Notes: generated by a model not told the origin, from the letters alone. 64,000 nt of DNA from Deltaproteobacteria bacterium (GCA_016219015.1 JACRCL010000005.1:17095-81094); one strand, 5' to 3'; positions 1 through 64,000 are shown, counted from the first letter of the stretch. Numbers and translations: made by a program.

Positions 1-240
1 CCCGTGCCTGACCGACAACTTAAGGCCGTTCGCCTGTATCCGCGCGTTATTCAGGGACGAGGCCTTCCGCCGCTCCATGGAAAGGGCAAGGGATTTGAGC
101 CTTTCGTCCCTGACCCTGAGGACGTCTTTCTCGGCGTCTTCGATGATGGATTTGGCGGCCTCCTCGGCCTCGGATACAATCCTCCCGGTCTGGGCGTAGG
201 CGTCCTCTTCAATGGCCTTTAACAGCGCTTCCTGTGCCAT
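1..240 (-). CDS. ntpE: V/A-type ATPase subunit E (5' part, runs off window)
   Basis: Manual translation from ATG at 240: MAQEALLKAIEEDAYAQTGRIVSEAEEAAKSIIEDAEK..., open to the edge; charged helical N-terminus; follows subunit K. Confidence 0.7.
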   Translation of the reverse strand, partial: MAQEALLKAIEEDAYAQTGRIVSEAEEAAKSIIEDAEKDVLRVRDERLKSLALSMERRKASSLNNARIQANGLKLSVRHG

Positions 241-246
241 ATCTTC

Positions 247-459
247 CTACCTGCTTATTATCAGGTACGCCACGACGAACCCGAGGAGCACCATCGTCTC
301 GGGTATGGCCACGAGTATGATGATGGTCCCTGAAAGCTCCGGCTTCTCGGCGAGCGTGCCTCCTCCGGCCGCCCCGATCTTGCTCTGCGCCCAGGCCGTG
401 GCCAGCGCAGGAAGGCCGATTGCTATCGCGGCAGCCAGCGCGACAAGTGCTTTCTCCAT
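247..459 (-). CDS. ntpK: V/A-type ATPase proteolipid subunit K/c
   Basis: 70 aa, two hydrophobic helices, AQSKIGAAG...AIPET ion-binding Glu; SD GGAGG upstream. Confidence 0.92.
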   Translation of the reverse strand: MEKALVALAAAIAIGLPALATAWAQSKIGAAGGGTLAEKPELSGTIIILVAIPETMVLLGFVVAYLIISR

Positions 460-470
460 ATTTACCTCCT

Positions 471-624
471 GTTAGCAGGTTGCGGAAACGCAACCCTGAT
501 ATGCAATCCAGGGATGGATTGCCCAAATTGCGAGAATATAAAATCGAGCAATTTGCGCGACTTAGCCGAATTACTTAGGCTAAGTCGCGGCGGAAAAAGC
601 CATGGATGGGCTTTTTCCGCTCTA
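471..624. repeat. MITE/REP-like intergenic element with hairpins
   Basis: Ends ttagCAGGTTGCGGAAA...TTTTTCCGC; hairpin cgcgacttagcc/ggctaagtcgcg; AAAAGCCATGGATGRGCTTTTTC motif shared with 44411-44432. Confidence 0.55.
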
Positions 625-627
625 AAG

Positions 628-2502
628 TCACCTCTTCTTGAAGGGCGTGTACCTCCTGCCGCCCGCTTCGTAGAACTTGCTGAAGAACTCCACGTAATGG
701 AGCCTCATCGACTGTATCGAGGGGCTCAAGACGCTCAGCATGAGGTTGAGCGTATGGATAAGCCCCGCTACTATTATGCCCACCACGAGGTTCTCCGAAA
801 GCCCGCCTATCTGGTTCGCCACCAGCGCCATCACCACCGAGGCCGTGCCCACGGCCATCAGACGGACGTAGGAGACGATGTTGCCGATGGCCTTCACGAA
901 CTCAAGGGGCCCGAGGACCCCCTCGAAGACCGTAAGTAAGATGAAGGAGATTATGAGCACTATCGCACCGGGCGTGAGGAGCCCTTTCGGCAGGTACTCG
1001 AACATGATGCCGAGTATGACGAGGAAAGACACGACGAGCGCGAGGTAGGCTATCTTCGCGACGGCCTCCTTTGCCCTGCCTTTTAACAGGTGGTTCACCG
1101 CGCCGATGATTATACCGAGGAGCACGTGGCCTATGCCTATGCCCATGGTGAGCACTATCAACGTCTGCAGGGCCTCGACCCTGTTAATTAGCAACGGGTG
1201 GAGGATGCCGAGCTTTTCACCGAGGTCCCCGAAGAACTCTCCGAAGAGGAACCCGAAAAAGACCGCGGCGACCGAGCTTACGGCAAGCACCGTAAAGATG
1301 TCCCTAAAGGTATTGTTCGCCCTGAACCTCTTTCTCAGATAAAGGCTCAGGCCGAAGATTACCGCCCCGTACCCGATATCGCCCACTATGAGCCCCCAGA
1401 AGGCCGGGAAGAAGAGCGCCACATAGAGCGTCGGGTCTACCGAGCCGTACTTCGGCGGGGGCAGCGCCCCCAGAAAGACCTCGAACGGGCGGAGGAACCA
1501 CGGGTTCTTGATGGATACCGGGATATTCTGCACCTCCCTTTCCTCCACCTCGAGCTCCCTTACAAGCACCCTGTCCCCGAAGAGCGTTAAAAACCTCTCC
1601 TTGAACGGCTCGAACACGTCTACCGGGACCCAGCCCTCTATCACGAACGCGAACCGCGTCTGAGCGGCGTAAGTGAGGACGCCTATCTCGTCTATAGAGT
1701 CCTCGACGGCCCTTAGCAGCCCGGCCATGACCCCGTACCAGTCGTTGGCTATCCTGTTCAGCTCACCTTCGACCCCTTCCATGAGCCTGGGGAGCTCTCC
1801 CCTGCGCCTGCCCATCTGCTTCAACGCGTTTATGAGGGTCATGTCAGCGTACTCGTCCGGGAGCCTCACCTCGTTTATGGCCTTGCCGGAAAGGAGGTAC
1901 CTGACCTCCGGCTCGTGCTGCCTCGGGTATGTGAGGACTATGCCGATGGACGATTCGTCGAGGTCTTTCGCGTACAGCTGGTAGCTCCCGCCGGTGATCC
2001 TGTTTATCTCGGCCTCTATTATTTTGGCGATATCCTCGCGGGTCTTCTCTATGGTCAGTCCTATGATATCGAAGTTCTTGAGGCCCCCGAGGCGGGATAC
2101 TATGGGGGCGAACCCGGCCAGCAGCCTCTCGTACCTGTTTACGGTGTTCAACTCTTCCGTAAGCTCGTCCTTGCGCGCGTGGAGGAGTTTTATCCTCTCC
2201 TCCACGGGCGTGATGTCGTCGAGTATCTTCCGTATCTCGCCGCCGCCGACCCTCAGGGTCCTGTAGGAGGGCGGGGGCTCAAGGAGGGCAAGGAGGTTAC
2301 GGAGCCTCTCGGCCGCCTTGTCGAGGTAGCTCTTCTCGGAGAGCTTCTCCCTTTCCATCGGAAGCCTGGAAAAGAAAGGCTCTTGCGGCCCGGCCTCGAC
2401 CGACTCTATATGGACGACGGCCGCGTCGTGGAGGGCCTTTATGCAATCGTCGAGGCAACCCCTCGGGCCGATTATCTGGACCTTCCTCATCTTCTGTATC
2501 AT
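628..2502 (-). CDS. ntpI: V/A-type ATPase subunit I (a)
   Basis: 624 aa; soluble N-half, membrane C-half with GDIGYG, SYVRLMA, RLHYVEFFSKFY. Confidence 0.95.
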   Translation of the reverse strand: MIQKMRKVQIIGPRGCLDDCIKALHDAAVVHIESVEAGPQEPFFSRLPMEREKLSEKSYLDKAAERLRNLLALLEPPPSYRTLRVGGGEIRKILDDITPVEERIKLLHARKDELTEELNTVNRYERLLAGFAPIVSRLGGLKNFDIIGLTIEKTREDIAKIIEAEINRITGGSYQLYAKDLDESSIGIVLTYPRQHEPEVRYLLSGKAINEVRLPDEYADMTLINALKQMGRRRGELPRLMEGVEGELNRIANDWYGVMAGLLRAVEDSIDEIGVLTYAAQTRFAFVIEGWVPVDVFEPFKERFLTLFGDRVLVRELEVEEREVQNIPVSIKNPWFLRPFEVFLGALPPPKYGSVDPTLYVALFFPAFWGLIVGDIGYGAVIFGLSLYLRKRFRANNTFRDIFTVLAVSSVAAVFFGFLFGEFFGDLGEKLGILHPLLINRVEALQTLIVLTMGIGIGHVLLGIIIGAVNHLLKGRAKEAVAKIAYLALVVSFLVILGIMFEYLPKGLLTPGAIVLIISFILLTVFEGVLGPLEFVKAIGNIVSYVRLMAVGTASVVMALVANQIGGLSENLVVGIIVAGLIHTLNLMLSVLSPSIQSMRLHYVEFFSKFYEAGGRRYTPFKKR

Positions 2503-2820
2503 CTAACCGCCACCTGATATAAGCCTTATAACCTCTTTTATCGCCGTGTCCTTAATGGACCGGGCCCTGGTCTTAAGCTCTTCGGCGCTCCTTTCAGCCT
2601 CTTGCCCGATCCTCCTTACCTCTTCCATTACGGCGGCCTCGTCCCTTGAGGCGAGCTCCTTCAACTCCTTTTCAAGGGCCTTGAGCCTCTCGTTTTTAAG
2701 CTCGCGGGCGGACCTCATCGCGGCCTCCTTGATGGCGGAGGCGCGCCTTTTGGCGTCGCCAATCAGCGACTCCATCTCCTCTTCCTTGGACTTAAGCTCT
2801 TCAAGGATGTCTTCGGGCAT
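2503..2820 (-). CDS. V/A-type ATPase peripheral stalk subunit H/G
   Basis: 105 aa E/K/A-rich coiled coil immediately before subunit I. Confidence 0.75.
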   Translation of the reverse strand: MPEDILEELKSKEEEMESLIGDAKRRASAIKEAAMRSARELKNERLKALEKELKELASRDEAAVMEEVRRIGQEAERSAEELKTRARSIKDTAIKEVIRLISGGG

Positions 2821-2859
2821 CTTTTAGCCTTCTTCTAAGGACGGGCAATGCTTGATAAG

Positions 2860-3288
2860 TTATTGTTTTGGCAGGACTTTTCGTGCAGGCCGGCCAACCG
2901 GCCCTTTTATTGTGACAAGGTTCCTGATCTTTTCTAATTTGACTTTACCAACCCATTTAACCTCTGTCAATTGGTCAACGGACGTAAAGCCGCCGAGTTC
3001 CTTTCTTTTTTCAAGGATCCGGGCGGCTGTTTTGGGGCCTATGCCCGGGAGCAGGGCGAGGTCTTCTGCCGTGGCGGTGTTGATGTCGATGGGAAAGCCG
3101 GGGAGCATCCCGCCCGCATTTTCGGCGGGCGTTTCAGCTAACAGGGGTGCCTGGACTTGAGGGTTTTCCGGTACGGCGTGGTTACGGGACGCGTCGGCAA
3201 CGCTTCGATATCCAAAGGAGCGTACCAAAGGAATGGATAAGAGTATGATGGCGAGTATTATTAAAGCGCCGGACCTGTTTCGGGTCAT
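2860..3288 (-). CDS. comEA: ComEA-family helix-hairpin-helix DNA-binding protein
   Basis: N-terminal TM; [22 protein letters not shown] HhH motif. Confidence 0.88.
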
Positions 3289-4877
3289 TTTTTAGATGAG
3301 AGGATTCTCTTCGCCTTCTTCCTGTCCTTGAAAAGCTTGTATTCGAGGCTGTCGACAAGCGCCTGCCAACTCGCCTCTATCACGTTATCGGAGACCCCTA
3401 CCGTGCCCCACTTGTCCCTTGCGTCGCCGGATTCCACAAGGACCCTGACCTTGGCGGCAGTGCCCTGGACGCCCGCCAGCACCCTTACCTTGAAGTCAAG
3501 GAGCTTTACCTCCTTCAGTTCGGGATAAAAGCGCTCCAGGGCCTTGCGGAGAGCTGCATCAATCGCGTTTACCGGGCCGCTCCCCTCTGCCGCGGTATGC
3601 TCCACGACTCCATTGACATCGAGCTTTATCGTGGCCTCGGCGAACGCCGGCTCGTTCTCTTTCTTCTTCTCGTCGATCACCCTGAAGCCGAGGAGCCTGA
3701 AGTACCGCGCCTTTTTCTTCAGGGCTTTCTGGATCAACAGCTCGAAAGAGCCTTCAGCGCCCTCGTACTGGAAGCCCTGGTGCTCGAGGCTCTTAAGCTC
3801 GTTCAACAGGTCCTTGACGACCGGGGAGCCGCTCTCTATGTCCACGCCGTACTCACGCGCCTTGTAGATGATGTTCGACCTGCCGGAAAGGTCGGATACG
3901 AGCACCCTCTGGTGGTTGCCGACAAGCTCGGGCCTTATGTGCTCGTAGGTAAGCGGGCTCTTTACGACCGCGCTCACGTGGACCCCTCCCTTGTGGGCGA
4001 ACGCGCTGTCGCCCACGTAAGGCTGGTGCTTGAAGTGCGGCAGGTTCGCAAGCTCGTATACGAACCGGGCGGTCTCCCTCAGCTTCTTGAGCCTCTCGTC
4101 CGTTATGCAGTCTATATTCATCTTGAGCTTCAAGGCCGGTATTATGGAGCAGAGGTTGGCGTTACCGCACCTCTCGCCGAAGCCGTTTATCGTCCCCTGC
4201 ACCATCGTGGCGCCCTCTTTTACAGCCAGGAGGGTATTTGAGACAGCAGCCTCTGAATCGTTATGCGCGTGGATGCCGATGGGGGCCGCCACGACCCTCC
4301 TAACCTCCCTGACGGTATCCGCCACCTCGAATGGCATCGTCCCGCCGTTTGTGTCGCAGAGGACGATTGTGTCGGCCCCGGCGTCTTCAGCTGCCGCAAG
4401 GGTCCTCAAGGCGTAGGGCGGGTCATCCCTGTAGCCGTCGAAGAAGTGTTCCGCGTCGTAGAAGACCTTGTCCGCCCTTTTTTTGAGGAAGGTTATCGTG
4501 TCGAATATCATCTCGAGGTTCTCTTCGAGCGATACCCTCAGGGCCTTAACCACGTGGAGCTTCCACGATTTGCCGAATACCGTTATGGCCGGGGTGCCGG
4601 AAGAAAGCAGGGCCTTCAGGTTGCCGTCATTCTTCGCCTTAACCCCGGCCCTGCGTGTCGAGCCGAAGCTCACTATCTCCGAATGGGCGAGCTTCTGCCT
4701 TCGGACGGCCTTGAAGAACTCGATGTCTCGCGGGTTGGACCCGGGCCAGCCGCCTTCTATATAATGGACCCCGAGCTCGTCGAGCTTCAAGGCTATCCTT
4801 ACCTTGTCCTCGACGGAAAAGGAGATGTCCTCGGCCTGTGTCCCGTCCCTTAATGTGGTATCGTAGATTTTAAGCAT
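3285..4877 (-). CDS. cimA: Citramalate synthase
   Basis: [29 protein letters not shown]; LeuA-type allosteric C-terminus. Confidence 0.92.
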
Positions 4878-4921
4878 AATGTCTGACGTATCTATTAGTT
4901 GATGCGGAAAAATTTTAGACT

Positions 4922-5008
4922 GTCATTCTGAGCGAAGCGAAGAATCCCGGAGCTGATGAAAGCAAAAAGTTTCGAGATTCTTCGTCGCCTTCGGCTCCTC
5001 AGAATGAC
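4922..5008. repeat. GTCATTCTGAG-type REP-like palindrome, copy 1
   Basis: GTCATTCTGAGCGAAGCGAAGAATC...GATTCTTCG...CTCAGAATGAC; homologous to 23952 and 49439. Confidence 0.85.
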
Positions 5009-5051
5009 GACATTGGGGACTTTTCCGCAGTCCTGTTAGAAATGCTACCTT

Positions 5052-6293
5052 CTATTCCTTCTCTTCAACGACCTCGTTATTCCCGAGCCCGAAGGACTCA
5101 TGGAGCACCCTCACGGCGAGCTCGGTGTATTTTACGTCTATCACGCACGAGATCTTTATCTCGGAGGTCGATATCATCTGTATGTTGATGCCTTCCTTCG
5201 CCAGGACCTCGAACATCTGCGATGCTATGCCCGCGTGGCTCCTCATGCCCGCGCCCACTATTGAGACCTTGGCTATGTTCGGGTCGCCCACGACCTCCTC
5301 GGCGCCTATCTCGGCGGCGGTCTTTTCCTTTATGAGCTTCAACGCCTTCTTGTAGTCGGAGTTCGATACCGTGAAGGTCAGGTCCGTATGCGCGTCGTGG
5401 CTTATGTTCTGGACTATCATGTCCACGTTTATGCCGTCCTCCGTGAGCGGGCGGAAGAGCTTCGCGGCGATCCCCGGCCTGTCCGGGACCCGCAGGACCG
5501 ATATCTTGGCCTCGCTCTTGTTGTACGTGATGCCGGAAACGACTACCTTCTCCATCTCACTGTCCTCCTTGCAGACAAGCGTGCCTTCAGCGTCGGTAAA
5601 CGAAGACCTTACCATGACGGGTATTTCGTATTTTTTGGCGAACTCCACCGAGCGCGTCTGCAGCACCTTTGCCCCGAGGCTCGCCATCTCCAACATCTCG
5701 TCGTAGGAGACCTTCTTAAGTTTCCTCGCGTCCGAGCAGATATTCGGGTCCGTGGTATACACCCCCTCCACGTCCGTATATATCTCGCAGAGGTCCGCCT
5801 TTAACGCCGCCGCAAGGGCCACGGCCGTGGTATCCGACCCGCCCCTCCCGAGCGTCGTGATATTGCCCTGCCCGTCCATGCCCTGAAAGCCGGCTACGAC
5901 GACTATCGAGCCCTTTTTCAGCTCCTCAGCCATCTTATCCGTCCCTATCGACTCTATCCGGGCCGAGCCGAACTGCGAGTCAGTCACTATCGGGACCTGG
6001 TGGCCGAGGAAACTCTTCGCCCTGTAGCCCATCTCGTTCAATATTATTGCAAGGAGCCCTACGGTCACCTGCTCGCCCGTGGAGATGACCACGTCGTATT
6101 CCCTGCCCAGGGGGAATTCGGCGGCCTCCTGCGTAAGCCCTACGAGCTTGTTGGTCTCTCCCGACATGGCGGAGAGCACCACCACGACCTGGTTCCCGGC
6201 ACCGGAGGTCTTTCCCACCCTCCTCGCGACGTTCCTGATCCTCTCGATGTTGCCGACCGAGGTCCCTCCGTACTTCTGCACTATCAAAGCCAT
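5052..6293 (-). CDS. lysC: Aspartate kinase
   Basis: [21 protein letters not shown], two ACT domains. Confidence 0.96.
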
Positions 6294-6333
6294 TACGACT
6301 TTCCTCCCGGCGAATGCGGGCCTTCCGGCCCCT

Positions 6334-7728
6334 CTATCTCTTCCTGCCTATCTTGTGTATGGCCGTGCCGTGCGCGTCCTCCGCCGCCTCCATGACCAGC
6401 TCCGGCAGCGTCGGGTGCGCGTGGACGGTCTCCGCTATGTCCTTTAACTTCGCGCCGGTCTTCATAACGACCGCGACCTCTCCGATAAGGTCTGTTGCGT
6501 GGGCGCCCACGATGGAGCAGCCGAGGACCTTATCCGTGCCGGGGTCGGCGATTATCTGGACGAACCCTTCTGTCTCTCCCATGCCGAGGGCCTTGCCTGA
6601 CGCGGCATAAGGGAACCTCCCGACCTTTACCGGGACGCCCTTCTCCTCCGCGTCTTTTTCACGCAGGCCCACGCTCGCTATTTCAGGATCGGTAAATATG
6701 CCCGCCGGGATGACCGAATAGTCCATGGCCGTGTCCTTACCCAAAGCGTTCTGTACGGCCACAATCCCCTGGGTGGAAGCGACATGGGCCAATAGCATCT
6801 TGCCCGTGACGTCGCCTATGGCGTAGACGCCCTTTACGCTCGTCTCCATCTTCTCATTTACGGTTATCCTGCCCTTATCCATATTGACGCCCACGGCCTC
6901 CAGCCCGAGCCCGGTTGAGTTGAAGCTCCGGCCTATAGAGACCATGACCTTTTCGGTCACGAATTCCCTGCCGTCCTTGAGCCTTGTCTTGACCCTGCCC
7001 TCCTCCACCGTTACCGACTCGACGGACACCTCGGTAAGGACGGTCACGCCAAGCTCCTTGTACCTCTTCAATATCGTCCTCGATACCATTTTGTCTTCCG
7101 TCGATAGTATCGTGGGCAGGAGCTCGACTATGACTACGCTGCTGCCGAAGGCCGAAAAGAGCGTTGCGAACTCGCAGCCCATGACGCCGCCGCCTATTAT
7201 AAGGAGTGACTTGGGCACCTCCCTCAAATCGAGCATCTCGGTAGAGGTGAGGACGCTTTTCCTGTCTATGTTGAATGCCGGTATCATGGCCGGCTCCGAG
7301 CCTGTGGCTATTATTATGGATTTCGCGGCGGCCTCTTCCGCCGTCCCGTCGGACTTCGTTACCCCGACCTTTCCGGGTGATTCGACGAAGGCCGAGCCAC
7401 GGAGCGTCTCCACGCCGTTTCCTTTAAGGAGCTGCTCGACGCCTCCGACGAGCTTTTTTACTACGTCGTTCTTCCTGTCTACGGCTTTGCCGAGGTCGAA
7501 TTTAACCTCCCCGACGGTTACGCCGAACTCGCCCGCCCTTCTTGCAGCCGTCAACGCGCCAGCGGAGTAGTACAGCGCCTTCGTGGGTATGCAGCCCCTG
7601 TTGAGGCAGGTGCCGCCGATCTTATCCTTCTCCACAATGGCTACTTTCGCGCCCATCTGCGCTGCCCTTATGGCGGCGACATACCCGCCGGGCCCGGCGC
7701 CTACTATGACTATGTCGAACTCTTTCAT
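6334..7728 (-). CDS. lpdA: Dihydrolipoamide dehydrogenase
   Basis: [26 protein letters not shown]. Confidence 0.95.
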
Positions 7729-8165
7729 CTCTCCCCCGCGGTCATATTCTTCCGGTCTATCTCTATCTCCCTTTCGTTCTCGCCGCGGTATGTGAACCTG
7801 ACCGTAATGGCGCAGTCGTCGAGAAGGCCGGGGACCTTATCCGCCCATTCTATTACAGAAACCCCCTTGCCGTAAACAAATTCTTGCAGCCCCGCGCCGA
7901 AGAACTCATCCGGGTTTGCTATCCTGTAGAGGTCTATGTGGTATAAGGGGAGCCTGCCGCCCCCGTATATGTTTATTATCGTGAAGCTCGGGCTTTTTAT
8001 GAAGCCCCTCGATCCGAGCCCTCTCGCGATGCCCCTTACGAACCTTGTCTTCCCGCCCCCGAGCTCGCCTATGAGCCCCACGCAGTCGCCGGGAGTTAGC
8101 TCCTTTGCGAGCCCCTCCCCTATGCTCTCGGTCTCTTCCGGGGACCTTGATAAGACCTTTTTCAT
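7725..8165 (-). CDS. tsaE: tRNA threonylcarbamoyladenosine biosynthesis ATPase
   Basis: GELGGGKT, SPSFT, HIDLYR, IEW. Confidence 0.95.
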   Translation of the reverse strand: MKKVLSRSPEETESIGEGLAKELTPGDCVGLIGELGGGKTRFVRGIARGLGSRGFIKSPSFTIINIYGGGRLPLYHIDLYRIANPDEFFGAGLQEFVYGKGVSVIEWADKVPGLLDDCAITVRFTYRGENEREIEIDRKNMTAGER

Positions 8166-9718
8166 ACGGGCGTGATGAACGAATTAAGTATCTTCGGTAT
8201 ATGGACGAGAAGGTCGGTCGCGACCATCCCGGCCTCGCCGTTCAGGTCTTTTACCGCGTCACCTGCCATACCGTGGATATAGGCCCCTGCCGAGGCGGCC
8301 TCTATCGGGCCGTACCCCTGCGCGAGGAGTCCGCCTATCATGCCCGCGAGTATGTCGCCCGTGCCAGCGGTGGCAAGCCCGGGGTTACCCGTGGGGTTTA
8401 TAAATACCTGACCCTTGCCCGCTATTATTGTGCCCGCGCCCTTCAGCACGACCGTCGCCCCCGTCATCTCGGAGAGCCTCTCGGCTGAAGAGAGCCTGTT
8501 GGCCTGGACTTCATTTACCGGTATCTTCAACAGCCTCGACATCTCGCCGGGGTGCGGCGTAAGTATCACCTCGGCCTTGCGTCCCTTTAAGATGGACAGG
8601 TCCTTCGCGACGGCGTTAAGCCCGTCGGCGTCGATTATGAACGGCGCGTCTATATCCCTTACGAGTTTTTCAATAAGCTCGAATACCCCTTTTTTGTTCC
8701 CGAGCCCCGGGCCTATCAGGACGGCCGTCTTGTTGGCGAGCGCGTCCTTTATCCGGCCATAAGACTCCAAACCAACGGTCCTGTCAACGGTCTCGGGGAC
8801 GCCTATCGTCATGACCTCCGTCGTCTTTACTTCCATTATGGGGTTCAGGCTTTCGGGCAGGGCGATGGTCGTAAGCCCCGCCCCAATCCTCATGGCGGCC
8901 TCACCGGCCATGCAGGCCGCGCCGGTCATGCCGGGCGAACCCGCTATGATAAGTAAATGCCCGTATGAACTTTTGTGGGAGTCTGCCTTGCGCCTTTTTA
9001 AAAATGTCCTCAGCCAGTCCCCGGTGATGAGGTTCCATCTGATCGAAGGGTCCTCAATCAATTCCCTGGGCGACCCGATGTCAACAACCTCGACCCTTCC
9101 GGCATAGTCCCTGCCGGGGTAGACGTAGAGCCCTATCTTCGGCAGCGCCATCGTAGCCGTGATATCGGCCCTGACCGCAACCCCGAGGACCCTGCCCGTG
9201 CCGGCGTCGATGCCCGACGGGATATCTATTGCGACCGTCTTTTTGTTCAGGCTGTTTATGAGGTTGATGATTTCGGCATGGAGGCCCGTGACCCCGGTTG
9301 AAAGCCCGGTGCCGAATATGGCGTCAACTATGATGGAAGAGTGCCTCAGGGCCGATTCGCATTTCTTCAGGTCCTCGGCGGAAAGTACGGTAAAAACCTC
9401 GCCGTTCATCTTCCGCCACGCGGAGAGGTTAGCCCCTGCGTCGCCTTTTACGTCTTCGGGCCTCGCGAGCAGGAATACGGACGCGCTTATCCCGGAATTC
9501 CTCAAGTGGCGTGCGGCCACGAAACCGTCGCCCCCGTTGTTGCCTTTCCCGGCTATTATCGAGACCTTCTTCTGCCCGATGACGCCGGACAATTCCCTTT
9601 TTATTATTTCGGCCGCGCCCCTCCCGGCGTTCTCCATGAGCTGGAGTGTCTTTATCGAGAAGTCCTTCTCCGACCTTCTGTCTATCTCCCGTATGGTATC
9701 GGAATCAGCGAGCTTCAT
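8162..9718 (-). CDS. nnr: Bifunctional NAD(P)HX epimerase/dehydratase
   Basis: LMENAG, GKGNNGGDG, DIPSG, TPHPGE, ATAGTGD. Confidence 0.95.
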   Translation of the reverse strand: MKLADSDTIREIDRRSEKDFSIKTLQLMENAGRGAAEIIKRELSGVIGQKKVSIIAGKGNNGGDGFVAARHLRNSGISASVFLLARPEDVKGDAGANLSAWRKMNGEVFTVLSAEDLKKCESALRHSSIIVDAIFGTGLSTGVTGLHAEIINLINSLNKKTVAIDIPSGIDAGTGRVLGVAVRADITATMALPKIGLYVYPGRDYAGRVEVVDIGSPRELIEDPSIRWNLITGDWLRTFLKRRKADSHKSSYGHLLIIAGSPGMTGAACMAGEAAMRIGAGLTTIALPESLNPIMEVKTTEVMTIGVPETVDRTVGLESYGRIKDALANKTAVLIGPGLGNKKGVFELIEKLVRDIDAPFIIDADGLNAVAKDLSILKGRKAEVILTPHPGEMSRLLKIPVNEVQANRLSSAERLSEMTGATVVLKGAGTIIAGKGQVFINPTGNPGLATAGTGDILAGMIGGLLAQGYGPIEAASAGAYIHGMAGDAVKDLNGEAGMVATDLLVHIPKILNSFITPV

Positions 9719-10071
9719 TTCATGGGGGTCTTTTCTATTATGGTTTCGGCGAGGCTCATGCCGTTGTCGTGAGTTATCGAAAGGCTTACCCGCAGCCCCT
9801 TTTCAAGCCCCTTTACATTCAGCCCCGGCCTCCCGGCCGTGTCCCTCTCTATCTCGATGTCTTTATAGACGACCGCTTTTCCGAACGCCTTGATAAAGCT
9901 CGTCTTGGCGGCGAACCGGGCCGCGAGGTGGACCTCAGGGTTTCTCTTGCCCATACAGTAGGATAGCTCCTCGGCGGTAAAGAGCCTGTCGAAGAGCCTT
10001 TCACCCCAGCGGGCCATCGCGGACTTGAACCGTGCCACATCGACGGCGTCTATGCCTATGCCGTATATCAT
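9715..10071 (-). CDS. acpS: Holo-ACP synthase
   Basis: IYGIGID, LAARFAAK, SITH. Confidence 0.93.
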   Translation of the reverse strand: MIYGIGIDAVDVARFKSAMARWGERLFDRLFTAEELSYCMGKRNPEVHLAARFAAKTSFIKAFGKAVVYKDIEIERDTAGRPGLNVKGLEKGLRVSLSITHDNGMSLAETIIEKTPMK

Positions 10072-10796
10072 AAAGGCCGGCTCGACACGATAAGCCTCTT
10101 CATCTCCTTTACCGCTTCGGGTATCCCGGCGTAGATGCTCCGGGCGATGATGCTGAAGCCTATGGCGAACTCGTCTATCTCCCTTATCGCCGCGACCTTC
10201 GAGACGTTCGCGTAATCGAGCCCGTGGCCCGCGTGGGTCTTCAAGCCCAGCCGCTTCGATAGAATGGCTGAGTCCTGTATCCTCTTTAGCTCGGCCTCGA
10301 TCTCGTCCTCTTTTTTCGCCTCGGCGTACCTTCCGGTATGCAGCTCAATGCCGGTAGAGCCTATCCTGTGGCAGGCCTTGACCGATTCCAACGAGAGGTC
10401 GACGAAGAGGTTCACCGCTATACCCGCGTCCATCAGCATGGGCACGAACCTTTTCAGGTGGTCGAGGTTGGTCTTCACGTCGAGGCCGCCCTCGGTCGTA
10501 AGCTCCTGCCTTTTTTCGGGCACGAGAGTGACCATGTCGGGCTTTACCTCGAGGGCCTTCTCGAACATCTCTTTCGTGGCGGCCATCTCGAGGTTTAACC
10601 TGACCTTTACGGTCTTCCGGAGGATGTACAGGTCCCTGTCCTGGATATGACGCCTGTCCTCCCTTAGATGTACAGTTATCCCGTCTGCCCCGGCGATCTC
10701 CGCGAGCCCGGCCGCGATGACCGGGTCCGGCTCGTTCGAAAGCCTTGCCTGCCTTACAGTTGCTACATGGTCCACGTTAACCGAAAGCCTCGACAT
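10068..10796 (-). CDS. pdxJ: Pyridoxine 5'-phosphate synthase
   Basis: VNVDHVATVR, HLREDRRHI, AGHGL. Confidence 0.96.
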   Translation of the reverse strand: MSRLSVNVDHVATVRQARLSNEPDPVIAAGLAEIAGADGITVHLREDRRHIQDRDLYILRKTVKVRLNLEMAATKEMFEKALEVKPDMVTLVPEKRQELTTEGGLDVKTNLDHLKRFVPMLMDAGIAVNLFVDLSLESVKACHRIGSTGIELHTGRYAEAKKEDEIEAELKRIQDSAILSKRLGLKTHAGHGLDYANVSKVAAIREIDEFAIGFSIIARSIYAGIPEAVKEMKRLIVSSRPL

Positions 10797-10863
10797 CTCT
10801 CAAAGACTCCTTTAACAAATTTATCCAAGGCTGCGTCGCGCGCATGTAAAAGCGGGGAAGCCC

Positions 10864-12219
10864 CTAACCTATCTCTTTTTTCAGGACCTCGGCCAGCTCA
10901 TTTGCCATCCTCTCAATCTCGTCGAGCCTTTCGCCCTCTATTGTTATCCGCGCCAGCGGCTCGGTGCCTGAGTAGCGGATGAAGGCCCTGCCCCTGTGCT
11001 TGAGTTTATCCTCGATTGCCTTCAACGCCTTCGCCACCGTCGGCAGGGCCGAGAGGTCCTTCTTCTCCTTTACCTTTATGTTAAGGAGTATCTGCGGGTA
11101 GCTCTGCATCACCTTCGAAAGCTCTGAGAGTTTCTTTCCGTCCTTCACCATCCTCATCAATACCTGTAAGGCGGTTATGACGCCGTCGCCCGTGGTCGTA
11201 TGGTCGAGGAATATCACGTGCCCGGACTGCTCGCCGCCGAGGTTGTAGCCCCCCTTTAGCATCTCCTCGACCACGTACCTGTCGCCGACGGCTGTCCTTA
11301 TAACGCGCCCGCCGCCCTTCTCGATAGCCTCTTCGAGGCCCGAGTTGCTCATTATCGTGGCGACGAGGGTGTTGTTCTTAAGAGTTCCTTCCTTGAGCAT
11401 CGAAAGCGCGCTTATGGCGAGGATGAAGTCCCCGTCCAGGACATCGCCCTTTTCATCGACCATTATGCAGCGGTCCCCGTCGCCGTCGAGGGCGAAGCCT
11501 ATGTCCGCGCCGGTCGAGCGTACCAGGGCCGCGACCTTGTCAGGGTAGAGCGCCCCGCACTCGTGGTTGATGTTCTCCCCGTCGGGCTTCACCCCTATGG
11601 GTATAACCTCGGCGCCGAGCTCGTAGAACACCGCCGGGGCCACCTTGTAGGCGGCCCCGTTGGCGCAGTCGAGGGCTACTTTAAGCCCGTCGAGCGTAAG
11701 CTCCTTGGGGAAGGTGTTCTTCGCGAAGACGACGTACCTGCCGATGGCGTCGTCGACCCTGTAGGCCTTGCCGACCTCGCTCGCCGTGGGCCTGTGGCTC
11801 GGGTCGTGGTTCTCGAATATGAACTTCTCGATCTGCAGTTCAACTTCATCGGGGAGTTTCAGCCCGTCCCGGGAGAAGAACTTGATGCCGTTGTCCTGGT
11901 AGGGGTTGTGCGAGGCCGATATGACGACCCCGGCGTCGGCCCTCATGCTCGACGTTATGAAGGCTATGCCCGGCGTGGGCAGGGGCCCCACCATTAGCGC
12001 GTCCACGCCCATCGAGCATATCCCGGCCATCATGGCGCTCTCGAGCATGTAGCCCGAAAGGCGCGTGTCCTTGCCTATGACTATCCTGTGCCTGCGCGCC
12101 TCTTTCTTGAAGACGTATGCGATGGCCCTGCCGAGCTGCAATGCCATCTCCGAGGTCATGGGCTCTATGTTGGCCACCCCCCTCACCCCGTCGGTGCCGA
12201 AAAGCCTCTTTTTACGCAT
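10864..12219 (-). CDS. glmM: Phosphoglucosamine mutase
   Basis: [27 protein letters not shown]. Confidence 0.97.
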
Positions 12220-12227
12220 CTTCCGCG

Positions 12228-12875
12228 TTACCTCTCTTTTCTTATCACCAGTTTCACTTCAACGGTATTCCTGCTCAGGGACCTGAACTCGAAGTCCGAC
12301 GTATCGAGCGGGATCGTCAGGCTCGTGGAGTAATTGAGCCCGCTTACGTCTATGGGCTTCGTGTATATGGCGTCGAGGTCCTTTATCTCTTTCTTGACCC
12401 CGCTGGCCGTGATGGTCCTTGGGAATACTATCGCGTCGGCCACCTTGAAGCCGCTCTGCGGCCTGCCGGAAAGCCTCGGCCTGACCTTCAGGTCGGCCGA
12501 GATGAGCCTTTCCATCCTGATGTCGAAAGAGCTCGGGCGGACCTTTATTATATCGACCCCCATCGGCTTTATTATGTCGACGGGCGAGAGCCTGAAGGCG
12601 TTGACGCCCTCCCTTGCCCCGCTAAGGTCAAGCTCCGCCAGTATCTGCGAGGCGGAGAGGTTGTTGACGAATAGCTTGGGCCCTATTACCCTGACCTCCA
12701 CCTCTTCCGGCGGATTGCTCGACATGACGAGGTCCTTTGGTATGCCCTTGAACCCCATGGGCACGATGAAGCCGACCTCGGTGTTGCTCTGGCCGGCCAC
12801 GAAGAACCACAGGGCCGTCGCGAAGATGACGGCCAATACCTTCAACCTTATGTTCGAAGTGAAGATGTTCCTCAC
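12228..12875 (-). CDS. cdaR: CdaR/YbbR-like diadenylate cyclase regulator
   Basis: GTG at 12875 overlaps the dacA stop; [17 protein letters not shown] then beta-rich YbbR repeats; dacA-cdaR-glmM synteny. Confidence 0.88.
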
Positions 12876-13663
12876 GCGCCGGCCTTCCAGGGGAATATCG
12901 CCTTCCTCGGGTACCCCTTGTACGCGAAGAGGTTCTTGAGATCCGCGAGGAGCTTTTCCGTCTCGAGGTCCACGTAAAGCCCGTCCTCCACGACGAGCGT
13001 TATCTCCCCCGTCTCCTCGGAGACCACTATTATCGCGGCGTCGGTCTCCTCGGCAAGCCCTATGGCCGCCCTGTGCCTCGTGCCCATGGACTTCGTAAGC
13101 TCCTTCTCGGTAAGGGGCAGGATGCACCCGGCCTTGTATATGCGGCTCCCGCGCACCAGCACGGCCCCGTCGTGCATGGGCGAGGAGGTGTTGAAGATCG
13201 AGATGAGCAGTTCCTTCGAGAGCTTCGCGTCGACCTCCACGCCCACGTCGAGGAAGTCCCCGAGGTCTATCCCGCGCTCCATCACTATTATGCCGCCAGT
13301 CCTTGTCTTGGACATGACGGACGCGGCCTTGGTTATCTCCTCCAATACCTCGCGGCTGCCGAGTATGTCGCGCGAGCTGAAGGGCTTGCCCATGTGCACG
13401 AGCGCCTTCCTTATGTCCTGCTGGAAGACGACTATTATGAATATCACGATGGAGCCGAGGAAGTTCGACAGTATCCAGTGGAGCGTAAGGAGCTCCACCC
13501 TCTGCGATACGAAGTAGATGACTATGATTACGGCGAGCCCCCAGAGCATGCGCTCCGCCCTCGTGCCCTTGAACGTGAGCATGAACCAGTAAAGGACCAT
13601 GGCCACGAGGATTATATCGAGGACCGTGACTATGTTGTTGAACCTGAATATGGATTCGAGCAT
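12872..13663 (-). CDS. dacA: Diadenylate cyclase CdaA
   Basis: Three TM helices, HDGA and GTRHRAA motifs. Confidence 0.95.
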   Translation of the reverse strand: MLESIFRFNNIVTVLDIILVAMVLYWFMLTFKGTRAERMLWGLAVIIVIYFVSQRVELLTLHWILSNFLGSIVIFIIVVFQQDIRKALVHMGKPFSSRDILGSREVLEEITKAASVMSKTRTGGIIVMERGIDLGDFLDVGVEVDAKLSKELLISIFNTSSPMHDGAVLVRGSRIYKAGCILPLTEKELTKSMGTRHRAAIGLAEETDAAIIVVSEETGEITLVVEDGLYVDLETEKLLADLKNLFAYKGYPRKAIFPWKAGA

Positions 13664-13675
13664 TCCGCCTCTAAC

Positions 13676-13791
13676 AGGCTGCTGAAAAAGTCCATCTGCT
13701 TTGTTGTCTTCGTCGCTCGTACTGCGGCTACAGAGTACGGTTAACTCTTTAGCTTCTCGACGCCTCGCATCTGGAGCTTTTTGAGCAGCCT
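13676..13791. repeat. Family-A MITE-like repeat
   Basis: AGGCTGCTGAAAAAGTCCATCTGC...GCATCTGGAGCTTTTTGAGCAGCCT; extra end TTTTTCAGCACCCTG to 13820. Confidence 0.9.
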
Positions 13792-13820
13792 AAAGAAATT
13801 CTGAGTTTTTCAGCACCCTG

Positions 13821-15029
13821 CTATAACCCCGCGGCATTGACCGCGTCGGCCATCGTCGCCGCCTGCCTGGCCTCTTTCACGTCGTGGACCCTCAAGACGT
13901 GCGCGCCGTTAAGCACGCACGCCACAGCCGCCGCCAGGGTCCCGGCGAGCCTCTCCGTAATATCGGCCCCCGACCCGATGGTGTCGCCTATGAAAGACTT
14001 CCTCGAAGGCCCGGCGAGCACCGGGCAGCCCAGCGAACTGAACTCCCGGAGGTTCTTTATAAGCTCGAGGTTGCCTTCCCTCGATTTACCGAACCCGAGC
14101 CCCGGGTCTATCATTATACCCTCGGCGTCTATGCCCGAGGCCCTGGCGTACTCCACCTTATCGAGCAGATAATCGTAGATTTCCGATATAAGGTCCACGT
14201 ACTCGACGTTTTTCTGCATCGTCTCCGGGGTGCCCCGCATATGCATAATGATAACCGGGGCCTTAAAAGCCGCGCAGACCCCGGCCATCTCCTTATCCGA
14301 CAGGCCGCTTACGTCGTTCACGGCCTCTGCCCCGGCGGACAGGGCCTCTTTCGCAACGATAGCCTTTCTCGTGTCTATCGAGACGGCTATGCCCTCTTTC
14401 GACAACGCCTCCACCACCGGCATTACGCGGCGGAGCTCCTCGTTCGCCTCCACGGGCCTCGCTCCGGGCCTTGTGGATTCGCCCCCGACATCTACCCAGT
14501 CCGCGCCCTCGGAGACCATCTCAAGGGCCCTCTGGATTGCCGCGGCCTTATCAAAAAAAAGCCCCTTGTCCGAGAACGAATCAGGGGTGACGTTCAGTAT
14601 GCCCATTATGAGGGTCCGCTTCCCCAGCTCCCACTGCCTCGTGCGCCCCTTGAAGACATAAGAGCGCCTGCGCGAGTTCTCAAGGGCGGCGGCTATCGAC
14701 TCGCCCACTTCCGGGAGGCCGAAGGACTGATATTTAAGCTTGTCTACAAGGGTGTTGAACTGCTTGAGCGTCCCGGAGAGGACCGCCCCGCTCTTCTCAA
14801 CGGAGCAGGAGGCCGCCCCCCTGGCCACGGCCGCCTCGCCGCCTATGGAGAGCATCTCCTGCTTGATGACGTTCGCCTGCGGGGCGGAAAGATCGCGGAC
14901 CTTAAGGTTGTAATGGAACTGCTTCGGGGCCATTATGCGGATGCCGGCCGGGTCGACCCCGATGCTACGCATCTCGGCCTCGGCTCTTTCCATCGACGAT
15001 ATCTCAAGGCATCTTACAGGTGGCCTCAC
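13821..15029 (-). CDS. folP: Dihydropteroate synthase with N-terminal extension
   Basis: MGILNVTPDSFSD, GGESTRPG, IDPGLGFGK, SRKSF, RVHDV. Confidence 0.95.
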   Translation of the reverse strand: MRPPVRCLEISSMERAEAEMRSIGVDPAGIRIMAPKQFHYNLKVRDLSAPQANVIKQEMLSIGGEAAVARGAASCSVEKSGAVLSGTLKQFNTLVDKLKYQSFGLPEVGESIAAALENSRRRSYVFKGRTRQWELGKRTLIMGILNVTPDSFSDKGLFFDKAAAIQRALEMVSEGADWVDVGGESTRPGARPVEANEELRRVMPVVEALSKEGIAVSIDTRKAIVAKEALSAGAEAVNDVSGLSDKEMAGVCAAFKAPVIIMHMRGTPETMQKNVEYVDLISEIYDYLLDKVEYARASGIDAEGIMIDPGLGFGKSREGNLELIKNLREFSSLGCPVLAGPSRKSFIGDTIGSGADITERLAGTLAAAVACVLNGAHVLRVHDVKEARQAATMADAVNAAGL

Positions 15030-15185
15030 CGGGGCTCTCCGCCGGATATGGAAGGAATTTTAACGTTTGTAATTCGCTCGCTCCTCCCCGCGGTCTTTCC
15101 ACGGGGGGTCCGCTCGCTATGCTTGTCGACTGGATTTTAAACGGAATAGCCGACGGGGCCATTAGGCCCCGCGGCAAATGAAGCA

Positions 15186-17063
15186 TTACTTTACGACTAC
15201 CCCGAGCTGCTCGGCGTCCTCGGGCTTCAATGCCTCGGGCTTGGCGCCGGGGCCGCTTGCGGCCGGCGGGGCCGGGCCGTCCGCGAAGATGAGCCTGTCT
15301 ATCTCCGGGCCGTCGAGGACCTCTTTTTCAAGGAGCACGCCCGCGAGCCTGTGGAGGGTGTCGAGCCTGCCCTCGAGGAGCTTCTTCGCCCTGTTATAGT
15401 TCTCGATCACTATCTTCTTTATCTCGGTGTCTATCTCCTCGGCGGTCTCCTCGCTGAAGTCCCTCCTCTGCGCCATCTCCTTGCCGAGGAATATGTGCTC
15501 TTCCTTCTTGCCGAAGGTCAGCGGCCCGAGCTTATCGCTCATGCCCCACTCGCAGACCATCTTCCGCGCAATCTCCGTGGACCTCTCGATGTCGTTGCCC
15601 GCGCCGGTGGTCATGTGCTTCAAGATCAGCTCCTCGGCCGCCCTGCCGCCCATAAGTACCGCGATGTTGTTGACGAGGTACTCCTTGCTGTACGTGTGCC
15701 TGTCGTCTATGGGTATCTGCTGCGTAAGCCCGAGCGCCATGCCCCTCGGGATTATCGATACCTTGTGTATCGGGTCGGTGCCGGGGATGAGCCTGGCGAC
15801 GAGCGTGTGCCCGGCCTCGTGGTAGGCCGTATTTTTCTTCTCGGAGTCGCTTATTATCATCGACCTCCTCTCGCTTCCCATGAGGAGCTTGTCCTTGGCG
15901 TCGTCGAACTCTATCTTCTCGACCTTGTCCTTGCCCCTGCGGGCCGCAAGGAGGGCGGCCTCGTTGACGAGGTTTGAAAGGTCCGCGCCCGAAAAACCCG
16001 GCGTGCCGCGCGCCACCACGTCGAGGTTGACGTCCGTGCCGAGCGGGGTCTTGGCGGCGTGCACCTTCAGTATCTCTTCCCTGCCCCTTATGTCGGGCTT
16101 GGGCACGACGACGTTCCTGTCGAACCTGCCGGGGCGAAGGAGCGCCGGGTCGAGCACGTCGGGCCTGTTGGTGGCCGCGATTATGATGACGCCCTCGTTG
16201 CTCTCGAAGCCGTCCATCTCCACGAGGAGCTGGTTCAGCGTCTGCTCCCTCTCGTCGTGGCCCCCGCCGAGGCCCGCGCCCCTGTGGCGGCCGACGGCGT
16301 CTATCTCGTCTATGAATATTATGCAGGGAGCGTTCTTCTTGCCCTGCACGAAAAGGTCCCTTACGCGCGAGGCGCCCACGCCCACGAACATCTCGACGAA
16401 GTCGCTGCCGGAAATCGAGAAGAACGGCACTCCGGCCTCTCCGGCTATGGCCTTGGCCAGAAGGGTCTTCCCCGTTCCGGGCGAGCCGACGAGGAGGACG
16501 CCCTTGGGTATCCTGCCGCCGAGCCTGGTGAACTTCTTGGGGTCCTTCAGGAACTCTATTATCTCCTCGACCTCATCCTTGGCCTCGTCTATGCCGGCCA
16601 CGTCCTTGAACGTCACCCTGTGCTGGTTCTCGGTCAAGAGCTTCGCCCTCGATTTGCCGAAGCTCATCGCCTTGCCGCCGCCGCTCTGCATCTGGCGCAT
16701 GAAGAATATCCAGACCCCGATGAGGAGTATCATCGGGAACCACGATACGAATATCGTGCCCCACGACGGCGTCTCGACGACGGGCTCGGCGGTGATTTTA
16801 ACGCCGCTTGAGCGGAGCTTGCCTATGAGGTCGGGGTACTGGGGGGAGTAGGACTTGAAAGTCTTGCCGTCCTTGAACTTGCCGAGTATGTCGTTGCCCT
16901 GGATGGTTACCTCGGCGATATTTCCGCTTTCAACTTCCTGTATAAAATCGCTGAAGATGACCTTTTCCGACGAAGGCTGCTTGTAGCTTATTAGATTGAA
17001 CATAAGTACGACAGTGGCTATTATTATGAGCCACATGGCTATGTTCTTATATAACTGGTTCAT
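15186..17063 (-). CDS. ftsH: ATP-dependent zinc metalloprotease FtsH
   Basis: Two [10 protein letters not shown], second region of homology, HEAGH. Confidence 0.98.
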
Positions 17064-17212
17064 TTATGAGTCCTCTCCGGATATAAATGGGGGTATGGAT
17101 TGCCTTGAAAATAGCACAAAATATTCTGTCATATATCAAAGGATTTTACAATAAAAATATTTTTACGGAATATGGATTTACGTCACTGATTTACATGATA
17201 AATACCGGCAAT

Positions 17213-18070
17213 TCAACCCCTCCTGCCGGCCCTTCTGTTCACCTTCCTCCCGCCCCTGTCGTAGGCGGCCTTGGCTATGGAGGCGCTGAAGAGGAATATG
17301 TTCGAGGAGTAGAACATCCACAAAAGGAGCACCATGAGGGTCCCTATCGAGCCGTAGAACTTGTTATAGGTAGGGAAATTCGATATATACCACTCGAAAA
17401 GGTGCTTCGCCGTCTCCCAAAGTGCCGTGAAGACGAGGCTGCCGAAAAAGGCGTGGTTTAAATCCATGCTTGAGCCCGCGAACATCCTGTAAACAAGACC
17501 TACGACAAATGTAACAAGAAGGAACGGGATTACGTACTTGAATATCACGCTCTGGATAAGGTAATGGAGCACCTCCCACCCGAAAAAGCTTATCTCGGCC
17601 TTTTTTATCAATATCGACGCCGCGGTCATGGTTATCGATATGAACGCCGCGATGATACCTATCAGGAGGACTATCAGGTATACTATCCTGCTTTTTATGA
17701 ACCCCCGCTTGACGGTTATGCCGAATATGCCGGTAAGAGCGTCCGCCGTGGCGCCGAGCACAAGCTCGGCGCTCGATATGAGCGATATTATGCCGAGCCA
17801 GCTCATCTTCTTCCACTCGTACGACAGCCCCTTGATGTCGCCTATCGTCTTGTCCCCTATATAGGGGAGCGACTGTTTGGCCATGCCCACGACCCGCTCC
17901 ATGAGCCCCGCCCTGGCGCCCATTATGAATCCGAGCCCGGCGGTAATTAGGAGCATTATGGGGACGAGCGAGAAAAAGGCGTAGAAGGATATCGCGGCGG
18001 ACCTGTTGAAGCAGTTGTTCCTGCCGTATATCCTGAAACCGTCGCGTATGGCCCCGAAAAAGTCCCTCAA
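17213..18070 (-). CDS. YihY/BrkB family membrane protein
   Basis: AAISFYAFFSLVP and YNKFYGSIGTLMVLLLWMFY motifs. Confidence 0.9.
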   Translation of the reverse strand: MRDFFGAIRDGFRIYGRNNCFNRSAAISFYAFFSLVPIMLLITAGLGFIMGARAGLMERVVGMAKQSLPYIGDKTIGDIKGLSYEWKKMSWLGIISLISSAELVLGATADALTGIFGITVKRGFIKSRIVYLIVLLIGIIAAFISITMTAASILIKKAEISFFGWEVLHYLIQSVIFKYVIPFLLVTFVVGLVYRMFAGSSMDLNHAFFGSLVFTALWETAKHLFEWYISNFPTYNKFYGSIGTLMVLLLWMFYSSNIFLFSASIAKAAYDRGGRKVNRRAGRRG

Positions 18071-19377
18071 TGCCTCTTCCTGAAAATGAGCTTTATCGGT
18101 ACGTTCTCCATGCCGAGGGTTTCCCGCAGCCCGGCCGCCAGGTACCTCTTGTACTGGTCCTGTACCCCCTCGGGGATGTTTGCGAAGACCACGAAAGTCG
18201 GCGGCATGACGCCCGTCTGGGTCATATAGTAGAACTTGACCTCCTTGCCCTTGTAGGCCGGGGGGTGGTAGCGCCCCTGTATGCCTTCGAGGGCGTCGTT
18301 GAGCTTCGACGTCGACACACGGGTCCTGCCCTTTTCCACGACCTCGTCTATGGTGTCAAGCACCTTCTTCACCCTCTGCCCGGTCAGCGCGGACGTGAAA
18401 ATGACCGGGGCGTACGTGAGGAACGGCAGCGTCTTCCTTATGAAATCCTCCGCGTGCCCGGCCGTGTGCGTGTCCTTCTCGACGAGGTCCCATTTGTTCA
18501 CGACTATCACGCAGCACTTCTTCCTGTCCTCTATGAGCCCGGCTATCTTCTCGTCCTGCGCCTTCACGCCCTCATGGCCGTCCACGACGAGGACGGCGGC
18601 GTCGCACCGCTCTATCGACTTTATCGCCTCCATGACGCAGTAGCTCTCTACCGTGAGGCTTATCTTGTTCTTTTTCCTTATCCCGGCGGTGTCTATGAAT
18701 AGGTACTTCCTCCCGTCGGATTCAAAGGGCGTATCGATCGAGTCCCTCGTGGTGCCTGCCACGTCGCTCACTATGGAGCGCTGCCTGCCTATGAGCCTGT
18801 TAAGGAGCGAAGATTTGCCGGCGTTGGGCCTTCCTACTATCGCCACGCTCACCCTTTCGCCGGGGGCCTCTTCCTCCTCGGCCGGCGGGAGCTTCTCTAT
18901 TATACCGTCTATGAGCTCGTTTAAGCCCCTGCCGTGCTCGGCGGATACCGGCAAGACCTGGCCTATGCCGAGCCCGTAGAACTCCGCGGCGCCGGCGTCC
19001 AGCCTGTCGGTATCGAGCTTGTTTACGGCGTAGATGACGGGCTTGCCCGACCGCCTCAGCATATCAACGAGGTCCTTGTCCTGAGGGGTGGGGCCGACCC
19101 TGCCGTCCATGAGGAATACGATGACGTCCGAATCCTCAATGGCGAGGCGCGCCTGGTCCCTCACCTGCTTCAGTATCTCGTCGGTGGTATCGGCCTCGAA
19201 GCCGCCGGTATCAACGACCGTAAAGGCGTGTCCGAGTTCCTCGGCGTCCCCGAAGTTCAAGTCCCTCGTCACCCCCGGCTCGTCGGCTACTATGGCCTTG
19301 CGCCTGCCGATTATCCTGTTGAAGAGCGTCGATTTACCCACGTTGGGGCGGCCTACGATGGCTACTATTGGCTTCAT
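18067..19377 (-). CDS. der: Ribosome biogenesis GTPase Der
   Basis: Two G domains (GRPNVGKS, GRPNAGKS), KH-like tail. Confidence 0.97.
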   Translation of the reverse strand: MKPIVAIVGRPNVGKSTLFNRIIGRRKAIVADEPGVTRDLNFGDAEELGHAFTVVDTGGFEADTTDEILKQVRDQARLAIEDSDVIVFLMDGRVGPTPQDKDLVDMLRRSGKPVIYAVNKLDTDRLDAGAAEFYGLGIGQVLPVSAEHGRGLNELIDGIIEKLPPAEEEEAPGERVSVAIVGRPNAGKSSLLNRLIGRQRSIVSDVAGTTRDSIDTPFESDGRKYLFIDTAGIRKKNKISLTVESYCVMEAIKSIERCDAAVLVVDGHEGVKAQDEKIAGLIEDRKKCCVIVVNKWDLVEKDTHTAGHAEDFIRKTLPFLTYAPVIFTSALTGQRVKKVLDTIDEVVEKGRTRVSTSKLNDALEGIQGRYHPPAYKGKEVKFYYMTQTGVMPPTFVVFANIPEGVQDQYKRYLAAGLRETLGMENVPIKLIFRKRH

Positions 19378-19432
19378 ATCATCCTAAAAGGCTGTTCAAA
19401 AGCTCCATATGCGGCCTGTTAATACCCGCTAA

Positions 19433-19556
19433 AGGCTGCTCAAAAAGCTCCAGATGCGAGGCCCCACTGGAATAGGGGAGCTTAGGAATGAGACGTACTC
19501 TCCTCACGTTATGACAAGACGTAGACAACAAAGCAGATGGACTTTTTCAGCAGCCT
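19433..19556. repeat. Family-A MITE-like repeat (degenerate half copy at ~19389-19421)
   Basis: AGGCTGCTCAAAAAGCTCCAGATGC...GCAGATGGACTTTTTCAGCAGCCT. Confidence 0.9.
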
Positions 19557-19557
19557 T

Positions 19558-20442
19558 TTAATACCCGAATTCTTTTAACGCCCCCGGCTTCTTAGTCCAA
19601 TCCTCCTGAACGCGCACGAAAAGCTCGATATATACCCTTGCGCCGAGGAGCCTTTCGAGGTCTTCCCTCGCGGCCGTCCCTATCCTCTTGAGCATAGAGC
19701 CCGCCTTGCCTATTATTATACCCTTCTGGGAGTCCTTCTCGACGTTTATGGCGGCCGAGATGGAGATGAGGTCCTTCGCCCTTTTTTCCTCGAACCGCTC
19801 TATCACGACGGCTACCGAGTACGGGACCTCCTCCTTGGTGAAGCGGAATATCTTTTCCCTGATTATCTCGGCGGCTATGAACCTCTCCGGCACGTCGGTG
19901 ATGGCGTCCTCGGGGAAGTATTGCGGCCCCTCGGGCAGCAGGCCCGCGATGAGGCCGAAGAGCACGTCGATGCCGTCTTTCTTGAGGGCCGATATGGGCA
20001 CTATCTCCTTGAACGGATAGAGCTTCGAGTATTCCTCTATTAAAGGCAGGACCATCCTCCGGTCGATCTTATCGACCTTGTTTATGCCGAGTATGACGGG
20101 GCACTTGACCCCCTTGAGGCCCATTATTATGAAGCGGTCGTCGTCGGTAACGGGCCTGTTCGCCTCGACGAGATAGACTATGGCGTCCACCTCTCGCAGC
20201 GTCGACAGCGCCTCCTTGACCATGAACTCGTTCAAGAGCCCCTTGCCCTTGTGTATGCCCGGCGTGTCTATGAATATCACCTGGGCGTCTTTCAGGTTCT
20301 TGACGCCCCTTATGACGTTCCGAGTCGTCTGGGGCTTCTCGGAGACGATCGATATCTTTTCGCCGAGTATGGCGTTAAGGAGGGTCGATTTCCCGGCGTT
20401 GGGACGGCCGATTATGGATATGAAGCCGGATTTGAATGACAT
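19558..20442 (-). CDS. era: GTPase Era
   Basis: GRPNAGKST, PQTTR, KH domain with IIIGKAG. Confidence 0.97.
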   Translation of the reverse strand: MSFKSGFISIIGRPNAGKSTLLNAILGEKISIVSEKPQTTRNVIRGVKNLKDAQVIFIDTPGIHKGKGLLNEFMVKEALSTLREVDAIVYLVEANRPVTDDDRFIIMGLKGVKCPVILGINKVDKIDRRMVLPLIEEYSKLYPFKEIVPISALKKDGIDVLFGLIAGLLPEGPQYFPEDAITDVPERFIAAEIIREKIFRFTKEEVPYSVAVVIERFEEKRAKDLISISAAINVEKDSQKGIIIGKAGSMLKRIGTAAREDLERLLGARVYIELFVRVQEDWTKKPGALKEFGY

Positions 20443-20605
20443 ATTATCCCTGAAAAGTCTTCTTGTTAATACTTACGTCCCGCACGTAACAACGCAGTAT
20501 AAAGGCATTTTATTGCTTTCGCATTAATAATTTATCAGGATACCATTAAGAAATGTAAGTGTAAAGAGGGGATGCAGGCGCGGTCTTGCTCAAAGGCGAG
20601 TATTT

Positions 20606-22015
20606 TTATTGCCGCCCGTTCTCGCCCAGTACCTCTTTCAGGTTGACCGCGGCTATCAGCATGGACAAAGGGGTCAGGTGTAGAAGCACCCTGTCGAGGG
20701 AGGTCTGTATGAGCCAGTTTATATCATTCGGGCTTATCACATATATAAGAACGTAGACGGCAAGCTGGGATAAAAGCATTGCGTTAAGGATGAGAAGGGG
20801 TTTTCTGGCAAGCCCCCGCAGGTTGAATATGAACGACGCCGCGTACAGCCACCATGTGAAGTTATAGAGGGCTATGTACCCGAACATGTATTCGACCATG
20901 CGCGTCAAAACCAATTTAATCCTGCCGATATTCCCGAAAAATACGCTCAATCCCATATTGCCGGTGTATTCGCTCTTAAGCCCGAGGCCCGTCTTGTAGA
21001 CCGACCAGGGGGCTATGAAGAGCATGAGCACGGCGGCTATTATTGCGGCCTTTAACCACCACCCTTTCTTCTCAGTCATCAGATATATCAGGATGCCGAG
21101 GAAACCGAGTGCCGCGAACGCAAGCCCCTCGTTCTTTGTCCACGCGCCGAGGGCGAGGAAGAGGCCGGATAATATTACCTGCGGGGTCCTGCCCTCCTGC
21201 GTATAGAGATAAAAGAAGGCGCAGGCCGAGAGGAAGTAGACGGCTATCGTAAGGTCGGCGTGGCCCACGAAGTCCCCTACGTACAGCACGCCTATCTTTA
21301 CCGGGAACCCGCCGGAATGGATGAGCACGATAGGCGTCAGCGACAGGAGCGCCGTGAATACGAGCCCCGCCCTCCTTCCCCAAAGCCTCTTTGTGAAGTA
21401 ATAAAATACGGCGAGCATGGAGTAGAACTGGAGCGGGAATATCGCCTTTGCCGCTGTCTCGCTCACATGGCCTATGGCGGTGTAGACCCACGCTATCGAT
21501 AGGGGTATAAGGAGCGGATATTCCGGGTGGTCGTAGGCGTAGAGACCGTTCGTGAGGAAGCCGTTGGATACGGTCCTATCCACAAAAAAGGCCCTGCCCT
21601 TCAGGAACCAGATGAACCACGCGTCCCACCCGGCAAGCGGAAGGGCCAGGGCGTAGACGAGGGCGTAAGCCGCCTGCGAAAGGATCACTACCGATAGTAT
21701 TACATCAAAGAGGCCTGGACCGGTCTTTTCAATCGAAGACGCTGCTTTCTGAGGTCTCTTCCTGATGGAGTAGAGGAGCAGGGCCCCGGCGATAATCACC
21801 CACGGGGCCGAGACGGAGTAAAAGCCGAAAGGTATTGACGCGAGGGAGTAGAGGAACATCTGTAGGGATATCGCGCCGAGACCCAGGCTGAAGGATATCG
21901 CCGCCCTTACGCCGGTATTCAGCCCAAGCTCACCCTTGAGGTCTATTATCCGTAAAAGGACATACCCCGACAGGAGAAACGCGGTTATGGCCGATATAGC
22001 CATGAATACTGTCAT
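20606..22015 (-). CDS. Polytopic membrane protein, probable GT-C (PMT-like) glycosyltransferase
   Basis: ~12 TM helices; WDAWFIW, HPEYPLL, AWTKNEG motifs. Confidence 0.65.
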   Translation of the reverse strand: MTVFMAISAITAFLLSGYVLLRIIDLKGELGLNTGVRAAISFSLGLGAISLQMFLYSLASIPFGFYSVSAPWVIIAGALLLYSIRKRPQKAASSIEKTGPGLFDVILSVVILSQAAYALVYALALPLAGWDAWFIWFLKGRAFFVDRTVSNGFLTNGLYAYDHPEYPLLIPLSIAWVYTAIGHVSETAAKAIFPLQFYSMLAVFYYFTKRLWGRRAGLVFTALLSLTPIVLIHSGGFPVKIGVLYVGDFVGHADLTIAVYFLSACAFFYLYTQEGRTPQVILSGLFLALGAWTKNEGLAFAALGFLGILIYLMTEKKGWWLKAAIIAAVLMLFIAPWSVYKTGLGLKSEYTGNMGLSVFFGNIGRIKLVLTRMVEYMFGYIALYNFTWWLYAASFIFNLRGLARKPLLILNAMLLSQLAVYVLIYVISPNDINWLIQTSLDRVLLHLTPLSMLIAAVNLKEVLGENGRQ

Positions 22016-22509
22016 CGCGCGCCCGCCCCGGCGACCCTGTACAGGGCCTGCGCGCCCTTCTCGTCCGCGCGGCCGTAGACCTTGTCGATCTTCAATGCCG
22101 AGGCGAGCGCGGCCTCAAGGGAAGGGTCTTCAGAGGGGGGGAAGAATAGCATTATGTAGTCGCCCTCTTTTAATACCGCCGGTTCAAACCGCGCCCCCGG
22201 CTCTATCACCTTGAGATTTCGCGGGTAGAGGTAGTACGCGGCCTTCCCGGAGATAAACGATCCTTCCGGGCTTTTGGATTCGGACGGGTTGAAAAAATAG
22301 ACCGTTGAGCCCGTTGGAGTCAAAGAGGCGGCCTTCTCCGACAGCTCGTCTATCGACCTTATCGTGAGCCTCTGGCGCTCGGCGCTGTCCGAAAGAATGA
22401 CCCGCATCAGTTTCACGGCGGTTATCTCCGCCTTGAAGACCGGCAGGCTGCCAAAGGCCCATAGGCACACGAGGATCGCTAAGATAAGTCCTTTTCGGCC
22501 TTTCAGCAT
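22012..22509 (-). CDS. Hypothetical membrane-anchored protein
   Basis: N-terminal hydrophobic helix; overlaps the start of the GT-C gene; YYLYPR motif. Confidence 0.6.
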   Translation of the reverse strand: MLKGRKGLILAILVCLWAFGSLPVFKAEITAVKLMRVILSDSAERQRLTIRSIDELSEKAASLTPTGSTVYFFNPSESKSPEGSFISGKAAYYLYPRNLKVIEPGARFEPAVLKEGDYIMLFFPPSEDPSLEAALASALKIDKVYGRADEKGAQALYRVAGAGAR

Positions 22510-22513
22510 CTCT

Positions 22514-23917
22514 TCAACCGACCGTATCGTATTCCCTTACCCTGAAGGAGACCCCGATGTCGTCCTCGGCCACCTTCCTGCACGCCTCGATATCCAATCC
22601 GGGGACGCTAACGACTGAGGCTATCACCTTGGGGATGAACTTCTTCGCCTCCCTCAGGAAATAAAGTATCGCCGGGTATGCGTTGTCGCCGAACGGGGTC
22701 TTTATGAGCCTCTGGTACGTGGCGGAATCGGGGGCGTTCATGCTTACGGAAATCACGTCCACGAACTTCAGCTCCGAAAGGACGTTCCTCTTATGGACGA
22801 GGTTGGCAAGCCCGTCGGTGTCTATCCTTATCCTGCACCCCTGCCTTTTAAGGAACATCCCGACCTCTTTCACGAGGTCGAGCCTTATGAGCGGCTCTCC
22901 GAAGCCGCAGAAGACTATCTCGTCGTACTTCAACGCCGGGTCAGGGCCTATGGCGGCTATGACCTCCTTGAAGTCAGGCTCTTCCCCGAGCCTCAGGTAA
23001 TGCCCTTTGACCGTGTAGGACTTGAACTTCGCGCAGAAGGTGCAGTAGTTCGAGCACCTGTTCGTGATATTCAGGTAAAGGGAGTTCCTGATTGGGTAGG
23101 CTATCTTCGCGTCCCGGGTCTTCGGGCCCATGCCGAAGAGGTCCTCGGAGTTCCGCGTCGTAATCCTGCCCACATCCTCTATCGTCAAGCCCTTTATCCG
23201 CGCTATCTCTTTCGCCGTTTCGACCACGAACGACGGCTCGTTCCTCTTGCCCCTGTGGGGTAACGGCGCGAGATACGGGCAGTCGGTCTCGATGAGGATA
23301 TTCTCTATGGGGACCTTTTTTACGACCTCCCTCAATTTATCCGCGTTCGGGAATGTGACGACCCCGGTGAACGAAAGGTAGAAGCCCATCTCAAGGGCGG
23401 CCATGGCAAGCTCCATCGAGCCTGAGAAGCAATGGAAGACCCCTCCCACCTCGTTTACGCCCTCGGACTTCAAAATTTCAAGGGTGTCATTTTCAGCCTC
23501 CCTCGTGTGGATGATGACCGGGAGGTTAAGCTCCCTCGCTAGCGTTAGGTGCCTCGCGAAGACCTCCTTCTGCCTATCCCTCGGAGAGTTGTCGTAGTGG
23601 TAGTCGAGCCCGGTCTCACCTATGGCCACGACCCGTGAGCCTTTCTGGAGGGCGAGGGAGCGTATCTCATTGAAAGGCGTCTCATCAACGGCGTCCTTCG
23701 CGTCATGCGGGTGGACGCCGAGGGCCGCGTAGATGAAGTCATAGTAGGAGAGCAACTCCGTAAGGCCGCCGAAGCCGGTCTTTTTGTTCCAGCAGCCGAC
23801 CGTGATGATGTTCTTGAGCCCGGCCTCTTTCGCCCTTTGGATAACGAGGTCCCTGTCCGTGTCGAACTTAGGGTCGTCAAGGTGGGCATGGGCGTCTATG
23901 AAAAGGGTCTTATCCAT
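22514..23917 (-). CDS. tatD: TatD-family hydrolase fused to TatD-associated radical SAM domain
   Basis: DAHAH, GETGLDY, ETDCPYL; C-terminal LYLNITNRCSNYCTFC and CGFGEP. Confidence 0.92.
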   Translation of the reverse strand: MDKTLFIDAHAHLDDPKFDTDRDLVIQRAKEAGLKNIITVGCWNKKTGFGGLTELLSYYDFIYAALGVHPHDAKDAVDETPFNEIRSLALQKGSRVVAIGETGLDYHYDNSPRDRQKEVFARHLTLARELNLPVIIHTREAENDTLEILKSEGVNEVGGVFHCFSGSMELAMAALEMGFYLSFTGVVTFPNADKLREVVKKVPIENILIETDCPYLAPLPHRGKRNEPSFVVETAKEIARIKGLTIEDVGRITTRNSEDLFGMGPKTRDAKIAYPIRNSLYLNITNRCSNYCTFCAKFKSYTVKGHYLRLGEEPDFKEVIAAIGPDPALKYDEIVFCGFGEPLIRLDLVKEVGMFLKRQGCRIRIDTDGLANLVHKRNVLSELKFVDVISVSMNAPDSATYQRLIKTPFGDNAYPAILYFLREAKKFIPKVIASVVSVPGLDIEACRKVAEDDIGVSFRVREYDTVG

Positions 23918-23951
23918 AAAAAATTAGGCAACTCCGATTTAATTCACAGCA

Positions 23952-24034
23952 TGTCATTCTGAGCGCAGCGAAGAATCTCGTATTTAGACAAAAACATACA
24001 GATTCTTCGGTCGCTACGCTCCCTCAGAATGACA
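23952..24034. repeat. GTCATTCTGAG-type REP-like palindrome, copy 2
   Basis: TGTCATTCTGAGC...CTCAGAATGACA inside outer inverted repeats at ~23923-24053. Confidence 0.85.
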
Positions 24035-24083
24035 ATTAATCAGAGTTTCCTTAATACCAGTTAAAAGAAATGAGGTCATTCTT

Positions 24084-25682
24084 TTATTGCTGTATCCTCG
24101 GGAAGAGCGGCGGTAGCTTTTTTATCTGTTTGCCCGCCTTGCCTTTCCCGAACCTGACCTCATTTTCAAAGGAGCAGGCGGAGATATCACCCTCCACCCC
24201 GAGTCCCTCCCAGACCTTTTGGGCCGAGGCGGGCATGAACGGATATATATATACGGCCAATATCCTCAGCCCCTCGGCGAGCGTATAGAGGACATTGGAG
24301 AGCGTCTCTTCGTCCTTTTCTTTCGCGAGCTTCCACGGAGCGGACTTATCGACATAGACGTTCATATTCCTTACTACAACCCATATCTGCTCCAGTGCGT
24401 CACTGAACTTAAGCTCATCCATCAGCTTATCGAAATTCTTCCATTTGCTCCCTTTATATTCTCCGCTATACAAGGTTACTTCGAACAATTTCCTTATAAA
24501 CTCTTCGCTGGCCCGGCCTTCCGCCGCTTCGCTTTCGGGCCTGTCCATGGCCTCAACCCGCTCCGGCACCACGCCTCCCCTGTACTTCTCTATCATGGAG
24601 ACGGACCTGCTCAAGAGGTTGCCGAAGTCGTTGGCCAGGTCGCTGTTTATCCTGCCTTCGAGGGCCTTTATCGAAAAATCCCCGTCCACCCCGAAAGGGA
24701 CCTCCCTTAAGAGGAAGTACCTGAACTGGTCCACGCCGTATCTGGATATCATCTCGTTCGGGTCGACGACGTTGCCTTTTGACTTGCTCATCTTGGCCCC
24801 GTCCACGGTCCACCACCCGTGGGCGAAGACCTTGCCCGGCAGAGGCAGCCCGGCGGCCATGAGGAAGGCCGGCCAGTAGACGGTATGGAACCTCAGGATG
24901 TCCTTGCCTATTATGTGGAGGTCGGCAGGCCAGAAGATGTTCCTGCCGCTCTCCAGCGGGTATCCCGTGGCCGTCAGGTAGTTCGTGAGCGCGTCGAACC
25001 AGACGTACATTATGTGCCTCGGGTCTTCCGGCACTGGTATGCCCCAGGAGAAGGTCGTCCTGCTGACGGACAAGTCCCTGAGACCATCCCTTACGAAACT
25101 TACTATCTCATTTCTTCTGTTCTGCGGCTCGATGAATCCGGGGTGGGCTTCGAAATATTTAAGGAGCGGCTCGCCGTATTTCGAGAGCTTGAAGAAATAG
25201 CTCGGCTCTTTCAGTTTCTCCACCGGCCTGCCGCAGTCGGGGCACCTGCCGTCCTTCAGCTGTGTCTCGGTAAGGAAGTTCTCGTCCGCGGTGCAGTACC
25301 AGTCCTCGTACTCGCCGAGGTAGATATCGCCCCTGCCCCTTACCTCTTCCCAGAGGCGCGTTACGGCCTGCCTGTGCCTGTCTTCTGTCGTCCTTATGAA
25401 GTCGTCGTTGGATATGTTGAGCCTTGCCCAGAGGTCCTTGAACCTTACCATTACGTTATCGGCGAATTCAAGCGGCCTTACATTCGCGCGCTCCGCGGCC
25501 TTCTCGACCTTCTGGCCGTGCTCGTCGGTCCCGGTCAGGAATAATACTTGATAGCCCTTGAGCCTCCTGTACCTCGCGATAACGTCCGCGGCCACGGTCG
25601 TATAGGCGTGCCCAATGTGGGGGACGTCGTTGACGTAATATATGGGTGTGGTGATGTAAAAGGTCTCTTTCCTGTCCGGCAT
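24084..25682 (-). CDS. metG: Methionyl-tRNA synthetase (short form)
   Basis: ITTPIYYVN, HIGH, KMSKS; no C-terminal tRNA-binding domain; start set at MPDRK. Confidence 0.96.
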   Translation of the reverse strand: MPDRKETFYITTPIYYVNDVPHIGHAYTTVAADVIARYRRLKGYQVLFLTGTDEHGQKVEKAAERANVRPLEFADNVMVRFKDLWARLNISNDDFIRTTEDRHRQAVTRLWEEVRGRGDIYLGEYEDWYCTADENFLTETQLKDGRCPDCGRPVEKLKEPSYFFKLSKYGEPLLKYFEAHPGFIEPQNRRNEIVSFVRDGLRDLSVSRTTFSWGIPVPEDPRHIMYVWFDALTNYLTATGYPLESGRNIFWPADLHIIGKDILRFHTVYWPAFLMAAGLPLPGKVFAHGWWTVDGAKMSKSKGNVVDPNEMISRYGVDQFRYFLLREVPFGVDGDFSIKALEGRINSDLANDFGNLLSRSVSMIEKYRGGVVPERVEAMDRPESEAAEGRASEEFIRKLFEVTLYSGEYKGSKWKNFDKLMDELKFSDALEQIWVVVRNMNVYVDKSAPWKLAKEKDEETLSNVLYTLAEGLRILAVYIYPFMPASAQKVWEGLGVEGDISACSFENEVRFGKGKAGKQIKKLPPLFPRIQQ

Positions 25683-25689
25683 CCTTCCT

Positions 25690-26478
25690 TTAAGCCCCTT
25701 CCGTGGAGTCCTGCCGGCCGCCATCCTTGCCCTGCCCGTCTTCTTTCCCGTTCTTTCCGTTATGGCCGTCGTGCCCGTTATGCCCGCCGCAGCCCGAGCA
25801 CCCGCCCCCGTCCTTGCCCTGCCTCGCGCCCTTTTCGTTCTGGTACATCTGGTGCTCGTAGCTCAGGCAGCACATCAGCCTGCCGCAGATGCCGGATATC
25901 TTGACCGGGTTCAGGGCAAGGTTCTGCTCCTTCGCCATCTTTATCGTAACAGGCTCGAAGTCCGAGAGGAAACCGGAGCAGCATAGCTCCCTGCCGCACG
26001 GCCCGAGCCCGCCTACCATCTTCGCCTCGTCCCTCACCCCGATCTGGCGCATCTCGATCCTCGTATGGAACCCGGCGGCGAGGTCTTTTACCAGCTCCCT
26101 GAAGTCCACCCGGGTCTCGGAGGTGAAGTAGAATATCGCTTTGCTCGAATCAAAGAGGTACTCCACCCTTATGAGCTTCATAGGGAGCCTGTAATGGGCT
26201 ATCTTTTCCCTGCATATCCTGAACGCATCGTTCTCGCGCTCGGTGTTGAACCCGTGCCTCTCCATATCGACCGCGTCGGCCTTGCGGACGACCTTCTTCA
26301 AGGGGCGCACGAGCGCGGCAGGGTCGGCCTCTTTAGGCCTGTACGCGACGACGCCCATGCCGAGCCCCTTTTCGACCTCGACTATGACCGTCTCTCCGGG
26401 GTTCAGTTCCAGCCCGTTCGTGTCGAAGTCATAGACCTTGCAAGCCTTCTTGAACCTTACACCCGCTATCTTAACCAT
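25690..26478 (-). CDS. ricT: PSP1/RicT (YaaT) family protein
   Basis: RVDFRELVKDL, GPCGRELCC, SGICGRLMCCL. Confidence 0.92.
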   Translation of the reverse strand: MVKIAGVRFKKACKVYDFDTNGLELNPGETVIVEVEKGLGMGVVAYRPKEADPAALVRPLKKVVRKADAVDMERHGFNTERENDAFRICREKIAHYRLPMKLIRVEYLFDSSKAIFYFTSETRVDFRELVKDLAAGFHTRIEMRQIGVRDEAKMVGGLGPCGRELCCSGFLSDFEPVTIKMAKEQNLALNPVKISGICGRLMCCLSYEHQMYQNEKGARQGKDGGGCSGCGGHNGHDGHNGKNGKEDGQGKDGGRQDSTEGA

Positions 26479-26504
26479 TAAGGACCTCTTTTCCTTTTTT
26501 CCTC

Positions 26505-26545
26505 AGGCTGCTGAAAAAGTCCATCTGCCGCGTTATCTTCGCCGC
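26505..26545. repeat. Truncated family-A repeat
   Basis: AGGCTGCTGAAAAAGTCCATCTGC, one end only. Confidence 0.75.
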
Positions 26546-26607
26546 TTCCCCTCCCATCAAGGGAGGGGAGATTTTGATACCCTGCAGCAAGCTGCAGGGT
26601 TGTTTCA

Positions 26608-27603
26608 TTACGCGCGCGCGGAGATGTTCAGGAACAGCGCCTCTAACGTCAGCTGCTTGTTCGCGTACCTCGGGGGCATTATCGAGCGCTTCGCCCCCTC
26701 GACCATCGAATAAACGTCCCAGAGCTCCCTTGACCCGCTGTCCTTGTCGAAATGGCCCGCGAAGTCCGAGTTGACCACAAGCCCGCCCGCGCCTTCCATG
26801 TATACGGCCTTGTCCCTGTACCAGCCCTTTATGAACTCGAGCACCTCTTCGAGGTCGTCCCTCCTTGAAAGCTCCTCGGCGAGCCTTATGGCCTCGTCGG
26901 TATCGCCCGGCTCTATCGACAGAAGCCGCATGAGTACCTCTTTCCTCTTCTCGTTCGCCCCTGCCTCAAGGTAACTGAAGGCCGCCGAGACGCTCCCCCC
27001 GGAGGCCCTGGCGACGCTCTGGGCCTCTCCGGCCGGAAGGCCCCTCTTGTCCGCGAGAAAACCCGAGAGCGCGTCGATCGGCAGGGGGCGGAAGTTGACC
27101 CTCTGGCACCTTGAGATTATCGTCGGAAGCAGCTCGCTCGGGCGCGACGAGATAAGTATTATCATCGACCCTGCCGGCGGCTCCTCGAGCGTCTTCAGAA
27201 AGGCGTTGGCGGCCTGCGCCATGAACCTCTCGGCCGAGTCTACAACAACCACCCGTGTCCCGCTCTCGACCCTGTACTTTACCGCGTTCTGTATCTCCCT
27301 TACCTGGTCCACCCTGATAAGCCCGGCGTCGTCCCGCTCGCCGTCCCTGTCGGTAGGCCATACCTGCAAGAGGTTGGTGTGGACGCCCCTTTCCATCCTC
27401 TCGCAGTCAAGGCAGGTACCGCAGGGTTCGCCTTCCAGAGGGCGCTGGCAGTTCAGGGCGGCGGCAAAGGCGAGGGCGGCCTTCCTTTTGCCGATGCCTT
27501 CGGGGCCTGAAAAGAGATAGGAATGCGCTACCCTTTTATTAAGGATGGCGCCCTTTATTATCTCTATCTCCCTTGTGTGGCCTATTATGTCTTTGAAAGG
27601 CAT
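26608..27603 (-). CDS. holB: DNA polymerase III delta' subunit
   Basis: GPEGIGK, Zn cysteines, ANAFLKTLEEPP, TIISRCQ. Confidence 0.95.
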   Translation of the reverse strand: MPFKDIIGHTREIEIIKGAILNKRVAHSYLFSGPEGIGKRKAALAFAAALNCQRPLEGEPCGTCLDCERMERGVHTNLLQVWPTDRDGERDDAGLIRVDQVREIQNAVKYRVESGTRVVVVDSAERFMAQAANAFLKTLEEPPAGSMIILISSRPSELLPTIISRCQRVNFRPLPIDALSGFLADKRGLPAGEAQSVARASGGSVSAAFSYLEAGANEKRKEVLMRLLSIEPGDTDEAIRLAEELSRRDDLEEVLEFIKGWYRDKAVYMEGAGGLVVNSDFAGHFDKDSGSRELWDVYSMVEGAKRSIMPPRYANKQLTLEALFLNISARA

Positions 27604-27638
27604 ATCTGCCCTACAGTCCTCTCATTATAATACCACAT

Positions 27639-27677
27639 GGCTGCCTCTAAAAATTAGAACAATTTTTAGAGGCAGCC
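27639..27677. mobile_element. 39-bp palindromic micro-MITE with ACAT target duplication
   Basis: GGCTGCCTCTAAAAATT-agaac-AATTTTTAGAGGCAGCC flanked by ACAT (27635-38 and 27678-81). Confidence 0.8.
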
Positions 27678-28283
27678 ACATATCTCTTCATGAATCGAAG
27701 CTATCTCACGGGCCGCGGCTATCACCCTGACCCTTTTGGGGTCGTTCGCGGCTATCGAAAGGTAGCCGTCCCTCACCCTCCCGTGGAAGGCAAGGTCCTC
27801 TTTCTCGAAGCGGTCCTCCCTCGCGCCCTTCTTCTCTTTTATCCTCGACAGCGCCCTTTCAAGGCCCACCTCGATGTCGCAGTCGATGAGGAAGGTGATA
27901 TCAGGCTTCAATCCGCCTGTCGCGAGCCTGTTAAGGCCTTCTATGGTCTTTATGTCGAGCCCCCTGCCGAAGCCCTGGTAGGCTACGGTGGAGTCAGTAA
28001 ACCTGTCGCAGACGACGGTCTTTCCGGCTTCGAGCGCGGGCCTTATGACGTTTTTGACGAGCTGGGCCCTGCACGCCTCATAAAGGAAGAGCTCGGCCCA
28101 CGGGTCAACGGGCTCCTGTTTGGAATCGAGGAGTATCGCCCTCACCCTCTCGCCCAGGGCCGTGCCGCCCGGCTCCCGCACGCTAAGGACTTTCCTCCCC
28201 TTTTTCTCAAGGAAGGACTTAAGCAGCTCCATCTGGGTAGACTTGCCGCACCCCTCGACTCCTTCGAAAGTTATGAAAGCCAA
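27666..28283 (-). CDS. tmk: Thymidylate kinase
   Basis: FITFEGVEGCGKSTQ, REPGGT, DRFTDST; TTG start inferred at 28283. Confidence 0.95.
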   Translation of the reverse strand: MAFITFEGVEGCGKSTQMELLKSFLEKKGRKVLSVREPGGTALGERVRAILLDSKQEPVDPWAELFLYEACRAQLVKNVIRPALEAGKTVVCDRFTDSTVAYQGFGRGLDIKTIEGLNRLATGGLKPDITFLIDCDIEVGLERALSRIKEKKGAREDRFEKEDLAFHGRVRDGYLSIAANDPKRVRVIAAAREIASIHEEICGCL

Positions 28284-28298
28284 TCCAATGCCCCCAGC

Positions 28299-28419
28299 AG
28301 GCTGCTGAAAAAGTCCATCTGCTTTGTTGTCTTCGTCGCTCATCATTGCGACGTACGAACAGAGTACGTCTCATGCCTCGCTCCTTGACGCCTCGCATCT
28401 GGAGCTTTTTGAGCAGCCT
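28299..28419. repeat. Family-A MITE-like repeat
   Basis: Same termini and body as 13676 and 63291. Confidence 0.9.
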
Positions 28420-28514
28420 GAAAAAATTTTGAGTTTTAAGGCGACCTTTTAGAGAAAATCGACTCATATTACAGTAAAAGGGGAGGCTAAGCAAGCTATT
28501 ATCAAACTTTCGTC

Positions 28515-28543
28515 TTGACATTCTACAGGTTGTCGAATATTAT
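28515..28543 (+). promoter_or_regulatory. sigma70 promoter with palindromic operator as spacer
   Basis: TTGACA-ttctacaggttgtcgaa (17 bp)-TATTAT. Confidence 0.8.
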
Positions 28544-28570
28544 GGGAGGTATGAAGGCCAGGCTTTGAAA

Positions 28571-28990
28571 ATGGAAAATACCATCAGGTCAAAGGACAAC
28601 CCCGGAAAGATACTCGGCCGCCTCGAACAGGAGATACTCGAAGTCCTCTGGGCAAGGGGCGAGGCTACAGGAAAGGCCGTTTTTTCCGAAATAAAAGGGA
28701 CGAGGGAGATCGCCCTCACAACGGTACTTACCGTGCTTGAGCGGCTCTGTAAAAAGGGCTTCGTCAAAAGGACAAAGGGCGACAGCGTCTATATATTCAG
28801 TCCGGCTTACACAAAAGAGGGTTTCGCAAAAGAGGTATCGGGCGAAGTGCTAAGGGGCATCTTCGAGATATCGAGGAGCGGGGCCTGCGCGTCGTTCGTG
28901 GACACCCTCGCTGATACCGACCCTGTCGAGCTCGACAGGCTCTCGGTCCTCATAGAGAAGAAGAAAAAGGAGCTTGAAAGGAAGAGGTAG
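28571..28990 (+). CDS. BlaI/MecI/CopY family repressor
   Basis: LGRLEQEILEVLW, LTTVLTVLERLCKKGFV winged helix. Confidence 0.92.
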   Translation: MENTIRSKDNPGKILGRLEQEILEVLWARGEATGKAVFSEIKGTREIALTTVLTVLERLCKKGFVKRTKGDSVYIFSPAYTKEGFAKEVSGEVLRGIFEISRSGACASFVDTLADTDPVELDRLSVLIEKKKKELERKR

Positions 28991-29913
28991 TGGCTATCCA
29001 CCCCCTGTTAATGGTATTGAGCCTCGCCTTCGGCGTGCTTGCGTGGGGTGCCTATGGCCTGCCCGCCCTCCTTTCCGCGACATATACGATAGCGGACTTC
29101 TGCCAGTCTATATTCATAAGGTGCCTCGGCTACGCCGAGATATTGAAGTTCCTATTCATCTGGTCTGGCGCGTCCATTGTAATACTGGGGCTTGCGTACG
29201 GGGCCTTCCGGAACATGACGCGCCTTTCGAGGGCGAATAAGGCCGTAAAGGGCCTGCCGCTGGGCAAGAGGGCCGGGGCATTGATACTTATAGACGACGC
29301 GTCGAAGATAGCCTTTACCCACGGCCTTATCCGCCCTAAGATATACATCTCAAGGGGCCTGCTGAACGGGCTTGAAAAAGGTGAGCTTAAGGCCGTATTC
29401 CTCCACGAGCTCCATCACAGGAAGAGGTTCGACCCGCTCAGGTTCTTCGTCCTGTCGCTCCTAAAGGACTCCTTTTTCTATCTGCCCGTCATAAAGCACT
29501 TTATCGACAATATCCGCATCATAAAAGAACACGAGGCCGACGACGCGGCGGCCGCCTCGGCCATCGGCAGGCTCAACCTTGCCGGGGCGCTTATAAAGGT
29601 AGCGTCGCATAACAGGTTCGCGTTCATCCCCGCCTCTATCACTGGCGGCAGCCCCGTTGCCGCGAGGATAAGGAGGCTCGTCGAAGGCAAAGAGGTGAAA
29701 CTCCCTTTTCCGGGCCTGAAGGCGGTTGCGTTGAGCGCTGCCGCAGCCGTCTTCCTTACGCTTTCGCTGACCCTGCCCCTTTCCGCGGCCAATATAACTG
29801 CAAAGAAAGAGTGCACGACAAGCCACTGCTCAATGCACATCGACAGGCTCGGGAAGAGCTGCAAGACGCACTGCGACGTACGTTCAGGCCATAGCCACCA
29901 CGACCACCACTGA
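28990..29913 (+). CDS. M56 (BlaR1-like) membrane metalloprotease with Cys/His-rich tail
   Basis: AFTHGLIRPKIYIS, HELHH, EHEAD; TM segments. Confidence 0.88.
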   Translation: MAIHPLLMVLSLAFGVLAWGAYGLPALLSATYTIADFCQSIFIRCLGYAEILKFLFIWSGASIVILGLAYGAFRNMTRLSRANKAVKGLPLGKRAGALILIDDASKIAFTHGLIRPKIYISRGLLNGLEKGELKAVFLHELHHRKRFDPLRFFVLSLLKDSFFYLPVIKHFIDNIRIIKEHEADDAAAASAIGRLNLAGALIKVASHNRFAFIPASITGGSPVAARIRRLVEGKEVKLPFPGLKAVALSAAAAVFLTLSLTLPLSAANITAKKECTTSHCSMHIDRLGKSCKTHCDVRSGHSHHDHH

Positions 29914-29932
29914 AATTTTTTTTGCCCGATAA

Positions 29933-29949
29933 TTCTACCTTATGTAGAA
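29933..29949. promoter_or_regulatory. Second copy of the putative BlaI/CopY operator
   Basis: TTCTAC-cttat-GTAGAA, matching 28521-28537. Confidence 0.7.
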
Positions 29950-29965
29950 CAAAGGAGACTGTAAA

Positions 29966-30361
29966 ATGGGGATAAGAAGGCTTTCAAACGCGCTCGCCGT
30001 CTGCTTTTTCGTCGCCTTGTTTTTAGCGCCCTTGAGCAAGGTCTACGGGGCAGAGCTGGTAAAGACGGATAACGGGATAAAGGCGGCCCTAAAGATAGAC
30101 GCCGCGGGGTCGATGACAGACCTTTACCTCTACGACCTTTCAAAGGCGCTGAGACCCATAAAAGAGGCGAAGGTCTTCGCCACCATCACTTCCCCCGGCG
30201 GGAAGAAGGTTGAAAAGGAGCTTATGGGCATGGAGATGGGCAAGACCTTCTCCTTCATGTCCGCGCTCGACATGAGTGAGAAAGGACGCTATATTTTCGA
30301 TATCAGGGTCGAGGCCGATAAAAAAACCGCCAAATTCAGTTTTATTTATGATAATAGATGA
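29966..30361 (+). CDS. Exported hypothetical protein (possibly YtkA/Ig-like, Met cluster)
   Basis: Signal peptide, beta-rich, LMGMEMG; SD AAGGAG. Confidence 0.7.
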   Translation: MGIRRLSNALAVCFFVALFLAPLSKVYGAELVKTDNGIKAALKIDAAGSMTDLYLYDLSKALRPIKEAKVFATITSPGGKKVEKELMGMEMGKTFSFMSALDMSEKGRYIFDIRVEADKKTAKFSFIYDNR

Positions 30362-30410
30362 GCTTCCTTTCTCTTCTTGACTGTGGACAATAGACCCGAA
30401 GGAGACGCCT

Positions 30411-31733
30411 GTGCGGATAAGTTCTTTAAGGTCCTGGTCCAGGGTATCCCTCCTTGCCATCTTGTCCGTATCCGTTTTGTTTGCGCCAATGCGGGCAAAG
30501 GCCGAGACGATCACCCTTCCGGAGCTTCTGAAAGAGGCGCGCGAGAATAACCCGGAGATAAAGGCCTTTGCCGAGCGGATAAAGGCAAGGGAGGCGCGCG
30601 CGAGCGCGGAAGGCAGGCTCGACGACCCGACGCTGAAGATAGAGATGGAAGACCTTTCCAAAGACCATCCGCTGAACATCTCTCCGGGTAACGCCATGCT
30701 CACCAGGTATACCGTAGCCCAGATGTTCCCGTTCCCCGGCAAACTGCCGCTCAAGGAAAAGATAGCCCTTAAAGAGGCGCGCACCGCCCGCTCGGAGCTC
30801 GACGCCAAGGAGCTTGAAATCGCCTCTATGGTCAAGGAGGCCTTTTTCGACTATTCCTTCATAACGGAGGCGATAAAAAGGACGGTGGAGATAAAAGGGC
30901 TCCTCTCTCAGATGGCGGAGATAGCAGGGACAAGGTACTCTACCGGCCACGTCTCCCAGCAGGATGTGATAAAGGTCAACTTCGAATCCTCCATGATAGA
31001 AAACGACGTCATCACCCTTGAGGCGGAAAAGGGCATAGCCGGGGCTAAGCTCAAATCCTTGCTGAACAGGCCGCAGGACTCCGCGCTCGGCGAGGCCGCC
31101 CCGCTTTCAAAGGAGAAGGCGGCTTTCGACGCCGGCGAGCTTATAAAGACGGCGCTTGAGAAGAACCCGGAGCTGAAGATGCTCGAATCGGACGCCGAGG
31201 CTAACGAACTCGGGGCCGAGCTGGCGAAAAAGGACTATTACCCGGACTTCATGGTAGGCGTGGCCCCCATACAGAGGGACGGCAGGTTCGACAGCTACGA
31301 CCTCATGTTCCAGATCAATATACCGATATGGAGGGGCAAGTACAGGAGCCGGACCGACGAGGCGCGCTCCAACGCCGTCTTCTCAAGGACAAGGCTCCTG
31401 TCCGAGAAGAACACCAAAGGCTTCGAGGTGAAGAGCGCGGCCCTGCAGGTCGAGGCCGCCCGGAGGACGGCCGAGCTTTTCGAGACCAGCCTCATCCCCC
31501 AGGTGGAACTCTCGTTCGAGTCCGCGCTCCGGAACTACTCGTCGGGGAAGACCGATTTCATCGCGCTCCTTGACACCGAAAGGGAATTGAAGAAGGCCCG
31601 TATAGATTATCTGAAGGCCCTCCTCGAATACCGCAAAAAAGTAGCGGCCCTTGAAAAGATAGTCGGCTCGGACTTCACGCCCGCCGCGGCAAAGGCCCCG
31701 GAGCCGGGCCTTGCAATGGGAGGAGCGAGATGA
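30411..31733 (+). CDS. TolC-family outer membrane efflux protein (CusC-like)
   Basis: Signal peptide, two OEP repeats, QMFPFPGK. Confidence 0.9.
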   Translation: MRISSLRSWSRVSLLAILSVSVLFAPMRAKAETITLPELLKEARENNPEIKAFAERIKAREARASAEGRLDDPTLKIEMEDLSKDHPLNISPGNAMLTRYTVAQMFPFPGKLPLKEKIALKEARTARSELDAKELEIASMVKEAFFDYSFITEAIKRTVEIKGLLSQMAEIAGTRYSTGHVSQQDVIKVNFESSMIENDVITLEAEKGIAGAKLKSLLNRPQDSALGEAAPLSKEKAAFDAGELIKTALEKNPELKMLESDAEANELGAELAKKDYYPDFMVGVAPIQRDGRFDSYDLMFQINIPIWRGKYRSRTDEARSNAVFSRTRLLSEKNTKGFEVKSAALQVEAARRTAELFETSLIPQVELSFESALRNYSSGKTDFIALLDTERELKKARIDYLKALLEYRKKVAALEKIVGSDFTPAAAKAPEPGLAMGGAR

Positions 31734-33088
31734 GCCGCGGATTGAAGAACGTCCTGATACTCGTCATAGGCCTCGCCATAGGAGGTACAGCGGTATTCTA
31801 TTACACGAGACCCGCCCCGCCGGAGAAGAAAGAGGAGGCCAAAGCGGAGGCGAAAAAGGAACGGAAGATAATCTACTACCGCAGCCCCATGAACCCGGAG
31901 GCCACCTCCCCTGTTCCCATGAAAGACCCCATGGGCATGGACTATGTCCCTGTCTATGAAGACGGGGCCCAAAGGCAAACGGCCCCCGGCGCCATAACGA
32001 TAAGCCCGGAGAGGATACAGAAGATAGGAGTAAAGTCCGAGGAGGTCAGGAGGAGGCCGCTTACGCGCCTGGTAAGGACAGTCGGCAGGGTCGAGCCGGT
32101 GGAGGACAGGGTCTTTGTCATGAGCGCGAAGGTATCCGGCTGGGTGGAGAAGCTCTACGTCAGCAGGACCGACCAGATGGTCGGCAAGGACGAAAAGCTG
32201 CTTGAGCTATACAGCCCCGACCTCGTATCGGCGCAGGAAGAGTACCTCATCGCGCTAAGGTCTCTGGAGCGGACCAAAGAGAGCCCTTACCCGGATGTGA
32301 GGAAAGGCTCGGAAGACCTCCTTAACGCCGCAAGGCAGCGGCTGAAGTATTGGGGCATATCCGATGACCAGATAAAAAGGCTGGAGGATACGGGCGTTGC
32401 GGCGAGGACCATGTCGATAAGGTCGCCGGCCCAGGGGAGCGTTACCGAGAAGATGGTCATAGAGGGGCAGAAGATAGAGGCCGGGGAGACTCTTTTCAAG
32501 GTGATAGACCACTCAAGGGTCTGGGTCTACGGCGAGATATACGAGTACGAGATGCCTTATATAAAGCTGGGGCAGAAGGCGGCGCTTTCCCCCTCCTATT
32601 CCCCGGCAGAAGTCTACGAGGGGAAGATCGAGCACATATACACGCACCTCGGCTCGATAAGGTACGCCCCGGAGGAAGGGACCGAGATAAGGACGGCAAA
32701 GGTCAGGTTCGAGCTGCCGAACCCGGAACACAGGCTCAAGCTCGGGATGTACCTGAACGTCGAGATAGCCGTTGACGTGGCGAGAGCCGCCATAGCTGTG
32801 CCGGACTCAGCCGTGATCGACACCGGCATAAGGCAGGTCGTGATAGTCGATAAAAGGGACGGCACGTTCGAGCCGAGGGGGGTCGAGGTCGGCGCAAAGG
32901 CCGGCGAGTGGTATCAGATATTGAAGGGCGTAAAGGAAGGCGAGTGGGTGGTCACGTCCGCCAACTTCCTTGTCGATTCCGAGAGTAACCTCCAGGCGGC
33001 TATAAGGGGGCTCGGACACGGACACGCCGACGGCGGCAGCCCTCCGGCCCAGTCTTTCCGGGGAAAACCAGTCCATGAAGGGCATTAG
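31730..33088 (+). CDS. cusB: RND periplasmic adaptor, CusB-like
   Basis: YYRSPMNP...MKDPMGMDYVPVY metal-binding segment; LYSPDL; FLVDSES. Confidence 0.9.
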   Translation: MSRGLKNVLILVIGLAIGGTAVFYYTRPAPPEKKEEAKAEAKKERKIIYYRSPMNPEATSPVPMKDPMGMDYVPVYEDGAQRQTAPGAITISPERIQKIGVKSEEVRRRPLTRLVRTVGRVEPVEDRVFVMSAKVSGWVEKLYVSRTDQMVGKDEKLLELYSPDLVSAQEEYLIALRSLERTKESPYPDVRKGSEDLLNAARQRLKYWGISDDQIKRLEDTGVAARTMSIRSPAQGSVTEKMVIEGQKIEAGETLFKVIDHSRVWVYGEIYEYEMPYIKLGQKAALSPSYSPAEVYEGKIEHIYTHLGSIRYAPEEGTEIRTAKVRFELPNPEHRLKLGMYLNVEIAVDVARAAIAVPDSAVIDTGIRQVVIVDKRDGTFEPRGVEVGAKAGEWYQILKGVKEGEWVVTSANFLVDSESNLQAAIRGLGHGHADGGSPPAQSFRGKPVHEGH

Positions 33089-33107
33089 CGCCCCCCCAAA
33101 TTCAAAA

Positions 33108-33219
33108 AGGCTGCTCAAAAAGCTCCAGATGCCTTCACGAAGCGCGAGGAATGAGACGTACTCACCTTACGTTATAACAAGACGAATACAACAAAGCAGA
33201 TGGACTTTTTCAGCAGCCT
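33108..33219. repeat. Family-A MITE-like repeat
   Basis: Same termini; ends 9 nt before the cusA ATG. Confidence 0.9.
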
Positions 33220-33228
33220 GCTAAGCCA

Positions 33229-36200
33229 ATGCTTAAAAAAATAATCGACATATCAATAGCCAACAAGTTCATAATCCTCCTCATAACGCTCTTCGCCGCG
33301 CTCTGGGGCGTATACGCTATATTCAAGACCCCGGTAGACGCCATCCCCGACCTCTCCGACGTACAGGTGATAATCTACACCGAATACCCCGGGCAGGCCC
33401 CGCAGGTCGTCGAGGACCAGATAACATACCCGCTTACCACGGCCATGCTCGCGGTCCCGAAGGCGAAGGTCGTTAGGGGCTATTCCTTCTTCGGGGTATC
33501 TTTCGTATACGTGATATTCGAGGACGGCACCGACATGTACTGGGCGCGGAGCCGCGTTCTCGAATACCTGAACTTCGCCTCCGGCAAGCTCCCGAGGGGG
33601 GTTGCGCCCTCGCTCGGCCCGGACGCCTCGGGCGTGGGCTGGGTATTCGAGTACACGCTCGAAGGCACGGGTTTGAGCCTCGCGGAGCTGCGCTCCATCC
33701 AGGACTGGTACGTGAGGTACCAGCTCACAAAGGTGCCGGGGGTCTCCGAGGTGGCATCGGTCGGCGGGTTCGTGAAGCAATATCAGGTCAACATCGACCC
33801 GAACAGGCTCATTACCTACAATGTTTCCCTGAGCGACGTCGTGAAGGCCATCGAGATGGGCAACCGCGACGTCGGCGGCAGGGTCGTGGAGATGTCCGAG
33901 CGCGAGTACATGGTAAGGGGGCTCGGCTACATAAAGTCCATCCCCGACATAGAAGACATAGTCTTGAAGGTGGACAGGACCGGCACGCCCATAAAGGTAC
34001 GGGACGTGGCGCGCGTGGAACTGGGCCCCGACGAGAGGAGGGGGTTGGCCGAGCTTAACGGCGACGGCGAGGCCGTCGGCGGTATAGTCGTCATGCGGTT
34101 CGGCGAGAACGCGCTCGACGTGATAAAGGGCGTGAAGGAGAAGCTCAAGGAACTCGAGGCCGGCCTGCCGCCGAATGTAAAGATAGTCCCGGTCTACGAC
34201 AGGAGCGGCCTCATCCACAGGGCCATAGACACATTGAAGGAAAAGCTCGTCGAGGAGTCGATACTCGTCTCAATAGTATGCATCGTCTTCCTCATGCACT
34301 TCAGGAGCGCCCTCGTGGCCATCCTCATGCTCCCGGTGGCGATACTGATATCGTTCATCATCATGTACCTCATGGGGATAAACGCGAACATAATGAGCCT
34401 CGGGGGGATCGCGATAGCCATAGGCGCGATGATAGACGGGGCCATAGTGATGATAGAGAACGCGCACAAGCACCTCGAACGCGACAGAAATACAAAACCC
34501 CACTGGCAGATAATAGCCGAGGCCGCCAAAGAGGTCGGCCCCTCGCTCTTCTTCTCGCTCCTCATAATAACCGCGTCATTCACGCCCATATTCACATTGG
34601 AGGCGCAGGAGGGCAGGCTCTTCAAGCCCCTTGCCTACACCAAGACCTTCTCGATGGGCGCGGCCGCGCTCCTTTCAATAACGCTCGTGCCGGTCCTCAT
34701 GGGGATTTTCATAAGGGGCAGGATAATGCACGAGGAGAAAAACCCCATCACGAGGTTCTCCATCTGGCTCTACAGGCCGGCCATAAACTGGGTCCTACGG
34801 TTCAAGAAGACGACGATACTGCTCGCGATAGCGGCGCTCATAATATCGGTCTATCCGCTATCGAGGCTCGGGAGCGAGTTCATGCCCGCGCTCAACGAAG
34901 GGACTCTTATGTTCATGCCCGTGACCCTGCCGGGCGTGTCGGTAACGAAGGCCGCCGAGATACTCCAGACGCAGGACAGGATAATAAAGGGGTTCCCGGA
35001 GGTCGAAAGCGTCTTCGGCAAGGCCGGCAGGGCCCTTACGGCCACTGACCCGGCGCCTTTCGAGATGTTCGAGACTATCATAAACTTGAAGCCCCAGGCC
35101 CAATGGCGGCCCGGCATGACGATGGAGCGGCTGGTCGATGAGATGAACTCCGCGCTTGAGATGCCGGGGGTCACGAACGCGTGGACGATGCCGATAAAGG
35201 CGCGGACGGACATGCTCTCCACCGGCATAAGGACGCCAGTGGGGATAAAGGTATTCGGCAAGGGGCTCGAAGAGCTCGAACGCGTGGCCCTTGAGGTGGA
35301 ATCAGCCGTAAAGGGAGTCCCCGGCACGGCGAGCGCGTACGCCGAGAGGATAGTCGGAGGCTATTACCTCGATATAAGGATAAAGAGGGACGAGGCCGCG
35401 CGCTACGGCTTGAAGATCGAGGACATACAGGAAGTCGTCATGTCCGCCATAGGCGGCGAGAACATAACGACCACCGTGGAGGGGCTTGAGCGCTACCCGG
35501 TGAACGTCCGGTACAAGAGGGAACTCCGGGACGATATAAACAAGCTCAGAAGGGTCCTCGTGCCCACGATGATGGGCACGCACATACCGCTGGAGCAGGT
35601 GGCGGAGCTTGGCATAAAGATGGGCCCTCCGGGCGTCAGGACCGAGAACGCGCTCCTTACCACGTGGATATACGTCGATGTGAGGGGAAGGGACATCGGG
35701 GGCTACGTAAAGGACGCGAAGGCGGCGGTGGCTCAAAACGTGACCTTCCCGCCGGGCTACTACGCGTCATGGAGCGGGCAGTACGAGTACATGCAGAGGG
35801 CTTACGGGAGGCTTAAGGTGATAGTCCCCCTGACCGTCGGGATAATCTTCCTCCTCCTTTATCTCAACTTCAAGTCGGTGACCGAGTGCCTCATCATCCT
35901 CCTTGCGATACCGTTTTCCCTGATAGGAGCGGGATGGATACTCTATCTGCTCGGGTATAACCTTAGCATCGGGGTCGCCGTGGGATTCCTCGCCCTTGCC
36001 GGGCTCGACGCCGAGATGGGCATAGTCATGCTCATATACCTCGACCACGCCTACAAGGAAAGGAAAACCGAAGGCAGGATGAACTCAATCATGGACCTCC
36101 ATGAGGCGATAATGGATGGGACCGTCATGAGGGTGCGCCCGAAGCTCATGACCGTCATTGCCATCATAGCGGGCCTGCTGCCCATAATGTGGAGCATGGG

Positions 36201-36336
36201 GACGGGGGCGGACGTGATGAAGAGGATAGCCGCGCCCATGGTGGGAGGTATGTTCACCTCGGGCCTGCTTGAGCTTTTGGTACTGCCCGCCATCTACGCG
36301 CTCTGGCGGGGCTGGGAGATGGGGAGGAGAAAATAA
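33229..36336 (+). CDS. cusA: Cu(I)/Ag(I) RND efflux transporter
   Basis: DAIPDLSDVQVI, DMYWARSRVLEYL; Met residues in LMFMP, FEMFET, RTDMLSTG matching the CusA triad. Confidence 0.95.
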   Translation: MLKKIIDISIANKFIILLITLFAALWGVYAIFKTPVDAIPDLSDVQVIIYTEYPGQAPQVVEDQITYPLTTAMLAVPKAKVVRGYSFFGVSFVYVIFEDGTDMYWARSRVLEYLNFASGKLPRGVAPSLGPDASGVGWVFEYTLEGTGLSLAELRSIQDWYVRYQLTKVPGVSEVASVGGFVKQYQVNIDPNRLITYNVSLSDVVKAIEMGNRDVGGRVVEMSEREYMVRGLGYIKSIPDIEDIVLKVDRTGTPIKVRDVARVELGPDERRGLAELNGDGEAVGGIVVMRFGENALDVIKGVKEKLKELEAGLPPNVKIVPVYDRSGLIHRAIDTLKEKLVEESILVSIVCIVFLMHFRSALVAILMLPVAILISFIIMYLMGINANIMSLGGIAIAIGAMIDGAIVMIENAHKHLERDRNTKPHWQIIAEAAKEVGPSLFFSLLIITASFTPIFTLEAQEGRLFKPLAYTKTFSMGAAALLSITLVPVLMGIFIRGRIMHEEKNPITRFSIWLYRPAINWVLRFKKTTILLAIAALIISVYPLSRLGSEFMPALNEGTLMFMPVTLPGVSVTKAAEILQTQDRIIKGFPEVESVFGKAGRALTATDPAPFEMFETIINLKPQAQWRPGMTMERLVDEMNSALEMPGVTNAWTMPIKARTDMLSTGIRTPVGIKVFGKGLEELERVALEVESAVKGVPGTASAYAERIVGGYYLDIRIKRDEAARYGLKIEDIQEVVMSAIGGENITTTVEGLERYPVNVRYKRELRDDINKLRRVLVPTMMGTHIPLEQVAELGIKMGPPGVRTENALLTTWIYVDVRGRDIGGYVKDAKAAVAQNVTFPPGYYASWSGQYEYMQRAYGRLKVIVPLTVGIIFLLLYLNFKSVTECLIILLAIPFSLIGAGWILYLLGYNLSIGVAVGFLALAGLDAEMGIVMLIYLDHAYKERKTEGRMNSIMDLHEAIMDGTVMRVRPKLMTVIAIIAGLLPIMWSMGTGADVMKRIAAPMVGGMFTSGLLELLVLPAIYALWRGWEMGRRK

Positions 36337-36520
36337 CCAAAGCCTGACGGGCTTTTAAAAAGGAGCCTCCTTCCGCGAATGGACCCGCCGGACCTTCCTC
36401 AAAATCAAATATTTCAAGCCCTTACCCCCCTCAACCAAATGACCGCTGCCCGATAAAAACCCACCCCCGTATTTTCTGATATAGTATATCTGTTCCAAAA
36501 ATCCCTTCAGGAGGAAAGAC

Positions 36521-36937
36521 ATGCGAATTCGAGCGATTATGGCGGCGGGCATCCTGGCGCTTTCACTTACGGCCGCGCCTGTTCTGGCTGAAGAGCCCGC
36601 CCAGAACCAGCCCGCGCCGCAGGCGCAGGACCAGCAGGGAGGCATGATGGGCGGCGGCATGATGGGCAAGGGCGGGATGATGGGCGGCCAGATGATGATG
36701 GAAAGGCACAAGATGATGGACGAGGTCCTTGGCATGCTCAAGGAGACGATGTCCATAGTAAAGGACTTCACCCACAAGCCTACCGACCAGCAGAAAAAAA
36801 AGCTCGACGAGATGATGAAGAGGCTCGACGAGCTCGTGGCCCAGCACAAGCAGATGATGGAGCAGATGCAGCAGAAGCAGATGCCGAAGACGATGCCGGC
36901 CCCCGCGCCCACGCCGGCGCCCCCGGCCGCAAAGTAG
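36521..36937 (+). CDS. Met-rich exported helical protein
   Basis: Signal peptide ending VLA; GGMMGGGMMGKGGMMGGQMMM; SD AGGAGG. Confidence 0.8.
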   Translation: MRIRAIMAAGILALSLTAAPVLAEEPAQNQPAPQAQDQQGGMMGGGMMGKGGMMGGQMMMERHKMMDEVLGMLKETMSIVKDFTHKPTDQQKKKLDEMMKRLDELVAQHKQMMEQMQQKQMPKTMPAPAPTPAPPAAK

Positions 36938-36957
36938 TCTTTTCGAGCCATTTGGAC

Positions 36958-36990
36958 GGCGCGGCCCCTCTGGGGCCGCGCCTCATTTTT
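36958..36990 (+). terminator. Intrinsic terminator
   Basis: GGCGCGGCCCC-tct-GGGGCCGCGCC then cattttt. Confidence 0.7.
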
Positions 36991-37298
36991 CACTGGCCTC
37001 GAAAGGAATTTTTCATTATAATATCCCTGTAAACGGGCCGCATGCAAATAACCGCGAGATTCTCCCCGCTGTCCTGAAAAAAACTTCCTCCCGCCCTCTT
37101 CCCCGCTCACAAAATAGCTTGACAATCGTTCGCTCCGTATGATAGCAATACTTTGATTTAGTTTTAGTAAACCCCCAAAAGAGCCCCTAAGGAAAACCGG
37201 TCACGACCCTAACCCCGTCCAACGGGCAAGGCCCGTGGATTATCAGGCGGGGTTAGGGTTTTTTTAAGGGGTTCGGAAAAAAACTCCCAAGGTAAAAA

Positions 37299-38282
37299 AT
37301 GTTAGAGCTCAATCAGACTTTACTATTTCAGATGATAGGCTTCTTCGCCCTGCTCATCATACTGAACCGTTTCCTCTACAAGCCTCTTCTGAAGGTCTTG
37401 AAGGAAAGGGAAGAACGCATAGGCGGCACACTCAAGGCCGCGTCGAGGTCGGATAAGGACGTCGAAGAGGGCCTCCAGGCGTACGAGAAGAAATTGAAAG
37501 AGGCCGTGGCCAAAGGCGTCGAGGCCAAGAACAGGCTCAAGAAGGAAGGGCTGGACAGGGAAAAAGAGATTATCGAGGCCGCCAGGGAATCCGCGGTCGT
37601 CGAGATCGGGAAGATGAAGACCGACCTCGATAGAAGCAAGAGGTCGGCGCTTGAAAGCCTTAAGTCTGAAACCGGCCCGCTATCGAGGAACATAGCCGAG
37701 AAGTTACTCGAAAGAAAGGTCGTAATAGCCCTGTTCGCCTTCATCCTGCCGCTAATGCCCGCCATCCTGAGGGCCGCCGAGGAAGGCGGGGAGCACGAAG
37801 GCGGCGTTTTCAATATGAGCTTTCTCTGGAAGGCCGTCAACTTCGCGATACTCGCCGTTGTAATCGGGATAGTCTGGAAAAAGGTATTGAAGGGCCTCTT
37901 TGAGAAACAGGGCGCGGACATAAAAAAGGCCCTGGAGGACGCGCGCGCGGCAAAAGAGGCGGCTGACAGGAAGGCCGAGGAGTACAGGGGCAAGCTCGCA
38001 ACGCTCGATAAAAAGGTCGCCGAGCTGCACAAAGAGCTCGAGGCCGAGGGCGCGGCCGAAAAGAACAGGATACTCGCCGAGGCCGAAAAGGCGTCCGTGA
38101 AGATAAGGGAGCAGGCCCGGCTCTCGGCAGACGCGGAGCTGAAAAAGGCCATGGCCGAGATACGCGAAGAGGTCGCGAGGATTGCGGTCGGCATGGCCGA
38201 AGAGATACTGAAAAAAGAGATAAAACCCGAGGACCAGGAAAAGCTCGTAAAAAACTACCTCGATAACCTGAGGCTCAACTGA
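37299..38282 (+). CDS. atpF: Fused F0 subunits b'-b
   Basis: Two tandem ATP-synt_B-like units (LNRFLYKPLLKVLKERE; WKAVNFAIL...) in one 327-aa frame, upstream of atpH. Confidence 0.88.
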   Translation: MLELNQTLLFQMIGFFALLIILNRFLYKPLLKVLKEREERIGGTLKAASRSDKDVEEGLQAYEKKLKEAVAKGVEAKNRLKKEGLDREKEIIEAARESAVVEIGKMKTDLDRSKRSALESLKSETGPLSRNIAEKLLERKVVIALFAFILPLMPAILRAAEEGGEHEGGVFNMSFLWKAVNFAILAVVIGIVWKKVLKGLFEKQGADIKKALEDARAAKEAADRKAEEYRGKLATLDKKVAELHKELEAEGAAEKNRILAEAEKASVKIREQARLSADAELKKAMAEIREEVARIAVGMAEEILKKEIKPEDQEKLVKNYLDNLRLN

Positions 38283-38827
38283 TGAAGATTTCTACCGCAA
38301 GAAGGTTCGCGAAGGCCCTCGTAGCGATAGCGAAGGAAGACAATGCCCACGCCGAGTACGGCAAGGAGCTGCGCTCGACGCTGGCGATATTCAAGGGCAA
38401 CCCGGAGCTGTACAAGACGCTCTTGAACCCGATATACAAGATAGAGGAGCGCCTTAAAATAATGGAGTCCGTCTCGGGAAGCCTCAAGCTCTCCCCTCAC
38501 GTGGCCAAGTTCCTGAACGTGCTCGTTGAGACCAGGAACATCAGGATACTTGAAGAGGTCGCCGCGGCGTATGCCCGGCTCGAGGACGAGCTGTCCGGCA
38601 GGCTCAAGGTGGTGGTGGAGTCCCCTGCCCCTCTGAACGGCTCACAGCTCGACGACATAAAAAAGAAGCTCTCGGCCTACACGGGCAAGGATATAGCGAT
38701 ATCGAACCTGAGCAACCCCGCCCTCATAGGCGGGCTCGTCATAAAAATAGAAAATACTATCCTGGACGGGAGCATTATTACCCAGTTACAGCTTATGAAG
38801 GAAAAAATACGGGAAGGGGTGGTTTAA
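38282..38827 (+). CDS. atpH: ATP synthase delta
   Basis: ARRFAKAL, PALIGGL, DGSI. Confidence 0.93.
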   Translation: MKISTARRFAKALVAIAKEDNAHAEYGKELRSTLAIFKGNPELYKTLLNPIYKIEERLKIMESVSGSLKLSPHVAKFLNVLVETRNIRILEEVAAAYARLEDELSGRLKVVVESPAPLNGSQLDDIKKKLSAYTGKDIAISNLSNPALIGGLVIKIENTILDGSIITQLQLMKEKIREGVV

Positions 38828-40345
38828 ATGATCAAGGTTGAAGAGATAAGCCAGCTCATTAAAACTCAGATAAAGGGCTTTGAAAAAGGCATAGACATAC
38901 AGGAAGTAGGCACCGTCATCTCGGTCGGCGACGGCATAGCGAGGATATACGGGCTCGAAAAGGCGATGGCCGGAGAGCTCCTTGAGTTCCCGGGCGGCAT
39001 CTACGGCATGGTATTGAACCTTGAAGAGGATAACGTCGGCTCGGCCGTGCTCGGGGCCGACTACACCATAAAGGAAGGCGACATCGTAAAAAGGACGGGC
39101 AAGATCGTCGAGGTCCCGGTCGGAGAGGGCCTCCTGGGCAGGGTCGTCAACGCCCTGGGCCAGCCCATAGACGACAAGGGCCCGATAGCGGCGAAGGAGA
39201 CCCGCAGGGTCGATATAAAGGCCCCCGGCATCGTAGCCAGGAAGTCCGTCAAGGAACCCCTCCAGACAGGGATAAAGGCCATAGACGGCATGATCCCCAT
39301 CGGAAGGGGCCAGAGGGAGCTGATAATCGGCGACCGCCAGACCGGGAAGACCGCCGTGGCCATCGACACTATCATCAACCAGAAGGGCCTTAACGTCTAT
39401 TGCATATACGTGGCCATAGGGCAGAAGCAGTCAACGGTGGCGCAGATAGTCGAGAAGCTCCGCCAGTTCGGGGCCATGGACTATACGATCGTCGTTGCCG
39501 CCACCGCAAGCTCCCCCGCCCCGCTGCAGTTCATATCCCCCTACTCGGGCTGCGCCATGGGCGAATACTTCAGGGACAACGGCATGCACGCCCTCATCAT
39601 ATACGACGACCTTTCGAAGCACGCCGTGGCGTACAGGCAGCTTTCGCTCCTTTTAAGGAGGCCGCCGGGCCGCGAGGCGTACCCCGGAGACGTATTCTAC
39701 CTCCACTCAAGGCTCCTTGAGAGGGCCGCGAAACTGAGCGACGAGCTCGGGGGCGGGTCTTTGACAGCCCTGCCTGTAATAGAGACTCAGGCCGGCGACG
39801 TCTCCGCGTACGTGCCCACGAACGTCATCTCCATCACCGACGGCCAGATATACCTCGAGACCGACCTCTTCTACTCGGGCATAAGGCCCGCCATCAACGT
39901 CGGCCTTTCGGTCTCCCGAGTCGGCGGCAGCGCCCAGATAAAGGCCATGAAGCAGGTCGCCGGGACCTTGCGGCTCGAGCTTGCTCAGTTCAGGGAGCTT
40001 GCCGCGTTCGCCCAGTTCGGCAGCGACCTCGACCCCACGACCCAGAAGCAGCTCGCCAGGGGCACAAGGCTCGTCGAGATACTCAAGCAGGGCCAGTACA
40101 AGCCCCAGCCCATCGAGAAGCAGGTCATCATAATATACGCCGCCACGAACGGCTACGTGGATACCTACCCCGTAGGGGCGTTGAAGAGGTACGAGGAGGA
40201 GCTCCAGAGCTTCATCGAATCGAGGCACGCGGCGATACTGGCGGAGATACGCGAGAAGAAGAACATCGACGCCGACCTGAAGGCGAAGCTCAACAAGGCC
40301 CTCGACGACTTCAAGGGCTCGTTCTCGGCCGAGGCGAAGAAGTAA
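38828..40345 (+). CDS. atpA: ATP synthase alpha
   Basis: [29 protein letters not shown]. Confidence 0.99.
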
Positions 40346-40370
40346 ATAAAATCATAGAGGCGGGACTTGG

Positions 40371-41240
40371 ATGCCGAGCCTTAAAGACATAAAAAGACGG
40401 ATAAAGTCCGTAAAGAACACGCAGCAGATAACCAAGGCCATGAAGATGGTCTCTGCCGCGAAGCTCAAGAGGGCGCAGGACGAGATAACCGCCGCGAGGC
40501 CTTACGCCGAGAAGATGCTCGGGCTTATCACGTCGCTCGCGTCGAAGACCTCCCCGGAGAGCCACCCGCTCCTTTCACCGAGGGAGACTAACGCCAACGT
40601 CGGCCTCATACTCATCACCTCCGACAGGGGCCTTTGCGGGAGCTTCAATACGGTGCTGTTGAAGACCGCCGAGAGGTTCCTGAGGGAAAAGAAGGACTCC
40701 ACCGTGAGCCTCTACCTTATCGGGAAAAGGGGGATGGAGCACTTCAAGCGCCGCCAGATGAACCTTATAAGCTCCAGGGCGCTCGGCAGCGGAAGGCCCT
40801 CCTACTCGTCGGCAGTGGATACCGCGCGGCAGGTCATAGAGATGTATTTGAAGGGAGACCTCGACGAGGTCCACATAGTATACAGCCAGTTCAAGTCGGC
40901 CCTTACACAGACCCCGGTGGCGCAGAAGCTCCTGCCCATAGCCGCCCCCGAGGCAACAGAGGCCGAGGGCGAAGCGCAGGTCGAGTTCATCTTCGAGCCC
41001 ACGCCGGAGGCGGTCCTTTCAAGCCTTTTGCCGAAGTACGTCGAGGTGCAGGCGTTCAGGGCTCTCCTTGAGTCCTCGGCGAGCGAGCACGGGGCGCGCA
41101 TGACGGCGATGGATTCCGCCTCGAAGAACGCGTCCGAGATGATAAGCGGGCTCACATTGAAGTACAACAGGCTCCGTCAGGCCGCCATCACCAAGGAGCT
41201 TATGGAGATAATCGGCGGCGCAGAGGCGCTTAAAGGATAA
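40371..41240 (+). CDS. atpG: ATP synthase gamma
   Basis: ITKAMKMVSAAK, SDRGLCG, RQAAITKE. Confidence 0.98.
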   Translation: MPSLKDIKRRIKSVKNTQQITKAMKMVSAAKLKRAQDEITAARPYAEKMLGLITSLASKTSPESHPLLSPRETNANVGLILITSDRGLCGSFNTVLLKTAERFLREKKDSTVSLYLIGKRGMEHFKRRQMNLISSRALGSGRPSYSSAVDTARQVIEMYLKGDLDEVHIVYSQFKSALTQTPVAQKLLPIAAPEATEAEGEAQVEFIFEPTPEAVLSSLLPKYVEVQAFRALLESSASEHGARMTAMDSASKNASEMISGLTLKYNRLRQAAITKELMEIIGGAEALKG

Positions 41241-41282
41241 TAACGGAACAATAATCATAAAAGTTTTAAGGAGGCCTTCTAA

Positions 41283-42704
<1,422 letters not shown>

Positions 42705-42724
42705 AGGCTAAAGGATAAAAACAA

Positions 42725-43147
42725 ATGGCAGACACGTTCCTTCTGGAAATAGTCACCCCCTACAGGAAGCTCCTTTCAAAGGAGGTCGAGGAGGTGACCG
42801 CGCCCGGCGAGCTCGGAGAGTTCGGCGTGCTCGCGAGCCACACCCAGTTCCTGACGATACTCAAGGCGGGCGAGGTAACATACAGGAAAGGCGGAGAGGC
42901 AGGCACCTTCGCCGTAGGGCGCGGGTATGCCGAGGTGCTGCCCGACAAGACCACCATCCTCGTTGACAACGCCGAGTCCGCCGAAGAGATAAGCGCCGAG
43001 GACGCGAGGGCGATAATCGCGAAGTCCGAAGAGGCCTTCAAGACCCTGTCGCCCGAGGACGCCGAGTACGCGGCCACGATAGAGGCTTACGAGCTTGCGC
43101 AGGTGAGGCTCAGGGTAAAAGAAAAGGGAAGGTCGTCAGGGCACTGA
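42725..43147 (+). CDS. atpC: ATP synthase epsilon
   Basis: LEIVTP, PGELGEFGVLASH. Confidence 0.95.
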   Translation: MADTFLLEIVTPYRKLLSKEVEEVTAPGELGEFGVLASHTQFLTILKAGEVTYRKGGEAGTFAVGRGYAEVLPDKTTILVDNAESAEEISAEDARAIIAKSEEAFKTLSPEDAEYAATIEAYELAQVRLRVKEKGRSSGH

Positions 43148-43195
43148 GGCCTGAAACTTCCTGCGGCGCTGGCGGGAGAACAATATTTGAAATGC

Positions 43196-43228
43196 AAAAA
43201 GGCGGGACCGAAAGGTCACGCCTTTTTT
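43196..43228 (+). terminator. Intrinsic (possibly bidirectional) terminator
   Basis: AAAAAGGCGGGACC-gaaa-GGTCACGCCTTTTTT. Confidence 0.85.
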
Positions 43229-43357
43229 ATTTGTATATAAGTTCTGAAAACCGCAAATCCTTCCATAGCTACGAAGAGGAAAAGATACTGCCTTGATTAA
43301 TCACAGCCCCAACTGCACCATTGGTAACTGAAAGCCCGTCTTTTTTTTATAAACCCC

Positions 43358-43577
43358 AGGGCATAGGGCGTAGCGACCGTAGGGATGGAGGATGGGCGGG
43401 CGAGCGGGGCGGAAGGCGTATTTCTGAGGAAGGTTCGGCGGACTCGCCCGGTGGCAGGGGGAAGCAGGGAGCGAGCCCTATGCCCGAAGGCGCATGGCAA
43501 TGCGCAAAAAGGCCCTTGGCTAAAGAATCTCTTAGGGATTACGAACTTCCGGGTTCAGGTTGCAAACCTGAACCCGC
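43358..43577. repeat. REP-like hairpin elements
   Basis: GGGCATAGGGC...GCCCTATGCCC enclosing AGGGATGG; CGGGTTCAGGTTgcAAACCTGAACCCG at ~43550-43576. Confidence 0.55.
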
Positions 43578-43651
43578 AAAGGAAAAGAATCAGCTGATCT
43601 TTAGATTTTTACGCGCAAAGCCCGCTCCTTAAAACCCTTTCCCTTGCCTTT

Positions 43652-44224
43652 CTAATCCTGTTTCTTCGGCGTTATGGCGAGCTTCGCCTTGCCGTCTTTT
43701 ATGTACACCCTGAGGTCCACGTCTTTCGTATTGTACTTCTCTTCGACCTTTTTCTTATACTCCTCGACCGTCTTTTCAAGCGTTTTAAGGGTTATGCCCT
43801 CTGTAGGCTCGTTGCAGGCCTTGCGGGCCTCGAGGTATTTCTCGTAGACTGCGTCTATCCCGCCGTCTTTCCGGGGCTTCGCCTCGTCCTCTTTTACGGG
43901 TGCGGGCTTCTTCACGGCATCAGGCGGCCTTAGCGCGTCTTCGTCGCCCTCGGCCTTCCTGGAGAAATCCCCCTCCTCTATGGCGCGGAGCGTCCGCGTC
44001 CAGTACTGCTTGTAGGAGTTGTACCTGGCTACCAGCGCGTTGTACTTGAATTTTATGGAGGTGTTGGTAAGGTTCTTGTTGCTGTACAGGAGTATGAGCC
44101 TCTCCACCTCTTCCCTGAGCTTGGCGGGCTCGCGCTTCAGTACCCTCATGAAGTACTGTTCGTACTCCACTTTGAGCCGCGCGACCTTGGAGTCGAGGAT
44201 ATCTATATCTTCTTTTGCGCCCAT
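43652..44224 (-). CDS. Hypothetical protein resembling the MXAN_5187 C-terminal domain family
   Basis: LKVEYEQYF...REP, W-R-LR-IEEG and KDGKAKL pattern (recognised from memory). Confidence 0.7.
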   Translation of the reverse strand: MGAKEDIDILDSKVARLKVEYEQYFMRVLKREPAKLREEVERLILLYSNKNLTNTSIKFKYNALVARYNSYKQYWTRTLRAIEEGDFSRKAEGDEDALRPPDAVKKPAPVKEDEAKPRKDGGIDAVYEKYLEARKACNEPTEGITLKTLEKTVEEYKKKVEEKYNTKDVDLRVYIKDGKAKLAITPKKQD

Positions 44225-44442
44225 AATATCCCCTGGCAGGACGGAGTGCGGCAAAAGCAGACCGCGAGATCGTAAAAATCCGGCAATTCGAGAGGCTTGG
44301 CCGTCTGGCTGCTCGCCGGCTCACGAAGTGACAAGGCGAGCAATATCAAAGAAAAATTCCTTGCCAGAAAGAACGGAGTTCTGCCATTCACTTCGGACAA
44401 GCCGTTGTTGAAAAGCCATGGATGAGCTTTTTCAACATCCTG

Positions 44443-45633
44443 TTAGAAGATGGCCGTGAGGATCACCCGCGCCTTGTCCTCTCTTTCGTTCGCCCCCACG
44501 GCATGGTCGTCGTCGGAAAGCCTCCTTAGCTCAAGCTGGGCCGAGACATTGCTGAGTATATTATACCTCGCCATAAGGGTCTGTGACCTGGCGCCTTTCT
44601 TCCCTTTTTCCTTTAATTCATCGAACCTTCCGGCGAAGCTTACCCTCGGCAACGGCATATACAATACCTCGGCCAGATAGTCTTCCGCGTCGCCGTTTCC
44701 GCTCCTGTCGGACTTGAAATACCCGGCCGTAAAGGTGAAAGGGCCCGTCCCGGCCTCGGCGGCGATGCCGTATTTATTGTATGAGACGTCCTCAGCCCCG
44801 CTCTTTTCCTTGCCGCCCCGGTATATGAGCCCGAGGTTGTAGTTCTCGTTGAAAGACAAAGAATAGATGGCGTAATAGCCCTTGAGCTTGTCGTCGCCGT
44901 TCACGTCTTCCCTCGATACCCCTATTGAATACCGGTGCGCGAAGGTCCGTTCGTCGCCGTATGAATATGAGCCGTTAAGCTCCACGGCCCTCTGCTCGAA
45001 GGTGAGGATGTTGAGCCTGGACTCCGCCAGATACCTGTTGGTTATGACGGCCCCCGGCGGGTTGAGGAAAGGCAACCCCATGTCCCACTGCCCGGCCCTC
45101 AGGTTAAGAAACCCTTCCCCGTAAGGGCCGGCCAGGTCGTTAATCTGGACAAAGGCCTTGTGTATGGTCGTATCGGAGCCCGTGTCGGTCTGCTCGAACT
45201 TGATTATGCCGAAGGCCGAGACCTTGCCGGTCTTGCCCATCGCGCCCCCGGCTATAAGCTCGGCCTCCTCTATCTTCAAGTCGGACGATTCGGTCCTCAA
45301 GCCGCTCGTCTTAAATTTGTTGTAGATGCCCTCCACCTCCATCTCGAAAGAGGCGGGGATCGACGCCCAGTCCTTCACGTCCTTCCACTCGCCCTCCCCG
45401 GCCAGCCTGTACCCGTTCGCCCTGAAGGTGCGGCCGGTCTCGTTAAGCTTGGGGAAGAGCTTGTGGCAGAAGGTGCAGTCCCTGCCGATCTGCCTTGAGA
45501 ACGCGGGCACGGCCAGGGCGCTGTCCGGGATGATAAAGAAAAACAAGGAGAAAAAAGGGAGGAGGAGTATCCTCGCCAGCCTGGAGTAACGGAGGTGTCT
45601 ATCCGGGGTGTTCACTTTCGGTCTCGTTCCCAC
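44443..45633 (-). CDS. Cyc2-like monoheme cytochrome-porin fusion
   Basis: Signal peptide, then AVPAFSRQIGRDCTFCH..FPKLN..G..F..NGY; amphipathic beta strands; C-terminal Phe. Confidence 0.8.
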   Translation of the reverse strand: MGTRPKVNTPDRHLRYSRLARILLLPFFSLFFFIIPDSALAVPAFSRQIGRDCTFCHKLFPKLNETGRTFRANGYRLAGEGEWKDVKDWASIPASFEMEVEGIYNKFKTSGLRTESSDLKIEEAELIAGGAMGKTGKVSAFGIIKFEQTDTGSDTTIHKAFVQINDLAGPYGEGFLNLRAGQWDMGLPFLNPPGAVITNRYLAESRLNILTFEQRAVELNGSYSYGDERTFAHRYSIGVSREDVNGDDKLKGYYAIYSLSFNENYNLGLIYRGGKEKSGAEDVSYNKYGIAAEAGTGPFTFTAGYFKSDRSGNGDAEDYLAEVLYMPLPRVSFAGRFDELKEKGKKGARSQTLMARYNILSNVSAQLELRRLSDDDHAVGANEREDKARVILTAIF

Positions 45634-45651
45634 CTAAAGCTCCTTTCAGCG

Positions 45652-46677
45652 TCAATCCGAAACCTTAATGGCCTTCACGTCCGCGTCCGTCCCGAGCCCG
45701 ATGGTAAAGGGGAAAGAGACGTAGTGCTTCCTTTTGGCCGCGCCGTCCTCGTGTATCGCCATGCCCGCGGAGACCGCCTCTCCGTCGCTTACGGATATGT
45801 CATACGGGTCCTTTGTCTTGAGCCTTATCTTGAATACCGCCGTGTACCTGCCGCCCGCCCACTCCCCGGAGGCCTCGGGCGCGGCCCCGTCCTCCCACCG
45901 CCTGTCGTCGAATATCCAGCCGTTGTATGGCGTGGAGGCCTTTTCGCCAAGCTCCACGGACCTCAGGTCGATCCTGCCGCCCTCCTTGAGCTTCTTTGAA
46001 AGCTCTTTCTCGCTTTTGAACTCGTTCCAGGACGTCTTCGCGTAAAAGGCGTAGAGCCTGACGTCGTCCCTCCCGAGGGCCTTATAAAAAGGGGTCGACT
46101 CGACCTCTTTCTTCGAGGGGGTAGAGGGCATCGTGTTCAGGTCGTTGTGGCAGGCTATGAAGCAGCCGTATTTGCGGAAGTAGAGGTCGGATTTATTGAG
46201 CTGTATGGAGGCCCTGTCGGGTATCGCGGAAGGGGACTTCTTCTGGTTCCAGCCCGCGCCCTTCGACTCCCATTCGGCCCTTATGTAGAGGTAATCCGCG
46301 TCGTACGCGGCCTGGACCTTAGCGGTTATGACGCCTTTTCTTCCCGGCAGGGGCTCCGGCTCGAACGGGTTATGCGAGCGCTTCATCTTTACCGTGCCGG
46401 CGGCTATCTCGTCGGCCTTCAAGTCGAGCTCTCCTTCCTTGCTCATGTGGCAGTGCCTGCATTCCTTCCTGCCCTGCTTTATCTCCCTGCCCCCGAGCCT
46501 GTGGTCTTCGCTCGTGAGGAACTCCCACGAGGTGACGCCGGGGTAGAAGAGCGTAAGCCTGGAGGCCTCGGCCTTTGACCAGTTTATCTCTTTTGAGTGG
46601 CTGTTAACGGGGATGAGAATCAGAGCGAGGGCGGCAGCCGGCAGGAAAATCGACCTGAACACGCATAGCGAGCGCAT
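45652..46677 (-). CDS. NirB/c552-like periplasmic cytochrome c (EB_dh/DOMON-like)
   Basis: Signal peptide, WSK..LFYPG..SWEF..DH, CRHCH, GCFIACH, KHYVSFP; start set at MRSLC. Confidence 0.78.
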   Translation of the reverse strand: MRSLCVFRSIFLPAAALALILIPVNSHSKEINWSKAEASRLTLFYPGVTSWEFLTSEDHRLGGREIKQGRKECRHCHMSKEGELDLKADEIAAGTVKMKRSHNPFEPEPLPGRKGVITAKVQAAYDADYLYIRAEWESKGAGWNQKKSPSAIPDRASIQLNKSDLYFRKYGCFIACHNDLNTMPSTPSKKEVESTPFYKALGRDDVRLYAFYAKTSWNEFKSEKELSKKLKEGGRIDLRSVELGEKASTPYNGWIFDDRRWEDGAAPEASGEWAGGRYTAVFKIRLKTKDPYDISVSDGEAVSAGMAIHEDGAAKRKHYVSFPFTIGLGTDADVKAIKVSD

Positions 46678-46828
46678 GAACGAGCGAATCGAAATTTTTT
46701 CCTTATGTGTCGAAGATTCCCCGCAGCAAGCTGCGGGGAGATTCAATCCAATCATAACTCCTCCTTGTCGGGACTTGAAGGGTTGGAAAAGAATTATGGA
46801 GGTCAAGCCCGGTCACGGCCCCTCCCGC

Positions 46829-49021
46829 TTAAGCCTTGAAGCTGCCGACGGTATTTCTTAATGTATCGGCCTGTTTATTCATTTCCTTTACGGTTTTTTC
46901 GAGCCTTACGGCGAGCGCCGCGTTGTCCTCGGCGGCCTTTTTGACCGTCTCCACGGCCGCCACTATCCTCTTCGAGAACTTCATCTGCTCGGAGGTGGCC
47001 CCGGCCACCCTCTGGATCTTGCCGACGACCTTGAAAATGGCCTCCGAGACGTGCTTGCTCTCCCGAGACTGCTCGATGGTGGAGAGCTTGACCTTCTCCA
47101 TGAACTCCTTCATCTGGACGGTGTCTTTCAATATCTCTTTCGCGGCCGTGGACTGCTCGTTGGCGGCGTTCTTGATGTCGCCGACCATCTGGCTTATGAC
47201 CTGCGCCACGTTCGATATCTGCCCTGCCCCCTTGGTCTGCTCGATCGTCGCCTTCTCTATCATCTTCGCCATTTCGAAGGACCTCCGGGCCGAATCGAGT
47301 ATCTTCGTGAGGGCCTCCTGGGCGTCCCTGGACAGCCTCACGCCGTCCTCCACGGTGCCGGAGCTCCTCTGCATCGATTCCACGGCGAAGGCCACCTCGC
47401 TCTGGACCTGGCTTATGAGCTCCGCTATCTCCTTCGTGGAAGAGGTGGTCTTGGTGGCGAGGTCCTTTACCTGCCGGGCCACGACGGCGAAGCCCTTGCC
47501 GTGCTCCCCGGCCTGGGCCGCCAGTATGGTGGCGTTCAATGCGAGCAGGTGGGTGGTGTCGGCTATGTCGTTTATGACGGTAAGTATGCTCCCTATCTCC
47601 TTCGACCTCTCGCCCAGCCTGTTGACCACGAGGGCCGTGGAAGCCACCTCCTGGTTTATCTTCTCCATCCCCTCCTTGGTCTTCACGACCGAGGCCATGC
47701 CGAGGTCCTCGGCGTCCTCGCGGACCTTCTCCGCCAGCTCGGCCTGCGACCTCGAGTAATTCTCGACGTCCTTGACGTTCGAGCCTATCTCGATTATCGA
47801 GGAGACGACCTCCTCGGTCTTTTTAAAGAGCTCGTCCACGTGGGAGGCGACCTGGTTTATCGATATCGCCATCTCGTTTATGGAGGACGTGGTCGAGGAG
47901 GCGGAGTAGAAGAGCTTCTCTATGTTGACCTTCACCTCGTCAACGGACGAGGACATGGCGCGGGCGGAACCCGAGACCTCGATGGATGAGCCGTTCAGGG
48001 CCTCGGCCTCCTCGGCGACGGTCTTTATCGACGCGTCCATCTCCTTTATGGAGGTGGACGTGTCCTCCGAGGCCTGGAGCTGCTTGTGGACCGCCTCGAC
48101 TATCTCCTTCGACGACGCCTCTATCTCCTTGGAGGCGGTGGTGACCTCCCTGGATATGCCGAATATCTCCTTTACCATGTGCTGCATGCCCTCGACGAAC
48201 TTGTTGAACCACTTGCCGAGCAGGCCAATCTCGTCGTTGGAGCTTATCTCGAGCCTCTTGGTGAGGTCGCCCTTGCCCTCGGCTATGGCCTTGAGCATGT
48301 CTACCGTCCTGTCCACCGGCCGTATGACGACCGCCGTGACGAGCAGGCCCAGCAGCACGGAAGTGGCGGCCACCGTAAGCACCCCGTAGAGTATCCACCT
48401 GTCCCTCGAGCGCCCGAGAAGGCCGTACATCTCGTCGAGCGACGTCGATATCATCAACACGCCCCTCGCGGTCTCCTCGTGCGAGTGGCAGGAGCTGCAC
48501 TTGGGCCGCGCCAGTATGGGGACGAGGTAGGTGAACAGGCTCTTTTCACCGTCCTTCTCTATGTAATAGACCGCCTCCTTCTTCCCCTTCTTGAAGTTCT
48601 GCAGAGCCTTCTTGAACTCGTTTATCTGGATGCCCTGGGCTACGTTATTGAGGTTGTTCGGGTGGTCGACGGTCCACTCGGGCTTTATCTCGCCGAACTC
48701 GGCCTTGACCGCGTTCAGGGTCTTGTAGTCCTTGAACGCCTCCTCCACCCCGTTGCCCCTTATTATCTGGACCCTCTCGACGTTCTTTATGGTCTTCAAG
48801 CCCTCGATGAGGAAGCGGGGCATGTCGGCCCTCTCGTCAAGCATGTCCTTGTAGATGGTATGGAGGATAGGCTGCGCCATCAGCTCGCTCGCCTTCATCC
48901 TTTCGCGCAGCAGGCTCTTCTCCTCCTCCTTTATGACGAGGAAGATAATGGCGCCGAAGCCGACGAGCGTAAGCCCAATCGTTAAGTTGAGTATCTTTGC
49001 CTTTAAGCCTTGACGGAACAT
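46829..49021 (-). CDS. Methyl-accepting chemotaxis protein with c-type heme sensor domain
   Basis: TM, periplasmic domain with CSSCH, TM, HAMP, LLALNATILAAQAGEHGKGFAVVA. Confidence 0.92.
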   Translation of the reverse strand: MFRQGLKAKILNLTIGLTLVGFGAIIFLVIKEEEKSLLRERMKASELMAQPILHTIYKDMLDERADMPRFLIEGLKTIKNVERVQIIRGNGVEEAFKDYKTLNAVKAEFGEIKPEWTVDHPNNLNNVAQGIQINEFKKALQNFKKGKKEAVYYIEKDGEKSLFTYLVPILARPKCSSCHSHEETARGVLMISTSLDEMYGLLGRSRDRWILYGVLTVAATSVLLGLLVTAVVIRPVDRTVDMLKAIAEGKGDLTKRLEISSNDEIGLLGKWFNKFVEGMQHMVKEIFGISREVTTASKEIEASSKEIVEAVHKQLQASEDTSTSIKEMDASIKTVAEEAEALNGSSIEVSGSARAMSSSVDEVKVNIEKLFYSASSTTSSINEMAISINQVASHVDELFKKTEEVVSSIIEIGSNVKDVENYSRSQAELAEKVREDAEDLGMASVVKTKEGMEKINQEVASTALVVNRLGERSKEIGSILTVINDIADTTHLLALNATILAAQAGEHGKGFAVVARQVKDLATKTTSSTKEIAELISQVQSEVAFAVESMQRSSGTVEDGVRLSRDAQEALTKILDSARRSFEMAKMIEKATIEQTKGAGQISNVAQVISQMVGDIKNAANEQSTAAKEILKDTVQMKEFMEKVKLSTIEQSRESKHVSEAIFKVVGKIQRVAGATSEQMKFSKRIVAAVETVKKAAEDNAALAVRLEKTVKEMNKQADTLRNTVGSFKA

Positions 49022-49156
49022 CCTTCAAGCACTCCACAGCCCGGCCCGTGCAAAAACGGGCGGCTTTACGGCAGATGCAGCATCAGTTAAAGTCAGAATA
49101 ACGCCGAGAGGGGGACTTGTAATATAACACCTTGCCCAAAGGTTAGATAGAAAGAA

Positions 49157-49300
49157 GGCTGCCACTAAAAATTGTTCTTTTTCCTGACCTCTGCGTCAGG
49201 ACGAAAATAAAAATGCTCACATATTCACACATATATGCTGCGCTTTTTATTTCCGCCCTTCCTTGACTTCAGAAAAAATTCCTGCTTTTCAGAGGCATCC
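49157..49300. mobile_element. 144-bp MITE-like element
   Basis: Termini GGCTGCCACTAAAAATT / TTTTCAGAGGCATCC, related to the 27639 element. Confidence 0.65.
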
Positions 49301-49438
49301 GGAAAATAGTATGCCGACGGGTATTATAATATTTCTAAAGTTGGATTGTATTAAAAAGCCGCTTGCCGTGTCAATATAAAAGAGCCTTCAAGGAAAGACT
49401 CCTTTCCCGGGCCGTAAGACCTGAGGAAGACTGATTAT

Positions 49439-49554
49439 TGTCATTCTGAGGGAGCTGTGGCGACCGAAGAATCTCGTAGGTTGCTGATTAGTCTATATAC
49501 GAGATTCTTCCCCTTCGCTTCGCTCAGGGCTTCGGCTCACACGCTCAGAATGAC
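49439..49554. repeat. GTCATTCTGAG-type REP-like palindrome, copy 3
   Basis: TGTCATTCTGAG...GAAGAATCTCGT...ACGAGATTCTTC...CTCAGAATGACA. Confidence 0.85.
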
Positions 49555-49698
49555 ACGCGGTTGTGAATGGGTATGCCGGCCGCAACCCCGTCGCTTTAGC
49601 GGCGGGTCAAGGCTGGCAAATAAAAATGACCCTCCGTACCATCGAATTCTCCGTCATTTAGGGCGGAGAATTTTCATTAATCAGCAGCCTCCTAAAAG

Positions 49699-49730
49699 AA
49701 AAGGCCCGCCGGGTAGTACCCGGCGGGCCT
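49699..49730 (-). terminator. Intrinsic terminator of the lipoprotein gene
   Basis: AGGCCCGCCGGGTA-g-TACCCGGCGGGCCT with a T-run on the minus strand. Confidence 0.85.
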
Positions 49731-49751
49731 GGAAGAGCGGCTATATCGGAG

Positions 49752-50054
49752 CTACTTCCTCTTCTTCTTCGCTGGGGCCTTGGCGGGGGTCTTTGCGGCG
49801 GGTTTCTTGGCCCGCGCCTCAAGCTCCTTCTTCGCGGCGTCCCTCTCGGCCGTAAGGCTCGTCACCTGGTTCTTGAGGTCCTCGACTTCCTTCTGTATCG
49901 TCGCTACCTGGTTCTTAAGGTTGTTGTTCTCCTCCGTAAGGGTGGAGATCTGCCCCTTTAGCTGTTCGTTCTCCTGCTTGAGCTGCTGGCCGCAGCCCGC
50001 CACCAATAGCAGGGCCGCAAATACCATTCCGAGTAAACCGAGCTTCTTCCTCAT
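49752..50054 (-). CDS. Small coiled-coil lipoprotein with Lys/Ala/Pro tail
   Basis: Lipobox LVAG-C, heptad repeats, ends PAKKKRK; SD AAGGAG; alternative start 50060. Confidence 0.85.
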   Translation of the reverse strand: MRKKLGLLGMVFAALLLVAGCGQQLKQENEQLKGQISTLTEENNNLKNQVATIQKEVEDLKNQVTSLTAERDAAKKELEARAKKPAAKTPAKAPAKKKRK

Positions 50055-50159
50055 TTCCATACTCTCCTTACTGTTTTTTTAAAGCAAGACCGAAATCCAA
50101 AAATAGAACGCCCGGCCACGATTGGCGGGCGGCACGCAAAAGCCGGAAGGTGAGAGAGA

Positions 50160-50188
50160 ATTTTAGAAAAAACGGAAATCCATGTCAA
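50160..50188 (-). promoter_or_regulatory. sigma70 promoter
   Basis: TTGACA-17 nt-TAAAAT on the minus strand. Confidence 0.7.
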
Positions 50189-50196
50189 GATAAAAA

Positions 50197-51618
50197 TCAA
50201 CCCTGTTCCTGGGGGCCCCTTTGCCTCGCCTGCGGCGTCCTCGGCGCGGAGTACGACTGTTTGTCTATCCCGAACTTGTTGAGCCTGTACTGGAGCGTCC
50301 TGTAGCTCATGCCGAGCAGGGCCGCCGCCTTTCCGAGCGAACCGTTGGACTTGGTCATGGCCTTTACCAGCATCTCTTTCTCGAACTCCTCGAAGGATAT
50401 GCCCTCGTCCGGGAGCTGGAAGTCCGTGTTCCCGAGCGTTATGGGCCTTGTCATCACCTCCATCGGCAGGGCGTCGGCCCCGATTACCTCTCCGTCGCTC
50501 AGGAGCACGGCCCTCTCGATGGCCGCCTCGAGCTGGCGGACGTTGCCCGGCCAGTAGTAGTTGATAAGGATGTTCATCGCCTCGTCGGACACGCCCTTTA
50601 TGTTCTTCTCCAGCGGCTCCGCGTACCTTTTTATGAAAAAGGCGACGAGCTCGGGTATGTCGCTCTTCCTGTCGCGCAGCGGCGGTATCTTGAAGGCGAT
50701 GACGTTCAGCCTGTAGAAGAGGTCCTCCCGGAAGCTCCCCTTCCTTATCTCCACGTCGAGGTCCTTGTTGGTGGCGGCTATTATCCTGACGTTCACCTTT
50801 ACGCTCAGGCTGCCGCCGAGCCGCCTTATCTCCCTCTCCTGTATGACGCGCAGGAGCTTGGACTGGAGGGCCAGGCTCATGTCCCCTATCTCGTCTAAGA
50901 ATATCGTCCCGTCCTGCGCGGCCTCAAATAGCCCCGTGTTCCTCGCGTACGCGCCGGTGAACGCGCCCTTCTCGTACCCGAAAAGCTCGGTCTCCAGCAG
51001 CGTCTCCGGTATCGCCGCGCAGTTGATGGCCAAAAAGGACTTGCCCGAGCGGGGGCTCGAGTAGTGCAGGGCCCTGGCGATGAGCTCCTTTCCCGTCCCG
51101 CTCTCCCCGTATATGAGGACGGTGGCCGACGAGCCGGAGACCTTCTTTATCATCCTGAATATCTCCCTCATCTTGCTGTCGGTCCCGATTATGCCCTCCG
51201 GCCTGAATTTTTTTTCGAGCTGCTGCCTGAGCCTTATGTTCTCGCTCATGAGCCTGGACTTCTCGACCGCCTTCTTGGCCGTGATGAGGAGCTTCTCCCT
51301 GTCGAGCGGCTTTGTGAGGTAATCGAACGCCCCGTCCCTTATCGCCTCCACCGCCGAATCTATCGACCCGTGCGCCGTCACTATCACGATGCTTATGCTC
51401 GGCTTTTCCCTGTTTATCTGCTTCAATAGCTCGTGGCCGTCGACGCCCGGCATCTTGAGGTCGCTGAAGACCAGGTCGAAGTTGTTCTTCTGTATGGCCG
51501 AGAGGGCCTCCTGCGCCCCGGTGGCCACGCCTACGTCGAAGCCCTCGGACTCGAGTATCGTCTTCAATATCTCTCTCTGGCCTTTTTCGTCGTCTACGAC
51601 GAGTACCGTGCCTTCCAT
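50197..51618 (-). CDS. sigma54-dependent NtrC-family response regulator
   Basis: REC domain, GESGTGKE, GAFTGA, Fis HTH. Confidence 0.96.
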   Translation of the reverse strand: MEGTVLVVDDEKGQREILKTILESEGFDVGVATGAQEALSAIQKNNFDLVFSDLKMPGVDGHELLKQINREKPSISIVIVTAHGSIDSAVEAIRDGAFDYLTKPLDREKLLITAKKAVEKSRLMSENIRLRQQLEKKFRPEGIIGTDSKMREIFRMIKKVSGSSATVLIYGESGTGKELIARALHYSSPRSGKSFLAINCAAIPETLLETELFGYEKGAFTGAYARNTGLFEAAQDGTIFLDEIGDMSLALQSKLLRVIQEREIRRLGGSLSVKVNVRIIAATNKDLDVEIRKGSFREDLFYRLNVIAFKIPPLRDRKSDIPELVAFFIKRYAEPLEKNIKGVSDEAMNILINYYWPGNVRQLEAAIERAVLLSDGEVIGADALPMEVMTRPITLGNTDFQLPDEGISFEEFEKEMLVKAMTKSNGSLGKAAALLGMSYRTLQYRLNKFGIDKQSYSAPRTPQARQRGPQEQG

Positions 51619-53055
51619 CTATACCCCCGGGACCGCGGGCAGGGTCAAGGTCACTGCCGTGCCTTTGCCCTCCGCGCTCGACAGCATTATCCTGCCCCCG
51701 TGCTCCTCCACTATCCTTTTGGTGAGGGCGAGCCCGAGCCCTATGCCAATCTCCTTCGTGGTGAAGTACGGCTCGAACACCCTGTCCATGTTCCCGGGGG
51801 CTATGCCGCAGCCCGTGTCCTCGACCCTTATCGTTACGGCCCCGTTCACGACCCTGTCCTCGACCGTAAGATGGCCGCCCTCGGGCATGGCCTGTATCGC
51901 GTTAAGGAAGATGTTCAGGAAGCAGGTCTTTATGTGCCTGTAGTCGGCCATGACCGAATAGCGCGCCCCGGAGCTCCTCACCTCCACGCCTATCTTCTGC
52001 TCGGAGCACCTCTCCCCGAGGAGGGCCAGGGTCTCGCCTATTATCGGATCGAGCGAGATGTTCTTGAGGTTAAGGTTCAGGGGCCGGCCGAAGTTCAAGA
52101 AGTTGCTGACCATCCCGTCGAGCCTCTCGATCTCGGATTTCACCCTGGCGATGGTCGAAAGGAAGCTCTCCTTCTTCTCCGGCTCGGAGGGCGCGTGGGC
52201 GACCCTCAGGTGGTCGATGGAGAGGTTTATGAGGTTAAGGGGGTTCCTCACCTCGTGGGCTATCCCGGAGGCGAGAGTGCCTATCTTCGACATGTGCTCG
52301 GCCTCCTTGAGCTTCGACTGCAGCGCCCTGTTCTCATTGAGCTTCATCACCATGTCGTTGAAGTTCTGCGTGAGCCTGCCTATCTCGTCGTGCCCCTGCA
52401 CAATAAGGCTTACGGACAGGTCCCCCCCGGCCACCCTCTGCGCCGCTTGCGCTATCGACTGTATCGGCTCCGTGTATTTCTTGGACAGGTACATGGCCAC
52501 GAGTATGCCTATCGAGAATATGGCGAGGGTGGCCAGGAGGCGGTTACGGTGGTTGGCGCGGGCTATCGACTCGAAGTCCTCGAACTGCGTTTCTATGTGT
52601 ATGTAGCCGAGCCGCTCCTTGCCCATGACGACCGGCAGGAGCATGTCGTACTGCTTCTGGCCGCCCGTCGTGGTCATGTACTCGGTCACGTTGCCGATGT
52701 TCTTTACGCTTTCGCCCTTTATGAAGAGCTTTTTCCCTATGAGGCGGGGGTTCGAGCTCGCTATGACGTCCCTGGTGTTGTTTATGACGGATATCTCCTT
52801 GATCCCTTTTTTCTTTACGCTCATGAGGCTTTTTAACTTGTCGAGCCCCTCGCCCTCGCTGGTCTTGGATATCTGCTCGATGCTCACCTGTATGGCGGTG
52901 GACAGCTCCTCCGTATGGTGCCTGACCTCCTCTATCAGGTCCTTCTCCGCCCTCGCGTAGAGTATGAGGAGGAAGGCTATCGACAGAAAGCAGAGCGATA
53001 CCATCATGAAAAGGAGCTTTGTCTTAAGGTTCAGGTCGGAAAGGATCGTATGCAT
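51619..53055 (-). CDS. Membrane sensor histidine kinase (HAMP)
   Basis: Two TM, HAMP, AHEVRNPL, N/G1/F/G2 boxes. Confidence 0.95.
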   Translation of the reverse strand: MHTILSDLNLKTKLLFMMVSLCFLSIAFLLILYARAEKDLIEEVRHHTEELSTAIQVSIEQISKTSEGEGLDKLKSLMSVKKKGIKEISVINNTRDVIASSNPRLIGKKLFIKGESVKNIGNVTEYMTTTGGQKQYDMLLPVVMGKERLGYIHIETQFEDFESIARANHRNRLLATLAIFSIGILVAMYLSKKYTEPIQSIAQAAQRVAGGDLSVSLIVQGHDEIGRLTQNFNDMVMKLNENRALQSKLKEAEHMSKIGTLASGIAHEVRNPLNLINLSIDHLRVAHAPSEPEKKESFLSTIARVKSEIERLDGMVSNFLNFGRPLNLNLKNISLDPIIGETLALLGERCSEQKIGVEVRSSGARYSVMADYRHIKTCFLNIFLNAIQAMPEGGHLTVEDRVVNGAVTIRVEDTGCGIAPGNMDRVFEPYFTTKEIGIGLGLALTKRIVEEHGGRIMLSSAEGKGTAVTLTLPAVPGV

Positions 53056-53220
53056 AAACGCAGGGCCTGTTAAAAGGAGCCGTTAAAAGGAGGCTATCCA
53101 TTTAAATTATATTATTTCAGGGCGCTAATCAAGCTGCAAAGCTCCCCTTGCCATTAATTGTTGACACACCCCGGTTTTTTTGCTAATATTCGCGCCGCGT
53201 GTAACAAAACCTGAAAATTT

Positions 53221-53341
53221 AGGCTGCTCTAAAAAGCTCCAGATGCGAGGCGTCGAGGAGCGAGGAACGAGTCGTACTCTTTTTGTACGTCGCAGTGACG
53301 AGCGACGGAGACAACAAAGCAGATGGACTTTTTGAGCAGCC
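53221..53341. repeat. Family-A MITE-like repeat
   Basis: AGGCTGCTCTAAAAAGCTCCAGATGC...GCAGATGGACTTTTTGAGCAGCC. Confidence 0.9.
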
Positions 53342-53356
53342 GTAACGGAGCCATTC

Positions 53357-53917
53357 ATGAAAATCCCGATCTGGAGCAGAAGGTCTTTCCTCAAGGCAGC
53401 CATGGTCGGCACCATGCTGCTTCTCGCGAGGCCGTCCTTCGCATCCGAGATGATAGAGGAAGAGAAGATGGCCGAGGGGAGGCTTCTTCTGTACCACACC
53501 CGCACCGGCGAAAAGCTCGACGTCACATACAGGGACTCCGGCGGCAAGTACGACGAGGGCGCGCTCTCGGCGATAAACCATATCCTCCGCTGCCACCATA
53601 ACGACGAAGAGATAGACATGGACGTGCGGGTGATAGAGTACCTGAACACGGTCGATAAATCCCTCGGCGGGGACAACCTCATCCACGTTATCTCGGGCTA
53701 CAGGTCGAAGGAGTATAACGAGATGCTACGCAGACGCAGCCGCCGCGTAGCCAGGCACAGCCTCCACCTCACCGGGCAGGCCGTCGATCTCCGCATACCC
53801 GGCGTGAGCCTCAAGAAGATAAAAAAGACCGCCATGAGCATGCGCTTCGGCGGAGTGGGCTATTACCCGAGGGCTAACTTCGTCCACCTCGACTCCGGAA
53901 GTTTCAGGTACTGGTAA
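53357..53917 (+). CDS. YcbK/MepK-like M15 peptidase (DUF882), Tat-exported
   Basis: SRRSFLK Tat motif; SGYRS, SLH..GQAVD, FVHLDSG..RYW. Confidence 0.92.
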   Translation: MKIPIWSRRSFLKAAMVGTMLLLARPSFASEMIEEEKMAEGRLLLYHTRTGEKLDVTYRDSGGKYDEGALSAINHILRCHHNDEEIDMDVRVIEYLNTVDKSLGGDNLIHVISGYRSKEYNEMLRRRSRRVARHSLHLTGQAVDLRIPGVSLKKIKKTAMSMRFGGVGYYPRANFVHLDSGSFRYW

Positions 53918-54060
53918 ACCGTCAGGCTGCCGTCCTTTAAGGCCCCCCTGCCCTCCATAAGGGGGCCGATACCTTCATCCCCGAAAACCCCTGCATTTCC
54001 CGCCTTTTACGCTCATACTTATTGACTATTCGGACCCCTCTATGATAATCTGAGTTGCTT

Positions 54061-55545
54061 ATGAAAAAGCCTTCTCATTTCCCTTCCCTCGAAGCCTTCA
54101 AAGAAAAGGCCATGTCATGCAACATAGTCCCGGTCTACAGGGACATACTCGCCGACACGGAGACCCCGGTTTCCGCCTTTTTGAAGATAGACAACGGCGG
54201 CGACGCGTTCCTCCTTGAAAGCGTCGAGGGCGGCGAGAAGTGGGGCAGGTACAGCCTCCTCGGGGCCTCACCGAGGACGGTCGTAAGGAGCAGGGGGAAC
54301 AGGACGGAGATAATAGAGGACGGCAAAAAAAGGACCGAAGAGGGCAACCCCATAGAGGTGCTGAAGGCATTAATGTCCCGTTACCGCCCGGCAGAGGTCG
54401 AAGGCGCGCCGAGGTTCTACGGAGGGGCGATAGGGTACATGGGGTATGACGTCATAAGGCATATAGAAAAGCTCCCGGACATTGCCCCGGCAGACCTCGG
54501 CCTGTACGACCTCTTTTTCATATTCACCGACACGCTCCTCGTGTTCGATAACGTCGAGCACAAGATAAAGGTCATCTCGAACGCCTATATCGAGGAAGGC
54601 TCGGACTTAGAAGATGTCTACGGCAGGGCGGTAAAGAGCATCGACTCCCTTGTGGATACGCTGCGTAACGGGGCCGTGCCCGCGAGGAAAGACGGGCCGA
54701 AGGACGCCCCCGGCATCTCCTCGAACTTCAGGAAAGAGGACTTCCTGAAGGCCGTCGAGAAGACCAAGGAGTACATACTCGAAGGCGACATAATACAGGC
54801 CGTCATATCCCAGAGGTTCACTACCCCGCTTACGGTGGAGCCCTTCGACATATACAGGGCTTTGAGGGTGGTGAACCCGTCGCCCTACATGTTCTTCCTC
54901 CGGCTCGGGGACCTGACGCTTGCCGGGTCTTCGCCCGAGATACTCGTACGGGTGGAGGACGACTCCATAACCGTAAAGCCGATAGCCGGGACAAGGCGGC
55001 GCGGCAGGGACGCGGAAGAGGACCGCTCCCTTGAAAAGGAGCTTCTGGCCGACCCCAAGGAGAGGGCCGAGCACATAATGCTCGTGGACCTCGGGCGTAA
55101 CGACGTCGGCAGGGTGGCGAGGCCGGGCACCGTGGAGGTGAACGAGCTCATGACCATAGAGAGATACTCCCACGTGATGCACATCGTATCCAACGTCCGG
55201 GGGCAGCTCGACAGGGGCATGGGCCCCTTCGACGCCTTCAAGTCGTGCTTCCCCGCCGGGACGCTTACGGGCGCGCCCAAGGTAAGGGCGATGGAGATAA
55301 TAGAGGAGCTCGAGCCCTGCAAAAGGGGCGTATACGGCGGGTCGGTCGGGTACTTCGGGTACTCCGGCAACATGGACATGTGCATAACGATAAGGACGCT
55401 CGTGATAAAAGACAACCGCATCTACGTGCAGGCCGGCGCCGGCATAGTGGCGGACTCGGTCCCGGAGAAGGAGTACGAGGAGACCGAGAACAAGGCCAGG
55501 GGCATGCTGAAGGCCGTGCACATGGCAATGGAAGGGCTATATTGA
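54061..55545 (+). CDS. trpE: Anthranilate synthase component I
   Basis: LLESVEGG, NPSPY, EHIMLVDLGRND, GAPKVRAM. Confidence 0.96.
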   Translation: MKKPSHFPSLEAFKEKAMSCNIVPVYRDILADTETPVSAFLKIDNGGDAFLLESVEGGEKWGRYSLLGASPRTVVRSRGNRTEIIEDGKKRTEEGNPIEVLKALMSRYRPAEVEGAPRFYGGAIGYMGYDVIRHIEKLPDIAPADLGLYDLFFIFTDTLLVFDNVEHKIKVISNAYIEEGSDLEDVYGRAVKSIDSLVDTLRNGAVPARKDGPKDAPGISSNFRKEDFLKAVEKTKEYILEGDIIQAVISQRFTTPLTVEPFDIYRALRVVNPSPYMFFLRLGDLTLAGSSPEILVRVEDDSITVKPIAGTRRRGRDAEEDRSLEKELLADPKERAEHIMLVDLGRNDVGRVARPGTVEVNELMTIERYSHVMHIVSNVRGQLDRGMGPFDAFKSCFPAGTLTGAPKVRAMEIIEELEPCKRGVYGGSVGYFGYSGNMDMCITIRTLVIKDNRIYVQAGAGIVADSVPEKEYEETENKARGMLKAVHMAMEGLY

Positions 55546-55586
55546 GGCTTATTTCAGCAGTGTGCTGAAAAATTCAAAATTCGAAG

Positions 55587-55706
55587 AGGCTGCTCAAAAA
55601 GCTCCAGATGCAAGGCATCGAGGAGCGAGGAATGAGGCGTACTCTTCTGTACGCTGCAGTGACGAGCGACGATGATAACGCAGCAGATGGACTTTTTCAG
55701 CAGCCT
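55587..55706. repeat. Family-A MITE-like repeat
   Basis: Same termini; extra end CAGTGTGCTGAAAAA from ~55558. Confidence 0.9.
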
Positions 55707-55721
55707 TTAGGGGTATTAGCT

Positions 55722-56291
55722 ATGCTGTTGATGATAGACAACTACGACTCCTTTACCTTCAACCTCGTCCAGTATTTCCTCGAACTCGGCGAAGAGGTAA
55801 AAGTATTCAGGAACGACGCCATCACCGTCAAGGGCATAGAAAAGCTCGCCCCGAGGAGGCTCGTCATATCGCCGGGCCCGTGCGACCCGCAAAAGGCAGG
55901 CGTCTCGGTCGAGGCGATAAAATCCTTCGCGGGAAAGATCCCGATACTCGGCGTATGCCTCGGGCACCAGTCGATCGGCTACGCCTTCGGGGGGGATATC
56001 GTAAAGGCCCCGCGCCTCATGCACGGAAAGACCTCGATGGTCTACCACGACGGCAGGACAATATTCGACCGCATCGAAAACCCCTTCGAGGCCAACCGCT
56101 ACCACTCGCTTATAGTAAAGAAAGAAACCCTGCCCGAGTGCCTTGAAGTGAGCGCGTGGACCGAGATGGACGAGATAATGGGGCTCAGGCACAGAACACA
56201 CCCGATAGAGGGCGTCCAGTTCCACCCGGAGTCGATACTCACGAGGGCCGGGAAGGACATATTGAAAAATTTCCTGGAAAAATACAGATAA
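55722..56291 (+). CDS. trpG: Anthranilate synthase component II
   Basis: [25 protein letters not shown]. Confidence 0.95.
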
Positions 56292-56296
56292 GCGCG

Positions 56297-57304
56297 ATGA
56301 TAAAAGACGCCATATCCACCATAGTAAAAGGATCGGACCTGACGGAGTCCGAGATGATAGAGGTGATGAACGAGGTCATGACCGGGGCGGCCACCCCAGC
56401 GCAGATAGGCTCGTTCATAACCGCCCTCAGGATGAAGGGCGAGACCGTGGCCGAGATAACCGGGGCCGCGCGCGTGATGCGCGAGAGGGCCACGAAGATA
56501 GACTGCAAGGGAAGGGACGTCATCGACACCTGCGGCACCGGCGGGGACGAGTCGATGACCTTCAACATCTCTACCGCCGCGGCCCTCGTCACGGCGGGCT
56601 GCGGGATAACGGTCGCAAAGCACGGCAACCGCTCCATCTCCTCGAAGTGCGGAAGCGCCGACGTATTGAAGTCCCTCGGCGTAAACGTCGAGGCGGAGGT
56701 CTCAAGGGTCGAGGAGTGCGTGGCGGAGGCCGGTATAGGGTTCCTCTTCGCGCCCATGCTCCACGGCGCCATGAAGTACGCGGCCCCCGTAAGGAGGGAG
56801 CTCGGCATAAGGTCGATATTCAACCTCCTCGGCCCGCTTACGAACCCGGCCGGGGCAAAGCGCCAGATAATAGGCGTCTACGAACCGGCCCTTACCGACA
56901 TGCTCGCCAAGGTGCTCTATAACCTCGGCTCAATCCACGCCTTCATCGTAAGGGGCGAGGACGGCCTCGACGAGATAACGCTCACGGGGCCCACCAGGGT
57001 AACGGAGCTCAAGGACGGCAAGATAAGGACCTACCACGTAAAGCCCGAGGACTTCGGGTTTGAGAAGTGCGCACCCGCGGACCTGAAGGGCGGGGAGCCT
57101 GAAAGGAACGCGGAGATAATACTCGGGGTTCTTAATGGCGTAAAGGGCCCGGCAAGGGACGTGGTGCTCCTTAACAGCGCGGCGGCCATAACGGCCTCCG
57201 GCAAGACGGCAACGATAGAAGAGGGCATAGCCGCGGCGCGCGGCTCTATAGACTCGGGCGCGGCCATGGACAGGCTCGAAAGGCTAAAAAGGATAACCAA
57301 CTGA
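56297..57304 (+). CDS. trpD: Anthranilate phosphoribosyltransferase
   Basis: DTCGTGGD, KHGNRS, NLLGPLTNP. Confidence 0.96.
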   Translation: MIKDAISTIVKGSDLTESEMIEVMNEVMTGAATPAQIGSFITALRMKGETVAEITGAARVMRERATKIDCKGRDVIDTCGTGGDESMTFNISTAAALVTAGCGITVAKHGNRSISSKCGSADVLKSLGVNVEAEVSRVEECVAEAGIGFLFAPMLHGAMKYAAPVRRELGIRSIFNLLGPLTNPAGAKRQIIGVYEPALTDMLAKVLYNLGSIHAFIVRGEDGLDEITLTGPTRVTELKDGKIRTYHVKPEDFGFEKCAPADLKGGEPERNAEIILGVLNGVKGPARDVVLLNSAAAITASGKTATIEEGIAAARGSIDSGAAMDRLERLKRITN

Positions 57305-58092
57305 TGATACTCGATAAGATTCTGGAGAACAAAAGGCAGGAGCTTGAGGTATCGAAGAAGTACGCCTCGCTGAAATTCCTTAACGACAAGATCGCGCGCT
57401 CTAAGCCCCTTAGGGACTTTACCGGGGCAATCTCCACGAAGGGCGGGCCCGAGGCGATAAGGATAATAGCGGAGGTAAAGAAGGCGTCTCCCTCGAAAGG
57501 GGTCATAAAGGCGGACTACTACCCCTTCGAGATAGCCCGCATGTACCAGCTGAACGGCGCGGTCGCCGTATCGGTCCTTACCGAGGAGAAGTTCTTCAAG
57601 GGCCATATCGACCACCTGACGTCCATAAAGATAAACCTCAAGCTGCCGGTCCTCCGGAAGGACTTCATCTTCGACGAGTACCAGGTGATAGAGTCGAGGG
57701 CCGCCGGTGCCGACGCGATCCTCCTCATTGCGGCGATAGTCGAACAGGACGGGCTTAAGCGGCTCATAGACCTTACCTACAGCCTCGGCATGGCCGCGCT
57801 GGTGGAGGTGCACGACGAGGACGACCTCAAGAAGGCGGCTAAGGCCGGGGCGCGGATAATCGGCATAAACAACCGCGATCTCAAGACCTTCGAGGTAGAC
57901 ACGAAAACGACCGAGAGGCTCGCCCCGCTCGCCCCGAAAGAGGCGGTCATCGTCAGCGAGAGCGGCATCTCCACGCACCAGGACATAGTAAGGCTTAAAG
58001 GAGCGGGGGCATCGGCGTTCCTCATAGGAGAGGCGCTCATGAGGGAAGAAAACATCGGGGCGAAACTCAAAGAACTCATCCTGGGCGATTGA
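57304..58092 (+). CDS. trpC: Indole-3-glycerol phosphate synthase
   Basis: IAEVKKASPSKG, LRKDF, GINNRDL, SESGI. Confidence 0.96.
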   Translation: MILDKILENKRQELEVSKKYASLKFLNDKIARSKPLRDFTGAISTKGGPEAIRIIAEVKKASPSKGVIKADYYPFEIARMYQLNGAVAVSVLTEEKFFKGHIDHLTSIKINLKLPVLRKDFIFDEYQVIESRAAGADAILLIAAIVEQDGLKRLIDLTYSLGMAALVEVHDEDDLKKAAKAGARIIGINNRDLKTFEVDTKTTERLAPLAPKEAVIVSESGISTHQDIVRLKGAGASAFLIGEALMREENIGAKLKELILGD

Positions 58093-58095
58093 ACT

Positions 58096-58737
58096 TTGGC
58101 AAAGGCAAGGGTAAAGGTCTGCGGCATAACTAACATCGACGACGCGCTCATCTCCGCTGAGTATGGCGCGGACGCATTAGGGTTCGTATTCTGGGAGAAG
58201 AGCCCGCGCTACATTAGCCCGGACAGGGCCGCGGCGATAATAAAGGCCCTGCCGCCGTTCATAACGGCCGTAGGGGTATTCGTGGACGAGCCTGCCGCGA
58301 GGGTCAGGTCGATAATCGACGCCTCGGGCCTCGGCTGCATCCAGCTCCACGGCTCGGAACCGCCTGAGGAATGCGCGAGGTTAAACGGGGCGACGGGCGT
58401 CAAGATAATAAAGGCCTTCAGGGTACGGGACAGGAACGACATATCGAGGCTCAGGGAATATAACGTCTCGGCCTATCTCCTCGACGCCTTCGTGGAGGGC
58501 GTGCCCGGAGGCACGGGCCATACCTTCAACTGGGAGATAGCGATAGAGGCAAAGGCGCGCGGGCGCGTAATATTATCCGGCGGCCTTAACCCTGAGAACA
58601 TAATACAGGCGCTGGCAAAGGTAGAACCCTACGGGGTGGACGTAAGCTCGGGCGTCGAAGAGAGCCCCGGCAAAAAGGACAGGGACAAATTAATAAAATT
58701 CATAAAGCGGGTAAAAGAATATGAAAAAGATGCCTGA
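58096..58737 (+). CDS. trpF: Phosphoribosylanthranilate isomerase
   Basis: VKVCGIT, QLHG, GGTG, DVSSGVE. Confidence 0.95.
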
Positions 58738-59914
58738 CAGGCTCGGGCACTTCGGGGTCTACGGCGGAAGGTACATCTCGGAGACGCTCATGCCGGCCGT
58801 CATGGAGCTCGAGGAGGCCTACGTTAAATGGAGGCACAGGCCCGAGTTCAAGGATGAGTTCAACTACTATCTCAAGGAGTACGTCGGCAGGCCCACGCCC
58901 CTTTATCTCGCCGAGAGGCTCACGAAAAAGGCGGGCGGCGCGAAGATATACCTCAAGCGCGAGGACCTCTGCCATACCGGCGCTCACAAGATAAACAACA
59001 CCATCGGCCAGATACTCCTTGCCAAGAGGATGGGCAAGACCAGGGTCATAGCCGAGACGGGCGCGGGCCAGCACGGGGTCGCAACGGCGACCGTGGCCGC
59101 CATGTTCGGGCTCGAGTGCGAGGTCTACATGGGCGAGGACGACATAAGGAGGCAGTCCCCGAACGTCTTCAGGATGAAGCTCCTCGGCGCTAAGGTAACC
59201 CCCGTGACCTCCGGGAGCAAGACCCTGAAGGACGCCATGAACGAGGCCCTGAGGGACTGGGTCACGAACGTCTATAACACCTTCTACATAATCGGCACCG
59301 TTGCGGGCCCCCACCCTTATCCGATGATGGTAAGGGACTTCCAGTCCATCATAGGGACCGAGGCCAGGAGGCAGATAAAGGAGATTGCCGGCGGTCTCCC
59401 CGACCACCTGATAGCGTGCGTGGGCGGAGGGAGCAACGCCATGGGGCTCTTCCATCCGTTCCTCGAAGACCCGGTAAAGATGACGGGCGTCGAGGCCGGT
59501 GGGCTGGGCCTTTCGACAGGCAAGCACGCGGCCTCGATAAACGGCGGCTCCATAGGCGTGCTCCACGGCAATAAGACCTATCTCCTTCAGGACAGGTTCG
59601 GGCAGATAATCGACACCCACTCCATCTCCGCGGGGCTCGATTACCCCGGCGTTGGGCCGGAGCACTCGTACCTGCACGACAAGGGGCGCATAAATTACAC
59701 GACCATAACGGACAAGGAAGCGCTCGACGGCTTCAAGGCGTTGACGCTCTCGGAGGGCATCATACCCGCTCTTGAGAGCTCGCACGCCGTGGCCTACGCC
59801 GTAAAGGCCGCCAGGGCCATGCCCAAGGACTCCACCATCATCGTCTGCCTCTCGGGCAGGGGCGACAAGGACCTGAATACCGTATCAAAGGCTTTCAATT
59901 ACGAGCTCGAATAA
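58721..59914 (+). CDS. trpB: Tryptophan synthase beta
   Basis: [25 protein letters not shown]. Confidence 0.98.
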
Positions 59915-59925
59915 GGTAGAAGAAG

Positions 59926-60741
59926 ATGAAGACACTGAAGCAGGACGGAAGGATAGCGAGGAAATTCAGCGAGCTTAAGGCGCGGGGTGAAAAGGCGCTC
60001 ATCACCTTCATCACGGCCGGGGACCCGGACCTGGCCGGGACTAAAAAGATAATCTCCACGCTCGAAGGCTCCGGGGCCGACATAATAGAGCTGGGGATAC
60101 CGTTTTCAGACCCCATGGCCGACGGCCCGACCATACAGGCCTCGTCGGAGAGGGCCGTAAAGAACGGCGTGAGGCTCAGGGACGTCCTCGCCCTCGTGAA
60201 AGAGGTGCGCGAGGCGAGCGAGATACCCATCGTGCTCTTCGGCTACTATAACCCGATATTCCAGTACGGCCTCGAAAAATTCGCGAAAGACGCCCGGAAG
60301 GCGGGCGCCGACGGGGTGCTCGTCGTGGACCTGCCGGCGGAAGAGGCGGACGAGCTGAAGGCCGAGCTCGATAAAAACGGCATAAGCCTCATATTCCTCC
60401 TTACGCCCACGAGCACCGAGGAGCGGATAAAACTCACAGCGGGAAAGGCCTCGGGTTTTATATACTTCGTAAGCGTAACGGGCGTAACAGGGGCGAGGCG
60501 GAACGTATCGGCAAAGGTATCGGGGTACGTGAAGAAGGTCAGGAGGCACATAGACATCCCCATAGGCGTGGGGTTCGGGATATCCACGCCGGGGCAGGTA
60601 AAAGAGGTCTGCGGCTACTCCGACGCGGTCATAGTCGGCAGCGCGATAGTGAACATAATCGGCAAAAACGGCGGCTCCGGGAGTCTCCTCAAGGAAGTCG
60701 GCGGCTTCGTGGCGGGGCTTAAAAAAGGCACCCTGCCCTGA
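59926..60741 (+). CDS. trpA: Tryptophan synthase alpha
   Basis: ELGIPFSDPMADGPTIQ, GVTG, GFGIS. Confidence 0.97.
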   Translation: MKTLKQDGRIARKFSELKARGEKALITFITAGDPDLAGTKKIISTLEGSGADIIELGIPFSDPMADGPTIQASSERAVKNGVRLRDVLALVKEVREASEIPIVLFGYYNPIFQYGLEKFAKDARKAGADGVLVVDLPAEEADELKAELDKNGISLIFLLTPTSTEERIKLTAGKASGFIYFVSVTGVTGARRNVSAKVSGYVKKVRRHIDIPIGVGFGISTPGQVKEVCGYSDAVIVGSAIVNIIGKNGGSGSLLKEVGGFVAGLKKGTLP

Positions 60742-60763
60742 TGCCTTAAGAGGCTTATCTGGA

Positions 60764-62440
60764 ATGACGTCCAAGGCGAAAGCTGTTTCTCCCGATTTAA
60801 AAAGGAAGCTCGGGATAATGAACCTCGAGCTCGAGGTCTACAGGCAGATAGGCGGGCTTGTGGTCAGGGGCGCCTCGCGCGAAAGCGTCCTCAACAAGCT
60901 CATGGACTTCACCCTGAAGGCCATGGCGACGACCTCGGGCTCGCTGTGCCTGCTCGACGGGGCCACGAAAGAGCTCTCCTTCGAGGTCGTAAGGGGCGCT
61001 GGCGCGAAGAGGCTCAAGGGTTTAAGGATGCGCCCGGCAAGCGGCATAGCGGGCCACGTCGCCTCCACGGGAAAGGCGTATATAAGCCAGGACCTCAGGA
61101 AGGACAGGCTCTGGAGCGGGATAAAGACCGATGCGGCCCATAAGAACATGCTCGCCGTCCCGCTCATGAGAAGGCGCAAGGTCATAGGTGTCATAGAGGT
61201 CATAAACAGGAACGGCGGCAAGCCCTTCACGAATTCGGACAAGAAGGTCATGACCTCGCTCGCCAACCACTTCTCGATAATAATGGAGCGGGCCAACTTA
61301 TTTGCCGAGCTCGACGGCAGGATAAAGCAGTTCTCCACGCTTAACGAGGTCGGCAACCTCCTCATCTCGACGCTCGACCAGTCCGTTGTGCGTCACAGGG
61401 CCATGGAGGCGATAACGAAGCTGATGCACGCGGAGGCGGGCTCGCTCCTGCTGGTGGACAGGGAGCGCGGTGAGCTCTACTTCGAGGTGGCTCTCGGGTC
61501 AAGGGGCAAAAGGCTCAAGGAGGTCAGGCTCGACATAGGCGAAGGCATCGCCGGGTGGGTGGCCAAGCACGGAAGGCCGCTCCTTATCCACGACGTGACC
61601 AAGGACAAGAGGTTCCAGGGCAAGATCGACAAGAGGAGCAAGTTCAGTACAAGGAACATGATATGCGTGCCCGTGACCATAAAGGGCAACGTGATCGGGG
61701 TGCTCCAGGCCATAAACAGGGTCTCGGGGCCGTTCACCAGGGAGGACCTGAAGCTATTCCAGCTCTTCTCGAACCAGGTCGCCATAGCGCTCGACAACGC
61801 CCGGCTCTACGAGGAGATAAAGGACACCTTCCACGCTACTTCCGGCGCGCTCGCCGAGGCCATAGAAAAAAGGGACCCCTACACCGGCGGCCATACGAAG
61901 AGGGTCCTTGCCTATTGCCTCGCGATAGCCAAACACCTCAAGATGCCGGAGGCCTCCCTCGAGGTATTGAAGCTCTCGGCGGTGCTCCACGACATCGGCA
62001 AGATCGGCATAGAGGACAGGATACTCCGGAAAGACGCCCCGCTCGACGGCGACGAGGCCGCGTCCATGAGGATGCACCCCGAGCTCGGCGCCGAGATACT
62101 GAAGCACGTGCCGCAATTGAAGGACGTCGTGCCGGGCATGCTCTGCCATCACGAGAGGGTAGACGGGCTCGGGTACCCGAACGGGTTCAAGAAGGAGCGG
62201 ATACCTCTCATAGCGAGGATAATATCGGTTGCGGACACCTACGACGCCATGACGACCACCAGGCCGTACAGGAAAGGCCTGCCGCCGGAGGCCGCCGTGA
62301 AGGAGCTGAAGAAATACTCGGGCAGGCAGTTCGACGACGATATCGTGAAGGCCTTCATGCGGGCGTTCCGCAGGGGCGAGATAAACGGATCGGGGCGGCC
62401 CGATAAAAAACAGCGGTCCGTCTCTTCGAGGCAGCCATGA
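60764..62440 (+). CDS. GAF-GAF-HD-GYP cyclic dinucleotide phosphodiesterase
   Basis: Two GAF-like repeats; [28 protein letters not shown]. Confidence 0.92.
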
Positions 62441-63288
62441 TCTGGTTCAAGAAGGACATACTCTCCAACGGGGAGGAGAGCAAAAGCGTAAAGGTCCCGG
62501 TGGGGCTGTGGGTCAAGTGCGAGCACTGCGGGGAGATCATCTACAAGAAAGAGGCCGAAAGGAACCTCGACGTCTGCCCCAAGTGCAACTACCACTTCCG
62601 CATCTCGGCCCTGGCCAGGATAAATATCGTCGTGGACGAAGGTACGTTCGTCGAGCACGACCCCTTGCTGGAGCCCGTGGACGGCCTTGACTTCAAGGAC
62701 CTCAAGAAATACAAGGACAGGATAAAGGCCTCGCAGAAGGAGACCGGCTTGAAGGACTCGCTCGTCTCCGGAGAGGGGCTCATAGGCGGGCAGAGGGCGA
62801 TGCTGGCGGCCTTCGACTTCTCGTTCATGGGCGGGTCGATGGGCTCTGTCGTGGGAGAGAAAATCGCAAGGATGGTGGAGAGGGCCGTGGAGGCTGGCTG
62901 CGGCGTAGTCATATTCTCGTCTTCGGGCGGGGCGCGCATGCAGGAGTCGATCCTGTCGCTCATGCAGATGGCAAAGACCTCGGCCGCGCTCGCGAAACTC
63001 AAGGAAGCGGGCCTGCCGTACATCTCCGTCCTTACCGACCCTACCATGGGCGGCGTGACGGCGAGCTTCGCCATGCTCGGGGACGTGATAGTGGCCGAGC
63101 CGAGGGCGCTCGTGGGTTTCGCCGGGCCGAGGGTCATAGCCGAGACCATAAGGCAGAAGCTCCCCGAGGGCTTCCAGAGGGCGGAGTACCTCCTTGAGCA
63201 CGGCATGATAGACATGATAGTGGAAAGAAAGATGATGAAAGAGACCCTGTCGAGGCTCCTGGCGATGCTCGCGGAGAAACAGGGCTGA
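62437..63288 (+). CDS. accD: Acetyl-CoA carboxylase carboxyltransferase beta
   Basis: LWVKCEHC...[19 protein letters not shown]. Confidence 0.97.
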
Positions 63289-63290
63289 AC

Positions 63291-63404
63291 AGGCTGCTGA
63301 AAAAGTCCATCTGCTTTGTTGTCTTCGTCTTGTCATAACGTAAGGAAAGTACGCCTCATTCCTCGCTCCTTGACGCCTCGCATCTGGAGCTTTTTGAGCA
63401 GCCT
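63291..63404. repeat. Family-A MITE-like repeat
   Basis: Same termini; extra end TTTTTAGCAACCTG-ttaa to ~63437. Confidence 0.9.
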
Positions 63405-63451
63405 GAACAAATCCCGAGTTTTTTAGCAACCTGTTAAAGCCAAAGAGCCCC

Positions 63452-64000
63452 ATGCCCCCCAGAAATAAGACCTTAGAGTATCTCTCAAGCCTCCACGGCC
63501 ACGGCATAAAGCTGAGCTTAAGCCGCATAAAAGAGCTCCTTCGCCTCCTCGGGAACCCCCAGGACGATTTCCCCACCATACACATAGCAGGCACCAACGG
63601 TAAGGGCTCCACCGCCGCTTACCTTAGCTCCATCTCAGGCAGGGCGGGGTTCAAGACCGGCCTCTACACGTCCCCCCACCTCATAAAATTCAACGAACGG
63701 ATACAGGTCTCCGGCAGGCCCATCTCCGATCAAGCCATGCGGAGGATAGCCGTAAAGGTAAGGAAGGCCGCTAAAAAGATGACCGGCCCCGACAGGGCGC
63801 TTTCCTTTTTCGAGTTCACGACGGCCATGGCCTTTTTGTATTTCAAGGAGAGGTCCGTCGATATCGGCGTGATAGAAACAGGCATGGGCGGGAGGTTCGA
63901 CGCCACGAACGTCGTAACGCCCCTCGTATCGGTCATAACCAACATAGGCCTCGACCATACCATGTACCTCGGAGCGAAGGTCAAAGACATCGCCTTTGAG
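63452..64000 (+). CDS. folC: Folylpolyglutamate/dihydrofolate synthase (partial)
   Basis: Manual translation: IHIAGTNGKGST, YTSPHL, FNERI, ETGMGGRFDATNV; runs off window. Confidence 0.93.
   Translation, partial: MPPRNKTLEYLSSLHGHGIKLSLSRIKELLRLLGNPQDDFPTIHIAGTNGKGSTAAYLSSISGRAGFKTGLYTSPHLIKFNERIQVSGRPISDQAMRRIAVKVRKAAKKMTGPDRALSFFEFTTAMAFLYFKERSVDIGVIETGMGGRFDATNVVTPLVSVITNIGLDHTMYLGAKVKDIAFE

Follow-up and report, generated by a model that had tools for sequence, protein, structure and literature searches.

Three consecutive genes on the minus strand of the window, the 64,000-nucleotide stretch of DNA from an uncultured groundwater bacterium analysed here, encode a chemoreceptor with a putative haem-c sensor, a predicted periplasmic dihaem cytochrome and a Cyc2-like haem-porin. 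The three genes have been retained and lost jointly among related genomes, and they may well therefore sense the redox state outside the cell and let it swim accordingly. Our favoured, though tentative, reading is thus a three-gene redox-sensing and taxis unit wired to the cell exterior. All three ORFs were confirmed on the minus strand, and the locus was annotated as follows.

49345..49374, minus strand: sigma-70-like promoter match, possible operon promoter (consensus scan, pattern match only)
46829..49021, minus strand: 730-aa methyl-accepting chemotaxis protein (HAMP and MCPsignal domains)
45652..46755, minus strand: predicted periplasmic dihaem cytochrome c with an EB_dh/DOMON-like beta-sandwich, NirB-like (EB_dh and fold matches)
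45634..45651, minus strand: 18-nt cytochrome-porin intergenic spacer with the Shine-Dalgarno motif AAGGAG (sequence reading)
44443..45633, minus strand: Cyc2-like fused monohaem cytochrome and predicted 16-strand outer-membrane porin, 396 aa (Porin_4 and AF2 model)
43652..44254, minus strand: cytoplasmic MXAN_5187 C-terminal-domain protein, 200 aa, downstream neighbour (NCBIfam NF041621, 69.7 bits)

The original observation of three consecutive, co-oriented genes with one or more haem-c motifs each was borne out, and the motifs were conserved in the homologues. As they are invariant across homologues of 40-80% overall identity, they are not chance occurrences. The 18-bp gap noted between the last two genes was also confirmed; the spacing is operon-like, with AAGGAG located 6 nt before the GTG start of the porin gene. 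A consensus scan placed a promoter-like match (TTGACA, 18 nt, TACAAT; 11 of 12 positions) approximately 320 nt upstream of the receptor gene, and such a site was seen upstream of this gene only. The scan found no terminator-like site on the minus strand in the receptor-to-cytochrome interval, and the three-gene unit contains neither an oxidase nor a bc complex nor any other energy-conserving gene. The gene for the MXAN_5187-domain protein was found downstream at 15 of the 18 related loci, and loss of the porin leaves it in place; its membership of the unit is uncertain.

The proposed linkage of the three genes held in the relatives of the window organism, whose lineage may be 'GWC2-55-46', both in synteny and in joint loss. 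The cytochrome gene adjoined the porin gene in 17 of 18 related loci, with the receptor gene upstream in 16. Among 41 related genomes, a porin orthologue was found in 21, the cytochrome in 22 and the receptor in 21, and every receptor-bearing genome (21/21) also encoded the cytochrome. Independent events were counted on an AtpA-G-D tree of 39 genomes, on which the porin requires at least 10 changes, the cytochrome 9 and the receptor 8. Six independent sister pairs of genomes differed in the cytochrome; the receptor differed in the same direction in 5-6 of them and in the opposite direction in none, and the porin followed in 5-6, with one opposite pair in 1 of 200 random pairings. The corresponding sign tests gave p values of about 0.03-0.06 for genomes that all belong to one order, some of the gene-lacking ones being incomplete (G037, 88%; G014, 88%; G023, 79%). 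The idea of an obligatory porin-cytochrome pair did not survive, as the porin gene has been cleanly lost in genus g7, with the receptor and the cytochrome retained. The porin is dispensable in this genus, because both of its genomes (G007 and G020, 100% complete) retain the other two genes without a window-type porin; in G007, the receptor and cytochrome genes are separated by about 17 nt. G031 alone carried the cytochrome and porin while lacking a receptor orthologue. Next to this pair lies the gene for a histidine kinase, the periplasmic part of which aligns with the haem-motif region of the receptor (31% over 90 aa, E 9e-6) and carries CASCH; judged by this alignment, the receptor has been replaced by a histidine kinase with the same kind of haem sensor. 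A lone porin copy was present in two species (L064, L070).

The porin ORF begins with a hydrophobic leader that ends in ..SALA and is followed by VPAFSRQ, the signal peptide being assigned by eye. The haem motif, AVPAFSRQIGRDCTFCH (aa 41-57, nt 45463-45513), contains the single CXXCH of the ORF (CTFCH, aa 53-57). A PXL motif is present 4 residues after the CXXCH as PKL (aa 61-63, nt 45445-45453; H57-K-L-F-P61-K-L63), P61 being nearly invariant and L63 invariant, and P43, F45, C53, C56 and H57 are invariant in 40/40 aligned sequences. The protein scored 28.6 bits with Pfam Porin_4, and its C-terminal residue is Phe. The anticipated beta-barrel was supported by the AF2 model, in which 16 strands are predicted (pLDDT 85, pTM 0.81), and by Foldseek matches of this model to the porins Omp38, PorB, Omp32, OprP (2O4V) and OprO (4RJW), with E values of 2e-12 to 2.4e-10.

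According to the available text of Keffer et al. 2021, Cyc2 is defined by a signal peptide and a single CXXCH near the mature N-terminus, by AXPXFAR[Q/K][T/Y] before the CXXCH (the screen used was PXFAR[Q/K][T/Y]), by PXL 4 residues past it, and by a 16-strand OprO/OprP-like porin with a length of at least 365 aa (PMC8406198). The leader with the single CXXCH, the PXL, the predicted 16-strand barrel and the length of 396 aa were all found in the window porin, but its AVPAFSRQI departs from the screen at two positions, S replacing A and I replacing T/Y; for this reason, we name it Cyc2-like and not Cyc2. The spacing from the motif to the CXXCH is identical in the porin and in canonical-motif paralogues, with which it aligned over 350 columns (hhalign; 99.3% probability, E 1.8e-20). 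A survey of 17 orthologous loci and the window-type rows showed V or I at the T/Y position, with the exceptions of L (P0242) and T (the lone-porin sequences L027 and P0241), and never Y; the motif of the family is [SA]R[QRK][VI]GR[DN]. The family formed a separate, well-supported clade of 22 rows in a 143-row FastTree. The prediction of a Cyc2 porin fusion is therefore upheld for the architecture, namely an N-terminal monohaem motif on a 16-strand porin, and not for Cyc2 in the strict sense. A family-alignment scan for related loci returned uncultured MAGs only (27 orthologues and 6 distant Gemmatimonadales), and the orthologue family was confined to uncultured Thermodesulfobacteriota-type MAGs. 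Cyc2-like porins as a whole are numerous, with 4876 cluster representatives at E ≤0.001 in the porin profile search; Pfam and NCBIfam held no Cyc2 model matching even the canonical-motif paralogues.

The longest ORF of the middle gene starts at 46806, with alternative starts at 46755 and 46677. AAGGAGG precedes the ATG at 46755, and conservation starts near the signal peptide that begins at 46677, so that the true start is probably one other than 46806. The product carries two candidate haem-c sites, CRHCH (nt 46447-46461) and the CX3CH motif CFIACH (nt 46147-46164), and C73, C76, H77, M98, K99, C172, C176, H177 and M183 are invariant in 35/35 aligned homologues. The assignment of this gene to a periplasmic cytochrome was corroborated by these sites and by the predicted EB_dh fold: Pfam EB_dh (PF09459) scored 82.2 bits against a cut-off of 33.3, and the AF2 model (pLDDT 79.8) was matched by Foldseek to 2IVF_C (EbdC, E 1.1e-9) and 7B04_C (NxrC, E 6.2e-9), with no match when solved structures were searched by sequence. 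EbdC, NxrC and FoxC/CbsA of Sulfolobales share the haem-binding beta-sandwich and EB_dh with the cytochrome. Unlike the haem b gamma subunits of type II DMSO reductases, however, it has no adjacent molybdoenzyme alpha/beta subunits, and the invariant CX3CH within the fold together with the extra N-terminal CXXCH points to covalent haem c rather than haem b.

The description of the middle protein as NirB-like appears reasonable, because fusions of NapC/NirT with EB_dh are found among its look-alike clusters; a source database lists one family member as 'Cytochrome c-552'. NirB of nirSTB(M) clusters and the fused NirTB are likewise periplasmic, with about 300-340 aa, two haem-c sites and EB_dh, a likeness to the Pseudomonas/Stutzerimonas type of NirB as judged by domain and haem sites. 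In contrast to NirB, the window gene does not lie beside nirS/nirT (no NapC/NirT or d1 gene was found at the window locus), and its presence does not track d1 genes. NirS was rejected as an obligatory partner of the cytochrome, as 13 of 22 cytochrome-bearing genomes, several of them 100% complete, encode no d1 protein; d1-domain genes occurred in 11 of the 41 relatives.

The receptor was recognized by Pfam with scores above the cut-offs for MCPsignal (130.1 bits) and HAMP (41.4 bits), and its topology comprises a TM segment, a predicted periplasmic haem-c sensor, a second TM segment, HAMP and the MCP signalling domain. The CSSCH (aa 175-179, nt 48485-48499) is placed in the periplasm because it lies between two hydrophobic segments; each of 18 distinct orthologous sensor domains has C175, C178 and H179, as well as M48 and M60. 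The Tll0287-like (PF11845; 21.1 bits, cut-off 24.1) and Mcp40H-20_sensor (PF21563; 20.0 bits, cut-off 27) models scored below their cut-offs. The best solved-structure matches were the Geobacter sulfurreducens sensors GSU0582 (3B47, E 0.0034) and GSU0935 (3B42, E 0.16), over 44 residues including the haem motif. Judging from sequence, the sensor is probably a periplasmic haem-c domain of the GSU0582/GSU0935 type. These haem-c Cache (DUF3365/Tll0287) receptors share with the window receptor the order of TM, CXXCH sensor, TM2, HAMP and MCP, with the CXXCH directly preceding TM2, although the similarity is weak and the Pfam scores fall below the cut-offs.

The preferred reading of a sensing and taxis unit would operate as follows, the course of the electrons, their outside partner and a cytochrome-receptor contact being inferred. 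The haem-porin would swap electrons with a diffusible species outside the cell, for which Fe2+ is the most plausible candidate by analogy with Cyc2, and would hand electrons on to the dihaem EB_dh-fold cytochrome in the periplasm. Either the redox state of this cytochrome or a ligand handled by it would set the state of the covalently bound sensor haem, and the receptor would then bias motility via the Che pathways of the cell. The genome of the window locus contains 7 MCP genes and 9 CheW-domain hits, and the signalling machinery is therefore present. The receptor may need no protein partner, since signalling-fused haem-c sensors of its kind are reported, in the available text, to act as NO sensors (PMC12889525). 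The hand-over step was addressed by complex prediction. The porin-cytochrome pair scored 0.47 compared with 0.00 for the best control, with partner pLDDT of at least 88 and agreement between runs in at least 72% of contacts. The pass mark was reached by 116/157 solved complexes and 2/215 mismatched pairs, and passes at ≤0.60 comprised 18/157 solved complexes and both mismatches. A pass of this kind is more likely to be false than true when the pairing was not already probable. The prediction lends weak support to a porin-cytochrome contact.

The strongest competing explanation, which we consider possible but rather doubtful, takes the unit for an electron-uptake conduit that serves respiration or lithotrophy. 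To yield energy, the porin would oxidise Fe2+ or some other external donor, the cytochrome would pass electrons to a haem-copper oxidase, a bd-like oxidase or NirS, and the receptor would merely be co-regulated to find the substrate. The Cyc2 architecture and the full-length homology to canonical-motif paralogues speak for it, as do the invariant Met near each carrier haem (M98, M183), which would fit His/Met coordination and higher-potential haems. Conserved residues of the porin alignment include 13 acidic and 6 basic among 64, which might suit a cation. The window genome has genes for a single COX1-family oxidase, for a bd-like oxidase and for NirS, and no second Cyc2-like gene was found in it. 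An EbdC-like haem domain is also described in FoxC of Fe-oxidising Sulfolobales, in the part of the source available (PMC13741234). Acceptor or energy-conserving genes, however, are not linked to the unit, and its best-conserved member is the chemoreceptor, which never occurs without the cytochrome. The lack of d1 proteins in most cytochrome genomes and the loss of the porin alone in g7 also argue against a conduit, and the authors who described divergent Cyc2 homologues themselves call their function uncertain in the text available (PMC8406198).

A narrower form of the sensing hypothesis, which seems unlikely to us, is an antenna for outside redox, in which electrons drawn from or delivered to extracellular Fe or another redox species would travel via the porin and cytochrome and directly poise the haem of the chemoreceptor, or that of the histidine kinase in G031. 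If true, extracellular redox would be sensed by haem-to-haem transfer, not by ligand binding or metabolic state, and a sensory role would fall to a single clade within the vast Cyc2-like superfamily.

It is quite improbable that the locus is an NO/nitrite unit, with the receptor haem sensing NO, the NirB-like cytochrome serving a cd1 nitrite reductase, a role proposed for NirB, and the porin as an accessory. The available text describes NirB as a dihaem cytochrome whose gene is found downstream of nirS together with that of NirT (PMC13086519), and in one relative (G033) a 30%-identical homologue of the window cytochrome is flanked by a NapC/NirT cytochrome and a d1-domain protein. The NapC/NirT+EB_dh fusions, the NirS of the window genome and the NO-sensing behaviour of fused haem-c Cache sensors (PMC12889525) point the same way. 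Against this, the d1 genes are scarce among the relatives and missing from most cytochrome genomes, and in the window genome NirS and the only NapC/NirT gene are on other contigs than the locus, with no nir accessory genes alongside NirS; the co-inherited haem-porin would also be left unexplained. Least probable of all is the absence of any functional unit, the adjacency reflecting a gene order that is conserved next to the ATP synthase operon within one order, since, although many relatives are collinear from a two-component system through to atpC and the compared genomes are all kin, the trio has been lost jointly at least 6 times with the atp genes retained, lies apart from the atp operon on another contig in G030 (where no MXAN_5187 gene follows it), has only 18 nt between its cytochrome and porin genes, and shows the G031 sensor swap next to the cytochrome-porin pair.

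No description of a Cyc2-like porin combined with an EB_dh cytochrome and a haem chemoreceptor was found in the literature searched; the porin/EB_dh pairing was absent from the papers found on Cyc2 with ethylbenzene dehydrogenase, as was such an operon from the available text on Cyc2 with haem chemotaxis receptors, and the papers listed for 'GWC2-55-46' showed nothing of relevance. The operon genetically joins one clade of Cyc2-like porins to a periplasmic cytochrome and a haem-c receptor. The repeated joint loss and the swap of output domain in G031 turn this into a testable proposal on the function of Cyc2-like porins and on the natural signals of haem-c chemoreceptors, and they caution that a Cyc2-like gene in a metagenome is not always a marker of iron-oxidising metabolism. 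According to the available text of a 2021 review, the physiological signals of haem-c chemoreceptor systems are not precisely understood; that text mentions no outer-membrane and periplasmic cytochrome pair for the Geobacter receptors, whereas the window receptor is genetically tied to one.

The window porin resembles Cyc2/Cyt572 (Cyc2 of A. ferrooxidans, Cyc2PV-1 of Mariprofundus and Cyt572 of Leptospirillum) in the P-x-F-(A/S)-R-(Q/K) straight after the signal peptide, the one CXXCH with PXL 4 residues later and the 16-strand OprO/OprP-like barrel of about 400 aa. It differs from them in having SRQI instead of AR[Q/K][T/Y] and in belonging to a separate clade. The partners of Cyc2 are rusticyanin/Cyc1 or an oxidase, whereas here they would be the EB_dh dihaem cytochrome and the chemoreceptor. 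The MtrCAB, PioAB and MtoAB systems follow a common logic, with an outer-membrane barrel and haem protein exchanging electrons with a periplasmic carrier, but are not homologous to the trio. In conduits of the MtrCAB type, a barrel of much greater size houses a decahaem cytochrome, whereas the trio has a single haem fused to a predicted 16-strand porin.

The three consecutive minus-strand ORFs proved to be real, and all of the haem c motifs claimed for them in the original prediction were present: CSSCH in the receptor, CXXCH and CX3CH in the cytochrome and CXXCH in the porin. The genes and their same-strand neighbours were as follows.

49752-53055, minus strand: Lpp-like coiled-coil lipoprotein (102 aa) and sigma-54-type NtrC regulator with HAMP histidine kinase, upstream of the receptor
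46829-49021, minus strand: receptor (MCP), with HAMP and MCPsignal domains well over the Pfam cut-offs
45652-46806, minus strand: cytochrome, longest ORF
44443-45633, minus strand: porin
43652-44254, minus strand: cytoplasmic MXAN_5187 C-terminal-domain protein, conserved directly 3' of the porin gene and staying in place where the porin is lost

The linkage expected of these genes was borne out in relatives. Of 18 loci, 17 had the cytochrome gene adjoining the porin gene, 16 had the receptor gene upstream and 15 had the MXAN_5187-domain gene downstream. The same arrangement was seen in 27 loci from a scan of species-representative genomes (cytochrome in 23 and receptor in 20, several loci being cut by contig ends), a set comprising largely the same genomes. 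The Lpp-like lipoprotein gene was collinear in at least five relatives, and upstream matches to the NtrC regulator and its kinase came from two (L021, L090). Among 41 genomes (source genome included), 21 held the porin orthologue, 22 the cytochrome and 21 the receptor orthologue (defined by a sensor identity of at least 62%); assembly gaps may account for some absences. Most of the genomes had a receptor paralogue that was more distant, its sensor being mostly 38-52% identical. Every genome holding the receptor orthologue also held the cytochrome. On a tree built from the AtpA, AtpG and AtpD proteins of 39 genomes (G001 and G017, having no atpD match, were omitted), the fewest changes required were 10 for the porin, 9 for the cytochrome and 8 for the receptor. 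Six independent pairs on supported branches differed in the cytochrome; the receptor changed with it in five to six of them and against it in none (p 0.03-0.06), and the porin likewise followed the cytochrome in five to six.

Some exceptions were informative. In relatives G007 (a complete genome) and G020, the receptor and cytochrome genes were adjacent and the porin was cleanly missing, leaving about 70 nt between the cytochrome gene and the MXAN_5187-domain gene. In G017 (L090:2440-6351), the receptor was split into two ORFs, the cytochrome was intact and about 104 porin residues were left; this locus resembles a three-gene unit in decay, and an intact lone porin copy was located on another contig (L027). 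In G031, no receptor orthologue was found, and the cytochrome-porin pair had as its divergent neighbour a PAS histidine kinase accompanied by two response regulators. The periplasmic part of this kinase matched the haem region of the receptor (31% over 90 aa, E 9e-6) and carried CASCH.

The CSSCH motif of the receptor (aa 175-179) was located immediately ahead of the second membrane segment and, together with M48 and M60, was invariant in 18 distinct orthologous sensors (62-85% identical). Of the Pfam sensor models, Tll0287-like and Mcp40H-20 matched the periplasmic part weakly, below threshold. The top solved-structure matches, 3B47 (E 0.0034) and 3B42 (E 0.16), were Geobacter haem-c sensor domains; the likeness was weak, with an alignment spanning the haem motif.

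The middle ORF encoded an EB_dh-domain protein (82.2 bits, Pfam) rather than a class I c552. Its CXXCH and CX3CH (C-F-x-x-C-H) motifs, as well as M98-K99 and M183, were invariant in 35 aligned homologues. The AF2 model (pLDDT 79.8) matched the folds of EbdC (2IVF_C, E 1.1e-9) and NxrC (7B04_C, E 6.2e-9). A start at 46755 (ATG after AAGGAGG) or 46677 (signal peptide) is better placed than 46806. Members of the family bear the database names 'ethylbenzene dehydrogenase-related', 'Cytochrome c-552' and 'NapC', and the look-alikes in the Atlas were EB_dh proteins of about 300-340 aa, chiefly from Pseudomonadota, as well as fused NapC/NirT and EB_dh proteins. According to the available text of PMC13086519, NirB is a dihaem cytochrome whose gene lies with that of the tetrahaem NirT, downstream of nirS; fused NirTB forms are also mentioned there. 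In relative G033, a homologue 30% identical to the cytochrome had a NapC/NirT-type cytochrome on one side and a d1-domain protein on the other, with a molybdopterin oxidoreductase preceding them. Because of these fused look-alikes, the description of NirB and the G033 neighbours, the 'NirB-like' label given in the original prediction is reasonable. The G033 order (L091:747-6518) was molybdopterin oxidoreductase (841 aa), NapC/NirT cytochrome (five CXXCH), EB_dh cytochrome (336 aa) and d1-domain protein (416 aa), and resembles nirT-nirB. Genes for d1 proteins were present in 11 of the 41 relatives, and 13 of the 22 genomes with the cytochrome lacked them; a dependence of the three-gene unit on nitrite reductase was thus rejected.

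The porin ORF began with GTG, preceded by AAGGAG, 18 nt past the cytochrome stop. The barrel fold was recovered in an AF2 model built from 40 homologues (pLDDT 85, pTM 0.81), which comprised 16 strands and a short, helical N-terminal portion; Foldseek matched it to general porins of 16 strands, OprP and OprO among them (E 2e-12 to 2.4e-10), these two being the templates reported for Cyc2 in the available text of PMC8406198. The features of Cyc2 given there are a signal peptide, one CXXCH, AXPXFAR[Q/K][T/Y], PXL four residues past the haem site and a 16-strand porin. All of them were found in the window porin save the exact motif, which reads AVPAFSRQI, and the protein is therefore passed over by the published motif screen. 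The last motif position was V or I in nearly all of the family sequences read, with L or T as the exceptions and never Y. In a tree of 143 rows (FastTree only, excluding rows shorter than 340 aa or lacking the motif), all 20 rows with the window-type motif fell inside one supported 22-row set (SH-like 96). The species-representative scan placed the family at 27 loci, all in uncultured 'Deltaproteobacteria/Thermodesulfobacteriota' MAGs, and returned six distant Gemmatimonadales relatives matching in the N-terminal part only. The architecture claimed earlier stands, but given the failed screen, the separate set in the tree and the restriction to MAGs, the protein is not filed as Cyc2; it is called Cyc2-like and placed in a clade of its own within the superfamily.

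Most relatives carried a second Cyc2-like gene (408-458 aa; 20 sequences taken) with the canonical AVPAFARQT...CxxCH...FPxLN, and no such copy was found in the source genome. The two families matched over 350 columns in a profile-profile comparison (99.3% probability, E 1.8e-20) and are thus homologous along their whole length. Their joint profile retrieved 4876 cluster representatives with E no higher than 0.001, of which 217 had E no higher than 1e-30, and motifs of the A-x-P-x-F-A-R-Q type occurred in most of the best 150 matches. No cytochrome gene adjoined the canonical-motif genes at their loci. These genes (L037:5097-7378 of G004, also L036-L055) carry the motif AVPAFARQTGMACNTCH and end in FAAF. 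A lipoprotein gene of about 290-315 aa lay directly 3' in all three loci read (L037, L040, L045), with a PEGA domain in L037, the only one scanned; no such neighbour was present in L036.

A complex of the porin with the cytochrome, as proposed earlier, was predicted by ESMFold2 with three haems at a score of 0.47 (runs 0.47, 0.50 and 0.25) in comparison to 0.00 for the best control, with partner pLDDT of at least 88 and at least 72% of contacts agreeing between runs. Of 157 solved complexes, 116 passed the mark, as did 2 of the 215 mismatched pairs; passes at a score of 0.60 or below comprised 18 of the 157 and both mismatches. The prediction lends the complex weak support.

The combination of receptor, EB_dh cytochrome and Cyc2-like porin was not found in the literature searched. 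A sensory unit fits the data best, since the receptor heads the operon, is its best-conserved member and never occurs without the cytochrome, the output domain of the sensor is swappable and there is no linked energy-conserving partner. A respiratory role of the porin-cytochrome pair in Fe(II) oxidation is a possibility, and could coexist with sensing. NO sensing by the receptor is possible, as fused haem-c Cache sensors are reported to act as NO sensors in the available text of PMC12889525.

The rest of the window was mostly housekeeping, including the ATP synthase and trp operons, plus an RND efflux system, predicted to be regulated.

28565-36336, plus strand: BlaI/BlaR1-like repressor and sensor-protease, then outer-membrane factor, CusB/HlyD-type adaptor and AcrB-family pump

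The source genome (2.24 Mb, 96.6% complete) held seven MCP genes and nine CheW-domain matches. It also encoded a single COX1-family oxidase, a bd-like oxidase, NirS and a single NapC/NirT cytochrome. On contigs C12 and C14, outside the window, were two very large ORFs (1055 and 927 aa, with 44 and 39 CXXCH), and a cluster of 4- to 11-haem ORFs was located on C8. A second EB_dh protein (540 aa; L093:435-5078; C1, 70434-75077) combined two class I cytochrome c domains with EB_dh; its operon partners, a 252-aa monohaem cytochrome and a 612-aa cytochrome bd subunit I-like protein, suggest that a bd-like oxidase with dedicated haem carriers may be encoded by this operon. On C6 (99757-110401, also outside the window), a Tat molybdopterin oxidoreductase was clustered with Fe-S proteins, the sole NapC/NirT cytochrome, a second tetrahaem cytochrome, a rhodanese-like protein and two haem-less porins of 394 and 449 aa, the latter faintly matching the Cyc2-like profile (E 0.0087).
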